Shown here in pieces: positions 1 through 49,713 of a stretch of DNA of 49,713 bases. The notes under the pieces are model-generated. The model saw only the letters and a program-made list of their open reading frames with translations, did not search any database and was not told the DNA's origin. How positions within the stretch are numbered: the stretch's first letter is position 1; each line of letters starts with the position of its first letter. The stretch is from a virus (taxonomy: Duplodnaviria; Heunggongvirae; Uroviricota; Caudoviricetes). The stretch lies in IMG/VR virus record IMGVR_UViG_2529292882_000007; one strand, written 5' to 3'. A program made the position numbers and the translations under genes.

Positions 1-95
1 CCAGCCGCTACAGCACCAGTTTGTAATCCTGACCTTACAAGTTGACTCTTTGCCTCACCAAGATGCTCTCGCTTCAATTCACGCTGCCTTTCCAA
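1..95. repeat. Terminal direct repeat; identical to 49619..49713, consistent with overlapping ends of a circular molecule
   Basis: Positions 1..95 and 49619..49713 read as the same 95 nt. Confidence 0.9.
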
Positions 96-755
96 CGCGC
101 GGTTTAACTCCTCCTGAGCACGTTTTACTGCAAGAACATTTTTCCGTGCTTCAGCCAACGCATTTTTATAGCTGTTAATTTTATCAATACGTTGTTTTTC
201 TAATGCCCGGTTAAGTTCCTCCTGCTGTTTTTTCACTTGCTGAACATTTGCTCTGGCTAAAGCCAAAGCCGTTCTGTAGCGGTTAACCTGCTCAACGCTA
301 CGGACCTGAGCCTCACGATTACGATCAATGCTGGCTTTAAGCTCTTTCTCTCTTGAAGCCAAAGCTCTGGCAGATGTATCAGCTCCCTGATAGGCAGACT
401 TTAAAGCGGCCAGTTCTTCACGCTGAGAACGTAGTGATGCTCGTAAATTCGATGAATGTGTTTTTGCCTTCTCAAAGTCACGAAGCATCGCTCTGGTTGG
501 ATTGGCCGTGTTTTTTATTTGCTTCTGTAACTCTTCAACGCGAGCGGCAGCTTTATGATATTCGAGGGCAGTCTGTCCAACCTTTACTTTTACAGATTGT
601 AGCTTTTGAATTTCCCCATGTTCTTTCGTTAATCCAGCAAGCTCGGCATTTAATTTAGCAACAGCCTGATTAGCTGTAGTAAAACTTTTGGGGAGAGAGG
701 CGGCAACTTTGCCGCCAATTTCAAAAGCCAGCTTAAAGTTCTTATTGCTGGCCAT
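1..755 (-). CDS. Tail tape measure protein, N-terminal part (continues across the window junction into 47581..49713)
   Basis: ATG at 755 with GAGGA Shine-Dalgarno; reading frame continuous with the minus ORF at the window end; coiled-coil ELNRALE-type internal repeats; position between chaperone and baseplate genes. Confidence 0.7.
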   Translation of the reverse strand, partial: MASNKNFKLAFEIGGKVAASLPKSFTTANQAVAKLNAELAGLTKEHGEIQKLQSVKVKVGQTALEYHKAAARVEELQKQIKNTANPTRAMLRDFEKAKTHSSNLRASLRSQREELAALKSAYQGADTSARALASREKELKASIDRNREAQVRSVEQVNRYRTALALARANVQQVKKQQEELNRALEKQRIDKINSYKNALAEARKNVLAVKRAQEELNRALERQRELKREHLGEAKSQLVRSGLQTGAVAA

Positions 756-760
756 TAGTA

Positions 761-925
761 TTAATCCTCATTAAACACATCAATCCATGCGACGATTCGC
801 CTCAACCGAAGCGAAAGCCAGTAGGATATAGGTGTTGATTGAGATGATTGAGATAGAGAACTCGCGGCCCTCATTATTTGCTTATCAATAGGTTTTTGCT
901 CATCAAAACCTACGAGAGCAAAAAA
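761..925 (-). CDS. Tail assembly chaperone -1 frameshift extension (E-prime/GT-like)
   Basis: ORF 761..943 overlaps the 3' end of the chaperone ORF in the -1 frame; slippery heptamer T TTT TTG at 919..925. Confidence 0.5.
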   Translation of the reverse strand, partial: FFALVGFDEQKPIDKQIMRAASSLSQSSQSTPISYWLSLRLRRIVAWIDVFNED

Positions 926-1191
926 TTCTGTACCTTTTGACAAACTTTAACAAAGTCTTTCGCTGGCAATCCATTCAGATACTCTATTGGACGGCCAATA
1001 CAGCGAGCAGCCAAGGCTGCATGGACTTTATTATCAAGTGATGTTTGAACTGAAACATGCCCTTGAGATTGCAGTAAGTCCGATACCTCTAAAATATCAC
1101 TGCCTTTTAAGTTGTCTAAATCAAGGTTGAGTTCAGTCACCGGCTCAAAGTCTTCAAAACGATATTCTTTACTTAATTTAACGGTTTCCAT
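910..1191 (-). CDS. Tail assembly chaperone (P2 E / lambda G-like position)
   Basis: 93-aa ORF between tail tube and tape measure genes; ends in slippery site. Confidence 0.55.
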   Translation of the reverse strand: METVKLSKEYRFEDFEPVTELNLDLDNLKGSDILEVSDLLQSQGHVSVQTSLDNKVHAALAARCIGRPIEYLNGLPAKDFVKVCQKVQNFLLS

Positions 1192-1200
1192 TTTGTCACC

Positions 1201-1722
1201 TTATAAACCTAAATCATCACGAACGCTTTTTAATATATCTTCACCATCAAAGATACAAATAAAGTTCAACTTATCAATTTCCAAGACTTCTTTTCCATCA
1301 ATAAATAATTTGATATAGAGAACTTCAAATTCATTCTCTGAATCAGTAGCCTTTGCCACCTGTAGCGAACCTAAATCCAGTTTTTTAGGGTTTAGCTTCA
1401 TTGAAGCCCGAATAGGAACCGTTTTATATTTTCCTGTTCCTGCATCATAAACCTGCTGGCTACCGCGAAAATCTACCTGATGCGATGAGGATAGAAATAA
1501 TTTTGTACCAGCAGAGGTCAGAGTTCGCCATTTAAGAGAGACAGTCATTGGTTTGAAATGCCCCAGCGTTCCGCTCTCAAGCTCTCCAGCGATACCTGCA
1601 CCACTAACAGTTTCTGTCATCATCTCAATTGATGGCAGCTTTGCGTCAGCAACACCGATAATACGGTTTCCCTCACCGTATACTGTAAAGTTAATAAGTC
1701 TCTCAGGAATTTGATTGCTCAA
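1201..1722 (-). CDS. Tail tube protein (contractile tail)
   Basis: 173-aa ORF immediately downstream of sheath gene. Confidence 0.65.
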   Translation of the reverse strand: MSNQIPERLINFTVYGEGNRIIGVADAKLPSIEMMTETVSGAGIAGELESGTLGHFKPMTVSLKWRTLTSAGTKLFLSSSHQVDFRGSQQVYDAGTGKYKTVPIRASMKLNPKKLDLGSLQVAKATDSENEFEVLYIKLFIDGKEVLEIDKLNFICIFDGEDILKSVRDDLGL

Positions 1723-1738
1723 AGCAACCTCCTATTAT

Positions 1739-3202
1739 TTATTCAGAAAACAAGTTCAGCAGATAATCAGGATTATATTCCATGACGAACTCTATATCTC
1801 TGGCAGGTGAGAATGGTGTCATTTTTACATGGAATTTAACAATCCCGTCCATCAATGACGTAATCGTGTTTTCAGACTGATCAAAGGTAACAACACCACC
1901 TGCAATATCCTGATTACCTGTGAGGCCGTTAAGCCAAATATTCGCACTTGTAACAATCGATTCAATTAATCGACGGTTTGCAGGATTGTCTATTTTTGAC
2001 CAATGCGAAAGAATTAACGTATTACCCACCCAGTTAAACATACGTCGGCAAACACGAAATGCGTCTTTGGGGTCTGTAGATGTTGGATAAATAGCATTAC
2101 GGTTTCCCCATGATTTCCAACCATCAAAATTAAGGCTTGTTACAATCCCCTGACCATTTAAGTAGTTTGCCTGGCTAATGTTAAGCCATACTTCACTGCC
2201 ATCTTTACGTACAGCACCGTCCATCTGTAGTTTTATATTTGACGGAGAACGTGATGGAATATCACCATACTGACTATCCAGCAAGCATGTTGCGGCCGCT
2301 AAATGGGTTGAGTGATGGTAAATATTGTCACCAAGTTTCACCATCGGCCAGCACACTGTCTGGTTAGCGGCCATGTGATTATTGTTCTGTTTCCATTCAG
2401 GAACAGCCGAGTAATCACTGATAGTAGATTTATCGGTCGGTGCATCAGTTATGGCTTCTGCTTTGAACAATTCACTAATCAACGCGGCTTTAGTCGCCAT
2501 TAGCTGACCAACTTCACTATCAGAACTAAATCCAGGCGCAATCACTTGTCCAGGAACCAACTTGAAGCGGGGATACACATCAGACAGTAACTCAAGCCCT
2601 GTATTGGCTTTAGTGTTGGAATCCACACCACCGATAATGTCATTTTTAGTTACGGCACCGGGATCAAGATGCGTATAACTAACCTTAAGAGTAGCGTCTT
2701 TTTCGGTAATTTTTCCTCCGCTAATAGCGGTAATGACCGTATAGCCATTATCATCCAGCGCCAGCACATAATCGGTATCAACCGTTAACCCTGGCGAATC
2801 ACCATCTGCTTTTTTCACAACAACAGATTTATATAAGACACCATCGTTAGAGAGCGTACCTTTCCCGCCAGAAAGTTTTACTACCTCATCAGTTACGTCT
2901 TTCTTATGCTTTGCTGGATCAAGCACATTGATAAATACAACTGGCGCAACACCATATATTCCAAATGCGACTTTAATTACTTCGCTTAAAGTATATTTCT
3001 CGAAGTTTGTGCTATATCCTATTTTAGATACGGCCTCTGCGTATGTATAAGCAATGATAGGTTTATTTACTGCTGAGGCTGGATCTTCTAACTGATTAAC
3101 AGGAGCTGTACCAAATGCGACAATCAACCCAGCACTAACTTGTACTGGAGGAGTTATAGATGTAGCCAGCTCAGATATATAAATACCGTGGCGATATCCC
3201 AT
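1739..3202 (-). CDS. Tail sheath protein
   Basis: 487-aa ORF; C-terminal WGNR-containing region typical of myovirus sheath proteins; followed by tube gene. Confidence 0.8.
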   Translation of the reverse strand: MGYRHGIYISELATSITPPVQVSAGLIVAFGTAPVNQLEDPASAVNKPIIAYTYAEAVSKIGYSTNFEKYTLSEVIKVAFGIYGVAPVVFINVLDPAKHKKDVTDEVVKLSGGKGTLSNDGVLYKSVVVKKADGDSPGLTVDTDYVLALDDNGYTVITAISGGKITEKDATLKVSYTHLDPGAVTKNDIIGGVDSNTKANTGLELLSDVYPRFKLVPGQVIAPGFSSDSEVGQLMATKAALISELFKAEAITDAPTDKSTISDYSAVPEWKQNNNHMAANQTVCWPMVKLGDNIYHHSTHLAAATCLLDSQYGDIPSRSPSNIKLQMDGAVRKDGSEVWLNISQANYLNGQGIVTSLNFDGWKSWGNRNAIYPTSTDPKDAFRVCRRMFNWVGNTLILSHWSKIDNPANRRLIESIVTSANIWLNGLTGNQDIAGGVVTFDQSENTITSLMDGIVKFHVKMTPFSPARDIEFVMEYNPDYLLNLFSE

Positions 3203-3492
3203 TATTTAATCTCCATGATAGAAGAAGAAACTCTAGAGTACATTACATACTCGACACTGGTTTTATCAGAAAGTCTTTTTTCTGCATCTGCAAAATCACT
3301 GGTTGCCACAAACAAACACTTTGCACCAGGAATATGTGATATTAATTTTTCACACTCTGGAGATAAGCCATTCTTAAATAGTTTATGCTTCAAAATTGAG
3401 AGTTGAGGGATTGTTGGTCCTATATATACAAATGTTTGAGCAACATCTTCCTTCTTTTCTATATCTTCTTTACTACTTTTCTTATTAGCCAT
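3202..3492 (-). CDS. Hypothetical neck/tail protein
   Basis: 96-aa ORF between head and tail modules. Confidence 0.3.
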   Translation of the reverse strand: MANKKSSKEDIEKKEDVAQTFVYIGPTIPQLSILKHKLFKNGLSPECEKLISHIPGAKCLFVATSDFADAEKRLSDKTSVEYVMYSRVSSSIMEIK

Positions 3493-3978
3493 TTAGATAA
3501 ACTCCTGAGACTGAATATTCTGAGGCTTTAATACTAGCCACGTTCCAGTTGCTTCCGTTATCCAATATGGATATGGTTGATCATCAAACATTCGCCATCT
3601 GATATCACCCTGAAAGAGAAATTTCTCTTCAAGTAAAGGCTTCTCCTGAAAATGAAACATCATCCTTTCAAGAAGAGCCATTACCCATTCATATCCAGTA
3701 TGGTCCTCACAAAAACCACCTAGAAGAAACTTAACCTTAACTTCATCCATTTCAGGCTGCATTCCTCCTTCCGTGGGTCTGATAATCACATGAGGAAATT
3801 CTGGCGGTTTATCTGGAGATGGTTGTGATTTAGGAGGCAAGTACCCTTTAAATATTGTTGGAACAAACAATTTAATATCGCTGTCTGTTTCATCATAAGG
3901 AGGCCCCTGCACTAATAAATCATGGAAAACCTCATGTTCCAACCGATTTTTTATTGCATCTATCAAAAGATTAATCAA
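3493..3978 (-). CDS. Hypothetical tail completion/neck protein
   Basis: 161-aa ORF; start overlaps stop of upstream gene. Confidence 0.3.
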   Translation of the reverse strand: MINLLIDAIKNRLEHEVFHDLLVQGPPYDETDSDIKLFVPTIFKGYLPPKSQPSPDKPPEFPHVIIRPTEGGMQPEMDEVKVKFLLGGFCEDHTGYEWVMALLERMMFHFQEKPLLEEKFLFQGDIRWRMFDDQPYPYWITEATGTWLVLKPQNIQSQEFI

Positions 3979-4319
3979 ATCGGCATTCCTCTGTTAGTAT
4001 TAACAGTGAGAGTTATTTCTAATACACCAACATTATCTGATACTTCATCAACAATATAATTTTTACCGTTGATTTTCATTGACTGGTCTTTGACAGGGAG
4101 AACAGGAAAATCTTTTCTTGAAACAAATAATATTATTTGCCCCTGATTTATTCCCTCTGCAAACTCAGCATATGAGCGTTTATTACGCTCATGAATAAGG
4201 TCTGTATCAATAACGGCAAGGATATCCTTGCCGTCTATGTTATATGTATCGGCAAACTCTTTTTCATTGAGGAATATTGCAGAAATATCTTGCGCTATAA
4301 CCTCTTTGAAGGAGTTCAT
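3975..4319 (-). CDS. Putative head-tail connector (FII-like position)
   Basis: 114-aa ORF, start overlaps stop of upstream gene; position after capsid gene. Confidence 0.35.
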   Translation of the reverse strand: MNSFKEVIAQDISAIFLNEKEFADTYNIDGKDILAVIDTDLIHERNKRSYAEFAEGINQGQIILFVSRKDFPVLPVKDQSMKINGKNYIVDEVSDNVGVLEITLTVNTNRGMPI

Positions 4320-4711
4320 TACTTCTTATTACCTTTTTTTTGCGTTGATTTTTTCGCATTACTGGTATCAGAAGTAGCTACAGATTCAGATGAATCATCA
4401 GCAACCATTTCCTCATTGCCGCTATCATCCTCAAACTCAACCTCGAATACACAGCTACCCGCCTCCGTTCGCGTAATCAACCCCGTGTCCACAGCATCAT
4501 TAACAGCAGATGCGTATCCATGCTCAAAAGCTAACTTAGCAGCATCATAGCCCCCAGCCGATGCCAAATCACCATCCTCTTCGGTGGCAATAGCATGTCC
4601 TGACGCAATCAGTTCGGCAATTCTGGAGTTATCCATTAGCCCATTAAGCAAACGGCCCGCTTTTAGCGAGCCGTGGCTTATCGTATCAATGTTTTTAATC
4701 AGTCTGGCCAT
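4319..4711 (-). CDS. Putative head completion/DNA packaging protein (FI-like position), acidic C-terminal half
   Basis: 130-aa ORF directly after major capsid gene; acidic stretch EVEFEDDSGNEEMVADDSSE. Confidence 0.3.
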   Translation of the reverse strand: MARLIKNIDTISHGSLKAGRLLNGLMDNSRIAELIASGHAIATEEDGDLASAGGYDAAKLAFEHGYASAVNDAVDTGLITRTEAGSCVFEVEFEDDSGNEEMVADDSSESVATSDTSNAKKSTQKKGNKK

Positions 4712-5755
4712 TTAAACCACCTTAGCCACCAGATAGGCATCAGCCACACCAGGATTAGGCAGTGGAGATGACTTCATGGCAACATAACGGCCAGCCGGCT
4801 TACGAGTTACCCAGGTGTCTGGAACTCGTGGCGACTCAACAATCGTCAGAGTCTTTTCGGCGTCATCTACAAGCTCTACAGCACCATACAGCATCGTTCC
4901 TCGACCAGGAGAGCCAAAGAGGATCTTATCTTCCGGTACTAATGGTTCTGGTTTTCCTGTTTTATCATTGCGAATAAGTTCGTCGTAACCATAAAAATCG
5001 ACACCTTCAAGATTGCCATAATGAGTTACGCCTTCTTCTAACTCCTTAGGCTCAATATACCCAAGCTCTTTTCGGCGATTATCAAGATATTTAGTTACTG
5101 CTTCATTTTTAACGAAGGCATCAACAACTTTTGCGCCCATTACGGCAACACGAGGTGTAAAACCTGAAGTTAGTGATACCCGACGTTTCCAGTTGCGAAC
5201 ATTGACCAACGGATCTGATTTTGCTGCGCTCCATAAATCATCACCTGTCAGTTCAAGATATGGTTTATCTCCTTCCTCTTCAGGCCAAAAATAAACTGTG
5301 TCATCCACTCCTTCACCAACAATATCAACCTGCCCCGTAAACAAGACTTGTGCACACATCCATTCTTCACGGCGGTTAACCATTTCATCAAGCTCAAGCA
5401 AATCTTTACCTAATTGCGCGGCGGCTCGTTCTGCTGGCGATTTTGCGTTGTAAATATTCTCACCCGGAAGCCTGTTTAAAAGCAGCTCGGCTGTTGTTAC
5501 CAAATCAGGTGCAACAAGTGGTGGCTCCAGAGTTCTCGTTACAAAGCCGCGTCGCTCAACGGTTTTTGAGCCAAAACCTTTACCAACAAACGGAGCCATA
5601 GTACGGCCACCGCGAACAAAATCCAGATCAACTTTCTTTGTATTAAAGGTCTGAACACCAGGAAAAAAGGTACGAAGAAGAAAACGACGAGCCTTGAAAT
5701 TCTGAATAACAGGCTCAAGCATTGTACGTCGTTCAAAAATATCAATATTCGGCAT
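4712..5755 (-). CDS. Major capsid protein (lambda gpE-like)
   Basis: 347-aa ORF after decoration gene; resemblance to lambda E family by memory. Confidence 0.7.
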   Translation of the reverse strand: MPNIDIFERRTMLEPVIQNFKARRFLLRTFFPGVQTFNTKKVDLDFVRGGRTMAPFVGKGFGSKTVERRGFVTRTLEPPLVAPDLVTTAELLLNRLPGENIYNAKSPAERAAAQLGKDLLELDEMVNRREEWMCAQVLFTGQVDIVGEGVDDTVYFWPEEEGDKPYLELTGDDLWSAAKSDPLVNVRNWKRRVSLTSGFTPRVAVMGAKVVDAFVKNEAVTKYLDNRRKELGYIEPKELEEGVTHYGNLEGVDFYGYDELIRNDKTGKPEPLVPEDKILFGSPGRGTMLYGAVELVDDAEKTLTIVESPRVPDTWVTRKPAGRYVAMKSSPLPNPGVADAYLVAKVV

Positions 5756-5775
5756 AAAAATACGACCTCTTTATA

Positions 5776-6159
5776 TTATGCAGATGGATTTTGTTGTGCG
5801 GTATTAAGGAATATCCCAACCTTCCGGCAAGCCAGATATACATCGGCAATCTTTGCTGATTCAGGAAGGATAACCGCATGTGCATTGAACATTCCGGTCA
5901 GCCATGCTGTTCCAACTTGCGCTGAATCAGTCGCATCAATACTATGTTGAGCGATACAATACGGTTCTTTTGCCACCCCCTCACCAGAGAGATTTATTGG
6001 TGCCACAGTGACAACATTTGTTGTCTGATCAATACTGACAAAAGCAAGCAACTCACCTCGATTTACTTTACCGCTGGCAAGTTTAATACTTGTTGTAATT
6101 GCTGGCATACCACCAGAAATAATCAGATTATCTGGTTCAAATGAAAAAGACTCTCGCAT
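5776..6159 (-). CDS. Head decoration protein (lambda gpD-like)
   Basis: 127-aa ORF between protease and capsid genes. Confidence 0.55.
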   Translation of the reverse strand: MRESFSFEPDNLIISGGMPAITTSIKLASGKVNRGELLAFVSIDQTTNVVTVAPINLSGEGVAKEPYCIAQHSIDATDSAQVGTAWLTGMFNAHAVILPESAKIADVYLACRKVGIFLNTAQQNPSA

Positions 6160-6168
6160 AAACTCACC

Positions 6169-7257
6169 TTAATTTTTATCGCGGTTTTTGAATACTGACC
6201 CAATAACATTTTTTACTACTTCAGCTTGTTTATCGCCGTTGTTTTCTGGTTGATTAACATCAACTGAATCATTCACCTCATTTGCGTCTTCTTGCCGTTG
6301 ATTAAGAAAGTTTTTGTTACGCGCTCGCTCTGCATTCATAATTTCCAAAGCAAGTTCAGCCGCAGAAATTCCCGTTTTGAATTTTGCATTCTTAACCAGG
6401 TCGTCATGACCTGGAATTACGCTATTCTCGATTGTTTCAATGCGCTCGCGTTCTGATTTAACGCCCTCGTCTTTACCAGCATTAAAAACCTGATTGTATA
6501 ATTCTGGATGTTTATTTTTTAATTCATCAAGAGTCACAACATCGTCCTCATTTTGTTCATTTAATTCAGTAGATAATTCATTTTTATTTTGTGGCAACTT
6601 TGCGAGCGAATCAGGTAATTTTGAAAACCTTGATGCTTCAAAAGTTATTCCATTGAGCGAAAGCATCCCTTCCTTTATAGAAGCGGATAAGCGCATTGGT
6701 TTTTCAACTTCGTCAGCAAATCCAAGCTCTACAGCCTCTTCTGCATTTAGCCATGTTTCCTGATCCATTAGTTCAATTAATTTATCCTCAGAAAGCCCTG
6801 TTTTCTCCTTATATGCAGATAAAATACTATCTCGTATCTTATCCATCATCTCAGCAATATCACGTAGTTCATCCGCATCACCAGCAGCAAATGTCCACGG
6901 ATTATGGATCATCATCATAGCATTAGATGGGATAACAACTTTATCACCTGCCATTGCAATAATGGTTGCAGCCGATGCAGCAATACCATCAATATAAACA
7001 GTAATATTAGCCTTATGACGTTTTAATGAAGAAAGAATAGCTTGAGCAGTAAAAACAGAACCACCATAACTATTAATTTTTACGTTGATAGCATTTGATG
7101 ATATATCCTTTAATTTATTAACTATGTCAGAAGAAGAAACCTCATCAAATTCGCCAATATATCCGTAGATTAAAAGTTCAGCCGGAGAGTCATCTTCACC
7201 CGTGCTATTTTTTATTTCCCACCAATTAGGCATCATCTGTCTCCATATTTTGTTCAT
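6169..7257 (-). CDS. Prohead protease with C-terminal scaffold region (ClpP/S49 family, lambda gpC-like)
   Basis: Motif YGGSVFTAQAI...GIAASAATIIAMAGDKVVIP typical of ClpP/S49 serine protease core; acidic/coiled C-terminal half. Confidence 0.7.
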   Translation of the reverse strand: MNKIWRQMMPNWWEIKNSTGEDDSPAELLIYGYIGEFDEVSSSDIVNKLKDISSNAINVKINSYGGSVFTAQAILSSLKRHKANITVYIDGIAASAATIIAMAGDKVVIPSNAMMMIHNPWTFAAGDADELRDIAEMMDKIRDSILSAYKEKTGLSEDKLIELMDQETWLNAEEAVELGFADEVEKPMRLSASIKEGMLSLNGITFEASRFSKLPDSLAKLPQNKNELSTELNEQNEDDVVTLDELKNKHPELYNQVFNAGKDEGVKSERERIETIENSVIPGHDDLVKNAKFKTGISAAELALEIMNAERARNKNFLNQRQEDANEVNDSVDVNQPENNGDKQAEVVKNVIGSVFKNRDKN

Positions 7258-8800
7258 TTACCTCAGAAACAGGAGGCGTAATCAGCCCCAACTCACGGCG
7301 AGCATTCTCTTCTCTGCCACAAATTTGTGCGGTTTCTTCCCAGTTAAGACCTGACATTTCAGCCGCTTCCTTTTCACGGGTAGAGAATGTTTCCTCAACA
7401 CGCAGTTTTGCAGCTTTGACTTCTTTAAGGGGATCTAATTGGCCTTGTGATGGGCCATACCATTGAGCGCCACTCCATGCAGCGCGATATTCAGGCCCAT
7501 AAAAAAAACCAGGGGCAATAACACGACCTTTAGCAACGGCTTCGGCCAACCATTCCTCATAGATCGGTTGGCAAAATGACTGAACCATCCAGTCACGTCG
7601 CATACGGAACATTTTCCAGGCTTCAAGTAATGCGGCCCTGCTAGCGCTATAACTTGCTGTAAAATGCTTTACCAAGAGTTCGTAAGGGAGTTCTAAAGCA
7701 GCCCCAATTTGACGGCATATGGCGACAACAAAACCATCAAATGCCGTATTTGGTCGCCCGGGATTTGCTGTATCTATCGACTCACCTTCACCCAAACTTA
7801 CTATGGAGCCATTCCCCATTTCTTGGGTGTTATCATCATGGTTATCGATCTGCTCGTACTGAGGGATACCCGATTCACCGACTGGTCCATCAGGAGCGTC
7901 TGTTTTAATAAAGACAGTAAACATCCCTGACACAACCGCAGCAACCAATTCAGCATCGGTGTATCGTCCTAACTGCTTCAATGCTTCAATAACAGGAGCA
8001 AGTACAGGAACGCCACGGCGTTGCCCAGGCCTTTCAAAATCCTGCATGACATGCAGAATATTTCTTCTTCCTGTTTTACTCCCATATGCGGGAATACGTT
8101 CCCACTTGCGGGTTACAAAACCAGAAGTCCCGGCTGGGTGATGTTTTGCAACCCAGTACGCCACAGGCTCGCTAAATTCACCAACCTCTACGCCACCGTA
8201 AAGATTTGGTATAAAACGATCCTCTGGATTGCAAACACGATCACCTTCAATTAAATAGACGCACAAATCATATATAACACCCTTACGCTTAATAACTGGT
8301 AACGCAGCAAATATATCGCCAGATGTTAACGCAGATATTTGGACCAATGATTGCAATTGTCCAAAAGTACACATTCTTGATGCATCACAATTTGGAGAAT
8401 CAGCCCATAATCTAAACTCACGCTCAACATGCTTTTCCCATGCTCGCGCTTCTTCCTGCGTCATCCCCAAGAAATCGGCATCAATGTTCGCATTTAGTTT
8501 TAAACCGGAACCAACAACGTTTGTCCTGATAGTTTTTATTGCGCCAACCGATAGCGGGTTTCCCATGAAGAGATCACGAGAACGCTCACGCAATTTATCT
8601 ATATTTTTAACAATATCATCATCAGGAGAACCAGCTTTACTAAACCAACCCCTTAATGATTTTTTATGAGTGCTTGCACCATGACGTGAATATCCAAGGT
8701 TATTAATACCTTCAAGTGCTTCTAACCGTTTTCTTGCCAAAGCTCGATTTAATGCCCTCTGAGGTGAAAACGGCGCAATAACTCGATCAAGAATATTCAT
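7226..8800 (-). CDS. Portal protein (lambda gpB-like)
   Basis: 524-aa ORF following large terminase and gpW; lambda-B-like segments. Confidence 0.75.
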   Translation of the reverse strand: MNILDRVIAPFSPQRALNRALARKRLEALEGINNLGYSRHGASTHKKSLRGWFSKAGSPDDDIVKNIDKLRERSRDLFMGNPLSVGAIKTIRTNVVGSGLKLNANIDADFLGMTQEEARAWEKHVEREFRLWADSPNCDASRMCTFGQLQSLVQISALTSGDIFAALPVIKRKGVIYDLCVYLIEGDRVCNPEDRFIPNLYGGVEVGEFSEPVAYWVAKHHPAGTSGFVTRKWERIPAYGSKTGRRNILHVMQDFERPGQRRGVPVLAPVIEALKQLGRYTDAELVAAVVSGMFTVFIKTDAPDGPVGESGIPQYEQIDNHDDNTQEMGNGSIVSLGEGESIDTANPGRPNTAFDGFVVAICRQIGAALELPYELLVKHFTASYSASRAALLEAWKMFRMRRDWMVQSFCQPIYEEWLAEAVAKGRVIAPGFFYGPEYRAAWSGAQWYGPSQGQLDPLKEVKAAKLRVEETFSTREKEAAEMSGLNWEETAQICGREENARRELGLITPPVSEVNEQNMETDDA

Positions 8801-9036
8801 AAATCTCTTATCACCACTCGTTTAATTCGTGGGCCTCGGCGTATACCTGCTGATAATCTTTCTACTTCATTACGCCAGTAATCCATCTCTTTTCTGACTT
8901 CTGATAAATCCGCACGAGTTAACTGCCGCGTACCAAATTTATATGACTGACCGCCAATAGCAATAGCGCGATATGCTTCCCGCCAGACAGATAACATCTC
9001 TCTGGCTTCAGTCAGAGAAAATGCTTCATTGTTCAT
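8797..9036 (-). CDS. Head-tail joining protein gpW-like
   Basis: 79-aa ORF between large terminase and portal, conserved lambda gene order. Confidence 0.45.
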   Translation of the reverse strand: MNNEAFSLTEAREMLSVWREAYRAIAIGGQSYKFGTRQLTRADLSEVRKEMDYWRNEVERLSAGIRRGPRIKRVVIRDL

Positions 9037-9047
9037 TTATATTTCCT

Positions 9048-10904
9048 CTATATGGTTACGCCTTTACTTATAACTCTACGGCGTCTTCTACGTATACCTG
9101 ACGAGTTCTGCACATACACATTACCTCGCATTTCCTGTTCGGCAAGCCAGTTAAAATTAGGGTTCAGAATTTCCATCGCGGCAGTTGCATAGTTACGGCA
9201 ATCAAGAGGCTCGTTACGCTCGTAGACTTTCACCCACTTTTCTTTTGTCTGCCCATTTTTATATTCAAATATTTTCTTCTCTGATAATAATCCTTTAAAG
9301 TATTCGGTATCATATCCTCTGTCAGAATCTAATGGGAAATGCATATAACCAGGACCAGGATCATGTAGTTTAATTCTTGCCATGATGGTCCCTTTACCAT
9401 CATCAACCCCCAAATTAAACAACATAGCACCCACACGGTTATTATTACTTGGCTTTCCTATAAATGGTAAACCTACCCCACCACGCCCCCTGATAGAGTA
9501 TATTCGCCTTGATTCTCTCGGCTTAGTAAAGCGATATACCTCTGTCGTAAAATGCCCACCAGAGTCAATACAAACGGAAGAAATCTGTAATTTTCGACCG
9601 TCACGGAATGACCAGCTACGGAGTAAGTATTCATCAAGTTGTTTCCAGACAACATCTTGTGCGGGATCACCTGGGAATATTTTATATTCTATCCCCCATG
9701 ACTCCTTACCTTTTCCCCAACCGACCAATTCACAAACTAAATACGTGTCCTGTACGTCAACACCAGCACTTAACAATAAAACATCATCTGGTAAAAACTC
9801 TTCAAACCTTATTCTGCGTTGCAACAAGTATTCAGGATCGATATCGTCTTTAGCATCCTCTTTCCATGGCTCACCCAGCTTAAGGTTAATAAACTCCATT
9901 AATCCATTTTTATCGCGGTTTCTGGTTGCTTCCGTAAATTCTTCAACCAGCTCTGACAATGCAACCCACGGGGAGTAAAGACTGTTAATATGAAAACCAA
10001 CAATACCTTTAACTCCAGTATGTTCAGCTATCCATACCCCCTTCGCCAACCAATCAACGTCTGGTTTACCAGATCCGCGCATAATCCCGCCGCACTCACA
10101 GCACTCATATCTGGCCGTTTCCGGTAACGCCTCACCTGAATCGCTCTTATCCCATCTGACTTGCGACCATTTCATCACCTGCATGGTGCCACAACATGGG
10201 CAAGGAACATGGTAGTAACGCTGATCGGAGAGCTTAAACCACTTGTGGATTTTGCTCGTTTCCTCCAAAACAGGAGTAGAAACAAAAACTTTCTTACGAT
10301 TATGAAAGTTGGTAGTACGCTGAATACCTAGTTTTAGTGGGTCGCCCTCCTGCGTCACACCGTAACGATCAATCTCATCAGCTAACAGTATTCGAATTGG
10401 CCTGGATGCAAGACCTGCTGGGGAATTAGCACCAACAAGTGCTATATATCCACCAGCGTAATGCTTCATACGTATAGTCGTGCTGGACTTTTTGGCTGCA
10501 CCGCGCCCCTCTTTCCCTTCATGCAGCTTGTGTTTCAAACCAGGGGAATATTTGAACGTCGGATCAATACGCTCTTTTGAAAAAGCCTCAGCCGCCTCTA
10601 CCGTTGGATAAATCATCAACTGAGGAGATGGCTCCTGATCTGCAAAGTAACCCATAACATTTAGCTGTAATTCGGATTTACCAATTTGCGAGCTACATTG
10701 CATCACTACTGTTTCTGTATCAGCGTCACCAATAACATCCATTGGTTCACGCAAATATGGCACTCGGCTTGTACGCCACGGCCCTGGCTCTGGAGACGTT
10801 CCCGGCGCTACATGACGATACTTATCAGCCCATTCGGAAACAGTTAGCCGTGATTTAGGGCGAAGCGCACGGAAAAAAGCGGTGCTCCATACTGTTTCGC
10901 CCAT
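9048..10904 (-). CDS. Terminase large subunit (lambda gpA-like)
   Basis: 618 aa; segments VSEWADKYRH and HVPCPCCG resemble lambda A; follows small terminase. Confidence 0.85.
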   Translation of the reverse strand: MGETVWSTAFFRALRPKSRLTVSEWADKYRHVAPGTSPEPGPWRTSRVPYLREPMDVIGDADTETVVMQCSSQIGKSELQLNVMGYFADQEPSPQLMIYPTVEAAEAFSKERIDPTFKYSPGLKHKLHEGKEGRGAAKKSSTTIRMKHYAGGYIALVGANSPAGLASRPIRILLADEIDRYGVTQEGDPLKLGIQRTTNFHNRKKVFVSTPVLEETSKIHKWFKLSDQRYYHVPCPCCGTMQVMKWSQVRWDKSDSGEALPETARYECCECGGIMRGSGKPDVDWLAKGVWIAEHTGVKGIVGFHINSLYSPWVALSELVEEFTEATRNRDKNGLMEFINLKLGEPWKEDAKDDIDPEYLLQRRIRFEEFLPDDVLLLSAGVDVQDTYLVCELVGWGKGKESWGIEYKIFPGDPAQDVVWKQLDEYLLRSWSFRDGRKLQISSVCIDSGGHFTTEVYRFTKPRESRRIYSIRGRGGVGLPFIGKPSNNNRVGAMLFNLGVDDGKGTIMARIKLHDPGPGYMHFPLDSDRGYDTEYFKGLLSEKKIFEYKNGQTKEKWVKVYERNEPLDCRNYATAAMEILNPNFNWLAEQEMRGNVYVQNSSGIRRRRRRVISKGVTI

Positions 10905-10909
10905 GAGGT

Positions 10910-11470
10910 TTATTCTTCCTGCTTAATAAATCGGGATTCCTGGAGCGCCTGAAGCGCAAAATTAATCTCGTCTTCAATAATGCGTTCGATCTCCCTGGCT
11001 GTTTTGCCTTCACAACGGGGAGCTGCTCTTGGAGCAATACTAAATAAGCGGCTACGCAATTCATTAGCTGCCAGAAATGCATCATCCCTGACCGCATCTT
11101 TAGCGATGAGAGAGCCTTCCTTTTCTTCAAATTCAAGGCGTTTCAGCTTTGCCTGATAAATTTTTTCTGCGGTCTTAGCCTTGTTGAATTGCACCGCAAC
11201 ACCGGAAGTACCACCAGCTAATCCGGCATCATCAGCGGGTAACTCTGGTTGTTCCGAAGATATCCCATGCCCTCTTTTTCCATTTTCAGCAGATACCTCA
11301 CGACCAACCTGTCGGCTCGCTTCATAAGCCGCACTAGCTTTATCAAAATCCAGCTTGCCGCTTTTCAGCACTGGAATGCGACCGGAACGACAGAGCTTCG
11401 TAACCATTGCCGGAGAAATACCTTTTCGGCGGGCAAACTCTGACTTACTGACGATGGCCATTACTTGCAA
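10910..11470 (-). CDS. Terminase small subunit (HTH DNA-binding)
   Basis: 186 aa with N-terminal HTH-like SKSEFARRKGISPAMVTKL; immediately upstream of large terminase. Confidence 0.6.
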   Translation of the reverse strand: MQVMAIVSKSEFARRKGISPAMVTKLCRSGRIPVLKSGKLDFDKASAAYEASRQVGREVSAENGKRGHGISSEQPELPADDAGLAGGTSGVAVQFNKAKTAEKIYQAKLKRLEFEEKEGSLIAKDAVRDDAFLAANELRSRLFSIAPRAAPRCEGKTAREIERIIEDEINFALQALQESRFIKQEE

Positions 11471-12051
11471 CCATTAGCAAGATACTGAACAAATCCCTCA
11501 TGCGTTTCATGCGCGTCGTGGTACTGACGATAAACATCCAGTAACAATGCAATTTCCATATCCGTCGCGGGAATACGTTCTTTATCAATAGCCAGGTACT
11601 TAATTTGAACAACAGGGGAAGAATTATCGTCTTCTTCCTGCGGCTGTTCATCGCTTAACATTTCGTCAAGCTCTGCATCATTAAACCCAAGCAGATCAAT
11701 ATCAAAATCATCATCCATTAACGCTTTGACTTCTTCGGCAAGAAGCTGCATATCCCAGCCAGCATTTAAGGCCAGCTTGTTATCTGCAATCCTGTAAGCC
11801 TTCTTCTGTTTTTCAGAAAGGTTACTCAACCGAATCGCTGGAACTTTATCCATTTCCAGAATTTCGGCTGCTGCAAGCCGCCCATGCCCCGCAATCAGTT
11901 CATTCTTTTCATCGATCAGCACAGGATTAGTGAAACCGAACTCACGGATACTGTTCACCAACTGTTCAACTTGCTCATCTGAATGAGTCCGTGAATTTTT
12001 GGCGTATCTGAGCAGCTTACCGACTGGTAAATATTCGATTTTTAGAGCCAT
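11461..12051 (-). CDS. ParB-like N-terminal domain protein (paralog 1)
   Basis: ParB-box-like AGHGRLAAA motif; 10-nt overlap with small terminase start. Confidence 0.65.
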   Translation of the reverse strand: MALKIEYLPVGKLLRYAKNSRTHSDEQVEQLVNSIREFGFTNPVLIDEKNELIAGHGRLAAAEILEMDKVPAIRLSNLSEKQKKAYRIADNKLALNAGWDMQLLAEEVKALMDDDFDIDLLGFNDAELDEMLSDEQPQEEDDNSSPVVQIKYLAIDKERIPATDMEIALLLDVYRQYHDAHETHEGFVQYLANGCK

Positions 12052-12417
12052 TTTTTAACCGCCATAACACAACAGGTTAAAGAAAACTGTTTAACTTATT
12101 GATACTAAAAGAGAAAAATGACGATCTTTTTACTCATAAAAAATCACACAAACCAGCATAATCATCTGATTTTATTAAGTTTTTATAAGTAAAAAGGATC
12201 TTGAGATGGTGTTTTGGTTAAAAGATTGGATGTATTTGCATGATTTATAACGATTTTTATTAGAACAACATCACATTGGTTAAAGATCTGCGCGTATCTT
12301 GATGATCTAAAAGAAAATTTTCTACTTTCTTTTTACCAGCACAAATACAGCAAAAAATCACGTTTTCCCGATATTTTTCAATGAGATGAGTAAATTTCTT
12401 TTACCGCAACTTTTAAC
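12052..12417. promoter_or_regulatory. AT-rich non-coding region with four GATCT sites, upstream of the packaging operon
   Basis: No convincing ORF; GATC at about 12123, 12197, 12285, 12304. Confidence 0.3.
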
Positions 12418-12608
12418 CTAACTTTTTTCACGTTTAGCTAGCCGAACATCGGGGTTCGAATGACCCGCATCCAACGCTTTTGGCCAGAAGGACCCAATTC
12501 TGCCGGACGATGAAACGATGCTCGTGCTCCCCCACAGACAGCCAGCGAGCGACGCTACAGAACACAGTGAATACACTCTGCATAACAACACCATCAACCA
12601 CACGATGA

Positions 12609-13328
12609 TTAACGAGAGAAGGTCTTAGAAAGAATGTCATCAATAGCCTTTGTGACTTCATCAGCAAACGCATCCTCACCAGCACGCAGCGCCACGCCAT
12701 GCCAATCAAGACGCTGCGAATAGTTAGGTTGCTGGATAAACGTAAGGATCAACGTAGGACGCCGCCCAACGCGCTGCCAGACGCCTGGTTGAAGCGGGTT
12801 ACTTGTACCAGGTCGAACAACAAAAAACTCCGTAGGCTTGCCCTGACGGCGATTTTGATGCGCATCTCGCTGAACTCTTAGGCCAGATAAGACCTGCTGT
12901 AATTGCCCCCGCGAAATATTCCCATATTTGTCCAGCTTTGCGCCGGGACCAGGAGCAAGCTGCCAGCCGTTAGGCAAATATCCACCAGCCCTTAGCGCCC
13001 CTTCTGAACGTTTGTACTGTCGTTGGCCACCTTCGATTTGCGGAGTCAACGTTACAGGGGCTGGCGTTCCGCCCCATTCACGAGCATACACAATGGCTGT
13101 AGGATCACTCTTCTTTGCGGCCAAAACGTAAGTAGAGTTCTGAATCCACGGCGTGGGCCTGTCAAATACCCGATTAATTTCATTCTTAATCGCAGCCTGA
13201 GAAGCCTTTGCCGTTCTGGTTGCCGCAAGCGCCATTGCGAACGGCAATTCGCGTTCTTCAAGGCGCTGGAGTTGTCGTTGAATATCCTGAGAAGAAAAAT
13301 CCATCTTTATCTCAATTCTGTCAGCCAC
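12609..13328 (-). CDS. Hypothetical protein
   Basis: 239-aa ORF downstream of the ParB-methyltransferase fusion gene. Confidence 0.4.
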   Translation of the reverse strand: MADRIEIKMDFSSQDIQRQLQRLEERELPFAMALAATRTAKASQAAIKNEINRVFDRPTPWIQNSTYVLAAKKSDPTAIVYAREWGGTPAPVTLTPQIEGGQRQYKRSEGALRAGGYLPNGWQLAPGPGAKLDKYGNISRGQLQQVLSGLRVQRDAHQNRRQGKPTEFFVVRPGTSNPLQPGVWQRVGRRPTLILTFIQQPNYSQRLDWHGVALRAGEDAFADEVTKAIDDILSKTFSR

Positions 13329-13344
13329 CAGCGCCTCCTACACA

Positions 13345-14724
13345 CTACTTAATCAACGGCCGGAAAGCCGCCAGCACATCATCAGATCGTCCGATTGTTG
13401 AACCACCAGGCAACGGCAACTCAAACTCAAAACGAACAGCTTTCTCCAGACTCTCCCAGCGAAGAGAATCATCGTTAATAACGTGCAAATACCAGCTCTT
13501 ACCGTTAAATACCGACCGCTTTATTCTGAAGCTATGCTCACGGCACAATTGCTTCACTTCCTCATCAGAATGAAACTTCTGATAAAACCAGTGTCCCTTC
13601 CGGTACAAAGCAGAAAAACCATTATGGTCAATAAAATAAAGCCGACTTATAGAGCTAGCAGCTTGCGTTCGTTTAAGCACACTCTCCAGCTCTCCACGGC
13701 TACGGCCAGAAAAGAATATTGACCCACCAGCTTTACACAGGCCTTTCAGAACCGTCAGAACGGACCATTCAGCCTCGACACTATCGACCGAGTTCAAAAC
13801 GCTATCGCAAATCACGTAGTCGTAACGCCCTCGCGTTTTTAAGTCGTCCACCAGCGTATCAATCATCCGGTTTGTTGCGGTCCTATCCAGAGTGTTTCCA
13901 GCGCCCTTACGGCGGAAAAGCTCGAGATCATGCAGGTTATATCCCTTTGCCCTGAGCATTCGCGCGTAGTCTCCCTGCCCCGAACCAAAATCAATTCCTC
14001 TTGGCGTCTTGGCAATGATCGGGAGGATCAACGACTCATACAGGTTTGATTTCAGGCTGCCACCATTACGCAACCGCATAAGCTGCGCATACGTCTGGAT
14101 GTATGTTGTTTTCTCCAGATGAGAATACTCAAATACACCATAAGTTTTATTCAGATAACTTTGGTATTTTTCCTTCTCAACATCAGGGATCACAAACACC
14201 GTTAGCGGTGTGCGCGTCATTTTCGCTGCTAATGCATACTGAGCACAGTGAATAACCTCACCAGACTGAGTAGCAACACAACCACCCCACGGACCATACT
14301 TGATAACCAGTTCCGCTATGTTCTTTCGAACATATGCCATTTTCGCGCGCATATTGCCTGAGATCTGGCTTGCCGATACCTGAACAAAACCATGCTTATC
14401 TTCTAGACCTGACACTCTGCAACGCTCATCTCCGCTGTCAAAATCCGTTCCGTTATGCAGTTGGTTAAACCGTACTTCGTCGTATACCGTCGTTTCACAG
14501 GGCAACACATACACCGCAGCACGCGTTATTCCCAACTTACGTAGCGCCTTCGTCCTTTGGTGTCCCGCCACCAGCAAATCGCCGCGCACTATCAATGGCT
14601 TCACAAGCCCCAGCTCCCTGACGCTTTCCGCCAGCCTCGCAAGATCATCCTCACCGATAAAACGCGGGTTATATTCCGCGCCGCGTAGGTGCGTTATGTC
14701 GTAATTGAGGTGAAGCATCAGCAC
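13345..14724 (-). CDS. ParB-like N-terminal domain fused to class I SAM-dependent methyltransferase-like domain
   Basis: N-terminal AGHQRTKAL ParB-box-like motif; C-terminal Rossmann motif I IDFGSGQGDYA and DYVICDSVLNSV; no DPPY/NPPY seen. Confidence 0.5.
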   Translation of the reverse strand: MLMLHLNYDITHLRGAEYNPRFIGEDDLARLAESVRELGLVKPLIVRGDLLVAGHQRTKALRKLGITRAAVYVLPCETTVYDEVRFNQLHNGTDFDSGDERCRVSGLEDKHGFVQVSASQISGNMRAKMAYVRKNIAELVIKYGPWGGCVATQSGEVIHCAQYALAAKMTRTPLTVFVIPDVEKEKYQSYLNKTYGVFEYSHLEKTTYIQTYAQLMRLRNGGSLKSNLYESLILPIIAKTPRGIDFGSGQGDYARMLRAKGYNLHDLELFRRKGAGNTLDRTATNRMIDTLVDDLKTRGRYDYVICDSVLNSVDSVEAEWSVLTVLKGLCKAGGSIFFSGRSRGELESVLKRTQAASSISRLYFIDHNGFSALYRKGHWFYQKFHSDEEVKQLCREHSFRIKRSVFNGKSWYLHVINDDSLRWESLEKAVRFEFELPLPGGSTIGRSDDVLAAFRPLIK

Positions 14725-15341
14725 ACCTCCCCAGCCAGCAATGCGGATACAAATCCGATATAGCTGCCATTATCATCAACATAACGAGACACCGCGCAGT
14801 CAAAACGATCCGCTTCCTCATCCGTTGCCGGGATTTTATGACCTCCAAATGACAGGTACTGAACTTTTACGCCTGATTTGGCCTCATCCTTCTCAAATGG
14901 GATATCCATACCCTCTGTGTCATCGTAGACTGCCGCACTCAATAAGTTATCCAGTTCGCGCTGAGTAAAACCAATTGAGTCCAGAGCAAAATCATTGGCC
15001 GCAAGATCTGCAAGCTCCGCGCTTAACAACTCTTCATCCCAACCAGCATTCAGCGGAATACGGTTGTCGGCCAGACGATATGCCTTCTTCTGATTCTCCG
15101 TTAGCCCTTCCAGAACAATGCAGGGAACATCATCCATCCCCAACTGAGTGGCCGCAGCAATTCGACCATGACCAGCAATTACAACGTTGTTCTCGTCTAT
15201 CAGGATCGGATTAGTCCATCCGTACTCCTGTATGCTGGCAACAATCTGATCTACCTGCTCCACGGAGTGTGTGCGAGCGTTCTTTTCATAACCAATCAAC
15301 ACAGAAAGTGGTAAAGAAACCACATTAAGATGTTTTGTCAT
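14718..15341 (-). CDS. ParB-like N-terminal domain protein (paralog 2)
   Basis: AGHGRIAAA motif; shares C-terminal KIPATDEE motif with paralog 1. Confidence 0.65.
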   Translation of the reverse strand: MTKHLNVVSLPLSVLIGYEKNARTHSVEQVDQIVASIQEYGWTNPILIDENNVVIAGHGRIAAATQLGMDDVPCIVLEGLTENQKKAYRLADNRIPLNAGWDEELLSAELADLAANDFALDSIGFTQRELDNLLSAAVYDDTEGMDIPFEKDEAKSGVKVQYLSFGGHKIPATDEEADRFDCAVSRYVDDNGSYIGFVSALLAGEVC

Positions 15342-15575
15342 GCCGTTTATCCGCTAAAATCCCCTCGCTTGTGCAAGCAAGTGGGCCTCGGTTTGTATCC
15401 ACGGCACCCTGTGGGTATGAATGACTGTCGTCAGGTCGCAACTGACGGCGGTCGCCCACCTTCCAGTAATAAAAAAGCCACCAGCATTAACTCCACAGCG
15501 AGCTGGAGTTAATGAGGCAGCTTTGGTTTGCGCATTATCGCAGCCCCTGATAGGCACAAGAGCTGCTGTAATGCG

Positions 15576-16055
15576 TTACGCAGGGATCAAACAGAGGCAG
15601 CCGTTATTTACCTCAATACGGGAATATTCCGGCTTACCATCCACGATTCCGGTAATGACAAGTTCGCCATCAGGCGACCATTCTTCTTTGTCGTCTTCAA
15701 GTACCGCGCCTTCTGGCAAATCAATACAGGCAAAAACAGGGCAGCCAGGATGACGTTTATCCTCCATCGCAATCAGCATCGACTCACCGAACCACTCTGT
15801 AGTAGCACGGCCATCAGCCGCCTGATAGTGAATCAGATACTGGTTTTCGCCATTTGCATACTGAGCACGGGCTTGAACTTCTCCCCATTCGTCACTGATA
15901 CGCATTGTTACCAGTTGGGATAATTCAAACTTAAACGGAACAGACTCTGCACCAATGGCAATCGGTTTATCTTCTTTCTTTTCCATAACATCACCTGAAA
16001 ATAAAAAGCCCCGCGACACCGCGAGGCTGTAAGAGTTACTTTCGATAGAAATCAA
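15576..16055 (-). CDS. Hypothetical protein (likely starts at internal Met, MEKKEDKP)
   Basis: ORF track. Confidence 0.35.
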   Translation of the reverse strand: MISIESNSYSLAVSRGFLFSGDVMEKKEDKPIAIGAESVPFKFELSQLVTMRISDEWGEVQARAQYANGENQYLIHYQAADGRATTEWFGESMLIAMEDKRHPGCPVFACIDLPEGAVLEDDKEEWSPDGELVITGIVDGKPEYSRIEVNNGCLCLIPA

Positions 16056-16188
16056 GGCGCAATTGCTCCCGCTTACGCCGAAAAGCTCTCTGCGCCACTA
16101 AGATGCGCCACAGGACACCAGCGATAACCACCAGCGAGATACAAAAACACACGGCCACAACCATCAGAAAAATGCCAACACCATTCAT
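16036..16188 (-). CDS. Possible small membrane peptide (50 aa)
   Basis: Hand translation MNGVGIFLMVVAVCFCISLVVIAGVLW...; below ORF-track size cutoff. Confidence 0.25.
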   Translation of the reverse strand: MNGVGIFLMVVAVCFCISLVVIAGVLWRILVAQRAFRRKREQLRLDFYRK

Positions 16189-16391
16189 GAAACTATCCAT
16201 TCTTCAATGAATATCTCCAGTAATGTCAAGAGATACGCCGTCCCCAGCGCGGTTCCTACCGATATAGCTAAGACAAACCTCAAAGATAACGAGGTGTCTT
16301 TCGCTTTTCTCCAGACGTAAGCGCCAGCCAGAAATACCAACAAATCTCTTATTGGAAGCGGAAACCAGAACAAATCACTCGGCAAGTCCAC
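16185..16391 (-). CDS. Small membrane protein
   Basis: 68 aa with two hydrophobic segments. Confidence 0.35.
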   Translation of the reverse strand: MDLPSDLFWFPLPIRDLLVFLAGAYVWRKAKDTSLSLRFVLAISVGTALGTAYLLTLLEIFIEEWIVS

Positions 16392-16393
16392 GG

Positions 16394-16849
16394 TTATATC
16401 CTTCCATTCATTTTTATCGGGTGACCAGATAGCCTTAGGCAGTTGAGCTGTAAAGCTCCTGTATCAACTAAATGATCAACTAACATGATTAGAGATTCAT
16501 ATTCAGCCAGATAGCTAACCTGACGCATTCGACCGCCGTTGTTCTCCAGAATGTCGGCCACCTTTGCAGCCAACTCGCTTAGACAGAAGAACTTATTCCC
16601 ATATATCGTTTTATACTCGCGCTTCTGGCATTCTTCGGCTTGCGGCTGGTTATCGAGAGCTATCAGCGACCGATGGCTATCAAGGAAGTCCACAATCTCA
16701 TTCAGGCACTCTTTGGCTGCCTCATCGTGACTTTTTCCGTATGCTTCATGGAGGACTTTCATCCTCATCATTGCTCCGTCACATATAGTCGAAAGCGCGT
16801 AAAGCACATCACTAACCGCCATTTCTTTTTTGGTGCTTGTCGAAGGCAT
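16394..16849 (-). CDS. Hypothetical protein
   Basis: 151-aa ORF in co-directional operon. Confidence 0.4.
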   Translation of the reverse strand: MPSTSTKKEMAVSDVLYALSTICDGAMMRMKVLHEAYGKSHDEAAKECLNEIVDFLDSHRSLIALDNQPQAEECQKREYKTIYGNKFFCLSELAAKVADILENNGGRMRQVSYLAEYESLIMLVDHLVDTGALQLNCLRLSGHPIKMNGRI

Positions 16850-16923
16850 CCCATGTTCTCCTTTGTCTGGATGTAAAAAAGCCCCGGCAATTGCCGAGGC
16901 TCGTTGTTCGTTATCGTTACGGT

Positions 16924-17124
16924 TTAATGCTCGCGTCGTCCGGCGACAACTTCGGATTTGTATTTCAGGTCGCCCAGCAAGAATTGCAGTTTAAGCATCT
17001 TTGCCGCCGTGTAGTTTCCTGATTCCACAACCTCTTTCATGAGGTCATAAACGGCCGCTACATCATCAGCCAGGAACTCTTTGCGTTGCTGCTCAGTCGC
17101 ACGTTTGAAGGAAATACGCATCAC
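16924..17124 (-). CDS. Hypothetical small protein
   Basis: 66-aa ORF, 4-nt overlap with upstream gene. Confidence 0.35.
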   Translation of the reverse strand: MMRISFKRATEQQRKEFLADDVAAVYDLMKEVVESGNYTAAKMLKLQFLLGDLKYKSEVVAGRREH

Positions 17125-17390
17125 TCATCATCTCCTGCCGCACATACAACCTCACAAAAAACATCAGCGGAATGTTTCTCCTTGAACGAATGACGCTCAA
17201 AACCGCACTCAATATCAGGCGCAAAAACATCCACCACATACGGTCTTTCAGAATGTTTGTTTTCCCAACGATAAGCCGTAGTGACGTTGAAATGTTTTAA
17301 CGCTTCACGGAACTCAACGCTGCCCGTCAGGTTTTTTGAGGTCAGGTATTGCAGGAGGTTTTTTACTACTTCACGGTCTTGTACTTTCAT
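17121..17390 (-). CDS. Hypothetical protein, first gene after repeated promoter/leader cassette copy 1
   Basis: ATG at 17390 preceded by GGAGATAACCCG leader shared with copy 3. Confidence 0.5.
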   Translation of the reverse strand: MKVQDREVVKNLLQYLTSKNLTGSVEFREALKHFNVTTAYRWENKHSERPYVVDVFAPDIECGFERHSFKEKHSADVFCEVVCAAGDDE

Positions 17391-17508
17391 CGGGTTATCT
17401 CCGGTTTAACCAGGGCGGGTATCGCTCGGTTTCGGGTATAACCTTAGGAAATTTTTTCCCACCCGTAAAGCACTTTTTATATAAATCTATAATTATATAA
17501 TTCTATGA
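17387..17508 (-). promoter_or_regulatory. Repeated promoter/5' leader cassette, copy 1
   Basis: About 96 percent identical to 35121..35242; contains TATATAATTATATA-type AT palindrome and identical RBS. Confidence 0.6.
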
Positions 17509-18090
17509 CACTTGCCAGAGAGCATCATGCAACTGGATACCTCCGTTGCACTGGTTGCCCCAGCCATGCCAGCCATCAGGTAAATCACCGCGAGCAAACA
17601 GCTCAATACGAGGAACATCGCCTAACAGCTTTACCAGCTTGTCACGGACCACATCAGGCTTCCGAGAATGCTCCAGACGAGGCGATGTAAACGACTGAAT
17701 GATCCCCGCATCAAGACGTGTCGGTAGTTTGCCTTTCACTGCAAACAAGCAATCTTCACTGTTTGCACGAGTCATATGCCCCATCCCCATCACCAGCTTA
17801 TCTGGTTGTCGGCTACCACATTTGTTCCATGTGAAGCCCTTCATGGTCATCAGCCTGAATCCCCATGCTTTCACCACCAGCAACGCTTCTTCTGGCTGAG
17901 TCGGAACCCACCACATGGCCAACAAACACGATTCAGGATTAGCAAGCTGCCATACAGGAATACGAGCAATATCCTCAGCTTTCATCGTTGGATACTTAAA
18001 ACCAGCGCCACGATTCCCATCCTTACACTTGTCTTTGTATTCCCAGGGGGGATCTGCATAAATCAGATTAAACAATGCAATTGCCTCCAT
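17503..18090 (-). CDS. MT-A70 family N6-adenine DNA methyltransferase
   Basis: Catalytic motif IYADPPWEY. Confidence 0.75.
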   Translation of the reverse strand: MEAIALFNLIYADPPWEYKDKCKDGNRGAGFKYPTMKAEDIARIPVWQLANPESCLLAMWWVPTQPEEALLVVKAWGFRLMTMKGFTWNKCGSRQPDKLVMGMGHMTRANSEDCLFAVKGKLPTRLDAGIIQSFTSPRLEHSRKPDVVRDKLVKLLGDVPRIELFARGDLPDGWHGWGNQCNGGIQLHDALWQVS

Positions 18091-18398
18091 GTTAGTTGTG
18101 TCTCCGGCGCTTATCTCCGGCAGTCATAACGCTGGCCAGCTCTACAGCAAACACAACGAAAAGGGCACTAACCAGACTGATTAATGCCCTTGCCTGTTGT
18201 GTGCCGGATATCGCCCGACAACGCTGTTTTGGTAACACGGCTACAGTTCCGTGCCGCTCCAGCTTTTACCCCTTTGCGGATAACAGGCCCTGCCTGTAAC
18301 TTAGCCCCACGTTCGCCCGAAATGCGCACCAGGCACGCATAAAGATGAGCACGAAGGAAGTAACTCCACCGCGCTTATCTTTATGTGTGAGAGTGAAT

Positions 18399-18474
18399 TG
18401 GTGGCCCCTACCGGATTTGAACCGATGACCGTGCGATTATGAGTCGCCTGCTCTAACCACTGAGCTAAGGGGCC
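18399..18474 (-). tRNA. tRNA, anticodon CAU (ileX-like, Ile2/Met type), CCA encoded
   Basis: 76-nt sequence GGCCCCTTAGCTCAGTGGTTAGAGCAGGCGACTCATAATCGC...GGTTCAAATCC...ACCA on minus strand. Confidence 0.9.
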
Positions 18475-18643
18475 ATATTTGATCTGTTTGTCTGGTGTGG
18501 CGCCGCGCACGAAAATCCCAGCCAATAAATTCAGGATTTTTGGGCGCGGCGGCATATCAGACAAACATGGTTGATGCTTGCGCTCATGAGAAAAGCGCAT
18601 AGAATGTTGTAACTATATATTTATATAATTATAGAAATATATA

Positions 18644-18853
18644 TTACTTTGGGCAGTTGATTTCCCATGCCCTGTTATGAGCCAGAATATCTTTCTTTGT
18701 CTGGCGGTCCATAACATCGATGTCGTGATCAGTCAGGTAGATGGGCTTTACCCAATCACAGGCGGTATCAACCACCACCGGGACGCTTCCACGACTCCCG
18801 CAGCTCGCGATCAACATCGTCATCAGCCATATGGTTAACACTCTGCTGTACAT
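18644..18853 (-). CDS. o-spanin (Rz1-like lipoprotein), partly embedded in i-spanin gene
   Basis: Lipobox LIASC; overlaps 3' part of upstream ORF. Confidence 0.5.
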   Translation of the reverse strand: MYSRVLTIWLMTMLIASCGSRGSVPVVVDTACDWVKPIYLTDHDIDVMDRQTKKDILAHNRAWEINCPK

Positions 18854-19046
18854 TCCCCACCTCTTTTGTCACTTCTATACGCCGCTCCGCAGTGGCTTTT
18901 ACGGCGGCTGCATTCTCATTAATGCGCTGCTTTTCAGCTTCATCTTCGGCCTTTTCTCGCCCCTTCATACGACCAAAACCAAACGCACCGAATGCAACCA
19001 ATATAACGGTGCCGATAAATGACAAAACGGCTTTCAAACCAGTCAT
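18768..19046 (-). CDS. i-spanin (Rz-like)
   Basis: N-terminal TM segment then charged coiled region; follows endolysin. Confidence 0.5.
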   Translation of the reverse strand: MTGLKAVLSFIGTVILVAFGAFGFGRMKGREKAEDEAEKQRINENAAAVKATAERRIEVTKEVGNVQQSVNHMADDDVDRELRESWKRPGGG

Positions 19047-19585
19047 ACCACCACTCGCTCTTTCATCCAGCCGTAGACAAACGACTCATTAGCCTCGCGC
19101 TTCTCCGCCAGCTCCAGATAGCGTTCGCCCTGCGTACAGTTCAGCGACGTCAGCATCACCCGTTCGCCGTCTTTTCCCCGATTCCCAAGATAAGCACGTA
19201 GCGCATTAATGGTACGTGGACCGATTCGTCCGTCTGCATCCAAATCGGGATACAGCTTCCCGCGCAGGTTGAACACATTCAGCCAGCGTTGAAGCATTTT
19301 TGACGCCACTGTTGGCCCCATGTTCACCCCCGTGTCACACAGCTCTGCGGCAATATCAGAGGATAATGCGGCCACCTGATCAAAGCGTGGTCCGTACCAG
19401 TAATCAGCCTCAAGGATTTCCAGTGCCTGTTCGCGGGTTAAATCGCGCATATCGCCACGGTATCCATGAGCACGGGCAGTGTTCTGAGTAATGCCCCACT
19501 TTGTTGGGCCTCCCTTGTCGTCAGGGTGATCCACATAGCCGCCCTCTTTTCCAAGAACGCTGTTAAAAATCTCATCTTTGGTCAT
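19043..19585 (-). CDS. Endolysin, GH108-type lysozyme with peptidoglycan-binding domain
   Basis: N-terminal GGYVDHPDDKGGPTKWGIT signature. Confidence 0.7.
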   Translation of the reverse strand: MTKDEIFNSVLGKEGGYVDHPDDKGGPTKWGITQNTARAHGYRGDMRDLTREQALEILEADYWYGPRFDQVAALSSDIAAELCDTGVNMGPTVASKMLQRWLNVFNLRGKLYPDLDADGRIGPRTINALRAYLGNRGKDGERVMLTSLNCTQGERYLELAEKREANESFVYGWMKERVVV

Positions 19586-19868
19586 GATTAAACCCTAATG
19601 CGTCAACTATCCGCGCCAGATTGCCCCTGAAATACAGAACAACGATGCAGATAATCAGATTTCCAATAACCACCAGCCAGTGGGATTCTTGATAAAGACC
19701 GAACACATAACGGAAGGGAACATTGGCGTATACAATGACGTAGATATAAGCCAGAAAGGAAACAAATGGACGATGCCTGGAGTCTTTCCGTCGATAAAGC
19801 ATCAGCGCCATTACTATTACTGTGCAAAGCACCGCATTAATCAGTGCTGACGGGTCACTGCTTACCAT
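19572..19868 (-). CDS. Holin/antiholin-like membrane protein
   Basis: Start ATG 19868 with GGAGGGGG SD; about three TM segments. Confidence 0.45.
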   Translation of the reverse strand: MVSSDPSALINAVLCTVIVMALMLYRRKDSRHRPFVSFLAYIYVIVYANVPFRYVFGLYQESHWLVVIGNLIICIVVLYFRGNLARIVDALGFNHDQR

Positions 19869-20250
19869 TTGAACCCCCTCCACGTAAGCGGGAAAGCATT
19901 CCAAAGATGCTACCGAGATCCTGGCTGTTTACGAACGTGAGGATTTTAATTGTCAATGCAGCCACAATAACCGCACCAAGTGCATCAAGAGGACGATCGT
20001 TGTAGCTGGTCCATTTGGCAAGAAATGAGCCAACTAACGGCGCTCCAATCACTCCAACAATGAACGATGTAAAGAAATAGCCAATCAGCTTGAGACGGCT
20101 AATATTCACCGCTGTAGCAACATAGAAAACAGCGCCAGCAAATGCCCCGAATACAACGCCGTAATCAATACCAGTTGCAATACCAAAAACGCTGGCACCC
20201 ATCAGGCCACCAGCAGCAACGGCCGTACCGGAAATTGGTTCTGCTGACAT
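19855..20250 (-). CDS. Putative holin
   Basis: Start ATG 20250 with GAGGA SD; Gly/Ala-rich TM segments; first gene of lysis cassette. Confidence 0.5.
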   Translation of the reverse strand: MSAEPISGTAVAAGGLMGASVFGIATGIDYGVVFGAFAGAVFYVATAVNISRLKLIGYFFTSFIVGVIGAPLVGSFLAKWTSYNDRPLDALGAVIVAALTIKILTFVNSQDLGSIFGMLSRLRGGGSNGKQ

Positions 20251-20264
20251 TGAAATCCTCGTTA

Positions 20265-20296
20265 AAAAAAAAAGCCCCGCCGAAAAAGGCAGGGCT
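20265..20296 (-). terminator. Intrinsic terminator-like hairpin immediately upstream of holin RBS
   Basis: GC stem GCCCCGCC/GGCAGGGC followed by U-run on the minus-strand transcript. Confidence 0.45.
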
Positions 20297-20637
20297 TCAT
20301 AAAGCAACAAATTACGCGGTAATCGCTTAACGCAGTTTTACTACGTTAAATGAAACACTACACCCAGTTACCACCTAAAACAAGGTTTCCCCATAAAAAA
20401 ACCTTCATATCGTGGTTAATCGATCAATAAAAAAGCAATGTTCAACTTTTTACCAACCGAACATCCCGACCAGGACTTCCATAATATTCGCCGATATGCC
20501 ACTGCTTAAGTTGAGTAATCTTCTCCAACTTAACTCCCATAGAGTCCAGTTTCTGCCATGTTTTCGGTTGTATGTGCTTCATTACCCGCTCTGAATATCT
20601 GAATACTGCTCGTAAGCGCATGGTTTCTCACTACAGC

Positions 20638-21075
20638 TTATATATGTTCACGACTGGACTTCCAGAATATCCACGCCAGATCAACATTCGGGTCCTGGTA
20701 ATTCATCCCTTCGTTGGCACGAAGCAATAATGTTTCATGGTTTTTATCACCCGCATGAAACCTGACAAGTGCTTCGAACTGTTCGCGACCATCATCTCGC
20801 ATTCGCTCACTACAGCTTATCAAGCCATCCGGAGTTACCGAAACTGGCGGCGCGGCATATAGTGGTTTAGGTGTTATCTCCGCGCGTTTTGCGTATGCTT
20901 CAACTGTGTCAGGGTTAAACAGGATTATGTTTTCGCCGCATTCCCACGCTATCGGCTCTGCTTCCAGCGATGCTAACGCTATTTCATAAGCCCGGCGCTC
21001 AATATCGTCTCGTACGTCCAGGCTGCTGATACGTTCTTTGATTTCTTTAATCATTTCTTTGTCGGTAAAAGCCAT
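20638..21075 (-). CDS. Hypothetical protein
   Basis: 145-aa ORF. Confidence 0.4.
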   Translation of the reverse strand: MAFTDKEMIKEIKERISSLDVRDDIERRAYEIALASLEAEPIAWECGENIILFNPDTVEAYAKRAEITPKPLYAAPPVSVTPDGLISCSERMRDDGREQFEALVRFHAGDKNHETLLLRANEGMNYQDPNVDLAWIFWKSSREHI

Positions 21076-21076
21076 T

Positions 21077-21409
21077 TCAGTTTTCCTTATATGGATTAAT
21101 TTTACTGTGCAGTGCGTTGAATGGCTCCGATGTCACGTCGGTATATAACTCAATAACTGGTTCAACTAATTTTCCGATTACCCAGACCAGGATTAACGGG
21201 AATATCGGCATCAGCAACACGATAAACACAATGAAAAACAGAAATTCTATCGTTCTGCTTCTTCGCGGATAATTTTTCCTGAATAACGTTGGCACATCAC
21301 TCTCCTTTAGTGCGCAGATAACAGTGGTTTTTCCAGCGGTTTTGCGCCGCGCTGCGCTTATCTCGGACTCCCTCTCTGGCAATTCCAGAAAATGAAAACA
21401 ACACCACAC
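21077..21409 (-). CDS. Hypothetical membrane protein (start uncertain)
   Basis: Hydrophobic segment FLFFIVFIVLLMPIFPLILVWVIG. Confidence 0.3.
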   Translation of the reverse strand: MWCCFHFLELPERESEISAARRKTAGKTTVICALKESDVPTLFRKNYPRRSRTIEFLFFIVFIVLLMPIFPLILVWVIGKLVEPVIELYTDVTSEPFNALHSKINPYKEN

Positions 21410-21498
21410 GGCGATTGCTAACTCTCAACCACTGGCTGGGATAGCAAAGTCTGTACACACGGGAGATAAGCATCTTTGCTTTACGGTTTTTCATCGCT

Positions 21499-22119
21499 TT
21501 ATTCTTCCTCACGCCCAAGATATGAAAGAGATGTGACTGCTGTTGCATGGAAACCACAAACCTTGCTAAGTGCGCTTTTAAACTCTTCAAGGTCGGATTG
21601 CGATTTGATTCTGAAAGGTGACTGCGCAATCCCGGACATAGTAATGCCGCTAACATTGCTCACTGCGTTGTAGTGATATACGTGCCTATTAGCTAATTGA
21701 GTCACGCGTTCCTGTTGGCTGTTTATATTAGCGTCCTGTCCTGTGTTGGCCTGCTCCAACTCTTCGATACGTTCAGCCATAGCAGCACACTCTTCAAAGT
21801 TACTTAATGCTTTTCGCTCCCATTCGGCGCATTGTTTTCCAAGCTCGGCAATCAGTTTGTCTTTGCCTTCCAGCTCGTCCAGCAACGCCTGCACTACTTC
21901 AGGGTTAAAAGCTGCGATATAACGAGCGTTGTTCTCTGCGTTTTTCTGTTCGTCAAATCCTGGCCAGTCGACAATATCTCCGTGATGATTATCACCTGGT
22001 GTGTGTACGGCGTATGTGCCGTGTTTGCCCGGCGAAATAAATGCGACCCATTCGCCCTGTGTTGCCTGTTTTGCTATCTCACGTAGCGCCTGATAATTAA
22101 TTGCTGTGCTGTTAGTCAT
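21499..22119 (-). CDS. Ead/Ea22-like protein
   Basis: Start MTNSTAINYQALREIAKQATQGEW with GGAG SD; coiled-coil central region. Confidence 0.5.
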   Translation of the reverse strand: MTNSTAINYQALREIAKQATQGEWVAFISPGKHGTYAVHTPGDNHHGDIVDWPGFDEQKNAENNARYIAAFNPEVVQALLDELEGKDKLIAELGKQCAEWERKALSNFEECAAMAERIEELEQANTGQDANINSQQERVTQLANRHVYHYNAVSNVSGITMSGIAQSPFRIKSQSDLEEFKSALSKVCGFHATAVTSLSYLGREEE

Positions 22120-22453
22120 TCCAAGACTCCAGCTCTGTTTCAATTTCTTTATCGATCTCATCGTTTGTGGCTTCTTCATCCAGATGGTCACGAGCCTCTT
22201 TACGATACTTTTCTCTATGCGCTTCATACCAGTTAGAAAACTCCGGCGACCAGCCTGTGTCCTTGCCGTCGTAGTCAAACTTGGCATTTTTCTCAGCCAT
22301 GCTTTCAACCATGTTTTCAGCCGTAATAAGCCCCAATTCACGCATCCCACGCAAAAAACTTTTACGCATGTGAGGGCTAACTTTCGAATCACAAACAGGC
22401 TTAAATCTGACTTCCCAACGGCGAATACAACGTGCATTAAGTGATTTGCTCAT
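22112..22453 (-). CDS. Hypothetical protein
   Basis: 113-aa ORF. Confidence 0.4.
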   Translation of the reverse strand: MSKSLNARCIRRWEVRFKPVCDSKVSPHMRKSFLRGMRELGLITAENMVESMAEKNAKFDYDGKDTGWSPEFSNWYEAHREKYRKEARDHLDEEATNDEIDKEIETELESWND

Positions 22454-22455
22454 AG

Positions 22456-23124
22456 TTATGCTTCCTGAATATGCTTAAACTCAATTACCCATACCCACGG
22501 ATTAGACAGCCAGTTATCTTGCCCATAAATACCGCGCCAGATATCACCAAAACCAACGCGATAAACAGCTTCCGGTGGCGTAATTTTGTACGTCGCCGGA
22601 AATGCGCCTTCCGCTTTCGCATCTGCCTCGCTAATGTCATGCAGCCGTTCCACACGCACGTCGGTTATTCCCAACAGAATGCGCGACGCCCAGCGCGGCA
22701 TGTGGATAGATGGGCACCACCTGCCATCAAACTTTTCATTCACAGTGCGAGGTTTCCAGTCAGCATCATCAGGTATTGACCACAGACCGTAATCACCAGG
22801 CTTTTGTTCACAACTTGCCCGATAAATCCTTGCTGCCTTCTTCTCATCGCCATGACAAAGGTTGCCGTTCCAGTCCACACTGCAACCATCCTCATTGCCT
22901 AATATTGCCCACGCTTCACGGACCCAGATGCGATCACCAACGTTACCGAACGGGCATAAACCATGTTCCGGTGCATCCATAACGTGGGTATAGACACCAT
23001 TGCGTTTCTTTGTCGGTTTACTGATAACCAGGCAGTTATCGGCCCTGACATTTTTTACAGGTCGACGAGTCTGCGTCTTCCTGCCTTCGAGGATGGCCCG
23101 GACCATCTCATCATTAAAAATCAT
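22456..23124 (-). CDS. Hypothetical protein, possible ASCH/PUA-like fold
   Basis: N-terminal MVRAILEGRKTQTRR motif; start at internal ATG 23124. Confidence 0.35.
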   Translation of the reverse strand: MIFNDEMVRAILEGRKTQTRRPVKNVRADNCLVISKPTKKRNGVYTHVMDAPEHGLCPFGNVGDRIWVREAWAILGNEDGCSVDWNGNLCHGDEKKAARIYRASCEQKPGDYGLWSIPDDADWKPRTVNEKFDGRWCPSIHMPRWASRILLGITDVRVERLHDISEADAKAEGAFPATYKITPPEAVYRVGFGDIWRGIYGQDNWLSNPWVWVIEFKHIQEA

Positions 23125-23144
23125 GCCGCGCTCTTTCACCTTGC

Positions 23145-23510
23145 TCACTTCAACTCCTCCCGACGACGTTCCTGAAGCTCTAGCATTGCGGCTCGGAAAT
23201 CCTGCCACCATTCCTCATCTGCAACGGGGGTGTTTCGCTCCAGCACCTTGTCCGCATCAGCGATCAGGTTTGCCAGACTCTTGTCTGAAATCTTCGTTAC
23301 CGGAGTCGTTGGTTGCTCAACCTGCCCGATAGGTTTTATCGTGCTCAAAAGGAGGCGACGGCTGGAAAGTGGCGACCCACAACGGCGCCCATCTTCCTTG
23401 CGATATGTTTCTTTCGGACCAACACACCAGGTTGTCGGCGTTTCGCGTAACTTCACTTTTTTCTCACCATCAATGGTGATGATTATTCCGGTATGGGTTT
23501 TGATGCTCAT
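23145..23510 (-). CDS. Hypothetical protein
   Basis: 121-aa ORF. Confidence 0.35.
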   Translation of the reverse strand: MSIKTHTGIIITIDGEKKVKLRETPTTWCVGPKETYRKEDGRRCGSPLSSRRLLLSTIKPIGQVEQPTTPVTKISDKSLANLIADADKVLERNTPVADEEWWQDFRAAMLELQERRREELK

Positions 23511-23788
23511 GCCACAGCCCCTCTCAACGGCTTAACTTTGGCTAATAAGGTGTTAAACAACATGGAGTTAGGATTCATGCCAAATGGCAATTCCGGTTTA
23601 GCGGAGTAGTACAGGCAACCATTTATTTTCCTGGTTGTTATCTGTCCTTCGGCAACCATGCTTCTCAGTCTGCAACGCATAGAGTTCTGCGACACACCAA
23701 TGTGCTCCGCGATTACGTCCACTTTTGAACATGGGTGATCGGTCAGGAAATTAATCACATCTTGGGGGTTAATAATTTTGCGTTTCAT
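23507..23788 (-). CDS. Winged-HTH DNA-binding protein
   Basis: Start ATG 23788 with AAGGA SD; HTH-like region VIAEHIGVSQNSMRCRL. Confidence 0.4.
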   Translation of the reverse strand: MKRKIINPQDVINFLTDHPCSKVDVIAEHIGVSQNSMRCRLRSMVAEGQITTRKINGCLYYSAKPELPFGMNPNSMLFNTLLAKVKPLRGAVA

Positions 23789-23865
23789 TGTCGAGACGTC
23801 CTTATACATTTATATAAATATATAATTCTATATACGGCGGGAGACATCCCGCCGTAGGCTTACTG

Positions 23866-24933
23866 TCAGGCTTTTAATAGCGATTCTTTCAGATATCGGG
23901 CATCAGCCAGGGCGTTTGGAGTAATCTTGCGAACCCATGCATTACGAGTTGGACTCCACTTAAAGGCGCGTGATTTAAGCAGCGAACGAATGTTTGCCTC
24001 TGGTTTGCCAGGGAAATAAAACAGGATGCGGTTATCCTCTGGATCTATCTCCATAGAAAAGCCGTCGTATTCTTCGCGCTGTGATCCTGTTACAGACTTG
24101 ACCGATTCAAGCTCTTTAATACGGCTCTGTAGTCGTTTGATTTCGGCGTTATTGTTACTCAGTGAGTATGAAGGAAAGCCAATGTGCCCACAGAAATCTC
24201 CGGCGAGTAACTCTTTGGCTTCGCTTTCAGTAAACTCAAGGTCAATTAATGCGGAAAGCTGCTGTAATTGGTCTTTTTTGTATTTGCGAATAGCCTTATT
24301 TGCGGCCTTCATTTTGATGTGTGACTTCATGCAGCCTTGCAGCTTACGAAGCAACTTAAATAGCGCATCAGGATCATCAGACGAAACTCCATTACGGCCG
24401 ACACCTGCGGCTTTGCTTTCGTAGTACGATGCTCTGCTTTCACACTCAACAAACGATTTTCTGAATAACGCATCAGCTTTAGACAAACGGCGGCGATGGC
24501 CTTTCGCGCTATAATGGTCAACTAAAATCGGCTGGCCTAACGGGATCACATCCAACAGTTCATGCGCTCGCTTATGCGCCACCGCACCTTCTTTTCTGGC
24601 TTTTTCTGCACGAGCAATATATCGGGCAAGACGCGCGTTCTGGCGTTCCTGATAGGTATTTACGTAATCATCTCCGCGCTGCTGCTGTTCAAGCCATGCT
24701 TTGCGCAGCTTTTCTGTTACGTCTACCAACTCCGCAGGGATACAACCTGTTTGGGATTCATAAGAGTGACCATCCTCATAAAGACGTCCATCGTCTTCAA
24801 CAAAGAAAAAGGTGTCGTGCTCATCGCTTTTGACCATACGGCCATTAACATGACGTAATCTATAGCCAGTATCAGTGCTTAACAGGCTGTCAGGGTTGTT
24901 GATCCAGTCAGAAATAATTACTTGTTTATTCAT
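23866..24933 (-). CDS. Hypothetical protein (DUF3560-like by recollection), first gene after cassette copy 2
   Basis: Start ATG 24933 directly after shared leader; ORF-track start at 25083 runs through the leader. Confidence 0.45.
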   Translation of the reverse strand: MNKQVIISDWINNPDSLLSTDTGYRLRHVNGRMVKSDEHDTFFFVEDDGRLYEDGHSYESQTGCIPAELVDVTEKLRKAWLEQQQRGDDYVNTYQERQNARLARYIARAEKARKEGAVAHKRAHELLDVIPLGQPILVDHYSAKGHRRRLSKADALFRKSFVECESRASYYESKAAGVGRNGVSSDDPDALFKLLRKLQGCMKSHIKMKAANKAIRKYKKDQLQQLSALIDLEFTESEAKELLAGDFCGHIGFPSYSLSNNNAEIKRLQSRIKELESVKSVTGSQREEYDGFSMEIDPEDNRILFYFPGKPEANIRSLLKSRAFKWSPTRNAWVRKITPNALADARYLKESLLKA

Positions 24934-24939
24934 CAGATT

Positions 24940-25041
24940 TCTCCGGTTTAACCAGGGCGGGTATCGCTCGGTTTCGGGTATAACCTTAGGAAATTTTTTC
25001 CCACCTGTAAAGCACTTTTTATATAAATCTATAATTATATA
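24940..25041 (-). promoter_or_regulatory. Repeated promoter/5' leader cassette, copy 2 (immediately downstream of Q-like gene)
   Basis: Shares about 100 bp with copies 1 and 3. Confidence 0.6.
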
Positions 25042-25103
25042 TTTATAGATTTTCCGATGTTCCCGGTGCCTACAAATCACCAAAACAGCTCAAAATGACA
25101 CTT

Positions 25104-25481
25104 TTACTCTCTTCTCTTTTTCAAGTAGTCGACAACATACGCCCTGGCCTTTGCCAGCTTCCGGCGATACTGTCTGAGACTAAGAGAAAGGGCGTGGGCT
25201 TTATCAATATGCGGTGCATTTATGTCGAGGCCCCGAATCTCCCACGCCCCGTATTCAATTCGGACAACCAGCGCCGCAGTCTCATCAACTACAGTGAGGG
25301 CCGTCACCGCTCCCTCTATACTGGTTTCCAGTGAGTCATTTGGTGCGCCGCCCCCTCCGGTAAACTGGCAGCGCGTAACCATCATCATTTCTAACATCGA
25401 CGCGAAACCGCTACGGGCGTTGCAGCCATTGCGCACCCACAGCGCCCATAGCTCAAACAAGCTATCCAGATCGCGTCTCAC
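25104..25481 (-). CDS. Putative antitermination protein Q-like late regulator
   Basis: 125 aa; W-x-W and Cys-containing pattern reminiscent of small Q-like antiterminators; position before late promoter-like cassette. Confidence 0.4.
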   Translation of the reverse strand: MRRDLDSLFELWALWVRNGCNARSGFASMLEMMMVTRCQFTGGGGAPNDSLETSIEGAVTALTVVDETAALVVRIEYGAWEIRGLDINAPHIDKAHALSLSLRQYRRKLAKARAYVVDYLKKRRE

Positions 25482-25484
25482 TGT

Positions 25485-25817
25485 TCAGATCTCCCGTATC
25501 GTGACGGGATAAAGCGCCTCTACCTGCTTTTTCTTCATGATGTAGACGTCTGTTCGCACACCTTTAGTGTCGACACAATCAATCGTCCCATCGTCATAAA
25601 ACACCATGAAATCAAGTTTATAAACGACACCACCTGGCAGATGAAAAGGCACCTGCATAAGAAACGTCACAACGCGGCCAGCTTTTCTCAGTAGCTTCAG
25701 TTCGCAGTAGTAATCAGCCTCTTTTTTGCTATCAAAAGCGATATCATCGACAACCGTTTTTTTATTGCCGTATTTGCTTTTCCTGGTCGCTGGTTTGCGA
25801 AAGCCGGTATATCTCAT
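25485..25817 (-). CDS. DUF1064-like protein
   Basis: Motif SKYGNKKTVVDDIAFDSKKEADYY. Confidence 0.5.
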   Translation of the reverse strand: MRYTGFRKPATRKSKYGNKKTVVDDIAFDSKKEADYYCELKLLRKAGRVVTFLMQVPFHLPGGVVYKLDFMVFYDDGTIDCVDTKGVRTDVYIMKKKQVEALYPVTIREI

Positions 25818-26218
25818 TTGGTATCCCCTGGTACTTCACCAAGACTAAGATCAAACCCAATTTCGTCTTTAACTGACTGCGGCAACAGCTCCCACGTCTG
25901 CGCACACAAAAACTCATCGGTGCCATAACGCTCAACAAAGCGAGCACAATTACTCAGGGGAGGGTGACGAACGGCAATATGCGGAGGCACGCGCCCACCA
26001 CCAGGCACAACACCGCGATGATGTGGGGCGCACAATCCAAAGCTATGGAAGTGGCAATTCTCATCAACGCTGCCGTAATCAGGATCGTGATGCAGCTCCG
26101 TCCACAGCTCTGGATTCTCAATTTCACGGCCATCAATAATGCAAGCTATGCACCCCACGTGAGTGAGCACCGCTTGTATATAAAGTTTCTCTTTCTTCGT
26201 TGGTGTACGTCCGTTCAT
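25814..26218 (-). CDS. Putative HNH/Ref-like nuclease
   Basis: Cys/His-rich motifs GCIACIIDG and ELHHDP. Confidence 0.3.
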   Translation of the reverse strand: MNGRTPTKKEKLYIQAVLTHVGCIACIIDGREIENPELWTELHHDPDYGSVDENCHFHSFGLCAPHHRGVVPGGGRVPPHIAVRHPPLSNCARFVERYGTDEFLCAQTWELLPQSVKDEIGFDLSLGEVPGDTK

Positions 26219-26451
26219 CAGCGCCCCTTACCATTGATAAAGAGGTTGAACTCGTTGATTAACTGGACATACATGCTTCTGGCCGCGTAGTTCTTTGCCA
26301 GCTCTTTACGGGATGAGATCCCGCAAAACTCACGCAGAATCACAGAGGCCTCAGAACTGTTTGAAACGTTCTTCCCTGTTTTACTGGTCAGAAAGCGCCA
26401 GAATTGGGGATTCTGGCAATGCATCGCAGCACCGCGAACATAACTACTCAT
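26218..26451 (-). CDS. Hypothetical protein
   Basis: 77-aa ORF. Confidence 0.3.
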   Translation of the reverse strand: MSSYVRGAAMHCQNPQFWRFLTSKTGKNVSNSSEASVILREFCGISSRKELAKNYAARSMYVQLINEFNLFINGKGR

Positions 26452-26963
26452 TGATGGCCCCCGTCATTTCTGGTGCTTTTCACCGTGCGGCTTCTTAAAA
26501 ACCTGCCATCACGAACAACAGACACTTCTCGTTTACCCAACCTCATTTCACGGCGGTAACATTCAGAAAATGCCTCGTCCGGCATCATATAAATGCGACG
26601 CTTCGCCTCCGTATCCAGAAGGGAACGGCTTGGGGTTACATATAAGAACGACTCATCAATAGGGACAAAACCACGAGCAAGAATTGCTGGCAGAATGCCA
26701 GGAAGAACGCAGAAAACAGCTCCACGATGCAGCAACATCTGGTACTCCATGACCTCCGTTATCCCCGTGACTACTGTTACGGTGTCACGTCTGTTACGGC
26801 TGGCAACCAGTCGCTGCACACGTCCAATTTTCTGATCTACAGATAGATGTTTGCTATCGTTATCAATATGATCGATAACAAATCCTTTAATCGTTTGATC
26901 AAGGTAGTGCACCACCTGCGATTGAATCTGGTGATTATCACCAAAGAAGGCCAGAATCATCAT
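26448..26963 (-). CDS. Hypothetical protein
   Basis: 171-aa ORF. Confidence 0.4.
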   Translation of the reverse strand: MMILAFFGDNHQIQSQVVHYLDQTIKGFVIDHIDNDSKHLSVDQKIGRVQRLVASRNRRDTVTVVTGITEVMEYQMLLHRGAVFCVLPGILPAILARGFVPIDESFLYVTPSRSLLDTEAKRRIYMMPDEAFSECYRREMRLGKREVSVVRDGRFLRSRTVKSTRNDGGHQ

Positions 26964-27454
26964 TCCTCAAGCCTCCCAAGTGCTGAACGCCGGGCGTTGC
27001 TAATCTCCTTATGAATCAGCTCGATATCGCTAGAATCTTTATTCTTAAACTCCAGCACGGCAATCGCATCACGAACCTCTGAAACGGTTACGTGTGAGTG
27101 TTTCCAGCGAGCAATGAATCGCGGACCGCGTAAATTACAACGCTCCGCAGGCATCCCCAGCTCAGAGAAAACCGCTTTCAGCCTTGATAAGCAGTTAACA
27201 GGGAGATTCCCTTTGATCTTGTTCTGCCGAACCGATGTGCCATCGCTACGCTGGCGCTGACGTTCGGCAAAATCTGCCGCCCATTGCTGGACGTTAATCC
27301 GGCCTTCCGAATACGCCACCAGCAGCGTCAGGTTATCCGCACGAGGGAATCTCTCGAAGCGATACCAGGCACCAATCAGTGATGACGTAAAGCCAAACTT
27401 TCTGGCAACACCAATTTGGCCTCCATTCTCGTCAACCCACTCCTGAAAGGTCAT
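26960..27454 (-). CDS. Cro/YdaS-like HTH regulator
   Basis: N-terminal HTH-like GGQIGVARKFGFTSSLIGAWYRF; divergent from CI-like gene. Confidence 0.5.
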   Translation of the reverse strand: MTFQEWVDENGGQIGVARKFGFTSSLIGAWYRFERFPRADNLTLLVAYSEGRINVQQWAADFAERQRQRSDGTSVRQNKIKGNLPVNCLSRLKAVFSELGMPAERCNLRGPRFIARWKHSHVTVSEVRDAIAVLEFKNKDSSDIELIHKEISNARRSALGRLEE

Positions 27455-27472
27455 TTAACGAACTCCAGTTAA

Positions 27473-27590
27473 ACCACGATATGTGGTATTAAAACCACAT
27501 ATCGTGAGTTTTTCAATGGGCGAAACAAAAAATAACCTTCTATTTGTGGTCCACCTCTCGTCTTACCATGTGAAAACCACTAAATGTGGT
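27473..27590. promoter_or_regulatory. Operator cluster: ACCAC-N5-GTGGT palindromes O1 27473..27487, O2 27494..27508 (imperfect), O3 27576..27590
   Basis: Three 15-bp inverted repeats in the divergent intergenic region. Confidence 0.6.
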
Positions 27591-27627
27591 AATGTATAAA
27601 TAACCCACCATTCACGATTGATGAGAC

Positions 27628-28284
27628 ATGAAAAGCAACGACGAGAACATCAAGAAAGAAATAGGTCTGCGCATTCAGACTCTACGGAAACAATCCGGCA
27701 TGACTGCCGGAGATCTCCAGCAAGTCACTGGAATAGGCTTAAGCACCTTGCAGAACTATGAGGCCGGATTAAGACAACCATCTATACCTGCCATCAAGAA
27801 AATCGCGCACGCCCTGAAAGCATCAGCGCCTTATATCGCGTGCTTAACAGATAACCCGTTCCCACCCCAGAATACTAACGCTCCTGTTATTCCTGGGCTT
27901 GTAGCTATAAAAAATGACATAGCATCGCACGCCGGAGAAAAGCCAGTGCTGGCGATAGAACAGGAGATTCTACGAAGCAAGAACATCAACCCATCGTCTC
28001 TGTCAGTTCTCCAGAGCAACGATGAGTTAATGTCACCAACAATATCCCCTGGCTCCCAAGTCCTGATTAATACAGACGATACAGAGATTCATGAGGGGAT
28101 CTATGCCCTTGAAGACAGAAATGGCCTGGTTGTTTTGAGGCACTGTAGAGTCATACCGGGTGACAATGCTGTTATGCTGTCAACCGAAAGGGATGCTGAA
28201 ATGAACACTAAGCATCTGAATAACGAGGAATTTAAGCGTTATAAAGTTCTTGGCCGCGTAGTTAGTGTTGTCAACTGGTTATGA
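27628..28284 (+). CDS. CI-like repressor (HTH-XRE plus S24/LexA-like C-terminal domain)
   Basis: N-terminal HTH; C-terminal region with MSP-type Ser motif. Confidence 0.65.
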   Translation: MKSNDENIKKEIGLRIQTLRKQSGMTAGDLQQVTGIGLSTLQNYEAGLRQPSIPAIKKIAHALKASAPYIACLTDNPFPPQNTNAPVIPGLVAIKNDIASHAGEKPVLAIEQEILRSKNINPSSLSVLQSNDELMSPTISPGSQVLINTDDTEIHEGIYALEDRNGLVVLRHCRVIPGDNAVMLSTERDAEMNTKHLNNEEFKRYKVLGRVVSVVNWL

Positions 28285-28326
28285 TACACAGCACGGCGAA
28301 AGCCGTGCATTTCTACGCTCAAAAAA

Positions 28327-28341
28327 ACCACATTTTGTGGT
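28327..28341. promoter_or_regulatory. Operator O4 ACCACattttGTGGT
   Basis: Perfect 15-bp match to operator consensus upstream of ORF 28377. Confidence 0.5.
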
Positions 28342-28376
28342 TTTGACAACATGTAAAAGTATAAAAGAGGCTACGC

Positions 28377-28751
28377 ATGGAATTACATACAGCCAATAAA
28401 AACGAAACTCTGATCACTGCTGGAATCGAAATCCAAGCGTTGAACATAGCGATTGAGTGTATGTTATGCCAAATCATTGATAATGAGAAAGATATCGACT
28501 GGATAGAATCTATCCTTCATCTGGCATCAGAACAAAAAGTCTGCCTCAAAACGGCCTTACAATACGATGTGCCAGCGGTATCGAAGCTGTGCCAGCCATT
28601 AATGGCATATAACAGGGCTATTATTTCTGTATGCCTCATGATTCTTGATGAAAACACCCCTCTTAGCGACCGCTCAGAAGCTGCTCTAACCCTCTCACGT
28701 AAACAGCGACAGCTAGCAAATCAACTGATATCAACGATAGCTGACCTCTGA
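28377..28751 (+). CDS. Hypothetical protein
   Basis: 124-aa ORF followed by hairpin 28755..28775. Confidence 0.4.
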   Translation: MELHTANKNETLITAGIEIQALNIAIECMLCQIIDNEKDIDWIESILHLASEQKVCLKTALQYDVPAVSKLCQPLMAYNRAIISVCLMILDENTPLSDRSEAALTLSRKQRQLANQLISTIADL

Positions 28752-28775
28752 CTGCAAGCGGGCTAACGCCCGCTT

Positions 28776-28878
28776 ATATGATTATAGATTTATATAATTA
28801 TATAAAACGCTTTTCATCCGCCAAAAAGTTGGTTATGCTTACCTCGTTCTATAAATATAGATTTATAGAATTATATAA
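28776..28878. repeat. AT-rich palindromic repeat cluster upstream of parA (candidate centromere/operator)
   Basis: Two blocks containing TATATAATTATATA-like motifs. Confidence 0.45.
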
Positions 28879-28886
28879 CCAAACAC

Positions 28887-29555
28887 ATGGAGTCTCGACA
28901 AATGACTATCTCTGTAGGTATTTTCAACGGAAAAGGCGGCGTAACCAAATCAACAATTGCCCGTGCTTTAGCAGTTGCTTATGCAAAGGCCGGCTGGAAT
29001 GTATGCCTGATCGATATGGATGTGCTTAACGGAACGGTAACGCGTTGGGTACAACGCAGAATGGCCAACAATATCGAACCAGCAATCGCGGCACAGCCGT
29101 GCGGCACACCATCACAAGTCCAGAAAATCATCGAATCAGAAGTATACGACCTGGTTATCGTAGATGGCGGTGCCTACGCATCTGAATCAGTACCGAAGCT
29201 CTCTGAATTTCTGGATATGGTTATTTTGCCAACCAGATTCTCTACCGATGACCTGGAAACCACCGTTAACACAGCTCACGGCATCGTTAAAAAGGGTGTA
29301 CCAATCAAGAAAATTTGCATGGTGTTTTCCGGCGCGGCTGAAAACGAAGCTGACTATATTGAAGCCCAAGAGTACCTGGCTAATACGCCATACTTTGTTG
29401 TCGATAAGTACATTCCCCACAAGCCAGCTCTGAGCAAAGCTCAGGATAAGGGCTTAAGCCTCATTGAGTGCTCATACGTTGCGCCACGCAAAAAGGCAGA
29501 CGACGTTATTCAGGGGATTATCAACCAGCTTGAGGCTCTGACTACTGCCGCGTAA
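28887..29555 (+). CDS. ParA-family partition ATPase (small type Ib, ParF-like); probable start at 28902
   Basis: Deviant Walker A FNGKGGVTKST. Confidence 0.8.
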   Translation: MESRQMTISVGIFNGKGGVTKSTIARALAVAYAKAGWNVCLIDMDVLNGTVTRWVQRRMANNIEPAIAAQPCGTPSQVQKIIESEVYDLVIVDGGAYASESVPKLSEFLDMVILPTRFSTDDLETTVNTAHGIVKKGVPIKKICMVFSGAAENEADYIEAQEYLANTPYFVVDKYIPHKPALSKAQDKGLSLIECSYVAPRKKADDVIQGIINQLEALTTAA

Positions 29556-29598
29556 TATATAATTATAGTTTTATAGATTTATATAAGAGGGGATACAC

Positions 29599-29847
29599 AT
29601 GGCCGCACCATCAAAACCACCAAAGAAGAACAGCAAAGGCGTACCGCCATCGATCGAACAACCGCAGGTTTTCGACCCGACTGAAACGCCAACCAGAACC
29701 AAATCAGGTGGGGCACAAATGGCGTTTAACGTCGACCCTGAATTTAAACGCGAGTACAAAACGTTCGCCAGCTCAATGGATATGTCATTGAAAGAAGTGC
29801 TGACAAAATCTTTTGAGTTACTCAAGGCTCAATACAACCAGAAGTAA
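29599..29847 (+). CDS. Putative ParG-like ribbon-helix-helix centromere-binding protein
   Basis: 82 aa, basic/Pro-rich N-terminal tail, RHH-like C-terminal region; immediately downstream of parA. Confidence 0.45.
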   Translation: MAAPSKPPKKNSKGVPPSIEQPQVFDPTETPTRTKSGGAQMAFNVDPEFKREYKTFASSMDMSLKEVLTKSFELLKAQYNQK

Positions 29848-29876
29848 GAGAAGGTGACGGCCTCCAGCGCCAACTG

Positions 29877-30059
29877 TTGGCCGTCGCGACACAACAAGGG
29901 GAATTTGTTATGTCCGAACAACAATATACACGGTTACTGAAAACTCGTCTAACCGACCTCAAACGGCTGCAAGCTGGTTGCTTATTTGCCCTGCTATCTA
30001 CCAGGCCAGAATGGGTACGTGAAGCAGTTCTGAAAGGCTTAATGCGCTCCAGCGTTTAA
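29877..30059 (+). CDS. Hypothetical small protein
   Basis: ORF track; probable start at internal Met. Confidence 0.3.
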   Translation: MAVATQQGEFVMSEQQYTRLLKTRLTDLKRLQAGCLFALLSTRPEWVREAVLKGLMRSSV

Positions 30060-30069
30060 ATTCAACCAT

Positions 30070-30091
30070 AAAAAAGGCCCCCGAAGGGGCC
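30070..30091. terminator. Hairpin terminator between convergent small genes
   Basis: GGCCCC cgaa GGGGCC stem with flanking A-run/T-run. Confidence 0.55.
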
Positions 30092-30097
30092 TAATCG

Positions 30098-30220
30098 CTA
30101 CTTGCTGCTAATGTTTATCGTCACATTCAGAGCGTTATCAGTAATCTTCCAACCCTCCCCATGTGGCGTAAACAAAGCTCCAGTAACAACGATAAAAATA
30201 CACATGTAGTATTTTTTCAT
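30098..30220 (-). CDS. Small hydrophobic peptide (40 aa)
   Basis: MKKYYMCIFIVVTGALF...; AAGGG SD upstream of ATG 30220; strong terminator downstream. Confidence 0.35.
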   Translation of the reverse strand: MKKYYMCIFIVVTGALFTPHGEGWKITDNALNVTINISSK

Positions 30221-30606
30221 TGTGTGGCCCTTACAGGCCGTTTCACGGCATCCCCACCGACGAAAATGACGCGAGAGCAAGCACGCTGTTTGTGCCTGCG
30301 TGGTACGGCAAGTGGATAATCCTTTCCTGAAAGTCAGTGCCCGGGTGCGAATCGGCGGAAAGGCCCCAAGCCATATTACACGTCATACCCTTCATAATGA
30401 AGGAATAAAAAACGCTTTTATTACATAAGATTACACGTAAATAAGTTAAAAACCTTCATTTTGCATGAGCTAATGAGCTAAATTTTTTTATATGAATAGT
30501 GGACTATTCACCTCAGTTGGGTAAGAATGTAGTTGCTGTTTGTGCTTGCGTGGTTGTATTTATACAACAACGTAATGCTGAAAGGACCGCGAATCCGATC
30601 AGCACG

Positions 30607-30638
30607 AAAGAACCGTCCTCAAAAGGACGGTTTTTTTG
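30607..30638. terminator. Hairpin terminator at 3' end of HTH regulator gene
   Basis: CCGTCCT caaa AGGACGG stem plus T7 run. Confidence 0.5.
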
Positions 30639-31191
30639 TTTCTTCACTCATTAAAAACCGTCCAAGACCTGTTGATGACTCCAGATAATCTCGATTATCC
30701 ATATCAGCACCGTTATCGACCCAATGTCTATATGCTTCATTGCAACAATACATTACAGCAGTTGGAGTAACAGGGAAGCCGCCCCCAAATGAGAATCCCA
30801 TTGAGCTAATGCTAATTCTTTCGAATGGCCTATTTCTCAATGCTTCAAACCCCTTACTGTTGAAGTAACTCAGCATCAGAGGCAAAAGGTTATCCTCGTC
30901 CTGATCGATTGTTCCCGGGAAAAAGTAGTAACCACAGCGATTAAATTCGGGAATCAGTTTTTCTACCAACAACATGAAATTCATTGGGCTAATATTAAGG
31001 GCAGAGCAAGCACCAAAAAGAGCATCAACCGTTAATACAGACTGCCCGTTCTCTATCTTTGTCCATGCGTTTGGTGTTTTTCCAGCCGCTTGAGCCAGCA
31101 CTCCTTGATGCACACCTCTTTCTAGCCTAAGTTCTTTTATGATCATTAGGTGAATTGTTGAAAAACATGAGTTTTTTGACAGTTCAGTCAT
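30619..31191 (-). CDS. HTH-XRE regulator (putative immunity repressor) with unknown C-terminal domain
   Basis: N-terminal HTH-like LERGVHQGVLAQAAGKTPNAWTKIENG; divergent from antirepressor operon. Confidence 0.5.
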   Translation of the reverse strand: MTELSKNSCFSTIHLMIIKELRLERGVHQGVLAQAAGKTPNAWTKIENGQSVLTVDALFGACSALNISPMNFMLLVEKLIPEFNRCGYYFFPGTIDQDEDNLLPLMLSYFNSKGFEALRNRPFERISISSMGFSFGGGFPVTPTAVMYCCNEAYRHWVDNGADMDNRDYLESSTGLGRFLMSEETKKPSF

Positions 31192-31260
31192 TTTTTACCT
31201 CCTCTGCATTAAATTCACTACCAATTTCCATTCTCAAAAGAAACCACATCCAATACAATG

Positions 31261-31388
31261 AAGTTCCCTACATTCAAATCATACCCAAAAAATTGGATTC
31301 GAAGCAACTTTTTTCAACAAAAAATCACGTTAAGTTCCCAATACTCATGTTAAAGTTCCTTACATTCACATAAGATTCCCAAAATTCA
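31261..31388. promoter_or_regulatory. Four direct repeats AAGTTCC-N3-CAWTCA (operator-like array)
   Basis: Repeats at about 31261..31276, 31332..31347, 31353..31368, 31372..31388. Confidence 0.5.
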
Positions 31389-31479
31389 CTATCAAACAAA
31401 TTTGATTGGTCAAATCATGCGCTTAATGAGCAGAAAATTCCGTTTTTCAAACCCACGCTATGTGGTTGTCTCTGTTAAA

Positions 31480-31720
31480 ATCCCGCCGTATTGACATGAA
31501 TGCGCCATTGGTGGACACTTTCCGAGCCGTAGCAAAATCTACGGTCGGGATTAGCCTCCTGAATAACACGATGGCGCATACCGCGTTAGCGGTTTTTTTT
31601 ATGCGTAGAGCACTGTTACGCCCAAATTATGGTGGGTCGTACAGGGGCGGAGAAATCCGCGCCGGTTCGTCATTGTGTCCGGTAAGGCTAACCCTGTACG
31701 GCTCACCACCATTTGATTAG
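31480..31720 (+). ncRNA. Candidate structured regulatory RNA/leader upstream of the small-ORF/antirepressor operon
   Basis: TTGACA at 31491..31496; hairpin plus T8 at 31580..31600; long-range stem 31631..31646 with 31692..31710. Confidence 0.3.
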
Positions 31721-31762
31721 CCTCGAATGGCGGTGATAGTTCCATATACTGGAGATATCACA

Positions 31763-31954
31763 ATGACAAACCTACCCCATGACTATTACGTCAACCTCGT
31801 AAAGATCCTTCTCAAGAAAGCCTCATACGCCGATAAATTCCGCCTGGCTGAAATCATCGAGCGCGAAGCTATGCGCATCGCCAGCAACGATAACGCTGTT
31901 TCTGACGCAAAAATCTCCCTCGTAACCAAAGTAGTTATGGGAGGTGCAAAATGA
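31763..31954 (+). CDS. Small protein upstream of antirepressor (Icd-like position)
   Basis: ATG 31763 with GGAG SD; 63 aa; stop overlaps antirepressor start. Confidence 0.4.
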   Translation: MTNLPHDYYVNLVKILLKKASYADKFRLAEIIEREAMRIASNDNAVSDAKISLVTKVVMGGAK

Positions 31955-33102
31955 AAACGCTTCCGATCCTTAACACCCTACAGCCTATCCTGCATAATCA
32001 GATTCCAGTAATCACAACTGAGCTACTCGCCCGCCTTTATGGAACAGAAGCAATCCGTATACAGCAAAATCACCATGAAAATAAAACTCGGTTCATTGAG
32101 GGGAAGCACTTCTTTAAAGCTGTTGGTGATGAACTCAAAAATTTGCGACTAGTTTTAAACGAGTCACAAAATGAAGTGCAAATTTCCCCCAAAACTCGCT
32201 CTCTCATCCTCTGGACAGAACGCGGGGCTGCACGTCATGCCAAAATGCTTGAAACTAACCAAGCGTGGGATGTGTTCGAACGGCTGGAAGACAGCTATTT
32301 CAACCAGAACGCGCAAACGGCCGCGACCGTTACCGTCTCGCCAGACAATGCTCGTGAGGTTGTCGATACGCTCAACGCCAAACCGATGTTTTACATTAAG
32401 GTGTGCAACAACGAGCCACTCACAACCTCAGCCGATGTTGCCCAGGCATTCAGCACCACAAACAATTCCATCGTTATGGCCATCGATGCGTTACGCATTC
32501 CTCGCACGGCTGCGGCGCGTCACTTCTTTAAAGAACAACGACCGCTGGAAGGAAGCGACCGCGAAATAACAATCTATCGCATGACAAAAGACGGATTTAC
32601 CTTGCTCATGGAGAGCATCGACGGACCAGGCGTAAAAGATATCAAGCTGGCCTACATTGAGGCCTTTAACGCTATCAGCAGCGTGTTAAAAACACAGTAC
32701 GAGCGTGATCTGGCTAAACGACTGTACCAGGAAAAAACGATTATCCGCGCGGCAACAGAGCACAATCGGCTACTAACGGAACCGAACTACAGGAAGGAAC
32801 TAATCAAGGAGTTTGACAAGGCAACGGGGAAAACCAAAGCGGCGCTAAGTCTGCCAGCAATGACTCAGGAAAATGTGATATCAGCCTTACTTCTTGATCT
32901 GCTCAGAAACGCCAGAGCACTGATCAGCTTTGACGAAAACCTGAATCCTCAGCTCAAGCTACTACCACCGACAGGCAAAGTAGTCGACCAGGCAGATCAC
33001 AACAGCATACTCAGCGTACTGGATGCAAACCTACCAGCCAGGACACTACAGGAACTGATAAAGATATCTGCGGATAAACTGGCCGCAGGTGCAAAACCAT
33101 AA
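31951..33102 (+). CDS. Putative antirepressor (Ant-like N-terminal domain)
   Basis: 383 aa; N-terminal region ITTELLARLYGTE...GKHFFKAVG...LWTERGAARHAKMLETNQAW. Confidence 0.45.
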   Translation: MKTLPILNTLQPILHNQIPVITTELLARLYGTEAIRIQQNHHENKTRFIEGKHFFKAVGDELKNLRLVLNESQNEVQISPKTRSLILWTERGAARHAKMLETNQAWDVFERLEDSYFNQNAQTAATVTVSPDNAREVVDTLNAKPMFYIKVCNNEPLTTSADVAQAFSTTNNSIVMAIDALRIPRTAAARHFFKEQRPLEGSDREITIYRMTKDGFTLLMESIDGPGVKDIKLAYIEAFNAISSVLKTQYERDLAKRLYQEKTIIRAATEHNRLLTEPNYRKELIKEFDKATGKTKAALSLPAMTQENVISALLLDLLRNARALISFDENLNPQLKLLPPTGKVVDQADHNSILSVLDANLPARTLQELIKISADKLAAGAKP

Positions 33103-33136
33103 AACAAAGCGCCCGATTTGGGCGCTTCTTCAATTC

Positions 33137-33772
33137 TTAATATTTCGGTGTAATCAGTAGCGACACGTGCCCTGATTTGTCACGAGAAACGTAATACTCG
33201 CCTCTCTTAGTCTTAAACTCAGCTTTCTGCGTATCAGATTTAACAATCTGCTCTAACTGCGCGATCACTGTGTCTCTATCACTTGATGCATCCAAGACTT
33301 CAACAGCTACGGCCATAGAAAGCAAGGAATCAGAGCTAGGCTTAGATACTCGCCATAATAACTCTGAAATCTTCCCATCCTTATCAACTCTAGCTCGACC
33401 GTTAACAGATGAGTTGATGGCAAATTCAACTGTGTTGTTACCTTGTTTAACTGACTTAATTCTTATAGCGGAGGTGGATTTTCCTGATGTAGCGATACCT
33501 TCAAGGTCATCATTATATAGCTGCTTAAACTTATCTACGGTCACACCATCGAAAGCAGCTCCGGTAGTAGCCGTAGTGCCGGAGTCTTCTGGTATCAAGG
33601 CCACAGCCGCAAGAGTATTAACAACAACAAAAGTAGCAATCCCAAGAAACCCACTCACTAAAACAGCTTTGAACTTACTACCAGAAGATGAGCCACATTG
33701 TTTCCGATATGCACCACGAACTACGAAGAAACACAAAATCAGGCTAATAATAAACGCCACCAGCATCCCCAT
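33137..33772 (-). CDS. Membrane-anchored protein with periplasmic domain
   Basis: Two N-terminal TM segments. Confidence 0.45.
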   Translation of the reverse strand: MGMLVAFIISLILCFFVVRGAYRKQCGSSSGSKFKAVLVSGFLGIATFVVVNTLAAVALIPEDSGTTATTGAAFDGVTVDKFKQLYNDDLEGIATSGKSTSAIRIKSVKQGNNTVEFAINSSVNGRARVDKDGKISELLWRVSKPSSDSLLSMAVAVEVLDASSDRDTVIAQLEQIVKSDTQKAEFKTKRGEYYVSRDKSGHVSLLITPKY

Positions 33773-34336
33773 AGAAATCTCCTTTTAGATATAAGGGTAA
33801 AGCAATATCGTATTGGATCTTCCTTTAGACACAACCCCCCCTCCCCCCATACAGGGTGCCCTTTACCGGAGTTCCGGCCCCTTCTCAAAAGCATCAAAAA
33901 AAGCTCGAGATCGAGTACCGGAACTCATGCCACCAGATAGCTCCACATCGTTTCCAATGCTTCGCCGCCGTGTGCGCCCTGTGGCCCACAATCATGCCAT
34001 TGGTCGTCTGATATACCTTCTTCTGCTCATTGAGCACAGGCGAGTTGTCGCACTCCTGCCTTTCTCAGACTCGACTTAGTTTAGATCGCTGTTCCTAGCT
34101 TGCGTCAGCACACTTTCCCCTTGTACGCATACCCGCGCGCCACTCCGCCCAAAAACACCGAACCCAACGAAGTGGCAAAGACAACGACGCGAGCGTGAGT
34201 CTGAAACAGGCACCAGTAAAAAAGGGGTTGCAGGCGCAAAAAGATTTGATTATCTTTAGACGCAAGAAAGCCGCCCCAATCAAGAGGTGTCTTTTTAAAT
34301 CCAGCCTACCAAGCAAGATTTAAATTTCAGACTGAA

Positions 34337-34362
34337 AACCGCCCGGCAAGGCGGTTTTTGTC
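34337..34362 (+). terminator. Intrinsic terminator, plus-strand orientation
   Basis: ACCGCC cggcaa GGCGGT stem followed by TTTTTGTCTTTC. Confidence 0.5.
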
Positions 34363-34407
34363 TTTCTGGCGCTTACATTACACCACCATAAAACGATCCG
34401 TAAAGGA

Positions 34408-34680
34408 TCATTTGATCCCTTGTTCCAATTCTGACGACACTTTAACCTTTTCCCATACAAGGGTTTGCAGCCTTAACAGAATCGCATCTTTATCAAGGTG
34501 TGAAAGATCCTTAACCATATCGTCAAACGACAGAACGCGAATGGCCATCTCAATGACCCTCGGCGGCTCCCCCTTCTCATATCGCTTATATGTAGCCAAC
34601 GATATCCCAAATTCTTCGGCGGCTCGCTCCTGCGTCCAGTTCATCCCACGACGCCATAATTTCAATTCATAACCCGTCAT
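34408..34680 (-). CDS. HTH-XRE DNA-binding protein (Aca-like position)
   Basis: Start ATG 34680 with GAGGAGGA SD; HTH-like WTQERAAEEFGISLATYKRYEKG. Confidence 0.55.
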   Translation of the reverse strand: MTGYELKLWRRGMNWTQERAAEEFGISLATYKRYEKGEPPRVIEMAIRVLSFDDMVKDLSHLDKDAILLRLQTLVWEKVKVSSELEQGIK

Positions 34681-34743
34681 AGCATCCTCCTCGCACAATA
34701 TTAACACTCGCAAAGTGTCAAAATGACACTTTGCGCATTGTGT

Positions 34744-35124
34744 TTACTTAACGAGGAATAAAAATGGTTTATTGTTCGGCGGTGTAATCGGGGCTGGCTC
34801 GCTTTTGCTCATGCGATCAGTGTACCAGGCCAGCTCCTTGTCAAAGTAAGCCTGATTAAAATAGGCCATGAATGTAGTTTCAAATCCATAACGACCGCTA
34901 ATACGCAGCATCTGATTGCCGTTCTCTGTTTCCAGATATACCTGGGCACGTTCCTGATTCTCCTTCAGCCAGGTTAAAGCCTCATCGCACGAGGACACAC
35001 GATACTCATCATCGTAGCCGTCATCGATGCGGCTTGAAGAAGAACGGCAAATCACGCCAACAGAACCAGCCAGGATAGTTTGAATTTTAAGGAAAGCGTT
35101 TTTGCGGATTTTAATCATGCTCAT
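34744..35124 (-). CDS. Hypothetical protein, first gene after cassette copy 3
   Basis: ATG 35124 after GGAGATAACCCG leader. Confidence 0.5.
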   Translation of the reverse strand: MSMIKIRKNAFLKIQTILAGSVGVICRSSSSRIDDGYDDEYRVSSCDEALTWLKENQERAQVYLETENGNQMLRISGRYGFETTFMAYFNQAYFDKELAWYTDRMSKSEPAPITPPNNKPFLFLVK

Positions 35125-35242
35125 CGGGTTATCTCCGGTTTAACCAGGGCGGGTATCGCTCGGTTTCGGGTATAACCATAGGAATTTTTTTCCCACCTGT
35201 AAAGCACTTTTTATATAAATATATAATTATATAATTCTATGA
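35121..35242 (-). promoter_or_regulatory. Repeated promoter/5' leader cassette, copy 3
   Basis: About 96 percent identical to 17387..17508. Confidence 0.6.
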
Positions 35243-35244
35243 AC

Positions 35245-35273
35245 ACAAAAAAGCCCCTTTGCAACAGGGGCTT
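35245..35273 (-). terminator. Intrinsic terminator after toxin-antitoxin operon
   Basis: AAGCCCCT ttgcaac AGGGGCTT stem with U-run on minus transcript. Confidence 0.6.
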
Positions 35274-35287
35274 ATCATTCGTTCAGA

Positions 35288-35587
35288 TCAGATGTTAAAC
35301 GCTATTCGTTTTCCTGTGGGAAGCTCAACATCCAAGCTTAATTTGCCTCCCATAGCTTCAACGTAACGCTTTAATGTCGCCAGCTTTAAATCATTTCCGC
35401 GCTGCTCCAGCTTTGTTACTGCTGGCTGGCTTATACCCATCGCCTCAGCAACCTGTTTTTGTGATAACTGGAGTTCTTCACGCATCATCTGCAAGCCGAC
35501 CTCAAGAATCATCTCATCTGCCATTTCTTTAATTCGCGCCTGGCTTTCAGGTGAACGGCTGGCAATCACCTCATCTAATGTTCTCAT
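35288..35587 (-). CDS. HTH-XRE antitoxin (HigA-like)
   Basis: HTH-like LQLSQKQVAEAMGISQPAVTKLE; downstream of and overlapping toxin gene. Confidence 0.55.
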   Translation of the reverse strand: MRTLDEVIASRSPESQARIKEMADEMILEVGLQMMREELQLSQKQVAEAMGISQPAVTKLEQRGNDLKLATLKRYVEAMGGKLSLDVELPTGKRIAFNI

Positions 35588-35940
35588 TACTTGCTCTCCA
35601 GTGTGTTCAGATGTGCTGCAAACTCATCCTCAGCTATACGCACCAGTTTTTCATAAAACCGTTTATCGTTACTTTTGTCTCCTGCACAAAGAACGATGGC
35701 CCGGCGAATCGGATCGAACGCATAAAAGGCTCTTATCGGACGGCCAGAAAACTGAACGCGAAGCTCTTTCATATTTTTGTACCGAGAACCTTTTACGGTA
35801 TCGGCATATGGCCTGGGTAACTCAGGTCCGTAAACCTGTAGCTTTTTCAAATCAGCCAAAACCTTTTCCTGAAGAGCGTCTTCTTGCTCATTTAGCCAGT
35901 CGTCAAATCGCTGGCTAAAAAGTACCGTCCACATGCTCAA
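35587..35940 (-). CDS. RelE/HigB-like toxin (Gp49-like addiction module killer)
   Basis: 117 aa; gene order toxin then antitoxin with 1-nt overlap. Confidence 0.5.
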   Translation of the reverse strand: MSMWTVLFSQRFDDWLNEQEDALQEKVLADLKKLQVYGPELPRPYADTVKGSRYKNMKELRVQFSGRPIRAFYAFDPIRRAIVLCAGDKSNDKRFYEKLVRIAEDEFAAHLNTLESK

Positions 35941-36178
35941 TCCTATAACCTGTAGTTTATATCACTAACTATATAACCTGTGGGTTATAATTTCAAGAAA
36001 AACGGGGCTATTTAACATAATGGACGTTATCGGCACCACCGGATCACCGTTCATTGTCGGATCTAAAAAATCCGCTCAAAAGATCATGTTTTCCTGGGCG
36101 TTTTCCACCGTTTTTTATGTTGCTTATTTGTTAATGAAATCTCGTTTTCAGTTTCGCCTCATTTTCGACGCGAAAGCC

Positions 36179-36469
36179 CTATTTTTGTGACTTTACTCCT
36201 GGCATATGGACTTCCCAGCGACGAATCCCCATAGCTGCGCAAAAATCAGCCACATAATTCAATCCCGCCCATTCGCGGATACCACCACGGGCTTTTTCAA
36301 TGAAAACGGCAATCCCTTTTTTATTGAGAGCAAAAAGCCGCCAGCTTTTTGTCACTTCGTCCTGGGTAGCCACAACACAAGTGAAAGCTCCCATGCGATA
36401 CAGGTCCAAGAACTCTTTGCGTGTTTTGCGTACAAGTTCCATAACAAACCTCATATTTGCATGTTTCAA
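36179..36469 (-). CDS. Hypothetical protein
   Basis: 96 aa; 4-nt overlap with upstream gene. Confidence 0.35.
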   Translation of the reverse strand: MKHANMRFVMELVRKTRKEFLDLYRMGAFTCVVATQDEVTKSWRLFALNKKGIAVFIEKARGGIREWAGLNYVADFCAAMGIRRWEVHMPGVKSQK

Positions 36470-36765
36470 ACATCTGTTTTGTTATCAATGAAGATTAACC
36501 CTAACCCAGCGAAGTAACACAGCAGCGCCCAGGCTGCATACGGAATGCTGGATCTGGATGTGGACTCCTTTAACATCTGCCAGTTGCGAACATTGCGACT
36601 ATCTTTTAAGCCAAGTTTTTTGGCCAACTGCGAGCCGCTCATTCCGGTCAGGCCAATGACTGCCCGAACTTCTCCACATGTAGGAGATTCCCATTCATCC
36701 GCTTTTTTTAAACAAGCCGGATTCAACATTTTTAAAACAGTATCTTTATCCATAACCATCTCCAT
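36466..36765 (-). CDS. Hypothetical protein, possible DNA-binding
   Basis: 99 aa; HTH-like GMSGSQLAKKLGLKDSRNVRNWQ. Confidence 0.35.
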   Translation of the reverse strand: MEMVMDKDTVLKMLNPACLKKADEWESPTCGEVRAVIGLTGMSGSQLAKKLGLKDSRNVRNWQMLKESTSRSSIPYAAWALLCYFAGLGLIFIDNKTDV

Positions 36766-36779
36766 TTATTATATCTACG

Positions 36780-37396
36780 ATGGTAGGAAATCTTTTCCTA
36801 CGTGGCAATAGAAATTTACTACATTGCGTATAAGACAAGTTTTCTATGTCTAATAGGAAATGATGTTTCTTACGTTTTATCGCGTTCTGATGGCTACTGT
36901 GTGCGTATTTATCGACGTTTATTGATAAGGCTCGCCCCTTCCTCCTGCAAAGCCCGGCCGTAGGCCTTATTTCGGCCTTATATAAATTGATTTTGTATAG
37001 TTCGAAACGCGCCGTTTCGAAAAGGATGATCAGGCTGCTCCATGCCTCCGGCAAGTGCCGGAGGAGGTATATTTGAGCGTAGCGACTCGAACCGGCGCGA
37101 GCTTTAGCTCGCTGCAAGGGCGAACATATTCACAGGCAAAGCCTGCGTAAGTTAAATAAAGAAAGTTTTAATAAAAGAAAGTGATTTTGCATTTATTTGT
37201 TTAGTGCATCTATTATAAAAAACCATTTGCATATACATATCAAAACTGTGGATAACTTTATTAGCCGATGCCTGTAAAGGCGATATTTTTGCTGTGTTCA
37301 GGTTTAGAGAAAATTAATTTAGATTGTTTTTTGAACAGATATTTTATTGCGACGTAGATAATCCTCCGGTAAAACCGGATTCATCATTCAGGTGGG
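36780..37396. other. Putative replication origin region downstream of repA
   Basis: DnaA box TGTGGATAA at 37247..37255; AT-rich 37130..37330; palindromes at 37001..37021, 37045..37064, 37097..37112. Confidence 0.45.
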
Positions 37397-38245
37397 TTAA
37401 TGTTGGAGTGATTTCCAGGTCTTTCTTAGCCTGTTATAACGCTGCTCAACGAGGGAGCGTAAATATGCAAGGTCAGCACCAGGATACATGCCATCAGCAA
37501 ATTCCTGGCTAACCTCTCTAGTGATTTGATGACGAAGTTCGGCCTCTCCCTTTTCCTGAACAAGACGCGCAGCTCTCTCCGCTGCTTTCTGTTTTGCCTT
37601 TATCTCTCTGGCCGTCTTCCTCTGACGCCATACATTCTCCATCTGCTCCTGAATAACAATACGCTTATAATCAGCCTCCGTTATCGCTTTTTTAAGCCGT
37701 TCGCTATTCTTCGCATTGAAGTAATTAAGTTTCTGGCTAACCGCACGTCTCCATGCTTGTTCAGTAATACCAACTGTTTCCAGCAGTTGATCACGAATCT
37801 CGATTTTCGCTGGCCAATACTGTTTATTCACCCGATCCCAGCGACGTTCATAATCAATAAAACCTAACTCTTTCAGTTGCGACAACGCCCTTGTACAGCG
37901 CGTTATAGACTTGTTCCCAGCTTCGGATACGGTAGACAGGCCGCAAAAATCAGCCAACGCCTCAGCACTGGCCAGAACCCGCTTAGAAATGATGTTTACA
38001 TGGTGCAAAATCGCAGCAATCACAGCATTAATCGCCCGACGACGATGCTCGTTTATCCGGCGTTTCCGCTCTGACGGTTGATTAACGTAGAACGCAACCT
38101 CACACGTAAGATCACGACCATTAATGCGCTGTAAAGCATCAGATAACACCAGCGGCAGCTTGTGCGTATGGTGCTTTGGAGGCTGGAACTCCGGCGACAA
38201 ATTACAAACGTAAGCTGAACGTAGAGACGGCATTGGTCTATCCAT
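37397..38245 (-). CDS. repA: Replication initiator RepA, IncFII RepA1-like (ORF track extends to alternative start 38389)
   Basis: Segment RRRAINAVIA...GNKSITRCTRALSQLKELGFIDYE resembles IncFII RepA1 RRRAIDALLQ...GKLSITRATRALTFLSELGLITYQ. Confidence 0.7.
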   Translation of the reverse strand: MDRPMPSLRSAYVCNLSPEFQPPKHHTHKLPLVLSDALQRINGRDLTCEVAFYVNQPSERKRRINEHRRRAINAVIAAILHHVNIISKRVLASAEALADFCGLSTVSEAGNKSITRCTRALSQLKELGFIDYERRWDRVNKQYWPAKIEIRDQLLETVGITEQAWRRAVSQKLNYFNAKNSERLKKAITEADYKRIVIQEQMENVWRQRKTAREIKAKQKAAERAARLVQEKGEAELRHQITREVSQEFADGMYPGADLAYLRSLVEQRYNRLRKTWKSLQH

Positions 38246-38289
38246 ATGTTCGCTCTTGCGTCCACGGAAAACCAACGTATAATGGGAGT

Positions 38290-38372
38290 TGTCGAGGCGC
38301 CCATGGTTAGTTGTTGGTTTTCCTTTCCGTGGATGTCGCAAGAAGCCCGCAGATTTATCTGCGGGCTTTTTG
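38290..38372 (+). ncRNA. Predicted CopA-like antisense RNA complementary to the repA leader
   Basis: Promoter -35 TTGCGT 38256..38261, 16-nt spacer, -10 TATAAT 38278..38283; terminator hairpin 38343..38371 with T-run. Confidence 0.5.
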
Positions 38373-38415
38373 TTTCCATATCTGGTCACTTTTCAACCAG
38401 ACACCCACAATCATA

Positions 38416-38430
38416 ACCACGTTACGTGGT
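38416..38430. promoter_or_regulatory. ACCACgttacGTGGT operator-like palindrome in repA upstream region
   Basis: Matches operator consensus seen at the CI/Cro intergenic region. Confidence 0.4.
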
Positions 38431-38560
38431 TTTAAGAGAACTCTACCACAACACTTTCGGTCATGCACGAAGTCTCTCACTGATCGAACGATAATCCACC
38501 AGTAAAAGGATCTAAATTGGATCTCGTTTTGCGAGCATCATACTACTGGCCTAACTCCAG

Positions 38561-39115
38561 TCAATGATTCCCAGCCGGAAACCTGCGGTAAAGCGTGGAT
38601 AAGGTAACATCGAAGATAATCGCTATCCGCTTACGTGAAACACCATTCGCAATAAGCCTTCCGATCTGTTCCCATTGCTCTGGTGCCAGTTTTGAGCGGC
38701 GTCCTCCTATCCTGCCGTTAGCCCTTGCCACCGCCAATCCTGCACGCGTTCTTTCAATCATATTTTCCCGCTCCATCTCTGCGACTGCACTCAGCATCGT
38801 GTAGGCAAAGCGGCCAATTGAAGTGCTAATTTTTATCCCTTCCGTAATCGAAATAAACTCAATGTTGTTTGATAAAAAATGGTTAAGTAAATCAACAAGA
38901 TGAATCAGAGAACGCCCCATTCGGTCCAGCTTCCAGACAATAACCGTATCGCCCGGTCGTAACACCTTCAGTAGCTTATCAAGTCCTGGTCGTTTTGATT
39001 TAGCACCGGATATTTTATCTTCAAAAATCCGGTCACATCCTGAACTCCTGAGCGCCTCCAGTTGTAATTCCAAATTCTGGTCAAAAGTTGACACCCTCGC
39101 ATAACCATATTGCAT
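38561..39115 (-). CDS. Serine DNA invertase (Hin/Gin/Cin/Pin family)
   Basis: N-terminal YARVSTFDQ catalytic motif; VWKLDRMGRS; C-terminal HTH; adjacent to invertible segment. Confidence 0.9.
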   Translation of the reverse strand: MQYGYARVSTFDQNLELQLEALRSSGCDRIFEDKISGAKSKRPGLDKLLKVLRPGDTVIVWKLDRMGRSLIHLVDLLNHFLSNNIEFISITEGIKISTSIGRFAYTMLSAVAEMERENMIERTRAGLAVARANGRIGGRRSKLAPEQWEQIGRLIANGVSRKRIAIIFDVTLSTLYRRFPAGNH

Positions 39116-39179
39116 ACTTTCTAAACCGCGATTGTTGCTAAAAGCGGGAAAAAATATCGTTCAGACGACACAGAGGCAA

Positions 39180-39205
39180 TTCGCAAAAACCTCGGTTTAC
39201 GAGAA
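39180..39205. repeat. gix/hix-like crossover site (proximal)
   Basis: TTCGCAAAAACCTCGGTTTACGAGAA; inverted relative to 41876..41901, shared core AAACCGAGGT. Confidence 0.7.
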
Positions 39206-39901
39206 CTCGGCACAAGCGGGGAAAAAATACCGTTACTCAGTACGGCGAATACCTGGACCAATCGACAAACATTCAGTGGTGGCCTTTCTGGGGAACTGTC
39301 CGGCAATGCCGCTACTGCAACAAAGCTGAAAACAGCACGAAAAATTGCTGGAGTTGGTTTTGATGGTTCTAGCGATATTTCAATTAGTGCCAAAAATGTC
39401 AATGCATTTGCACTCCGACAAACAGGTAATACTGTTAATGGTGATACATCCGTTGGATGGAATTGGGATAGTGGTGCATATAACGCCCTAATTGGTGGTG
39501 CATCTGCATTAATTCTTCACTTTAATATAAATGCTGGTAGCTGTCCTGCCGTACAATTCCGTGTGAATTATAAAAATGGTGGCATTTCCTACAGGTCGGC
39601 TCGTGATGGTTATGGGTTTGAATTAGGTTGGTCAGATTTCTATACCACGACACGAAAACCTTCAGCGGGAGATGTTGGTGCATATACTCAGGCAGAATGT
39701 AACTCAAGGTTTATTACAGGTATTCGCCTTGGCGGTCTGTCATCTGTTCAGACATGGAATGGCCCCGGCTGGTCTGACAGGTCAGGTTATGTCGTTACGG
39801 GTTCAGTTAACGGGAACCGTGACGAATTAATTGATACAACTCAGGCAAGGCCAATTCAGTATTGCATTAATGGGACTTGGTATAACGCGGGAAGTATTTA
39901 A
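39206..39901 (+). CDS. Alternative tail-fibre C-terminal segment, promoterless in this orientation
   Basis: Open frame from the crossover site; fibre-like NAATATKL motif; ends in NGTWYNAGSI like active fibre NGTWYNVAQV. Confidence 0.6.
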   Translation, partial: LGTSGEKIPLLSTANTWTNRQTFSGGLSGELSGNAATATKLKTARKIAGVGFDGSSDISISAKNVNAFALRQTGNTVNGDTSVGWNWDSGAYNALIGGASALILHFNINAGSCPAVQFRVNYKNGGISYRSARDGYGFELGWSDFYTTTRKPSAGDVGAYTQAECNSRFITGIRLGGLSSVQTWNGPGWSDRSGYVVTGSVNGNRDELIDTTQARPIQYCINGTWYNAGSI

Positions 39902-39903
39902 TT

Positions 39904-40437
39904 ATGATGCACTTAAAAAACATTACCGCTGGTAATCCTAAAACAGTGGAGCAGTACCAGCTAACAAAGCAATTTAACATTAAGTGGCTTTATTCAGATG
40001 ATGGAAAAAACTGGTATGAGGAACAAAAGAATTTCCAGCCAGACACTTTGAAAATGGTCTATGACCATAACGGCGTTATTATTTGCATTGAAAAGGATGT
40101 TTCAGCAATTAATCCAGAGGGGGCAAGCGTCGTTGAATTACCTGATATTACAGCAAATCGCCGGGCTGATATTTCGGGTAAATGGATGTTCAAAGATGGC
40201 GTAGTGATAAAGCGAACTTACACCGAGGAAGAGCAGAGGCAACAAGCGGAAAATGAAAAGCAAAGCCTGTTGCAACTTGTCAGGGATAAAACCCAGCTAT
40301 GGGACTCACAGCTACGGCTGGGCATCATTTCCGACGAGAATAAACAAAAATTAACCGAGTGGATGCTCTACGCGCAGAAAGTCGAATCCACAGACACCTC
40401 CAGCCTGCCAGTAACGTTTCCCGAACAACCAGAATGA
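39904..40437 (+). CDS. Tail fibre assembly chaperone (alternative copy)
   Basis: 177 aa, about 65 percent identical to 40466..40993 product. Confidence 0.75.
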   Translation: MMHLKNITAGNPKTVEQYQLTKQFNIKWLYSDDGKNWYEEQKNFQPDTLKMVYDHNGVIICIEKDVSAINPEGASVVELPDITANRRADISGKWMFKDGVVIKRTYTEEEQRQQAENEKQSLLQLVRDKTQLWDSQLRLGIISDENKQKLTEWMLYAQKVESTDTSSLPVTFPEQPE

Positions 40438-40465
40438 GAGAAGGCCCGCTATCGGGCCTTAATTT

Positions 40466-40993
40466 TTACTCTGGTTTTTGTGGCCATTCTGGCTTTGCCG
40501 TATCCACGCGGCTGACCAGAACGCTGTAGCGTTCCCATGACTCCAGTCGTGTACGCTCCTCATCTGTTGCCATATTCAATCTGACAGCGCGTTCCAGTGG
40601 CTGGATAACTGATTCAGCTTCGGAAAGTAACGCGGACTTTTGTGATTCAGCCTGTTGTTGCTGTTCGTCTTCCGTATAAATCCGTTTAACCACAGCTCCA
40701 TCCTTAAACATCCACTTCCCTGAATCATCGGCACGACGATTAGCTGTTATATCGGGAACCTCAACGACGCTAAAACCTTCAGGATTAAGCGTGGAGGCAT
40801 CTTTAGTGATGGCGACAATAATATTATTTTCGTCGTAAACAATCTTTATTGTGTCTTCCTGAAAATTATTTACTTCCTCATACCAGTTTTTATCATCTTC
40901 GGACCATAACCATATAACATCAAAATTCTTTGTTAGCTGATATTGTTCTTTTGTTTTTGGATTTCCTGATCTGATATTTTTTAAATGCTGCAT
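40466..40993 (-). CDS. Tail fibre assembly chaperone (active orientation)
   Basis: 175 aa immediately downstream of tail fibre gene. Confidence 0.75.
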
Positions 40994-40996
40994 AAT

Positions 40997-43249
40997 TTAT
41001 ACCTGTGCGACGTTATACCATGTGCCATTGATGTATTTCTGAATTGGTCTGAAAATAGCTTCATCATCGCCATCAACTTCACCAATAATTCTTAATCCGG
41101 TAAGTGCGTGTCCGGCAATCTCATAACGCCCGCCGCGTGACATTAATTGAACAACTCGCGTACCAAGCCGGACATCTCCCACATAGCGAGAGTCAAAATT
41201 GCTGTAATTGGATGGGATAACCTGTCCGTGCACATTCAGACCGTGCCCCATAGTAACAAGACCAGTATTAAGCGCGATATAGAATGGACGAAGACCATTC
41301 CAGCTACCGTACTGGTCACCACTGGCAGTAAATAACAGATACAAGCTGCCACCATCCTGTCGCAGAATTGCACCATAATTTCCTGCAATCATCCTTAAAG
41401 CATTCTGTGATGTAGTTATCAGTTCCCCAGTCATGGTATCGCCAGCACGATTCCAGTCGCGACGCCAGCCAGGCGCGTAGGTGTCACCATGATTAATATA
41501 AGTAAATTGCGCTTTTGCTGTACCGTTCGTTGCAGTTGTTGGAGTAGTGACGCGAATAGTCATTGCGCTCTTGGTGCCCATCACTTCAACCACCGAGCCA
41601 GCAAGTTGAATATTCCCGCAACCTGTATCTGTAATAATTTTATTATTGGCGTAAGACCATGAACCTTTGCACATCCAGTATGGGTGATTAAATGCCCCCT
41701 GAGACTCCAGCCACGCAATAAACTGTGCTGTCGTCCAGTTGCTGCTATCTCCTCCAATATTGATACTTCCGCTGGCCGCTTTCGCTGCACCAATATTTTT
41801 TGTGAAAGTATCTTTCCCTGGAATATCCGCACCGTTCTGGTTTTTCTGCAATGCACCAGAAGCCTTGTTTATCGTTTCCTGCAAACCGAGGTATCCGATA
41901 ACGGCAGCAACGGTCGATTTCGCAAGAATATCCCGCCCGACTTTTGTCAGGGTTGCCAGGCTGGCGACATCATTCCCCGTAAAATACGGAAACTTGTCTG
42001 CCGCAGTAGCAAGCCCGGCCAGCGCCGTCAGGGTGGCATCTTTCGGTTGCTTACCCGCAAGCGCGTTAGTCATGGTGGTCGCAAAATTCGGGTCGTTTCC
42101 CAGCGCCGCCGCTAACTCGTTCAGCGTATTCAGTGCGTCAGGCGACGAGTCCACGAGGGCAGCGATCGCAGCCATAACATAAGCCGTGCTTGCGATCTGA
42201 GTATTGTTAGTACCTTTTGGCGCAGTTGGTGTTGTTGGTGTTCCGGTCAGCGCCGGACTGTTCAGGGGCGCTTTCTTGTTCGTTTCATCCATTACCACCT
42301 TTACAGCTTTCGATGTCGCGGCCAGTGTTTCAGACGTGCTGTTGGTGGCACTACTGAGCTGAGTTATTCCCCTTACAGTCAGTGAAGCTACAGGCACATT
42401 TGTTATCTGCGCCCACGAATGCGTGTGATTGGACGGAGCCTTTCCGGCCGCAAGATCATACGCTGCCTTAACAGCCTTTGGTGTTGCTGCCAGCGTTTCA
42501 GACGTGCTGTTGGTGGCACTACTGAGCTGAACAATCCCTTTTCGCGCTGTGGTAGCGTCCTGTGCGGTGTATTTAGCGTTAGCCAGGTCATATGCTGCCT
42601 TAACAGCCTTAGGCGTCGCAGCAAGCGTTTCAGACGTGCTATTGGTGGCGCTGCTAAGTTGAACAAAGCCTTTTGAGGTTAAAGTTGCATCAGGATGATT
42701 ACGTGATTGCTCATGTTTCACAATGGCTTGCTTAAGCCGCTTTGCTGAAACAGCAAGGGAATCATCTGTACCTGCATCAATTTCTTGTTCATTAGCAAAT
42801 CTTGCCACCCCAACAACAGTTTCGGTCGCGGGAGGATTAATAAACTCAATATCACCAAATGTAATATTTTTAGTATCAAGAGTTTTAATTGCTATATCAC
42901 TTGATATTAAAGCGATAGTAGATGATGCTTTATTTATTATTGCTTGTTCTTGTGAGTATACAGCAAACAACGTACCCTTATTCGTATACAATCCTATTGT
43001 ATGGACAACATACTCATCTTTACTATCATCCTTCGCTGTCACATGAATTGTATCAGGGGAAACAACTTTGCCACCTATTGTGGTAAGTCGTTTTATTTCG
43101 TTTGTTATATTTGTTTGTGAAGTTGACGTGACATAATATCTACTACCTAAACCAACAGAAACAATCTCAACTTTATTTGTTCCTGTTTTGTTGGCATTAA
43201 CCAGCTCCTGACGCCCGGCGTCAGTCATCGTAAATAATAATTTACTCAC
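40997..43249 (-). CDS. Tail fibre protein
   Basis: 750 aa; three tandem QLSSATNSTSETLAATPKAVKAAYDLA repeats; crossover site inside gene at 41876..41901. Confidence 0.8.
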   Translation of the reverse strand: MSKLLFTMTDAGRQELVNANKTGTNKVEIVSVGLGSRYYVTSTSQTNITNEIKRLTTIGGKVVSPDTIHVTAKDDSKDEYVVHTIGLYTNKGTLFAVYSQEQAIINKASSTIALISSDIAIKTLDTKNITFGDIEFINPPATETVVGVARFANEQEIDAGTDDSLAVSAKRLKQAIVKHEQSRNHPDATLTSKGFVQLSSATNSTSETLAATPKAVKAAYDLANAKYTAQDATTARKGIVQLSSATNSTSETLAATPKAVKAAYDLAAGKAPSNHTHSWAQITNVPVASLTVRGITQLSSATNSTSETLAATSKAVKVVMDETNKKAPLNSPALTGTPTTPTAPKGTNNTQIASTAYVMAAIAALVDSSPDALNTLNELAAALGNDPNFATTMTNALAGKQPKDATLTALAGLATAADKFPYFTGNDVASLATLTKVGRDILAKSTVAAVIGYLGLQETINKASGALQKNQNGADIPGKDTFTKNIGAAKAASGSINIGGDSSNWTTAQFIAWLESQGAFNHPYWMCKGSWSYANNKIITDTGCGNIQLAGSVVEVMGTKSAMTIRVTTPTTATNGTAKAQFTYINHGDTYAPGWRRDWNRAGDTMTGELITTSQNALRMIAGNYGAILRQDGGSLYLLFTASGDQYGSWNGLRPFYIALNTGLVTMGHGLNVHGQVIPSNYSNFDSRYVGDVRLGTRVVQLMSRGGRYEIAGHALTGLRIIGEVDGDDEAIFRPIQKYINGTWYNVAQV
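41876..41901. repeat. gix/hix-like crossover site (distal, inside tail fibre gene)
   Basis: TTCCTGCAAACCGAGGTATCCGATAA encoding fibre residues ...GYLGLQE... Confidence 0.7.
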
Positions 43250-43279
43250 GCTTAATTCCTTGAATTAACAAATTGCGAA

Positions 43280-43861
43280 TTAGCACTCGCCAATTAATCG
43301 TACATAAGACACAGGCTGACAAGCACCAACAATACCGACACCACCAGAAACATTGGCTGCTTGCGAAAATGTAAATAATGTTCTTGCCGACTTTGCGCTC
43401 TTGATACTTCTTAACGTATCTTCCAACATCTCTTTCGAAGGAACGGCACCATCAAAAGAGTTAATCGAAGCAACAATTGAGGCTGTATATGGTTCGCCAG
43501 GTGGTGATGTTTCAAACCATTCTGTTATGTTTACCTCTCCACCCAAGCTATTTACTACATCTTCAACCGCTGCCCTTGTACCCTTTATTCGCTTTGTTCG
43601 TATTATTGATTTAAAAACAGAACGCTTTAACGATACAGGCCAACTATCCCTCCATGTATCAGCATTCCATTGCCAAGCTAAATGATCGAGAACAACTGAG
43701 TCCAGGTTATCAACAACGCTATATATTTCTGTCTTATATATTAAATTGTTAATTGCTTGTAGTTCATCATCGATAGCTTTCGACATAGCTATCACGTTGG
43801 GATCTCTAGCTAAGTTAGGAGGTAAAACATCCAACAAGCTAACATTAAAGATATCAGCCAT
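43280..43861 (-). CDS. Baseplate/tail protein I-like
   Basis: 193-aa ORF between baseplate J-like and tail fibre genes. Confidence 0.5.
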   Translation of the reverse strand: MADIFNVSLLDVLPPNLARDPNVIAMSKAIDDELQAINNLIYKTEIYSVVDNLDSVVLDHLAWQWNADTWRDSWPVSLKRSVFKSIIRTKRIKGTRAAVEDVVNSLGGEVNITEWFETSPPGEPYTASIVASINSFDGAVPSKEMLEDTLRSIKSAKSARTLFTFSQAANVSGGVGIVGACQPVSYVRLIGEC

Positions 43862-44978
43862 CCTCTAACCCCGCATACTGGCAATTTATATTTCTCTCTC
43901 TGGCGACCTGCGTCTCTCCAACCACAGTAAATACAGGACTTGATATTTCTAATCTTTTAGCCCCAGCATTTTTTAAACGTTGAATAATTTCATCTGGATT
44001 TATATCTCTTCCCATAACCGAACGTTGCCATTGTTTATACTCATCAATAGCTTTCTCAACCTCACTTTGAATTAAAGTTGTTCTGTTTTTGTCCGATGAG
44101 TTAATCCAGTATTTAATTATTATATCGTATTCAATGCTCTCTGGTTTCTTAACAAGAACTTTATCTGTGAATGGTCGAATATTAGTTGCAGAGAGAACGC
44201 TATTTATCTGCTCTAATAATTCATCAGAAGGTATATCTCCGTTCTCTAACAAAGAACGGATTTCTACAGTTCCGGGCGATGGTGTATATACATTCACATC
44301 TTTTATATTCTGATTGGCTGTTCTTGTCCAATATTTATAAGAATCCTCCGGCCCTGCTGTAGATAGTTTTTCCGGCGAAAGCTTTATTCTTTCAGCATAA
44401 TTATCATCTGACTCTGTATCAGCACCAGAATTAGATGTTGTTAGATTCCTTACGCTGGAAACATACGGCAACGGAGTCACCAACTCATTTATTTGCCCTG
44501 GTAAAAAGCCATTCCCCGATAAACCAGGTATAACAGCATATCCTGAGACTGTACCAACTGTTTTCCCAGCTGGTATTTCCAACAAAACATCTGTTTGGAA
44601 AATAACACTATTTCCAGTTGAAATTTGAGTGCCAGCAGGTATTGTATATATCCCCGATAATTTTGTTGACAGATTAAACTCAAATGTAGTCAAGGCAGAT
44701 TGAGCTTCCAGCCTAGGCGTATCCGTCAGATAGCCTATATGGTCGAGATATTCACCTTCACCATATGTAAGAAGGTTTTGTTTTGCAGAAAAATCGATAG
44801 CTTTTCTTTGCTGTATAATAATCTCACACAATGACAAGATGAATAATCTACGTGGATCAGCAGGTGCTAATGTTTCACCTGTTATACTCTCAAAAGCCCT
44901 GATTGAACGAGTTGTTATATCAGTCGGGTTAGAATCTGCGAAAGTAATATCTGGCAAACCACCGCGCGGCAACGTCAT
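43854..44978 (-). CDS. Baseplate J-like protein
   Basis: 374-aa ORF in conserved baseplate order. Confidence 0.55.
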   Translation of the reverse strand: MTLPRGGLPDITFADSNPTDITTRSIRAFESITGETLAPADPRRLFILSLCEIIIQQRKAIDFSAKQNLLTYGEGEYLDHIGYLTDTPRLEAQSALTTFEFNLSTKLSGIYTIPAGTQISTGNSVIFQTDVLLEIPAGKTVGTVSGYAVIPGLSGNGFLPGQINELVTPLPYVSSVRNLTTSNSGADTESDDNYAERIKLSPEKLSTAGPEDSYKYWTRTANQNIKDVNVYTPSPGTVEIRSLLENGDIPSDELLEQINSVLSATNIRPFTDKVLVKKPESIEYDIIIKYWINSSDKNRTTLIQSEVEKAIDEYKQWQRSVMGRDINPDEIIQRLKNAGAKRLEISSPVFTVVGETQVARERNINCQYAGLEDG

Positions 44979-45295
44979 TCTCTAACTCCTATCACAAGTT
45001 TTGGCCTAATAAAACCATCAGAAACGTCCGTTCTTTCAAAAGTAACAGAATGGATAATCGCTCTAGGCTCAAACTCACTAATTTTTTGAATTATTTCTCG
45101 TGTTGCTGTAGCAATAAAAATTGGGCTGGGGCTATCAACAAGACTTGAATTAACTCCTAATTTTCTGGCATATGGTACAGTGCCAATCTGAGTATTAATA
45201 ATAGTAGAGACATTTTGCAAAACTTCTTCTACAACTGTTTTGGGCGACCAATCAATCGAGTAAGAAGGTGATGATATGGTAAACGTATTATTCAT
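44975..45295 (-). CDS. Baseplate wedge protein (gp25/GPW-like)
   Basis: 106-aa ORF upstream of J-like gene. Confidence 0.5.
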   Translation of the reverse strand: MNNTFTISSPSYSIDWSPKTVVEEVLQNVSTIINTQIGTVPYARKLGVNSSLVDSPSPIFIATATREIIQKISEFEPRAIIHSVTFERTDVSDGFIRPKLVIGVRE

Positions 45296-45759
45296 AATAA
45301 TTTACCTAACGCACTTCTAGTTTTTGACTCTATATTGCCAGCAATATCAACTAATGCTTCTTTCAGAGAGGTCTGTCCGACTTCCTGTAATTTAATGCCG
45401 ACGATAATCACTCGTGGATTCCCAGTTGGACCGAAATAAGTCCATGATTCCTCTATATCTGTAATTATAAAATTACCAAAATACTGAATACCAATTACAA
45501 CAGGATTTACTTCCTGAATTGATTGCATTGTCCTAAGTAATGAAAGCGCAGCCAATGGAACAATGCCAAGTGTTGTATCCAACCGCATATTAAAACTAAC
45601 TTCATCCAGATCTGGACCTATATCCTCCAGAACAGGTTTAAGCCCAATAACATCATGGCGCGCTACACGACGCTTTGACGTCCTTTTAAAATTGTTGAAC
45701 GTATTCACCACTATTGATGAGGCAACAAAAGGCATTGTACCAAGCATACCCACAATCAT
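45292..45759 (-). CDS. Putative baseplate protein
   Basis: 155-aa ORF in baseplate cluster. Confidence 0.35.
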   Translation of the reverse strand: MIVGMLGTMPFVASSIVVNTFNNFKRTSKRRVARHDVIGLKPVLEDIGPDLDEVSFNMRLDTTLGIVPLAALSLLRTMQSIQEVNPVVIGIQYFGNFIITDIEESWTYFGPTGNPRVIIVGIKLQEVGQTSLKEALVDIAGNIESKTRSALGKLL

Positions 45760-46376
45760 GCCTGAGCCTCCGTTGTCGGAGCGTATTCCCCCTGAGCTGT
45801 GTGATGGTGGCCTTTAGATTTAATACCATCAACATCTATATCACCACCAACAACCTTAACATCCCCAGAAATTGTAGCTGCAACACCTCCAGCAGAAGAT
45901 CCTTTCATTCCACCTTTGAAGGTTAGTAATCCTTCAACTGTAGCATTTCCGGTAATGATGGTTTCTGGAGCATCAATAGTTACGGTTCCTGTAGCCTTAA
46001 CGGTTACATCTCCGACAGCATCAACAAGGAGTAAATTAGATTCTCTGTCTACCTCAATACGAGTTCCGTTATTAAATCTAATGACGCGTTTATTAACAGT
46101 ATTAGATGGCGGCTTCTGTGTTTCATCATAAAAACTACCAAGAATAAAACCTTGTTGCGGCCCTGCGGGATGAAAGATACACAAAACTTGCTCACCAATA
46201 TCTGGCATCCAGTAATCAGCATTCTTATCCGTATTTTTCACAATAACTGATAACTTTGCCGAAGTGACGTTATCCTGATCATCGAAAGTAACTCTTGCTG
46301 TAACATCACCATCATCAATATCAGAAACAACGCCAACTCTTATAGTCTGACGTAATAATGTTTCTAAATCATTCAT
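45756..46376 (-). CDS. Baseplate hub/spike protein (gpV-like)
   Basis: 206 aa; N-terminal GVVSDIDDGD...VLCIFHPAG resembles gpV. Confidence 0.55.
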   Translation of the reverse strand: MNDLETLLRQTIRVGVVSDIDDGDVTARVTFDDQDNVTSAKLSVIVKNTDKNADYWMPDIGEQVLCIFHPAGPQQGFILGSFYDETQKPPSNTVNKRVIRFNNGTRIEVDRESNLLLVDAVGDVTVKATGTVTIDAPETIITGNATVEGLLTFKGGMKGSSAGGVAATISGDVKVVGGDIDVDGIKSKGHHHTAQGEYAPTTEAQA

Positions 46377-46378
46377 AA

Positions 46379-47380
46379 TTAATACCCATTAATTACTCTT
46401 CGGACATCAATCGAGGTGGTATAACCACTAGCCCCAATTGAATGCACAGCTTTCGATATAAGATATTTTCCAGAAAATGAACCGAATCCGTCCAGATTTA
46501 TAGTTACACCAGCTACCAATCTAGTGTCTCCAACCAATACTAAAGATCCTGTATTTTGATATCTATTTTTAAGCCGCAAAGCAGCCTTTGCCTTACGTTT
46601 TGCTTCATCTAAATTAGCTACCAGTTTTCTTATCTTAAGATTCGACCCTTCTTCTACGGATGGATCTACCCAAGTATACGAAAGCGACTTTCTTTTTTTA
46701 GGTACGCGATATTTGCACGTGCAACTTTTATACAAATCTGTAGATTGTGTGCTAAAGCTATATCTGATTATCTCATCAATACCTAACGTAAGCGTAGCGA
46801 TAGGATCTTTTTGCTCAAACATCTCTTGAGCAAATATTATTAATTGGCTATCAGTGACCTTTAACGACACCCCTTCATCCTGGCAAAGTCGATGGAGAAA
46901 TTTTAAATCGCTTTCCTCCATTTGATCTTCACGCGCATAATATGGATTACTATCACCATCAATAAGAAACAACAGTTCAAGGTTAGCTAATTTAGCTATA
47001 GAGGTTGCTATATCTTTAAGAGTTGTTTTTTCCCATGCATTACTTTTTAAATCACGTCTAATGCCTGATGAAACAGGAACAGAAACAGCAGTCACCTCAA
47101 CAACAGAAGGTGGTCCAGAGCAAGTTATGCCATCTACCTGGAATTTCCCGCACTCAAGGACGATTTGATTTATAGGCTTAAAGCTCAAATCAATAAAATC
47201 ACCCTTTTTAGGTGTCCAGTCTCCAGACCATTTCCCATCATCATTTTTTAATATAATAGAAATATCATCGACCTGACCATCTTCATTATCTGTATAAGAC
47301 ATTGACAAAACATCAGGTGACATATGAGCGGTAACATTTACATTCTGATATATAACATCAAAAAGCGTTTTACGTAACAC
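46379..47380 (-). CDS. Tail protein (P2 gpD / Mu gpP-like)
   Basis: 333-aa ORF downstream of tape measure and LysM protein. Confidence 0.5.
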   Translation of the reverse strand: MLRKTLFDVIYQNVNVTAHMSPDVLSMSYTDNEDGQVDDISIILKNDDGKWSGDWTPKKGDFIDLSFKPINQIVLECGKFQVDGITCSGPPSVVEVTAVSVPVSSGIRRDLKSNAWEKTTLKDIATSIAKLANLELLFLIDGDSNPYYAREDQMEESDLKFLHRLCQDEGVSLKVTDSQLIIFAQEMFEQKDPIATLTLGIDEIIRYSFSTQSTDLYKSCTCKYRVPKKRKSLSYTWVDPSVEEGSNLKIRKLVANLDEAKRKAKAALRLKNRYQNTGSLVLVGDTRLVAGVTINLDGFGSFSGKYLISKAVHSIGASGYTTSIDVRRVINGY

Positions 47381-47588
47381 TATTGCGTCTCCACGGAGGC
47401 AAATTGTTTACTGATATTGGCATAACCGGAGCATCAGGAACTTTAAGAATAATTCCCGCAGAAAAAAGCACCGTAAAGCGGTGCTCAGTATTAGCATCAA
47501 TAAGAAGATAAGACAGGTACTCATTACCATACAACTTTAACGCGATACTATCCCATGAGTCCCCTTGAACCGTTCTATAATCATCCAA
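47370..47588 (-). CDS. LysM-domain tail protein (P2 gpX-like)
   Basis: 72 aa; LysM-like VQGDSWDSIALKLYG. Confidence 0.5.
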   Translation of the reverse strand: MDDYRTVQGDSWDSIALKLYGNEYLSYLLIDANTEHRFTVLFSAGIILKVPDAPVMPISVNNLPPWRRNSVT

Positions 47589-49713
47589 AACTTAATCTCC
47601 GTTGTTGGAACATATGAGCACTCAATTTCTTCTCAAAATCAGAATATCCCGCATCTAATGCTCTTTTAGCTGCCGCCTCAGTTTCCTTTGGTGAACCAGC
47701 CGGAAGATTGATTACAGGTGAATAGGTTATTCCACCAGTCACAGCATTAACGTTCTGGCGAGGTCCAGAAGTCCCGGCGGCAGATATCCCGTGAGGTGAT
47801 AAATTTGATTGCCCGAACTTGGTTGCTATTGCATTCTGTAAGCTGTTATTCCTGCTAACGCCTGATGCCAGAGTAGTCATTATTGCACCACCTGACTTTG
47901 TTAGCTGTGAGAATGGACCTTTTTTCGCGTCAGAGAACGGTAAATACTCACGTACAGAAGAAAAAACGCCTTTCACTTCATTAATTAAAGCATTTGCTTT
48001 TGATTTTATCCCAGTGATTAACGTCTCAATTATTTTTGCGCCTGACTCACTCCAGTTTATTCCAGACAAATAAGCCGTTACAGATTGGAATGCTCTTATA
48101 AAGAGTCCAACTGGTGAAAAACGCATAAAAACAGATACCAGTGTATCTATGATTTTCTTTCCTGTTTCGCTCCAGTTAATACCAGAAAGGTAATTTGTTG
48201 TAAGTTTAAATGCTTTAATTAAGAACGGAAGCGGAGACATCCATTTAAAAGCACTAATTAATGTACTGTAAATTCTTACTCCTGCCGAACTCCAGTTTAT
48301 GTTGGAAAGATAATCCCATGCTTTACCAAACATAGATATAATCCATCCATTGAGATCAAAGTTTAAGATAAAGTTTTTTATAGCTTCAAACGATTTAACT
48401 GTATATTCCTTAACAGAAGGCCAAACTCTGACAGCATAATCTCTGATCTTATCCCAGTTCTGATAGAGCAATATTCCTGCGGCAACCAGCGCAGATATAG
48501 CCATCTGAATCCACCCGAAGGGTGTTAGCTTTGTCGCTACAGATAAAGCCAGCATAGCTACCCTACACGCTATAACCACACTTTTCATGGTTAGAAACGC
48601 ACCTGCCGCCATCACAATCTGAGACACAAAATTGGGGTTGTTAGCTACAAATTCACTAATTTTTGTAATCAGCGGAACCAAAACACTAAGCGCGGCATTC
48701 AAAGCAGGTTGCAAGGCCTGACCAAAACTTAATGATGCATTGCTAGCCTGAATACGTAATTGTTTCAATCGCTCCGCATTGTCTTTCGTTATGTTGGCAA
48801 AATCGCGGTCAATAACAGCACTTCCAGCACCAAGAGATGTTGCTTTGATTCTCTGGTATTCCTTCCAGTTTTGAATCATCGGACGAACAAAGTTCTGAAC
48901 CTGCATATCGCCAAATAGCTCACCAAGTAACTTCTGATCTCCGTTCTTAGTCATTTTCATGACAGAATGCATTGCAGCTTCGAATGGATTCTTCCCTTTT
49001 TTCTGCGCTGTTGTGACAATTTTATATAAATCTACACCGAAATTTTTCTTTGCTTTTTTTAGTGTTTCAGGGGAAAGTATTTTCGCCAAAAAGTTGTTCA
49101 TATTATTAGCAGCCTCATCCGAAGTTGCAGCACCTTTGCGAGCTATCTGCAAAGCTGCCCCCATCGTCGCGGCGGCTTCTTTACCTCCCATTTTTAATGC
49201 CTGGAACTGGGCACCAAGCACAGGAAGATTTTTGGCCATATCTTTAAATTCAAAATTTCCCTCTTTCCCTGCCTGAACCAGAATCCCCATTGCAGACTTC
49301 ATTTGAGATGGATCAATCTTCAATGAGTCACTTAATGTAAATGATGCTTTCGAGACATCGAGGATATCAGAGCCAGTAGCTGTAGCTGTTCGCCCAATAG
49401 TTAGTAGATTCGCCTGAGCCTCTTTATAATCCTGCCCAGCAGCGACGAGAAAACCCTGAGCAGCCTGAATATCAGATGCAAACTGGTTGGTAGCCGTTCC
49501 GGTAACAAGCATCGCCTGCCCCATCGCCTGAACTTCTTCCGGCTTCATATCTGCCGTAAGACCAATCATTTTGTTTTCACGATTGAAATTTGCTGCATTG
49601 TTAGCAGCAGCAAATGCACCAGCCGCTACAGCACCAGTTTGTAATCCTGACCTTACAAGTTGACTCTTTGCCTCACCAAGATGCTCTCGCTTCAATTCAC
49701 GCTGCCTTTCCAA
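47581..49713 (-). CDS. Tail tape measure protein, C-terminal part (N-terminal part at 1..755)
   Basis: 710-aa ORF running off the window end in frame with 1..755; repeated hydrophobic W-containing motifs. Confidence 0.75.
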   Translation of the reverse strand: MERQRELKREHLGEAKSQLVRSGLQTGAVAAGAFAAANNAANFNRENKMIGLTADMKPEEVQAMGQAMLVTGTATNQFASDIQAAQGFLVAAGQDYKEAQANLLTIGRTATATGSDILDVSKASFTLSDSLKIDPSQMKSAMGILVQAGKEGNFEFKDMAKNLPVLGAQFQALKMGGKEAAATMGAALQIARKGAATSDEAANNMNNFLAKILSPETLKKAKKNFGVDLYKIVTTAQKKGKNPFEAAMHSVMKMTKNGDQKLLGELFGDMQVQNFVRPMIQNWKEYQRIKATSLGAGSAVIDRDFANITKDNAERLKQLRIQASNASLSFGQALQPALNAALSVLVPLITKISEFVANNPNFVSQIVMAAGAFLTMKSVVIACRVAMLALSVATKLTPFGWIQMAISALVAAGILLYQNWDKIRDYAVRVWPSVKEYTVKSFEAIKNFILNFDLNGWIISMFGKAWDYLSNINWSSAGVRIYSTLISAFKWMSPLPFLIKAFKLTTNYLSGINWSETGKKIIDTLVSVFMRFSPVGLFIRAFQSVTAYLSGINWSESGAKIIETLITGIKSKANALINEVKGVFSSVREYLPFSDAKKGPFSQLTKSGGAIMTTLASGVSRNNSLQNAIATKFGQSNLSPHGISAAGTSGPRQNVNAVTGGITYSPVINLPAGSPKETEAAAKRALDAGYSDFEKKLSAHMFQQRRLSFG

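Follow-up and report, generated by a model that had tools for sequence, protein, structure and literature searches.

The immI regions of phages P1 and P7 (c4, icd, ant1/2) encode C4, a stable antisense RNA that in P1 is excised from the operon's own transcript by RNase P. The P1 elements follow one another as operator, promoter, a1, b1, c4, a2, b2, small ORF and ant, the last two overlapping by 4 nt. In the satellite phage P4 the CI RNA pairs with seqA and seqC. The third related system, isrK-orf45-anrP of Salmonella Gifsy-1, has been studied experimentally (Hershko-Shalev et al. 2016, PMC4825925). Its leader is transcribed together with the small ORF and the antirepressor gene, the small ORF must be translated for the antirepressor to be made, and the antirepressor triggers induction; in this system short IsrK RNA remodels the mRNA and so activates translation.

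The region described here belongs to a viral DNA of 49,713 nt, the whole of which is referred to as the window. It is very probably the immI-type module that provides a ~50-kb phage-plasmid with P1-style secondary immunity, its antirepressor gene being silenced by a C4 antisense RNA. The layout, 5′ to 3′, is a1-b1, c4, a2-b2, small ORF, ant and matches P1 immI at similar distances, because copies of both C4 target sites are also present in the leader. All features listed in a first-pass annotation (HTH gene, repeats, leader, small ORF, antirepressor) were located in the sequence (Table 1). The resemblance to P1 immI that it proposed is borne out by the Rfam C4 and isrK scores, by the order and spacing of the annotated P1 record and by covariation of the target sites, and the RNA element that it had left unassigned belongs to these curated Rfam families (C4, isrK).

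Table 1. Features of the module and its surroundings (window positions; promoters, operators and pairing roles are predictions)
Feature	Position	Strand	Remarks
XRE-family HTH protein, 190 aa (HTH-190)	30619..31191	-	Pfam HTH_3 and HTH_31; C-terminal domain conserved, uncharacterised
Insertion/deletion cassette, ~805 bp	30644..31448		most of HTH gene and 258-bp repeat-bearing intergenic region
Four direct repeats TGARTNTNRGGAAY	31263-76, 31334-47, 31355-68, 31375-88	-	probable operators of HTH-190 protein
Candidate HTH gene promoter	31367..31395	-	-35 TTGATA 31390-95, 17 nt, -10 TATGTG 31367-72; read by eye
Palindrome CCACGCTATGTGG	31453..31465		candidate operator of primary CI-like repressor; 25 bp upstream of operon -35 hexamer
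Operon promoter (isrK-C4-orf63-ant)	31491..31519	+	TTGACA, 17 nt, GACACT; predicted start near 31526
IsrK / c4-a1b1-type leader RNA	31526..31600	+	two hairpins, single-stranded linker, intrinsic terminator
a1 (TTAGCCT)	31551..31557	+	complementary to a′ of C4
b1 ACACGATGGCG	31566..31576	+	complementary to b′ of C4, two G-U pairs allowed
Intrinsic terminator	31580..31600	+	ACCGC-GUUA-GCGGU then U8; stem 31580-31593, T run 31593-31600
C4 antisense RNA	31625..31713	+	b′ loop 31669-77, a′ 31685-91
a2 (TTAGCCT)	31717..31723	+	downstream target of a′
Hairpin sequestering Shine-Dalgarno GGAG (31751-54) of small ORF	31733..31761	+	inverted repeat and folds
b2 CACAATGAC	31759..31767	+	target of b′; covers AUG (31763-65) of 63-aa ORF
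63-aa ORF (orf63; phrog_7886), coupling ORF	31763..31954	+	PHROG 4e-47; real protein, function uncharacterised
Antirepressor-like protein (Ant), 383 aa (ORF6N + Rha)	31951..33102	+	start overlaps orf63 stop (ATGA)
GC-rich hairpin ending operon	33106..33127		between convergent genes

The leader scores 65.7 bits with the Rfam isrK model (RF01394, gathering threshold 50) and 35.7 bits, below the gathering threshold of 46.7, with c4-a1b1 (RF03163). It has the two 5′ hairpins, the single-stranded linker and the intrinsic terminator of isrK, and it carries a1 in the loop of the second hairpin and b1 in the linker. Its folding is well below that of shuffled controls (z = -4.8). The hairpin plus T8 noticed at first reading is the terminator; the long-range stem (31623-31646 pairing with 31692-31715, 24 nt) is that of the C4 RNA, 25 nt from the isrK RNA. 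A small RNA had been proposed at 31480-31600; that interval does hold the IsrK-like leader, but the C4 RNA proper lies further downstream. C4 itself scores 70.8 bits with RF01695 (gathering threshold 45), aligning to model positions 1-87 of 87 with no non-canonical pairs. Taking the boundaries by analogy from the annotated P1 c4, the mature RNA is predicted to span 31631-31710 (80 nt). An 86-aa ORF here and the "ash family" proteins of relatives are probably translations of the RNA genes.

Both elements of C4 have targets downstream: a′ pairs with a2, and b′ pairs with b2 at the ribosome-binding region of the following ORF; the second pairing spans the start codon and extends to 31772, with 13 of 14 positions paired. 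Upstream, a′ finds a 10-nt match in the leader (9/10), and an exact copy of that 10-mer is located immediately 3′ of C4. The b1 site of the window type forms only 4 contiguous Watson-Crick pairs, and 11 are reached via two G-U pairs, which weighs against our explanation. Loci with the same 63-aa ORF and a C4-type RNA were compared, scoring pairing by Watson-Crick matching at homologous positions; a G-U-tolerant complementarity matrix was too noisy to split cognate from non-cognate pairs and was dropped. Ten distinct a′/b′ combinations were found, built from five a alleles and six b alleles. The a sites change jointly at all three positions in 10/10 combinations, and in every one a′ can pair perfectly over 7 nt with an upstream as well as a downstream site. 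For b′, a Watson-Crick complement of 7-13 nt is present downstream in 10/10, over the AUG or beside the Shine-Dalgarno sequence, and b1 matches at 6-8 positions in 8/10 types and more weakly in two. This allele table, with its reassorted a and b alleles, is a natural experiment on two-site antisense recognition and immunity specificity, and is also usable for asking what the long-puzzling a1/b1 sites do.

We propose that the switch operates as follows. The predicted sigma-70 promoter would start transcription near 31526, which is also where the isrK model begins. This promoter sits within the conserved backbone, outside the cassette, and Hafnia and Yersinia relatives have TTGACx-17-TATAxx at the equivalent place; the weak -10 hexamer of the window promoter (GACACT) is a point against our explanation. 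By analogy with the described systems, many transcripts would end at the hairpin-U8 terminator to give a ~75-nt IsrK-like RNA displaying a1 and b1, and the transcripts that read through would contain the C4 RNA, presumably excised and accumulating as in P1. Its a′ (AGGCUAA) and loop b′ GUCAUUGUG would pair with a2 and b2 in the same kind of transcript. Translation of orf63 would thus be blocked, because b2 covers the AUG and the Shine-Dalgarno sequence is already within a hairpin. The first-pass annotation had suggested coupling of the small ORF to an antirepressor-like gene; the ATGA overlap was indeed found (31951-54), and from it we infer that ant is reachable only by coupled ribosomes. Ant would therefore stay off, probably reinforced by polarity. 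Were C4 outnumbered or titrated, by infection, a promoter burst or the a1/b1-bearing leader RNA, orf63 and ant would be translated and Ant would then inactivate the CI-like repressor, its assumed target.

A different decisive step, positive control of the Gifsy-1 type, would have the terminated IsrK-like RNA activate in trans, either by remodelling the long mRNA or by soaking up C4 via a1/b1. We regard this as possible, at somewhat less than even chances, and it is compatible with C4 repression. The leader reaches the isrK gathering score with the same hairpins and terminator, the loop and linker positions of a1 and b1 are those of sRNA seed regions, and the matches of a1 (7/7 in all ten types) and b1 (in eight) to C4 suggest that these sites are under selection for pairing with it. 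The same covariation could equally come from cis pairing within the precursor. Trans-activation has been demonstrated in Gifsy-1 (PMC4825925), but there the C4-like RNA is overlapped by the small ORF, orf45, to which the pairing of IsrK was mapped, whereas orf63 is separate and downstream. The authors' test of a titration model for the C4-like RNA (STnc1160) gave no support (PMC4825925), so titration is only one possible role of a1/b1 here.

The b1 site lies 3 nt upstream of the terminator stem and can extend the terminator hairpin by supplying its 5′ arm. This is consistent with a C4-like RNA acting, as in P4, mainly via premature transcription termination at the flanking sites and not via translation. 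In P1, too, termination comes after the translational block. The Gifsy-1 authors note a structural similarity of IsrK to P4 seqA (PMC4825925). We nevertheless consider this mode unlikely as the main one, as in all ten allele types b2 lies either on the start codon or directly beside the Shine-Dalgarno sequence, a placement needed for a translational block only. The P22 comparison made at first reading, with an opposite-strand antisense RNA (sar) and Arc/Mnt-type repressors, resembles this locus only in that an antirepressor is tightly controlled. Here the regulatory RNA is upstream of its target on the same strand, a search of 31700-31800 gave neither a promoter nor a terminator on the minus strand, and no Arc/Mnt-like gene is present; a P22-type arrangement is scarcely credible.

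The divergent HTH gene named in the first-pass annotation encodes a protein with a clear Pfam HTH_3 domain (E = 4e-7, 30.3 bits, cut-off 23). Its homologues form 34 clusters, typically of 165-175 aa, and matches of its AlphaFold2 model (pLDDT 84) to folds in the PDB are limited to the HTH domain. Four same-strand repeats do precede the gene as had been noted, although the proposed pattern AAGTTCC-N3-CAWTCA fits the fourth only after a one-base shift; exact matches to AAGTTCC-N3-xAxTCA are confined to three (31261, 31332, 31353). The motif TGARTNTNRGGAAY has four matches, the only ones in the 49.7 kb, against 0.08 expected from shuffles, a ratio that flatters the motif since it was derived from the four copies themselves. 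Independent support comes from homologous loci. The GGAAC core precedes HTH homologues in four further genera, among them Vibrio and Deefgea (a palindrome in each) and Advenella (six tandem 20-bp repeats). It occurs in both intergenic types, the second being the alternative region of family member L001, where the HTH gene is retained but the intergenic sequence differs and is shorter. The repeats are thus most likely the protein's own operators, because the core precedes distant HTH homologues too. The HTH_3 domain together with a motif recurring upstream in orthologous loci makes the protein a putative autoregulated transcription factor of the XRE family. Repeat 4 sits in the spacer of the candidate HTH gene promoter; the L001 equivalent, TTGATA-17-TATAGT, is a better match of the same layout with GGGAAT in the spacer.

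By its distribution among genomes, the HTH gene with its four repeats is a separate, optional cargo cassette. In two family members (L003 and L004) window position 30643 is joined directly to 31449, about 45 of 60 plasmid matches start at 31449, and 21 of the 74 complete E. coli genomes with the module have the cassette. The body of the gene is within the cassette and its last ~8 codons extend into backbone sequence. This pattern bears on the earlier proposal that the HTH protein represses the antirepressor operon with the four repeats as operators. The gene is divergent and adjacent and the repeats are real; in addition, repeat 1 is flanked directly by a weak promoter-like sequence pointing rightward (TTCTCA-17-TACAAT, 31231-59), so an extra HTH-controlled promoter could feed the operon, P1 having two c4 promoters. 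The proposal is nonetheless improbable. In most family members the promoter, RNAs, orf63 and ant are retained although the cassette is missing, and 103 bp separate the end of the nearest repeat (31388) from the -35 hexamer (31491). The GGAAC motif precedes stand-alone HTH homologues (Vibrio, Deefgea, Advenella) with no ant operon nearby, L001 combines the HTH gene with its different intergenic region, and a promoter scan gave fewer sites than shuffles. We also considered whether the repeats serve the plasmid prophage as a partition centromere or as replication iterons, given their direct orientation, their spacing of 20-21 bp and their distance of 1.4 kb from a ParA / small-ParB pair (28887-29847). 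This is very improbable; no family member lacks the par genes or an IncFII-type repA, whereas the presence of the repeats follows that of the HTH gene, and the motif recurs upstream of chromosomal HTH homologues. IncFII RepA replicons are not known to use iterons.

The promoter of the C4-controlled operon is accompanied by the palindrome CCACGCTATGTGG, which is kept in family members both with and without the cassette and lies upstream of the -35 hexamer without overlapping it. The motif, CCAC-N5-GTGG, occurs six times in the window (0.39 expected), with sites at 27474, 27577, 28328, 31453 and 38417 among them, and is common to the primary immunity region, whose intergenic region has two exact copies and a variant at 27494. 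The primary CI-like repressor (27628-28284, 218 aa) reads DELMSPT at the position where LexA/CI-type repressors carry GDSMxPT, which fits a need for an antirepressor. The LexA box CTGT-N8-ACAG has a single copy in the window, at 3991, and none near the operon; there is no sign of direct SOS control of the operon.

The 63-aa ORF is a real gene and not an Icd homologue. It is 63 aa long in all relatives of about 67% identity or more and 65 aa long in the most distant one (59%), and differences concentrate at third codon positions (9/3/28 by codon position against relative L013, for example). Comparison with Icd gave no BLASTP alignment and an hhalign probability of 0.3%, and the cell-division phenotype once suggested for the ORF is without basis because the two are unrelated. 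A profile search of 1.8 billion protein representatives returned only six proteins and no link to a known family; two loci were found in the scan of species-representative genomes and 15 in viral contigs. The gene that comes after orf63 in relatives, overlapping it by 4 nt, usually encodes an antirepressor, whose family varies (P22_AR_N, ORF6N or ORF6N+Rha), and in two loci (L014 and L016) there is none directly 3′. The 383-aa protein, described as antirepressor-like at first reading, has ORF6N (3e-20, 72.6 bits, cut-off 27.8) and Phage_pRha (3.5e-12, 47.2 bits, cut-off 29.9) domains and also matches PHROG anti-repressor families; its putative antirepressor role is read purely from such domain annotation. 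It is unrelated to P1 Ant1 (best BLASTP E = 6.8).

The module belongs to a family of common, essentially unannotated ~48-kb phage-plasmids of E. coli, Yersinia and Klebsiella, for which a regulatory logic that is clear and testable is now proposed. The family includes a plasmid of the reference strain ATCC 25922; annotation of the closest phage records is limited to "hypothetical protein", and a literature search for a name or study of the family returned nothing specific. PADLOC defence-system models gave solely weak, generic HTH and ORF6N-type matches, and NCBIfam no match above cut-offs. More widely, isrK-C4 pairs precede ant genes in Stx, Klebsiella and other phages, with 266 phage records matching.

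Tentatively, and with a rather low probability, the IsrK-like RNA may be a dedicated C4 decoy acting via a1/b1, its dose set by the CCAC-N5-GTGG site of the primary repressor. If so, less primary repression would lead to a flood of decoy, orf63-ant would be freed from C4, and Ant would remove the remaining repressor. This would be a self-reinforcing RNA-protein switch, combinatorial in its specificity through freely reassorting a and b alleles. Independently of this, the HTH-190 family may be a new class of cargo regulators, stand-alone and self-regulated, with a C-terminal fold that has no known match.

Compared with the described systems, the locus is closest to P1/P7 immI. The RNA family is the same (Rfam C4), two-site recognition with allele-specific pairing parallels P1/P7 heteroimmunity, and P1, like the host element here, is a plasmid prophage. 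The P1 leader scores as c4-a1b1 and weakly, below threshold, as isrK (35 bits), whereas here the isrK threshold is reached, an intrinsic terminator clearly closes the leader, and the AUG itself lies within b2. P1 has the asymmetric C1 operator, and the candidate operator here is a palindrome, CCAC-N5-GTGG. Because neither the small ORF nor the antirepressor is related to its P1 counterpart (Icd, Ant1), the biology downstream may differ. As in Gifsy-1, the locus has an IsrK-family leader, a terminator that would be partly read through and a small upstream ORF that the antirepressor-like gene would need; C4 occupies the place of the stable processed RNA (STnc1160) downstream of IsrK. The 45-aa orf45 is within that downstream RNA region, unlike the separate, conserved 63-aa gene after C4, and activation in trans by short IsrK was shown there. 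Stx-converting, lambdoid and P22-like phages (e.g. VT2-Sakai orf34-ant) have the same tandem isrK and C4, about 25 nt apart and directly before ant, and Ant N-terminal ORF6N domains 60-67% identical; their ant begins about 50 nt past C4, the 63-aa gene is missing, and any ORF in its place does no more than overlap the RNA. P4 is alike in having a processed leader RNA of the controlled operon with complementary sites on both sides, but P4 controls replication genes by premature termination and has no antirepressor. The RNA switch of this region is thus of a kind already known from P1-type systems; the finding is real, and the picture set by P1, P4 and Gifsy-1 is extended here, not changed.

Two of the four matches returned when the whole window was scanned against Rfam at curated thresholds fall within 30619-33102. 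One is isrK (RF01394, 65.7 bits against a gathering score of 50) and the other is the C4 antisense RNA (RF01695, 70.8 bits, gathering score 45), the latter full length with zero non-canonical pairs. The RNA of this region is a bona fide member of the C4 family with an IsrK-type leader. The features listed in the first-pass annotation all exist: a 190-aa HTH_3 protein on the minus strand (HTH-190), four same-strand repeats, a hairpin with eight T, a 24-nt long-range stem, a 63-aa ORF (orf63) and a 383-aa protein (Ant) whose gene overlaps it at ATGA. The hairpin and T8 are the terminator of the IsrK-type RNA and the 24-nt stem is the closing helix of C4.

Features of the window and of sequences upstream of related HTH genes
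Feature	Position	Strand	Details
CI-like HTH repressor	27628-28284	+	218 aa
ParA and small partner protein	28887-29847
HTH-190 gene	30619-31191	-
Palindrome	31453-65		CCACGCTATGTGG
Promoter	31491-31519		TTGACA-17-GACACT
isrK	31526-31599
a1	31551-57		TTAGCCT
b1	31566-76		ACACGATGGCG
Terminator	31580-31600
C4	31625-31713		b′ GTCATTGTG 31669-77; a′ AGGCTAA 31685-91
a2	31717-23		TTAGCCT
b2	31759-67		CACAATGAC, spans AUG at 31763
orf63	31763-31954
ant	31951-33102		383 aa, ORF6N + Rha; ATG overlaps orf63 stop as ATGA
Closing hairpin	33106-27
IncFII-type RepA	37397-38389	-
Vibrio (L006), upstream of HTH gene			palindrome AGGAAC-ATAAT-GTTCCT adjoining TTGACG-17-TATAGT promoter
Deefgea (L008), upstream of HTH gene			AGGAAC-AATAA-GTTCC
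Advenella (L010), upstream of HTH gene	4746-4866		six perfect 20-bp tandem repeats TCTTTTCAGGAACATGCATA, each with AGGAAC
Yersinia phage type (L001)			unrelated 134-bp intergenic region; four GGAAY motifs around TTGATA-17-TATAGT promoter

In the isrK consensus structure the hairpin loop holds a1 and the single-stranded linker holds b1. A more permissive scan placed the c4-a1b1 model ("a1, b1 targets of C4 antisense RNA") at 31513-31565 with 35.7 bits, under its threshold of 46.7. A repeat finder independently found the complementarity of a′ to a1 (9/10 positions) and of b′ to b2 (13/14 positions), and the identity of a1 and a2. The leader (31527-31790) folds at -98.6 kcal/mol against -74.8 in shuffled sequences (z = -4.8); the Shine-Dalgarno GGAG of orf63 (31751-54) is sequestered within a hairpin. 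Judged by the annotated ends of P1 c4, mature C4 would comprise the 80 nt from 31631 to 31710. ORFs are also called over C4 (window 31460-31720, plus strand, 86 aa; L001 7147-7434; K. aerogenes pC161661-2, L003, 3222-3509), and relatives have 95-aa "ash family protein" or Pfam PF10554 matches across the C4 region. Of the five 95-aa versions of orf63 with an extended N-terminus, four have a PF10554 record, as against none of the 63-aa versions. The ORFs spanning C4 apparently result from translating the RNA gene.

Relatives were gathered by DNA similarity, by exact-protein look-ups of orf63 homologues and by scans of genome and viral contigs. Loci with a C4-type RNA preceding the 63-aa ORF show ten distinct a′/b′ combinations. 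These comprise five a alleles (TTAGCCT, TTGGCGT, TTGGAAC, TTAGCAC and TTCGAAC), three b alleles over the AUG (CACAATGAC, TCATCATGA and TCACCATG) and three located 23-24 nt upstream of the AUG, adjoining the Shine-Dalgarno (GAAAACCA, CAAACCA and GTAACCA). The a and b alleles reassort, TTGGCGT being seen with four different b alleles, and constitute a useful natural set of specificities. Each of the ten combinations provides a′ with two perfect 7-nt complements, a1 in the leader and a2 directly 3′ of C4, and b′ with a Watson-Crick complement of 7-13 nt at b2. The complement to b′ at b1 spans 6-8 nt in eight of the ten; it is shorter in the window type (4 nt, or 11 nt with two G-U pairs) and in the type of locus L026 (5 nt). 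Without pairing of the a and b elements, it is hard to account for sequence changes that match at three different sites. The covariation supports the pairing of C4 with its target sites. This support is comparative, and not every one of the ten allele types arose independently.

orf63 is a genuine gene, matching phrog_7886 over its full length. It keeps its length of 63 aa down to ~67% identity, the most distant relative (59%) having 65 aa. Differences by codon position number 9/3/28 against Hafnia and 7/3/25 against Yersinia, with third positions dominating, and synonymous changes exceed replacements in comparison with distant homologues. The family is narrow: all named members are from Enterobacterales, and a profile search over 1.8 billion representatives returned only six proteins. 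No similarity was found between orf63 and P1 Icd, and Ant is unrelated to P1 Ant1. In relatives an antirepressor gene usually follows orf63 with a 4-nt overlap, its family being P22_AR_N, ORF6N or ORF6N + Rha; two fetched loci (L014 and L016) have no antirepressor gene directly behind orf63. orf63 is therefore tied to the RNA module more tightly than to any one antirepressor. At minimum it would be the coupling ORF for C4 control of ant, and its conserved sequence suggests some additional role; this narrow family of 63-aa coupling proteins is a useful additional result. We note that in Erwinia and some other loci (L011, L012, L014, L023 and L034-L037) an sRNA-Xcc1-type RNA (RF02221), not C4, precedes the 63-aa ORF. 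L034 holds both, C4 at 1147-1229 and sRNA-Xcc1 at 1378-1463. It appears that one RNA regulator replaced another while the coupling ORF was retained.

The first-pass annotation also placed the antirepressor under the control of HTH-190 and the repeats, and this proposal was not supported. In L003 and in E. coli p142_C (L004) window position 30643 abuts 31449; the missing ~805 bp comprise the bulk of the HTH gene together with the 258-bp intergenic region, and from the palindrome at 31453 on, all of the sequence is conserved. About 45 of the 60 plasmid matches begin at 31449. Among 5426 complete E. coli genomes the RNA-orf63 module occurs in 74 and the cassette sequence in 21, with 22/22 cassette matches on plasmids and none chromosomal. 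A gap of 103 bp separates the end of the closest repeat (31388) from the -35 hexamer of the operon. The repeat core, GGAAC on the strand of the HTH gene, recurs upstream of distant homologues, making it credible that the repeats are operators of HTH-190's own promoter. The Advenella set is an unusually regular operator array. A role for the repeats as partition or replication sites is excluded, since no member lacks the par and rep genes, whereas the repeats are present or absent together with the HTH gene. HTH-190 and its repeats are an optional, probably self-regulated cargo cassette.

Relatives of HTH-190 are stand-alone proteins of ~170 aa in Vibrio, Photobacterium, Deefgea and Advenella, often with integrases or IS elements adjacent. 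Their C-terminal domain is conserved and was modelled with confidence (pLDDT 84); against the PDB the HTH part alone finds a match, the C-terminal domain being without counterpart. This uncharacterised HTH family with a clear operator motif is a useful by-product. The left cassette junction carries a hairpin and T run (30610-30643, GAACCGTCCT-CAAA-AGGACGGTTTTTTT). The last ~8 HTH codons and the stop fall inside this backbone terminator, and the C-terminal tail of the protein was therefore created by the insertion. In other hosts the slot just upstream of the isrK promoter holds HigB and an HTH protein (HigBA; Erwinia, L011, 2147-2733) or ParDE (Yersinia, L015, 2117-2667), and it seems to be an insertion hot spot for cargo.

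The window is a complete phage-plasmid-like element, in which numerous ORFs have no assigned function. Its nearest relatives are ~48-kb non-mobilizable plasmids, chiefly from Escherichia (60 PLSDB records, the ATCC 25922 plasmid among these). Yersinia pestis phages vB_YpM_39, 41 and 44 are also near, their matched genes being labelled "hypothetical protein", and a hin-type DNA invertase is found in the closest phage record. The element contains a tRNA gene (18402-18474, minus strand; Rfam tRNA, 67 bits; CAU anticodon in the alignment). A full-length ryfA RNA (RF00126; 30070-30368, minus strand; 134.6 bits against 80) lies between the par genes and the HTH cassette and is conserved in L001-L004 and L033. 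It encloses a short hydrophobic ORF (inside 30098-30280, minus strand) and may be a type I toxin-antitoxin-like stabiliser.

The palindrome upstream of the operon promoter, CCAC-GCTAT-GTGG, resembles repeated AAACCAC-N5-GTGGT elements at 27474, 27494 and 27577, between the CI-like repressor gene and a divergent operon. The window has six copies of CCAC-N5-GTGG where 0.39 would be expected, with a cluster in the primary immunity intergenic region. Further sites lie at 28328, just past the repressor gene, at 38417, 28 bp upstream of the IncFII-type repA start, and at 43071, which is intragenic. This distribution points to dispersed operators for the primary repressor, of which one would be at immI; the site near repA may mean that the repressor also controls plasmid replication. 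The candidate operator sits upstream of the -35 hexamer, not on it; a weak overlapping promoter at 31466-94 (TTGTCT-17-TATTGA) is no more than a guess. LexA/CI-type repressors carry a catalytic GDSMxPT motif. As the CI-like repressor has DELMSPT at this position, it may be non-cleavable and antirepressor-dependent, as in the Gifsy phages. Pfam detected no Peptidase_S24 domain in the 218-aa protein, and no LexA box was found near the operon.

The module most likely works in the manner of P1. C4, derived from the operon's own read-through transcripts, would mask the orf63 start and so keep the coupled ant silent; once relieved of this control, Ant would inactivate the CI-like repressor. The leader sites a1 and b1, since they covary with C4, are predicted to pair with it. 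The short IsrK RNA of Gifsy-1 acts in trans to activate the antirepressor encoded downstream (PMC4825925). Taken with the covariation, this makes it attractive that the leader RNA acts as a decoy for C4, although the Gifsy-1 authors tested a titration model and found no support for it (PMC4825925). Since b1 lies next to the terminator, termination may also be affected in a P4-like way. The P1-like mode is favoured by the arrangement as a whole. In the annotated record of P1 immI the operator Oc4 and promoters P2c4 and P1c4 are followed by a1, b1, c4, a2, b2, icd and ant1, with ant1 overlapping icd by 4 nt, and the window has a corresponding series, in which the palindrome is the candidate operator. 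P1 C1 likewise has dispersed operators, including one at immI, as suggested here for the primary repressor. The resemblance to P1 immI proposed in the first-pass annotation was right.

Follow-up and report, generated by a model that had tools for sequence, protein, structure and literature searches.

A promoter homologous to KorC-repressed IncP-1 promoters precedes a small orphan gene in a myovirus-type phage-plasmid

Introduction

The kil-kor regulon of IncP-1 plasmids (RK2/RP4 and pAKD15), in which the klcA, kleA, and kleC promoters are repressed by KorC, is a close described counterpart of the locus reported here. The klcA and kle operons are repressed by KorA together with KorC, and klcA of RP4 is induced about 120- to 220-fold upon entry (PMC7314908). 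Kor repressors autoregulate, and derepressed kleA, kleE, klcA, and klcB are harmful (PMC11997246). In RA3, KorC is a global regulator (PMC7414963).

Here, we report the analysis of a minus-strand unit within a 49,713-nucleotide viral sequence (IMG/VR record IMGVR_UViG_2529292882_000007; hereafter, the window), consisting of a promoter cassette, an orphan gene of 126 codons (gene126), and a gene for a 90-amino-acid (aa) helix-turn-helix protein (HTH90). A first-pass annotation had taken this arrangement for an acr-aca-like locus with an autorepressor; the gene order stood, and the assignment of the HTH protein as autorepressor of the cassette was not supported, the cassette dyad being a KorC-type operator.

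The element and the unit

The host element is a circular phage-plasmid of about 49.6 kb and of the myovirus type. Clinical Escherichia coli, Salmonella, and Klebsiella commonly carry these elements of about 48 kb, and Yersinia pestis is infected by them. The name pSLy3 was rejected for the element family because pSLy3 belongs to the SSU5 supergroup. A P1-like immI module (C4 antisense RNA and antirepressor) is present on the same element.

All parts of the proposed layout (promoter, 126-aa gene, and then small HTH gene) were found on the minus strand (the two genes at 34408-35124), in the order terminator, cassette copy 3, gene126, 60-nt spacer, XRE-family HTH gene, and terminator. The unit is bounded by two hairpins:

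35251..35273, minus strand, terminator-like hairpin (8-bp stem followed by TTTTGTGTTC) that ends the upstream higB/higA-like pair and starts the unit
34333..34360, strand not assigned, GC-rich hairpin 3' of HTH90, the probable terminator closing the unit

The upstream pair (Gp49 and HTH_3 genes) lies at 35288-35940. The closing hairpin was scored on the plus strand, with the minus-strand stem trailed by only TTTT, and its sequence is nearly invariant among relatives. Judged by substitution patterns against relatives, gene126 (pN of about 0.2, pS of about 0.78) and the HTH gene (dN/dS of about 0.2) are both real coding genes.

The promoter cassette

The cassette is 122 nt long and present in three copies in the window (89-97% identical):

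17387..17508, minus strand, copy 1, heading an operon of small genes, ParB-Srx, terminase, head, and tail
24929..25050, minus strand, copy 2, heading an operon that runs from DUF3560 (primase-like) through Ead/Ea22 to lysis
35121-35242, minus strand, copy 3, preceding gene126

The gene126 ATG sits at the cassette position that matches the start codons behind copies 1 and 2. Within copy 3 and just upstream of it, the following features were recognized:

35203..35250, minus strand, AT-rich 8-bp periodic repeats of the TTATATAA / TTATAGAT type, directly upstream of the -35
35175..35203, minus strand, cassette-3 promoter TTTACA-17-TATGGT, conserved in all three copies and in relatives
35179..35195, minus strand, KorC-type operator in the -35/-10 spacer, an imperfect 17-bp dyad, TGGGAAAAAAATTCCTA
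35125..35174, minus strand, conserved leader of about 50 nt ending in CCGGAGATAACCCGATG (SD and start), homologous to the leader end of IncP-1 klcA/kleA

The promoter, initially described as strong, matches the consensus at 9 of 12 positions and is better called moderate. The operator overlaps the first 2 nt of the -10 and is the only dyad within the cassette. Its pattern, GGAAA-N3-TTTCC (extended, TAGGAAA-N3-TTTCCTA), is found in the spacers of cassettes 1 and 2 and of the promoter of a korC homologue upstream; cassette 3 has one mismatch, by which repression may be leaky. The window holds seven matches to GGAAA-N3-TTTCC against 2.5 expected, a count reached in 0 of 100 shuffles, and the pattern of four sites is repeated in a Salmonella relative (L017).

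The AT-rich repeats (15 copies at eight loci, both parA flanks included) fill the position that the KorA operator (O_A) takes in klcA/kleA promoters of IncP-1. Another repressor made by the plasmid is their probable ligand; the best candidate is a small protein of 82 aa whose gene follows parA and which looks RHH-like only on visual inspection, with no match in Pfam or NCBIfam. For the leader RNA, one small invariant hairpin was seen and covariation support was not found. The C4 antisense RNA was discarded as a partner of the leader, with no complementarity of 7 nt or more.

A KorC homologue and the IncP-1 promoters

The candidate repressor is encoded on the same strand, 1.3 kb upstream of the gene126 promoter:

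36780..36808, minus strand, korC-homologue promoter, TTGCCA-17-TACCAT; its spacer contains a perfect TAGGAAAAGATTTCCTA dyad (core, 36786-36798)
36466..36765, minus strand, KorC homologue of 99 aa, the likely cassette repressor

This protein, called 'putative korC' in one source, is 51% identical over 80 aa to KorC of the IncP-1 plasmid pAKD15 (BLASTP; E value, 3e-23) and matches annotated KorC of IncP-1 plasmids (tblastn; E values, 9e-14 and 5e-12). Cassette copy 3 is, by promoter alignment, homologous to the KorC-repressed klcA and kleA promoters of IncP-1. In pAKD15, klcAp and kleAp carry TAGGRCATTTTGCCCTA at the same spacer position as the cassette operator and have the AAAGTGCTTGACA -35 context and the ACCGGAGAAAGTCCGATG leader end in common with the cassette; all these promoters align. 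The alignment (A8; window, Salmonella, IncP-1, L007, and Vibrio) has invariant or nearly invariant columns in the -35, in both operator arms, and in the leader end, CCGGAGA..CGATG.

The locus resembles the IncP-1 regulon in having a KorC relative, a 17-bp TAGG..N..CCTA dyad in the -35/-10 spacer that overlaps the -10, a homologous -35 context (AAAGTGCTTkACA) and leader end, several near-identical promoter copies per element, an operator in the repressor's own promoter, a second operator (putative here) just upstream of the -35, and a cargo of small genes annotated without function near rep/par. It differs in its host, which is a myovirus-type phage-plasmid here and a conjugative plasmid there, and in its operator half-site (GGAAA versus GGGCA). 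Furthermore, the KorA operator is replaced by AT-rich 8-bp repeats, replication, lysis, and virion operons stand behind two of the three promoter copies, and the cargo, gene126, shows no relationship to KlcA, KleE, or KleF, the last two being the Kle proteins compared (hhalign probabilities below 1%).

On balance, promoter homology, operator position, KorC homology, and synteny in six lineages lead us to favor, by a little, gene126 as a member of a KorC-type (kil-kor-like) regulon on a phage-plasmid. What follows on repression, timing of expression, and protein activity is predicted. The KorC homologue would be the most likely binder of the 17-bp TAGG...CCTA dyad, given its homology to KorC and the pattern of autoregulation (the same dyad in its own promoter), and a second repressor would act on the AT-rich repeats. 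While the element resides as a plasmid, the cassette-3 promoter would be shut; naked DNA entering a repressor-free cell would allow it to fire transiently. Alternatively, the trigger would be derepression of the regulon, jointly with the two lytic operons under the same cassette. In RK2, the slot of gene126 is held by klcA (anti-restriction) and the kle genes, and by this analogy our best guess for the gene126 product would be an establishment or host-directed function, anti-defense included; an anti-defense role is plausible. Because the same cassette heads replication, lysis, and virion operons, gene126 could also simply belong to the lytic cycle instead of to establishment.

The gene126 product and its family

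The gene at the center of the unit is as follows:

34744..35124, minus strand, gene126, 126 aa, phrog_8090 family, predicted soluble alpha/beta protein

In keeping with its first description as an unassigned protein, gene126 had no match in Pfam, NCBIfam, PADLOC, or the PDB and obtained nothing functional from PHROGs, so that no known metabolic or structural family was found among these sources. Likewise, a literature search on the accession and phrog identifiers found nothing. The family is small (phrog_8090; 39 clusters at 50% identity). The gene126 product has a predicted alpha/beta domain of about 100 residues and, after it, a flexible tail finishing in a short hydrophobic strand. This hydrophobic C terminus is conserved and follows a Pro-rich linker, and it might act as a tethered peptide ligand. 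Three proposals for the protein were rejected: a lipoprotein or signal peptide (most relatives have Ser in place of Cys26, and a strand and helix are confidently predicted at the N terminus), a DNA mimic (net charge, 0; pI 6.3; not acidic like DNA-mimic anti-restriction proteins), and a known fold (BFVD returned only uncharacterized phage proteins).

In every lineage examined, the family lies in a phage-plasmid-like or plasmid context. It adjoins a korC homologue, behind a TAGG..CCTA promoter, in six lineages (L007, L010, L019, L020, L021, and the enteric lineage), and L008 and L009 have family members with no KorC detected. The family is syntenic and near-core across Enterobacteriaceae, Vibrio, and Pontibacterium, a pattern that suits a role intrinsic to the element no less than it suits counter-defense. 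A family HMM found no matching open reading frame in the pAKD15, R64, or pOXA-48 loci. Two members are fused to LPD25 domains that score below threshold; a 96-aa protein of the window did not align with the 76-aa domain that serves as fusion partner and was rejected as its homologue. In L008, an ArdC-N gene is likewise driven by a copy of that element's own repeated promoter cassette, which has a different palindrome; no korC homologue was detected there.

The downstream HTH gene

Three features follow gene126, of which the first two had been missed in the first-pass annotation:

34709..34735, minus strand, perfect 12+12 palindrome, CGCAAAGTGTCA-TTT-TGACACTTTGCG, between gene126 and HTH90
34698..34706, minus strand, extended -10-like element, TGTTAATAT (TGnTAAAAT in relatives), conserved in L003, L005, and L006
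34408..34680, minus strand, HTH90, XRE-family HTH protein of 90 aa, preceded by the SD GAGGAGGA at 34685-34692

The strong SD proposed for the HTH gene was thus located, and a listed 101-aa open reading frame with a TTG start is an upstream extension of HTH90. The protein matches HTH_3 (6e-7) and HTH_31, and its recognition helix is invariant. Within the window, the palindrome is unique at full length; its core is conserved and its outer stem covaries in four lineages, and as RNA, it folds with a dG of -22 kcal/mol (z, -4.5). It is a candidate HTH90 operator and/or an RNA hairpin attenuating read-through, and through the extended -10-like element, the HTH gene may have a promoter of its own. 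Because these two elements intervene, gene126 and HTH90 need not form a single operon.

HTH90 would be a lineage-specific add-on. With its own palindrome and a conserved extended -10, it probably regulates itself via the extended -10 promoter and the palindromic operator or hairpin, and the role initially proposed for it, that of cassette autorepressor, is improbable. The sole dyad of the cassette is of the KorC type, and the HTH palindrome follows gene126. Moreover, L007, L008, L010, and L019 have no HTH of this type behind the family gene, and in L006 the HTH gene is cut by IS110 next to an intact 125-aa gene. Further HTH90 operators were sought and discarded as chance-level matches, save for 15 identical nucleotides upstream of cassette 2, which the Salmonella relative lacks. 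HTH90 could not be aligned with KorC as a paralogue.

Relatives of HTH90 are very common on conjugative plasmids (3,303 of 3,782 records). The R64 relative belongs to the leading region and comes after an orphan gene of 65 aa; that of pOXA-48 stands between an orphan gene of 153 aa, upstream, and a 'restriction endonuclease.' Others occur in other plasmids and, alone, in lytic podoviruses (between terminase genes), which marks the family as generic.

Alternative explanations

Phage P1 provides the comparison for the best-surviving alternative. The C1 regulon of P1 has scattered operators that control many unlinked operons, and Coi, a small inactivator of the repressor, is encoded beside c1 and is itself repressed by C1. 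By analogy, gene126 might be part of a switch, a small protein that antagonizes or modulates the KorC-like repressor and so gives positive feedback once the regulon fires, or, alternatively, it might be a rep-proximal accessory factor for replication or maintenance; we consider this unlikely, though not negligible. The window resembles P1 as a phage-plasmid with one operator type before several unlinked operons (lytic ones among them), with a small protein gene under that control near the repressor gene, and with an immI module. It is unlike P1 in having a KorC-like repressor in place of a C1-like one and symmetric 17-mers as operators; the likeness of gene126 to Coi would be one of functional analogy, gene126 having no Pfam or NCBIfam family match. 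The strict synteny with korC and the rep gene in six lineages and the confinement of the family to this kind of element are consistent with such a role, as is divergence: KorC, gene126, and HTH90 form a fast-diverging class with the CI-like repressor and the Rha antirepressor. However, compared with L006, KorC is 89% identical and gene126 only 71%, so coevolution is not tight, and some family members have no detectable KorC.

It is improbable, in our view, that gene126 is an anti-CRISPR/anti-defense effector with HTH90 as an Aca-like autorepressor that damps a strong cassette promoter after entry. The locus has the outward form of such systems, with a small orphan protein lacking known-family matches and then a small HTH protein, on the same strand of a mobile element and 60 nt apart, with presumed strong early expression that a repressor would subsequently damp. 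In addition, gene126 and HTH90 diverge jointly as an allelic block (66% and 70% aa identity) between conserved flanks (RepA, HigBA, and ParA; 86-96%), and the plasmid-borne HTH90 relatives, among them that of R64, the ArdC-N gene in the L008 slot, and the two sub-threshold LPD25 fusions also speak for it. Against this stand the KorC-type operator in a cassette common to two lytic operons, the likely repressor encoded upstream, the absence from the cassette of any palindrome of the HTH90 type, and an HTH partner that is not conserved across the family, being absent beside distant members and disrupted in L006. Searches of PDB sequences found no similarity of HTH90 to Aca1 or Aca2 at E of ≤1 (best matches, MqsA and HipB at E of about 0.06 to 0.1) and none of gene126 to any solved Acr, and solitary HTH90 relatives in lytic podoviruses indicate a generic family.

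Equally doubtful is a toxin-first type II toxin-antitoxin-like pair (as in higBA and mqsRA) of a toxic 'kil'-type gene126 protein and an HTH90 antitoxin that its strong SD and possible promoter of its own would hold in excess, a reading suggested by the gene order, the likeness of this promoter and SD to antitoxin over-expression, the weak matches to the MqsA and HipB antitoxin HTHs, the joint divergence, the genuine higBA-like pair immediately upstream, and the toxicity of KorC-regulated RK2 genes when derepressed, but opposed by the lack of a toxin-family match, by a putative operator that is not upstream of the pair or its toxin candidate, and by a pairing that is not conserved (no such HTH in L007, L008, L010, and L019; in L006, the partner gene retained beside an IS-interrupted HTH).

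Significance

A KorC homologue, a 17-bp operator, and four target promoters, a specific proposed circuit, now replace the generic acr-aca-like guess. The IncP-1 kil-kor promoter module also occurs in myovirus-type phage-plasmids of Enterobacteriaceae, Vibrio, and relatives, and in the enteric lineage, it additionally heads the replication/lysis and virion operons; no description of this module in phage-plasmids was found in the searchable literature. Because the equivalent slot of RK2 holds the anti-restriction gene klcA and toxic kle genes, gene126 is a reasonable candidate for anti-defense or establishment screens.

More tentatively, phrog_8090 might be a new entry-induced phage-plasmid effector, that is, a KorC-gated counter-defense or host-takeover protein, or else a Coi-like KorC antagonist that makes the kil-kor circuit a viral lysis/lysogeny switch. 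If either holds, the life cycle of a phage would be run by a regulatory module taken over from conjugative plasmids.

The window carries the same 95 nt at both ends and therefore represents a circular element of ~49.6 kb. It shares 98 to 99% identity with non-mobilizable plasmids of ~48 kb from E. coli (ATCC 25922 among them), Klebsiella, and E. albertii, and the Yersinia pestis myophages vB_YpM_39, 41, and 44 are as near to it as those plasmids. Because the ATCC 25922 plasmid is annotated in RefSeq with IncFII-type RepA, ParA, and invertase as well as a complete head, contractile-tail, and lysis gene set, we regard the window as a phage-plasmid. Features around the 126-aa protein gene (gene126) and the 90-aa XRE-HTH gene (HTH90) were as follows.

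36466-36765, 99-aa gene driven by a promoter at 36780-36808
35251-35273, minus strand, terminator-like hairpin closing the higB/higA-like pair before it
35121-35242, minus strand, cassette copy 3 (promoter-leader unit)
34744-35124, minus strand, gene126, followed by a 60-nt spacer
34408-34680, minus strand, HTH90, preceded by GAGGAGGA
34333-34360, GC-rich hairpin after HTH90

Every element that the first-pass annotation described here was found, all on the minus strand. Its "strong promoter" (TTTACA-17-TATGGT) matches 9/12 consensus positions and is thus moderate. The cassette is present in three 122-nt copies (89 to 97% identical), with identity spanning AT-rich repeats, the promoter, and a ~50-nt leader up to the start codon. 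A dyad, GGAAA-N3-TTTCC, lies within the -35/-10 spacer of cassettes 1, 2, and 3 (one mismatch in copy 3), and the promoter of the 99-aa gene (TTGCCA-17-TACCAT), the fourth such promoter, has a perfect copy (TAGGAAAAGATTTCCTA) in its spacer. The dyad had 7 matches (2.5 expected), a count reached in 0/100 shuffles. By sequence, the product of the 99-aa gene is homologous to KorC: over 80 residues it shares 51% identity with KorC of IncP-1 plasmid pAKD15 (E 3e-23), it has tblastn matches to annotated KorC genes, and one depositor named it "putative korC."

The pAKD15 klcA and kleA promoters read AAAGTGCTTGAC-(N3-4)-TAGGRCATTTTGCCCTA-ATAT...ACCGGAGAAAGTCCGATG, and the window cassette reads AAAGTGCTTTAC-AGG-TGGGAAAAAATTTCCTA-AGGT...AACCGGAGATAACCCGATG. 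The -35, operator arms, and leader end were conserved in a multiple alignment of cassettes and promoters from the window, a Salmonella relative, two IncP-1 promoters, metagenomic element L007, and Vibrio campbellii phage-plasmid L010. These shared elements, together with the KorC homologue, identify the cassette as the phage-plasmid counterpart of KorC-repressed kil-kor promoters. The klcA and kle operons are repressed by KorA and KorC, and the klcA product, an anti-restriction protein, shows the strongest zygotic induction of any RP4 gene (~120- to 220-fold) (PMC7314908). KorC is the main global regulator in RA3 (PMC7414963); Kor repressors are autoregulated, and derepressed kleA, kleE, klcA, and klcB harm E. 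coli (PMC11997246).

Cassette copy 2 (24929-25050) heads a DUF3560/primase-like gene, then Ead/Ea22-like, holin, and endolysin genes, and copy 1 (17387-17508) heads small genes, ParB/Srx proteins, terminase, head, and tail genes; gene126 therefore has the promoter type of the replication/lysis and virion operons. Since a KorC-type operator is present at copies 1 and 2 and at the korC homologue's own promoter, the kil-kor circuit seems to gate the lytic programme. Salmonella relative L017 also has three copies, mutually identical and different from those of the window, a sign that the cassette evolves in concert within each element.

In IncP-1 promoters, GTTTAGCTAAA, the KorA operator, lies immediately 5' of the -35; the window instead has three 8-bp AT-rich repeats there (TTATATAA / TTATAGAT). 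These repeats precede every cassette, flank parA (28887-29555), and are found at two more promoter-like sites; in all, the arrays cover 28774-28886, 29555-29594, and six sites elsewhere. The 82-aa protein encoded after parA (29599-29847) has a disordered basic N-terminus and, by inspection only, a C-terminal strand-helix-helix pattern, so that by eye it looks like a ribbon-helix-helix centromere binder of the ParG/omega type. It had no match in the searched libraries, and we infer that it binds the 8-bp repeats.

Besides the kil-kor circuit, the phage-plasmid has a CI-like repressor and a P1-like immI module, in which isrK-like and C4 antisense RNAs (Rfam) precede an antirepressor.

27628-28284, CI-like S24 repressor
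31526-31599, isrK-like RNA (Rfam)
31625-31713, C4 antisense RNA (Rfam)
31951-33102, ORF6N/Rha antirepressor, after a 75-aa ORF

The order across 31526-33102 (isrK-like RNA, C4, 75-aa ORF, antirepressor) is the P1/P7-like immI arrangement; no complementarity was found between C4 and the cassette leader. Rfam also gave a full-length ryfA sRNA match (134.6 bits, 30070-30368), and there is a tRNA gene (18402-18474). A 211-aa predicted membrane protein (33137-33772, phrog_23465) shares only 45% identity with its counterpart in Salmonella, and in E. coli ATCC 25922 a 189-bp ORF occupies its position; the HTH90-antirepressor interval is therefore variable. Just 3' of the HTH90 terminator, a ~590-bp ORF-free stretch (33780-34330) is ~91% identical to Salmonella relatives, compared with 45 to 70% at the protein level for flanking genes. 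It had no significant Rfam match and RNA fold z-scores of only -2.3 and -2.0; an origin, a long non-coding RNA, and a recombination anchor are possible readings of it.

A known metabolic or structural family for the 126-aa protein would have counted against the first-pass annotation; no match was found in Pfam, NCBIfam, or PADLOC, and the protein was assigned to phrog_8090, whose function is not annotated. Among 5.8 billion proteins, a word-indexed search returned 17 relatives, all enterobacterial, and an exhaustive profile search returned 39 cluster representatives (28 at E<1e-10). Their common core is a ~100-residue N-terminal domain (IRKNAxKKI ... GII ... DDSxD ... WL ... G.Y.F), followed by an acidic or Pro-rich linker and a short hydrophobic C-terminal strand (FLFLV in the window's clade, NVVSLCAYRQR in others). 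AlphaFold, given a deeper alignment, modelled residues 1-105 confidently (mean pLDDT 86) as a predicted beta-alpha-beta-beta-alpha-beta-beta-beta-alpha domain. The protein is not acidic, and no relationship to KlcA, KleE, or KleF was found. Cys26 is not conserved, so a lipoprotein was ruled out. Two family members carry LPD25 domains at sub-threshold scores; published reports of LPD25 are confined to polyvalent proteins of conjugative elements. In two homologues (P0018 and P0022), one protein joins the family domain to a second domain of ~76 aa (...KxFxSLxxxExxYxxWRGI...), which in L007 (2471-2701) and Vibrio L010 (8989-9222) is encoded on its own behind a cassette; this suggests that the two small proteins act together.

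In all lineages examined, the surroundings of the family gene are those of a plasmid or a phage-plasmid-like element, with rep or partition genes nearby. The gene adjoins a korC homologue in six (enteric, L007, L010, L019, Pontibacterium L020, and V. parahaemolyticus L021), with KorC proteins matching IncP-1 KorC at E 1e-15 to 1e-20 and a 17-bp TAGG..CCTA dyad ~70 nt 5' of the family gene (2 to 4 occurrences per locus). In L007, L010, and L019, korC directly abuts the family gene, unlike in the window, where an inserted higB/higA-like pair (Gp49 toxin and HTH_3 antitoxin, 35288-35940) with its own promoter (TTGAAA-17-TATAGT, 35968-35996) separates the korC operon from cassette 3. A further locus, L008, has a different palindrome in place of the dyad, no detectable KorC, and an ArdC-N protein (PF08401, E 2e-13) as its other cassette-driven gene.

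We somewhat favor a reading, drawn from these sequence comparisons, in which a KorC-type repressor would hold off the klcAp-like promoter of cassette 3, gene126 would be expressed transiently upon entry or derepression, and its product would have a host-directed or establishment function. Gene126 and HTH90 are both under purifying selection (pN about 0.2 with synonymous sites saturated, and dN/dS about 0.2, respectively, against relatives). Compared with the Salmonella relative, the two form a divergent block (66% and 70% amino acid identity) between nearly identical flanks, resembling KorC (72%), the CI-like repressor (65%), and the antirepressor (56%), and unlike RepA (86%), HigBA (90%), and ParA (96%). 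That gene126 belongs to the switch or to maintenance, for instance as a Coi-like antagonist of KorC, is nevertheless rather unlikely.

HTH90 had been proposed as autorepressor of the cassette, which it probably is not, as nothing like its associated dyad is present there. That dyad, a perfect palindrome (CGCAAAGTGTCA-TTT-TGACACTTTGCG) between gene126 and HTH90, occurs once in the window; an extended -10-like element, TGTTAATAT (TGnTAAAAT in relatives), comes after it. The palindrome's core (AAAGTRTCA/TGAYACTTT) is kept across four lineages, with the outer four to five pairs covarying and the HTH recognition helix invariant; as RNA, it forms a hairpin of -22 kcal/mol (z -4.5). The simplest reading would be that the hairpin curbs read-through and that the HTH gene has an autoregulated promoter of its own. 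A 15-nt sequence, TCAAAATGACACTTT (25090-25104), identical to the right half and spacer of the palindrome, lies at the stop codon of the gene at 25104-25481, some 45 nt upstream of cassette 2, and is not at the equivalent place in L017; it may represent either a weak additional site for HTH90 or coincidental descent.

HTH90 relatives (35 to 53% identity) occur on 3782 plasmid records (3303/3782 conjugative), in the leading region of R64 after a 65-aa orphan gene, in pOXA-48 between an orphan gene and a "restriction endonuclease," and in lytic podoviruses as a lone gene. HTH90 had no similarity to KorC or to Aca1/Aca2 (PDB sequences), and the distant gene126 relatives examined had no HTH90-type HTH downstream. 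The acr-aca-like reading first proposed is partly supported: gene126 is an orphan, early-type accessory gene in a regulatory slot that in RK2 has an anti-restriction gene, which would fit an anti-defence role; the autorepressor is the part that probably does not hold, and a true acr-aca pair is improbable. A kil/antitoxin pair is also quite improbable; in L006 (6155-7580), an IS110-family transposase cuts the HTH gene after 43 codons, and the 125-aa gene is intact.

The kil-kor circuit itself is well known. The literature that could be searched gave no description of it in phage-plasmids, of its extension to lytic operons, or of the gene126 cargo family.

Follow-up and report, generated by a model that had tools for sequence, protein, structure and literature searches.

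How does a phage genome of about 48 kb persist in its host, and what sets its copy number? The locus considered here lies in a window of 49,713 nucleotides (the whole stretch of viral DNA that was analyzed), which a preliminary description took to carry an IncFII-type replicon with a CopA-like antisense RNA. We found no description of the replication control of this phage-plasmid in the searchable literature, and the phage-plasmid surveys consulted neither screen nor name this ~48-kb group. That the element replicates as a plasmid and is not integrated, as had been proposed, is borne out by its distribution. The element is present in 71 of 5,426 complete E. coli genomes (~1.3%), at 82 places, all 82 of them on plasmids and none on a chromosome. 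At least 57 plasmid records in PLSDB also carry it (32 to 94 kb, mostly 46 to 52 kb), and the records inspected are circular. Moreover, near-identical 49-kb genomes have been deposited as Yersinia phages vB_YpM_39, 41, and 44, with 98.6% identity across the replicon, and the matching phage records carry annotated structural genes. We conclude that the element is a phage-plasmid, a virion-forming genome that is maintained extrachromosomally.

Its hosts include the quality-control strain E. coli ATCC 25922, as well as Salmonella and Klebsiella. The ATCC 25922 plasmid has the accession CP009073, which is cited in PMC6545925, described as an RNA-seq study. The two copies in the 94-kb record NZ_CP032086.1 are not co-resident variants, as in that record the ATCC 25922 plasmid was assembled as a linear concatemer. 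The pSLy3 group was rejected as the same element, since it belongs to the SSU5 supergroup, and phage vB_YpM_HQ103 was rejected as a relative, being an unrelated 32-kb phage. Searching viral and metagenome contigs with RepA brought in little new diversity beyond two clades, A and B. Among the maintenance genes previously ascribed to the element, ParA (28887 to 29555) and a HigB-type toxin with an HTH antitoxin (35288 to 35940) were found again, and the ORF called ParG (29599 to 29847) matched no family.

What replicates the element is a complete theta-type basic replicon, on the minus strand at 36925 to 38564, inside the phage genome. In order along that strand lie the repA promoter, the leader, repA, a DnaA box, AT-rich repeats, and a cluster of conserved hairpins (Table 1). 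Our best explanation, to which we give a probability of about two-thirds with the refolding step described below included, is that the interval is the basic replicon of the plasmid (lysogenic) state of a ~48-kb myovirus-type phage-plasmid. That it is a functional replicon under the control of the plus-strand antisense RNA is very likely. Copy number appears to be set by this small, previously undescribed RNA, which would do the job of CopA from outside the CopA RNA family. The promoter, the RNA 5' end, both hairpins, the DnaA box, and the downstream hairpins are kept in relatives in which RepA is only ~60% identical, and because they are conserved at that distance, the features of the replicon are more than chance.

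The initiator is encoded by an ORF (37397 to 38389, minus strand) that matches PF02387 IncFII_repA over profile positions 2 to 272 of 275 (E = 5.5e-44; 151 bits against a cutoff of 22.9); with the features conserved in relatives, this match upholds the claim of a real plasmid replicon within a phage. The label "IncFII-type," however, has to be dropped. RepA passes the broad model NF040977 RepA_IncFII_LM (233 bits, cutoff 70) but reaches only 81.9 bits on the TIGR03474 incFII_RepA equivalog, against a cutoff of 446.9 and 583 bits for a genuine IncFII RepA. BLASTP against classical IncFII RepA aligned only 97 residues, at 41% identity, and identity to the RepA of a relative with a PK-repBA (IncL/M-type) leader is 37% across 274 residues. 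Judged by these matches, RepA is a member of the IncFII/IncL-M superfamily and not a classical IncFII protein. Its homologues fall at 100, 81 to 85, and 58 to 63% identity. The start codon is likely the ATG at 38245 or the ATG at 38233. We note that RefSeq annotations of repA extend through the RNA gene.

Table 1. Features of the replicon, with positions in the window
Feature	Position	Strand	Details
repA promoter	38535..38564	-	-35 TTGACT 38564-38559; 16-nt spacer; -10 TATGAT 38542-38537
repA mRNA leader	38246..38530	-	About 285-290 nt; leader alignment
GATC sites in leader	38523, 38512, 38485	-	
Palindrome in leader	38431-38415	-	AACCACG-N3-CGTGGTT
Covarying leader hairpin	38402-38380	-	Antisense target next downstream
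Long repA mRNA hairpin (proposed ON state)	38262..38332	-	5' arm 38332-38313 pairs with 3' arm 38276-38262
Invariant inner hairpin and loop of long leader hairpin	38304-38282	-	
Candidate anti-start helix (proposed OFF state)	38231..38276	-	Alternative to long hairpin; predicted, constrained folds
repA, replication initiator	37397..38245	-	282 aa; 278 aa if start at 38233
Antisense RNA promoter	38256..38283	+	-35 TTGCGT 38256-38261; 16-nt spacer; -10 TATAAT 38278-38283
Predicted antisense RNA, ~85 nt	38290..38375	+	5' single-stranded tail and two stem-loops
Stem-loop 1 of antisense RNA	38296-38337	+	
Hypervariable loop of stem-loop 1	38302..38323	+	Variation among 15 distinct E. coli-type replicons
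Common loop allele			AACAACAACAAT; differs from window's allele
Stem-loop 2, Rho-independent terminator	38339..38375	+	13 pairs; 22 sequences
Hairpin directly 3' of repA	37360..37381	-	CCGG/CCGG to CCAG/CUGG between clades, compensatory
Origin core	37135..37255	-	DnaA box, repeats, AT-rich stretch
Cluster of five conserved hairpins	36952..37147	-	Covarying stems

The repA promoter has 10 of 12 consensus matches in a consensus scan, and relatives from Salmonella, K. aerogenes, and metagenomes keep its hexamers as TTGACT and TATCAT/TATGAT. The promoter overlaps the stop codon of a DNA invertase gene. Only 315 nt separate the invertase stop from repA, and no conserved ORF lies in that gap. Neither copB nor a separate tap leader peptide was found in the window; both are annotated in the IncFII control. 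In the window, the first ATG of the leader is in frame with repA, and thus there is no separate leader peptide. Two leader ORFs were rejected as coding: the frame that leads into the ATG at 38245, which stays open as far back as a GTG at 38389, and an ORF of 108 amino acids with its start at 38379. Neither is conserved, and near-identical plasmids differ in frame here through insertions and deletions in the hypervariable loop.

Is an RNA transcribed against the leader? The putative antisense promoter has a perfect TATAAT at -10, but its -35 hexamer matches TTGACA at only three of six positions, and the earlier wording "near-consensus" was an overstatement. The consensus scan did not list this promoter because the scan needs at least four of six matches per hexamer; in the 2-kb stretch it found no more sites than in shuffled sequence. 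The hairpin and T-run described downstream of the promoter are present, with the core GCCCGCAGA-TTTA-TCTGCGGGC at 38345 to 38366, followed by TTTTTGTTT. A scan missed this terminator because an upstream A-run pairs with the T-run, which thereby becomes part of the stem. The T-run is good only on the plus strand, as the minus strand reads UUCUUGCG. When folded, the 86-nt RNA reaches -40.6 kcal/mol (z = -6.6), and none of 200 shuffles was as stable. The RNA could not be assigned to an Rfam family, either at the gathering threshold or with the limit relaxed to E ≤ 10. CopA (RF00042) in particular matched at neither, while a true IncFII locus (L073), the positive control, scored 89.7 bits. The best Rfam match, Thr_leader (34.6 bits against a cutoff of 55), was rejected as a generic hairpin-plus-terminator likeness. 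"CopA-like" is apt for the geometry and the proposed function, but not for the RNA family.

Comparative evidence argues strongly for an antisense RNA of ~85 nt in the repA leader. The TATAAT and the RNA 5' end do not vary among 28 distinct sequences, which come from two clades with RepA only ~60% identical; in both clades the -35 hexamer reads TTGC(G/A)T. All 22 distinct homologues are predicted to fold into the same two hairpins, and a covariance model built from the RNA scores 99.9 bits in the window and 32 to 33 bits in clade B. Across 22 sequences, pairing in stem-loop 2 is complete (100%), with three pairs changed on both sides, and stem-loop 1 is 98% paired, with two compensatory pairs; the covariation statistics are modest because many stem pairs never vary and the sequences are related. 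Three invariant G-U pairs of stem-loop 1 would be A-C mismatches on the mRNA strand. Moreover, the cassette stays with repA while the gene upstream differs among four kinds (invertase, tail-fiber assembly, and glycosyl- or acyl-transferase). A scan of genome contigs with the 21-nt core motif gave chance matches only, in unrelated metagenome-assembled genomes.

Hypervariability in the replicon is confined to one spot, the loop of stem-loop 1. When 15 distinct E. coli-type replicons are compared, this loop shows seven haplotypes per 12 columns, where the median is one, and no other site within 38216 to 38388 varies. In clade B, the hypervariable segment is likewise the apical loop of stem-loop 1. 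The allele in the window bears a 5-nt duplication, GGAAA. From this pattern of variation, the loop is presumed to be the specificity (incompatibility) determinant. Slippage may contribute besides selection, because part of the variation lies in a (CAA)n-like repeat.

Where replication would start is indicated by the region downstream of repA, in which the DnaA box and AT-rich region reported earlier were both recovered. A perfect DnaA box (TTATCCACA, 37255 to 37247, minus strand) lies 142 nt past the repA stop codon, three ATGCA(A) repeats lie at 37232, 37209, and 37192 on the same strand, and positions 37135 to 37246 are 74% A+T, against 56% in the whole window. A DnaA box and an AT-rich region downstream of repA also mark the IncFII origin, with the box at 175 nt in the IncFII control, and no sequence homology to the IncFII origin was found. 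The origin blocks are conserved in 10 replicons, including a conjugative-type relative. In the Klebsiella plasmid L074, the region downstream of repA matches the origin core over 44 nt (77% identity), and a 51-nt match to the hairpin cluster has 84% identity (E = 2e-10). The stems of the cluster covary (CAGGC/GCCUG, CAGCU/AGCUG, and CAGAC/GUCUG; GCGAGC/GCUCGC versus GCGGCG/CGCCGC). RepA, probably with DnaA, would open the origin 140 to 260 nt downstream of repA, and the conserved hairpin cluster further downstream would probably provide the priming signal, possibly a single-strand signal for leading-strand synthesis.

How the RNA might restrain RepA is suggested by the folding of the leader. 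A single promoter (38564 to 38537) would drive RepA synthesis via a 285-nt leader, and the plus-strand RNA, constitutive and fully complementary to the leader, would set copy number. The hypervariable loop of the first hairpin would touch its leader complement first, and pairing would then extend along the 5' arm of the long leader hairpin. The released 3' arm would pair with the start-codon region and bury both candidate ATGs and the Shine-Dalgarno sequence. A higher copy number would mean a higher dose of RNA and less translation of RepA. Every tested leader forms the long hairpin at minimum energy; 92.7% of its cells are paired, and three pairs are changed on both sides. In constrained folds, the freed 3' arm CGUUGGUUUUCCGUG is predicted to pair with UAUGGAUAGACCAAUG, burying the ATGs at 38245 and 38233, and the Shine-Dalgarno AAGAG (38257 to 38253) falls in a 4-nt loop. 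The helix is predicted in seven of seven clade A variants despite differing sequence between the two ATGs, and folds of two clade B leaders (L007 and L011) give an equivalent helix from different sequence (read by eye, GUGUGG with CCACAC and CCUGGC with GCCAGG). In whole-leader equilibrium folds of the free leader, however, the Shine-Dalgarno is partly paired, with CUUCUUGCG, and mean pairing from the Shine-Dalgarno to the ATG is higher free (0.81) than bound (0.56). Because this stretch is paired when free, the ON state may need another factor, such as an IncL/M-like pseudoknot or cotranscriptional folding. The modeled refolding step has, in our estimate, an even chance of being correct.

Alternatively, the inhibitory RNA might act as in IncL/M and I-complex plasmids, not by refolding but by tying up the loop bases on which an activating pseudoknot close to the ribosome-binding site depends, or by blocking a short leader ORF. 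A PK-repBA leader is present in relatives with 33 to 63% RepA identity (L006, L070, and L074), and the partly paired Shine-Dalgarno of the free leader would fit, as would an invariant 13-nt apical loop, CGCCUCGACAACU, that is otherwise without explanation. Moreover, in Salmonella variants a short ORF in another frame begins at the first ATG and overlaps the start of repA. In the window, however, that ATG is in the repA frame, neither PK-repBA nor PK-repZ matched at E ≤ 10, and no loop complement of 5 nt or more was found near the ribosome-binding site, where only 3 to 4 nt are possible (read by eye). We consider a mechanism of the IncL/M kind unlikely. Action chiefly at the RNA level, by premature termination or by RNase III cleavage and decay and not by occlusion of the start codon, is less probable again. 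In CopA-CopT, the long perfect antisense duplex serves as an RNase III substrate, and an 85-bp perfect duplex here would suit the enzyme; the mRNA forms the terminator hairpin as well. On the mRNA strand, however, the hairpin is followed by UUCUUGCG, or by CUCUGCGG in clade B, neither of which offers a usable U-tract, and antisense binding cannot induce this hairpin because it lies at the 5' edge of the target and not downstream.

Finally, the promoter-like hexamers and the hairpin could be unrelated, such that the hairpin ends read-through from a neighbor, no regulatory RNA is made, and copy number is controlled otherwise. The weak -35 hexamer and a promoter scan no richer than shuffled sequence would agree with that. 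No plus-strand gene lies upstream to need termination, however, and the cassette is conserved with repA beside four different neighbor genes, the -10 hexamer is invariant over ~40% RepA divergence, the hypervariable loop sits within an otherwise invariant leader, and iterons were not seen at the replicon. Moreover, to our knowledge, all characterized members of this RepA superfamily are under antisense control. Coincidence of this sort seems very improbable. An antisense RNA that is conserved with repA, and that may refold its leader, is the reading we prefer.

Knowledge of the control RNA gives a handle on copy number, makes curing of the element possible, and allows RefSeq repA annotations that cross the RNA gene to be corrected; the loop allele, as the variable site, lends itself to compatibility typing. 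The IncL/M pseudoknot leader found in relatives is lost in this lineage, as neither RF01089 nor RF01087 matched in the window or in clade A or B. We tentatively propose, as a scenario somewhat less likely than not, that two phage-plasmid clades swapped an ancestral IncL/M-type pseudoknot and leader-peptide control for a two-hairpin antisense RNA that flips the leader into a start-burying helix and that loop evolution made many incompatibility types among near-identical phage-plasmids. If so, loop alleles would decide which phage-plasmids coexist in a cell and which oust one another. An exchange of antisense control architecture within one initiator family would be incremental for plasmid biology and unsurprising in principle.

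How the replicon relates to known systems depends on the part compared. IncL/M plasmids (pMU604/pCTX-M3; repCBA, RNA I, RF01089 PK-repBA) share with it the NCBIfam RepA model NF040977, an origin that follows repA and is homologous in its DnaA-box and hairpin blocks, and, as predicted here, an antisense RNA of ~80 nt from within the leader with its -10 box at the same relative place. The published IncL/M control mechanism is summarized in PMC8125031. The PK-repBA match, the UUGGCG/CGCCAA loop motif, the repB leader peptide, and the repC gene are absent here, and the window does not show the I-complex arrangement (pMU604, ColIb-P9) of a single long stem-loop with a CGCCAA loop and a translationally coupled leader peptide. 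The IncL/M antisense RNA is one long hairpin, with recognition in the terminator hairpin and inhibition by blocking of the pseudoknot, whereas here two hairpins with a UUUA terminator loop are predicted, recognition is apparently in the 5' hairpin, and refolding is proposed.

IncFII plasmids R1/R100 (copB, CopA/CopT, tap, repA, oriR) have RepA of the same Pfam family, a DnaA box and AT-rich origin 140 to 175 nt past repA, and a constitutive two-stem-loop antisense RNA of ~90 nt controlling repA translation, as predicted here. They differ in the IncFII RepA model (82 bits here against 447), in Rfam CopA, copB, and tap, all absent here, and in that CopA recognition is by the loop of the second, terminator-proximal hairpin and here would be by the first. 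Copy control of P1 is by iteron handcuffing. P1 (RepA, iterons), SSU5/pHCM2 (RepB), and N15 (RepA) resemble the element as nonintegrating temperate phages with a plasmid replicon, partition, and toxin-antitoxin genes, but they have another initiator family and another control principle, which here appears to be an antisense RNA.

The leader of repA carries, on the opposite strand, a predicted gene for a short antisense RNA, and antisense control of this initiator family is a textbook principle (PMC8125031). The preliminary description located the features of the replicon accurately and called the antisense promoter near-consensus, which holds for its perfect -10 box (TATAAT) but not for its -35 box (TTGCGT, across a 16-nt spacer), which matches the consensus at only 3 of 6 positions. 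Because of that -35 box, a consensus scan did not list the promoter. The terminator, also rightly recognized, has a G+C-rich stem of 9 bp, extendable to 16 bp, followed by TTTTTGTTT, and likewise escaped the scan, since an A-run upstream pairs with the T-run. For the 86-nt RNA, the predicted folding energy is -40.6 kcal/mol (z = -6.6).

Conservation of the antisense gene was followed across tiers of RepA identity. Homologs from E. coli (~100%) and from Salmonella and K. aerogenes (81 to 85%), together with L012, a locus at 62% with a clade A leader, make up clade A. The tier at 58 to 63% contains two kinds of element: phage-plasmid-like contigs from Citrobacter and metagenomes, here clade B, and one conjugative-type contig with VirB-type genes, L006. 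Among 52 control-region copies, representing 28 distinct sequences, TATAAT, the -35 box TTGC(G/A)T, and the first ~14 nt of the RNA (GAGUUGUCGAGGC) are the same throughout both clades, even though RepA is only ~60% identical between them. Moreover, the antisense cassette is kept with repA while the upstream neighbor varies (DNA invertase, tail-fibre assembly gene, glycosyltransferase, or acyltransferase), and the terminator U-tract is usable on the plus strand only, as the minus strand reads UUCUUGCG or, in clade B, CUCUGCGG. A single predicted fold, consisting of a short 5' tail, stem-loop 1, and terminator stem-loop 2, is common to all 22 distinct RNAs. Stem-loop 2 is 100% paired in these 22 sequences, with both-side changes at 3 of 13 pairs, and stem-loop 1 of clade A is 98% paired, with two compensatory pairs and three invariant G-U pairs, whose counterparts on the mRNA strand would be A-C mismatches. 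A clade A covariance model scored 99.9 bits in the window, as a single copy, and 32 to 33 bits in clade B, and found no match upstream of repA in seven other loci (L006, L016, L069 to L072, and L074).

When 15 distinct E. coli-type replicons were scanned (1,636 bp, 94 variable columns), haplotype diversity peaked in a segment (7 haplotypes/12 columns versus a median of 1) that holds the sole variable positions within 38216-38388. The segment forms the loop of stem-loop 1, and in clade B, too, the apical loop of that hairpin is the hypervariable segment. Antisense RNAs that determine incompatibility classically show this pattern, in which the recognition loop varies while the rest of the leader is frozen. 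Slippage may contribute to the variation, however, because part of it lies in a CAA-repeat-like tract. The window allele itself carries a 5-nt GGAAA tandem duplication, shared by 5 of the 52 copies, that adds a bulge to the leader hairpin and makes the antisense RNA loop larger.

How the antisense RNA would act is suggested by the folding of its target. The target region of the repA mRNA is predicted to form a long hairpin, with both-side changes at three pairs, and the RNA has complementarity to the 5' arm alone, since the 3' arm holds the antisense promoter. With the 5' arm blocked in silico, the 3' arm CGUUGGUUUUCCGUG paired with UAUGGAUAGACCAAUG, such that both candidate start codons were buried and the Shine-Dalgarno sequence AAGAG fell in a 4-nt loop (predicted at -21 kcal/mol locally). 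The alternative helix is predicted in 7 of 7 clade A variants, despite quite different sequence between the ATGs in each, and folds of two clade B loci, L007 and L011, predict an equivalent structure from other sequence, in which we read GUGUGG pairing with CCACAC and CCUGGC with GCCAGG. These predictions lead us to propose that the antisense RNA, by occupying the 5' arm, would refold the leader and occlude translation initiation. Counting against refolding, equilibrium folds of the free leader also show partial pairing of the Shine-Dalgarno sequence, with CUUCUUGCG, and mean pairing of the stretch from Shine-Dalgarno to ATG is higher in the free state than in the bound state. The ON state may therefore depend on cotranscriptional folding or on contact with an activator, a role that the invariant 13-nt loop CGCCUCGACAACU might fill.

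The start of repA in relatives aligns with ATG 38233 or ATG 38245. PGAP often calls the gene with an N-terminal extension of ~44 residues (e.g., RefSeq WP_228465520.1, 326 aa) that crosses the antisense terminator and target, and the call is probably over-long, as the extension is not conserved and its frame is shifted by indels in the hypervariable loop. The first ATG has the good Shine-Dalgarno sequence, and its frame relative to repA differs by lineage: it is in frame, 4 to 5 codons upstream, in the window and L012; it is out of frame in Salmonella variants, opening a short ORF overlapping the start of repA; and in clade B it opens a 162-codon ORF ending in ATGA on the repA start codon. The clade B ORF, conserved between control region and repA (L007 3516-4004, L008, L010, L013, and L014) in replicons with 60% identical RepA, begins at the controlled ATG. 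Its product has weak winged-helix matches only (HTH_24, E = 2e-4), and the ORF could encode an additional, translationally coupled replication protein or act as a very long leader. Just past the repA promoter, three GATC sites may allow Dam methylation or SeqA to influence repA transcription. In L004 (CP053324.1, a 49-kb Salmonella salamae plasmid record), repA aligns in two frames (residues 2-185 and 182-282), owing either to a frameshift in a pseudogene or to an error in sequencing.

Features of the replicon and of the rest of the window
Feature	Coordinates (strand)	Remarks
CI-like repressor	27628-28284	S24 peptidase domain; confirmed
ParA ATPase	28887-29555	
ryfA RNA	30070-30368 (-)	full-length Rfam match, 134.6 bits; adjoins partition genes
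isrK, then C4 antisense RNA, immediately 5' of ORF6N/Rha-domain gene	31526-31713 (+), 31951-33102 (+)	Rfam; 65.7 and 70.8 bits
HigB-type toxin, HTH antitoxin	35288-35940	
Two small conserved genes past replicon	36179-36765 (-)	99 aa (weak HTH match, "mobile mystery protein A") and 96 aa
Operator ahead of these genes	36784-36800	TAGGAAA-N3-TTTCCTA; conserved
Five-hairpin cluster	37147-36952	compensatory changes; clades A, B, L006
AT-rich tract		clades A, B, L006
ATGCA(A) repeats, three		clades A, B, L006
GTTATCCACAGTTTT, includes DnaA box		clades A, B, L006
DnaA box	37255-37247	perfect; 142 nt past stop codon; adjoins 74% A+T stretch
Hairpin just 3' of repA		covarying; clades A, B, L006
repA	38245-37397 (-)	
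Antisense -35 box	38256-38261 (+)	
Leader hairpin, 3' arm	38276-38262 (-)	predicted
Antisense -10 box	38278-38283 (+)	
Antisense RNA	38290-38375 (+)	predicted, ~85 nt
Hypervariable segment	38302-38323	
Leader hairpin, 5' arm	38332-38313 (-)	predicted
GGAAA duplication	38313-38332	5' arm of leader hairpin
Antisense terminator	38345-38366 (+)	
Extended repA call	38377-38389	
Hairpin upstream of antisense target	38380-38402 (-)	conserved; arms covary between relatives
Palindrome upstream of antisense target	38415-38431 (-)	AACCACG-N3-CGTGGTT; conserved, variable center
GATC sites, three	38482-38523 (-)	paired GATCC motifs conserved in clade A
DNA invertase (Hin/Cin type), tail-fibre genes	38561-41000	assembly genes oppositely oriented; alternative tail-fibre C-termini

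The origin downstream of repA was compared among clades A and B and L006, and the conserved blocks are listed in the table. Two of them share homology with the region 3' of repA in the Klebsiella plasmid L074 (84% over 51 nt, E = 2e-10). By inference only, the five-hairpin cluster might serve as a priming signal. The segment 36780-36810, previously counted with the replicon, is instead part of the next gene's promoter and operator.

The 49.7-kb window is essentially one entire phage-plasmid. Its replicon stretch is 98.4 to 98.6% identical to those of three 49-kb elements deposited as Yersinia phages (vB_YpM_39, 41, and 44), and at least 57 PLSDB plasmid records, mostly of 46 to 52 kb and including a plasmid of E. 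coli ATCC 25922, match it at 95 to 99.8% identity. Among 5,426 complete E. coli genomes, 71 contain the replicon, at 82 places that all lie on plasmid records and never on a chromosome, and thus the earlier argument that the prophage replicates as a plasmid is well supported. Public databases already contain the element and its repA, with a plasmid-initiator annotation. Elsewhere in the window, ParA and HigBA were borne out, and the small ORF 3' of parA, formerly named ParG, has no family match. The isrK/C4/Rha stretch looks like the immI-type antirepressor control region of P1/P7. A further ryfA match lies close to the replicon of L007 (8571-8834), and these phage-plasmids may carry ryfA along as a type I toxin-antitoxin addiction module. 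The invertase and tail-fibre genes make up an invertible host-range segment, which directly adjoins the repA promoter.

RepA matches Pfam IncFII_repA over nearly the whole profile (E = 5.5e-44) and scores 233 bits on the broad NCBIfam model RepA_IncFII_LM, above its cutoff of 70. The label "IncFII-type" nevertheless does not hold, as the protein fails the IncFII equivalog model with 82 bits against a cutoff of 447, where real IncFII RepA scores 583. BLASTP aligned it with classical IncFII RepA over a 97-residue core only (41% identity) and with RepA of L074 over 274 residues (37%). Nor is the antisense RNA a CopA: the Rfam CopA model, which scores 89.7 bits in a genuine IncFII locus, gave no match to the window with either the gathering threshold or a limit of E<=10, and no Rfam family exists for the RNA. 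PK-repBA, the IncL/M pseudoknot leader, lies immediately 5' of repA in L006, L074, and L070 (RepA 63, 37, and 33% identical, respectively), but Rfam found none in the window or in the tested loci of clades A and B. Sequence comparison thus indicates that IncL/M-type control is widespread in this RepA branch and that the phage-plasmid clades carry something else. The window origin has no sequence similarity to the IncFII origin, and the window lacks the tap- or repB-like peptide of the IncFII and IncL/M systems. Three features are not reported in the literature searched, and each appears to be new: the RNA and leader architecture described here, its substitution for the IncL/M-type pseudoknot module in two clades of phage-plasmids, and its hypervariable loop.

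Follow-up and report, generated by a model that had tools for sequence, protein, structure and literature searches.

A probable two-state invertible tail-fibre segment and a divergent serine invertase in a phage-plasmid of Escherichia coli

Results

The DNA analysed in this study (the window, a single stretch of 49,713 bp) comes from a circular phage-plasmid of ~49.7 kb that carries an IncFII RepA and derives from E. coli B799. The element has a complete set of head, tail and baseplate genes. Its tail-fibre gene, an ORF of 750 amino acids on the minus strand (40997-43249), is preceded on the same strand by Tail_P2_I and Baseplate_J genes. Beyond the fibre region lie a gene for a serine recombinase and the adjoining IncFII repA (37397-38389). 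Neither the invertase, the fibre nor the chaperones described below could be assigned to a specific NCBIfam family, all matches falling far under the cut-off.

The constant N-terminus of the fibre, Sc (amino acids 1-454; 41888-43249, minus strand), is the final gene in the baseplate/tail operon. It includes three Phage_fiber_2 motifs (Pfam, E = 8e-59, profile of 42 amino acids; 42282-42674, minus strand), with nucleotide copies at 42282, 42450 and 42582 and ~31 conserved residues. The original prediction had described three tandem repeats of 40 amino acids; three repeats are indeed present in the fibre, but they are Phage_fiber_2 motifs spaced 56 and 44 amino acids apart, and Tandem Repeats Finder reports no array there. 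These motifs belong to the constant part, which inversion does not exchange. The variable C-terminus currently joined to Sc, termed Sv (amino acids 455-750; 40997-41887, minus strand), is a mosaic in which residues 451-603 resemble the N-terminal part of Mu S' (8JU3), residues 605-689 the trimerisation domain of T4 gp34, and residues 674-749 the end of Mu S. The chaperone of this expressed cassette, U (40466-40993, minus strand), is a Caudo_TAP protein that is 94% identical to Mu U and matches the sequence of 5YVQ chain B over its full length.

A second, silent cassette faces the first. Its alternative C-terminus, Sv' (39194-39901, plus strand; Pfam gp37_C), comprises 235 amino acids past the crossover point and is unrelated in sequence to the Sv tip. 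Over its last 165 amino acids, Sv' shares 89% identity with the Mu S' tip. Sv' also matches residues 322-488 of PDB 8JU3. The reading frame is open from recombination site L to the stop codon at 39901, with neither stop nor frameshift across the 235 codons, and holds no ATG, GTG or TTG before 39563. The cassette has its own intact chaperone, U' (39904-40437, plus strand), a Caudo_TAP protein 97% identical to Mu U'. Between the convergent U and U' genes lies a G+C-rich, terminator-like hairpin (40441-40460) with an 8-bp stem that includes six G-C pairs and is followed by a T run. A survey of positions 38400-43400 found seven promoter-like sites against 9.2 expected from shuffled sequence, and none of these coincides with the start of the Sv' frame or lies just ahead of it; the nearest plus-strand match (39974-40002) falls inside U'. 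The prediction that a promoterless alternative C-terminus, accompanied by a chaperone, lies beyond one of the sites is borne out.

The two convergent cassettes are bounded by a pair of gix-like sites, each of 26 bp and mutually inverted. Site L, TTCGCAAAAACCTCGGTTTACGAGAA (39180-39205, minus strand), consists of an outer half TTCGCAAAAACC, a TC/GA core and an inner half GGTTTACGAGAA, and differs at five positions from Mu gixR (TTCCTGTAAACCGAGGTTTTGGATAA, taken from the Mu record). Site R, TTCCTGCAAACCGAGGTATCCGATAA (41876-41901, plus strand), has four mismatches to the same reference and lies, as had been proposed, within the tail-fibre gene, where it spans codons 450-458 (..IGYLGLQE..) and places the crossover dinucleotide at bases 2-3 of the Leu454 codon. 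Both sites contain the exact 10-mer AAACCGAGGT, which occurs exactly twice in the window, and both have the same GA core dinucleotide, inverted relative to each other. About 4e-4 positions per window would be expected by chance to have at most five mismatches to gixR (hand calculation, uniform base composition). The dyad symmetry of the two window sites is imperfect, their half-sites matching themselves at 9/12 and 7/12 positions, compared with 7/12 for Mu. As a plain inverted repeat the L/R pair (17 nt, 82%) ranks only 14th by length among 43 pairs in 8 kb; its significance rests on homology and position, and it is unremarkable as a bare repeat.

Both strands of the window were also scanned for a third gix-like site, and none was found, the next best position having at least nine mismatches to gix. 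On this basis, additional or cryptic crossover sites, as would be expected of a Min- or shufflon-like system, were rejected. Another candidate, a 40-nt inverted repeat (39848-39887 and 41011-41050), corresponds to the homologous C-terminal ends of Sv' and Sv and encodes ..RPIQ.(Y/C)INGTWYN.. directly before the stop codons. Since a crossover there would swap nothing, this repeat was not taken as a recombination site.

The recombinase gene (38561-39115, minus strand) begins 64 bp from site L and reads away from the segment, as do Mu gin and e14 pinE. It encodes a serine DNA invertase of 184 amino acids with Resolvase (2.6e-44) and HTH_7 (2.9e-13) domains in Pfam, in agreement with the Hin/Gin-type enzyme that had been predicted beside the 2.7-kb segment. 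This composition is that of enhancer-dependent serine invertases (the 'Din' family, with Gin, Cin, Pin, Hin and Min), which are small proteins of ~185-195 amino acids with the nucleophilic Ser9/10 in an N-terminal catalytic domain and an HTH at the C-terminus. The best matches among solved structures are those of Gin (3UJ3 and 4M6F, with 211 and 207 bits), and resolvase structures score lower (gamma-delta 110 bits; gamma-delta/Tn3 range 99-110 bits). By these scores the enzyme is far nearer to invertases already known than to the resolvases. Its identity is 61% with PinE (183 amino acids, ungapped), 55% with Cin and 51% with Gin. In the phage collection, enzymes at least 88% identical to it were found only in phage-plasmids of ~49 kb, in the Yersinia phages vB_YpM_39 and vB_YpM_41 (100% and 99%) and in Salmonella phage SJ46, and all remaining enzymes in that collection are at most 62% identical.

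The catalytic positions R7-V-S9 and D64-R65..R68 align without gaps to Gin, and ..RVS9T.. is conserved when the enzyme is aligned, again without gaps, to Gin, Cin and PinE. Residue numbers in Hin are one higher than in Gin (Hin = Gin + 1). The Hin residues that contact Fis are Arg154 and Leu155, and its basic helix-B residues are K47, R48 and K51 (PMC3798978). The former are kept in the B799 enzyme as R153-L154; of the latter, K47 and K50 are kept and position 46 is Asp. Helix E is atypical, reading F103-A-Y-T-M-L108 where Gin, Cin and PinE have F-F-F-H-V-M, the canonical 'phenylalanine switch'. Relative to Hin, Phe105, Phe106, His107 and Met109 are thus replaced by Ala, Tyr, Thr and Leu. In Hin, this switch keeps the dimer inactive until Fis activation, the substitutions F105A and M109L singly abolish or nearly abolish inversion, and at position 106 only Phe functions, with Tyr acting weakly (PMC4513852). 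The unusual helix E weakens any claim of canonical regulation, although the identity of the protein as an invertase is unaffected.

A candidate recombinational enhancer was placed by position at nucleotides 19-90 of the invertase gene (39026-39097, minus strand), a stretch that aligns without gaps to nucleotides 19-90 of P1 cin, where an enhancer is annotated. Phage systems of this kind have their cis-acting, Fis-bound enhancer in the first ~100 bp of the invertase gene. Nucleotide identity to gin and cin is 65% and 61% in this stretch versus 55% in the rest of the gene, although the stretch is also coding. Codons for amino acids shared with Gin are likewise identical in 8 of 14 cases within the candidate and in 26 of 82 elsewhere, a comparison confounded by coding constraint. 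The evidence for the enhancer, which consists of positional homology and modestly raised conservation, is suggestive only, because the stretch also codes.

Inversion at the core was performed in silico and, consistent with the predicted exchange of the fibre C-terminus, kept the frame and yielded a single open fibre of 689 amino acids in place of the native 750. This product is identical at 687 of 689 positions (99.7%) to an annotated fibre, WP_251301841.1, from the related E. coli plasmid NZ_CP070025. The junction in the latter gene, TTCTCGTAAACCGAGGTATTCGAT, joins the inner half of the window's site L to an R-type outer half, as predicted for the hybrid. Direct examples of inversion are found in plasmid records of E. 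coli ATCC 25922, whose enzyme is identical to that of B799 at 183 of 184 positions (the one difference being S24L). Records NZ_CP009073 and NZ_CP032086 share identical flanks of 2199 nt and 3014 nt around a block of 3048 nt that is the exact reverse complement in one relative to the other, with 0 mismatches and with boundaries at ACCTCGGTTT and AAACCGAGGT, within the shared core. Third and fourth ATCC 25922 records show both arrangements again. When the native and in-silico inverted sequences were used as queries, deposited relatives divided into both orientation classes, and the family includes real phages (Yersinia phages vB_YpM_39 and vB_YpM_41). The B799 assembly contains one orientation only. 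Its native fibre forms a singleton cluster in a collection of 15 billion proteins, and the exact flipped fibre of 689 amino acids, with V or M as its first residue, is absent from that collection.

Discussion

The nature of the invertase, the homology of the sites and cassettes, the conserved frame, the natural hybrid and the flips in ATCC 25922 together support a Gin/Hin-type host-range switch. We are confident that the B799 element carries a tail-fibre segment that inverts between two states, of the kind represented by Mu G, P1 C and e14 P. Counting against this reading are the identity of only 51-61% to Gin, Cin and PinE, the atypical helix E, the one orientation assembled and the absence of the flipped fibre from the protein collection. 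The anatomy of the region is evident, the alternative junction exists in nature, and a homologous segment has flipped in a sister plasmid. The B799 copy itself most likely flips as well, and this would presumably require Fis together with an enhancer located at the 5' end of its invertase gene.

In the mechanism that we propose, invertase dimers would bind both 26-bp sites and bring them into synapsis. Ser9 would then cleave the GA/TC dinucleotide in the middle of each site, one half of the tetramer would rotate by 180 degrees, and religation would leave the 2.7 kb between 39193 and 41888 inverted. The crossover falls within the Leu454 codon of the fibre and both sites encode ..LGL.. in the same frame, so that the 454 constant residues could be joined to either Sv or Sv'. 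The state in the assembly would produce Sc plus Sv (296 amino acids) followed by chaperone U, and the alternative state Sc plus Sv' (235 amino acids) followed by U'. Expression from the late tail operon would reach only the cassette joined to Sc, the other lacking a start codon as well as any detectable promoter. A single lysogenic population would thus release virions of two types, distinguished by their receptor-binding tips and probably by the receptors that these bind, as a form of host-range bet-hedging.

It is conceivable, albeit improbable, that the segment is a frozen relic of a Mu/P1-like ancestral architecture, in which the B799 copy no longer inverts and only Sv-U is made. The single orientation in the assembly and the failure to find the flipped fibre among public proteins would fit such a history, as would helix-E residues each of which would cripple Hin (PMC4513852). 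However, the invertase ORF is full length with its catalytic residues present, both sites have kept the identical 10-bp core and GA crossover, and the silent cassette is open throughout with its chaperone intact. Moreover, an enzyme that differs by a single residue (S24L) has flipped the segment in ATCC 25922.

It is considerably more doubtful that inversion mainly serves the lysogen by yielding fibre-derived proteins that block the adsorption of other phages. There is precedent for such a role, in that serine-invertase flips of prophage fibre segments, involving PinQ and PinR in cryptic prophages, are reported to inhibit T2 adsorption (PMC12529663; bioRxiv 10.1101/2025.03.28.646004). The B799 element, however, is not cryptic but has its virion genes complete, and its close relatives plate as phages. 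Both of its cassettes are complete fibre tips with their own chaperones, and promoter-like sites that might allow separate expression of a cassette do not exceed the shuffled background (7 versus 9.2 expected). Least credible of all is a plasmid multimer resolvase with incidental inverted sites, for although the gene adjoins the IncFII repA and an ATCC 25922 record gives a molecule of double length (94 kb), the protein scores 211 bits with Gin versus 110 bits with resolvase, the 64 bp between its start codon and site L cannot accommodate a res with three subsites (about 114 bp), and the only two sites in the window are inverted rather than direct.

We therefore return to the two-state switch, in which only the invertase is unusual, belonging to a divergent lineage and having an atypical helix-E motif. 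In Hin, Phe105, Phe106, His107 and Met109 gate Fis/enhancer dependence, tetramer formation and ligation. This lineage evidently works in vivo despite its atypical helix E, and hence it may use a re-wired activation switch, with weaker or no Fis dependence or with a flip rate suited to a multicopy plasmid-prophage, although we consider this rather unlikely. An evidently active natural invertase of this type provides a natural test case for the 'phenylalanine switch' model, which came from mutagenesis of Hin.

This kind of mechanism has been familiar since the 1980s, and the B799 switch answers no open question. Annotation in this family names only a 'recombinase family protein', a 'tail fiber protein' and a 'hypothetical/partial phage tail protein', and with such generic labels both the switch and the assembly differences within a single strain have been overlooked across a widespread family of E. 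coli phage-plasmids of ~48 kb. We found no description of the switch in the literature on phage-plasmids with an invertase, the vB_YpM phages, the ATCC 25922 phage-plasmid and pSLy3. Two literature leads, pSLy3 and HQ103, proved to be elements unrelated to the B799 phage-plasmid family. Those who use such phages or type such plasmids should expect each lysogen to yield virions of two types.

Switches of this kind are long known from Mu (G/Gin), P1 (C/Cin) and e14 (P/Pin), and the B799 copy is a new member. Its layout is that of the Mu and D108 G segment, with Sc, a site, the convergent Sv-U and U'-Sv' cassettes, a second site and an invertase gene pointing outward. Mu also has 26-bp sites with the same core, AAACCGAGGT, and in both systems the invertase gene starts about 70-80 bp from the site centre (67 bp from the G-segment boundary to gin in Mu, about 77 bp in B799). 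The B799 segment is shorter (2.7 kb versus 3.06 kb), its invertase is only 51% identical to Gin, its Sc is longer (454 amino acids with three Phage_fiber_2 motifs versus 169 amino acids), and its active Sv is a mosaic with 31% identity to Mu Sv. In addition, B799 carries the segment on a plasmid-prophage with a P2-like baseplate, whereas Mu is a transposing phage.

The C segment of P1 and P7, with Cin, follows the same logic and is likewise borne by a plasmid-prophage. Nucleotide identity to P1 and P7 is about 90% over U/U' and the flanking Sv ends, and the U/U'/Sv' part is ~90% identical to the invertible segments of D108, P1 and P7. The P1 annotation places an enhancer within the 5' end of cin. 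The P1 segment is larger (4.2 kb), and its invertase is 55% identical to that of B799. Unlike the B799 gene, cin is directed towards the segment, and its 3' end is overlapped by cixL. Among the three classical invertases compared, PinE of e14 is nearest to the B799 enzyme, and in the e14 P segment stf/tfa cassettes similarly adjoin pin. However, the e14 prophage of E. coli K-12 is defective and its fibre genes, including the stfE pseudogene, have decayed, whereas the cassettes and virion module of B799 are intact.

More distant parallels are found in the Min system of p15B and in plasmid shufflons, which are also plasmid-borne and in which a recombinase shuffles an adhesin or fibre at its C-terminus. 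With more than two crossover sites, those systems take many arrangements, whereas the B799 element has exactly two sites and therefore two states. Hin of Salmonella, with its hix sites, belongs to the same enzyme subclass, acts on 26-bp sites and is under Fis/enhancer control (PMC3798978). Hin flips a promoter and its gene lies inside the segment, whereas the B799 enzyme would swap coding cassettes from a gene outside it.

Segment Architecture

The invertible segment is bounded by two 26-bp gix-like sites, site L (39180–39205, TTCGCAAAAACCTCGGTTTACGAGAA) and site R (41876–41901, TTCCTGCAAACCGAGGTATCCGATAA), whose outer limits are exactly the coordinates 39180–41901 of the original prediction. 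The conserved core that had been proposed is also present, in that the two mutually inverted sites have in common the exact 10-mer AAACCGAGGT, which occurs twice in the 49,713-bp window, at L and R only. Each site shows the family pattern of an asymmetric GA dinucleotide flanked by two 12-bp half-sites with imperfect dyad symmetry. Considered purely as an inverted repeat, L and R make a weak pair (82% over 17 nt, rank 14 by length among 43 inverted-repeat pairs in the surrounding 8 kb); what makes the pair significant is homology to Mu gix. A scan of the window with gixR taken from the Mu genome record gave 4 mismatches for site R and 5 for site L, and revealed no further gix-like positions, the next best having at least 9 mismatches. 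A hand calculation with uniform base frequencies predicts approximately 4e-4 such matches per window by chance. On the minus strand at 39190–39204, reading from the segment toward the invertase gene, the inner half and core of site L can also fold into a hairpin with a 5-bp stem, with a T run after it (TCTCG TAAAC CGAGG TTTTTGCGAA). A scan scores this as terminator-like, but it is probably a mere by-product of the dyad symmetry of the site.

The constant fibre part Sc (41888–43249, minus strand) and the active C-terminus Sv (40997–41887, minus) form a single 750-aa ORF, which is the last structural gene and is preceded on the same strand by Baseplate_J and Tail_P2_I genes. The three tandem 40-aa repeats originally assigned to the fibre are real only as motifs: three Phage_fiber_2 matches exist in Sc, but their spacing is 44 and 56 aa and Tandem Repeats Finder calls no tandem array. 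Downstream of Sv lie its Caudo_TAP chaperone U (40466–40993, minus), a G+C-rich hairpin (40441–40460) and, on the plus strand, a second Caudo_TAP chaperone, U' (39904–40437). The silent C-terminus Sv' (plus strand, ending at 39901) is an open frame with no ATG, GTG or TTG before 39563. Both chaperones are close to their Mu counterparts (94% identity for U, 97% for U'), and Sv' matches the Mu S' tip (solved structure 8JU3) at 89% identity over its final 165 residues. Active Sv is a mosaic, with a proximal part that resembles Mu S' and not Mu S, a middle trimerisation domain like the C-terminal domain of T4 gp34, and an end like that of Mu S, the presumed docking point for U. Both fibre cassettes (40997–41887 and 39194–39901) are mosaics, with modules that occur in Mu combined differently. 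Silent cassettes differ greatly among relatives, with annotated ORFs of 366 aa (vB_YpM_41), 317 aa (pP136-7) and 278 aa (NZ_CP070025), compared with 235 aa beyond the crossover in the window.

Evidence for Inversion

Both sites encode ..LGL.. in the identical frame, and bases 2-3 of the Leu454 codon are the crossover dinucleotide. When 39192–41889 is inverted in silico, a single uninterrupted fibre frame of 689 aa results (..VIGYLGL|RELGTSGEK..NAGSI), with U' next downstream. This exact protein is absent from the protein collection, but 687 of its 689 residues are identical to the annotated WP_251301841.1 (E. coli FDAARGOS_1337 plasmid NZ_CP070025), whose junction, TTCTCGTAAACCGAGGTATTCGAT, joins an R-type outer half to the inner half of site L as it stands in the window.

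Further evidence of switching comes from E. coli ATCC 25922, whose 48.5-kb plasmid encodes an invertase one residue different from that of the window and has been deposited in both orientation states. Between NZ_CP009073 and one copy in NZ_CP032086, a 3048-nt block is the exact reverse complement while flanks of 2199 and 3014 nt are identical, and the switch points lie within ACCTCGGTTT and AAACCGAGGT. NZ_CP158444, from the same strain, has the other arrangement, and both are present in the 94-kb record NZ_CP032086. That record (NZ_CP032086.1, 94,204 bp, "linear") holds two 48.5-kb phage-plasmid copies with opposite fibre segments (70663–78923 and 22175–30435); either the molecule is a genuine dimer, or a mixed population was joined end to end in assembly. 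Searches of the plasmid collection with the window sequence, both as recorded and inverted in silico, likewise place relatives in both orientation classes.

For the window itself one orientation state is recorded, and the copy could be a frozen relic that no longer inverts. This is improbable, as the invertase, the sites and the silent cassette are all intact and the sister plasmid flips. The original observation is confirmed and the predicted fibre switch is supported, and activity of the window copy is inferred, though strongly, from sequence comparison. By the mechanism established for the family (PMC3798978), invertase dimers on the two sites would come together in a synapse, probably on a Fis-bound enhancer lying in the initial ~90 bp of the invertase coding sequence; Ser9 would then cleave the GA core, the subunits would rotate and the ends would be rejoined.

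The Invertase

The invertase (38561–39115, minus strand; 184 aa, Pfam Resolvase and HTH_7) starts 64 bp from site L. Among solved structures Gin is nearest (211 bits versus 110 for gamma-delta resolvase), and the identities are 61% to PinE of e14, 55% to Cin and 51% to Gin. Residues Arg154 and Leu155, which contact Fis in Hin (PMC3798978), are retained as R153-L154, and the stretch aligned with the annotated P1 enhancer has nucleotide and synonymous-position conservation somewhat above the rest of the gene. Together these features would favour canonical Fis/enhancer control.

Helix E (residues 103–108; 38792–38809) departs from the canonical control features. It reads F-A-Y-T-M-L, against F-F-F-H-V-M in Gin, Cin, PinE and Hin. 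The Hin residues at these positions form a "phenylalanine switch" that gates activation: the single changes F105A, M109L and most F106X are inactive or toxic, and at position 106 Phe works, Tyr works weakly and nothing else does (PMC4513852). The sister enzyme does flip its segment, so compensation for the helix-E changes must have arisen in the lineage, whose regulation may also differ. An atypical helix E in an evidently active lineage is the one feature here that could merit specialist follow-up. The lineage is rare in deposited phages, being found in Yersinia phages vB_YpM_39 (100% identical) and vB_YpM_41 (99%) and in P1-like Salmonella phage SJ46 (88%), with all remaining invertases in the phage collection at most 62% identical.

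The Carrier Element

The window is the whole of scaffold JH768577.1 of E. coli B799. A tape-measure ORF runs off its right end (47581–49713), and sheath and tube genes lie on the same strand at its left end (1–3202). The tail operon thus spans the window ends, so the element is circular, at ~49.7 kb, and the window is an entire circular phage-plasmid opened within that operon. The backbone shares 97–98% identity with many non-mobilizable E. coli plasmids of ~48 kb, and relatives have been isolated as the plaque-forming Yersinia phages vB_YpM_39 and vB_YpM_41. A full set of head and tail genes is carried. A lysogen-protective role of the PinQ/PinR kind is very unlikely as the main one, as the element is a complete phage, but it may be an extra function.

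Directly beside the invertase is an IncFII-type RepA gene (Pfam; 37397–38389, minus), which, with an ORF pair at 35288–35940 (minus; 117 and 99 aa), constitutes a plasmid-maintenance module. The pair matches the "higB2 putative toxin" of vB_YpM_41 and its neighbour by position and size only. That the recombinase instead resolves plasmid multimers is the least probable reading of all, as the number, orientation and spacing of the sites are all unsupportive.

Comparison with Known Systems

The invertible fibre segment belongs to a long-known kind. The finding is useful mainly for annotation and for accounting for the differences between assemblies of one strain. The 4.8-kb region of the window has ~90% nucleotide identity to D108, P1, P7 and D6 in the U, U' and Sv-end parts of their invertible segments. 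Mu and e14 have the same gene order and polarity, with an invertase that reads away from the segment and whose 5' end adjoins a site, an arrangement not matched by P1.
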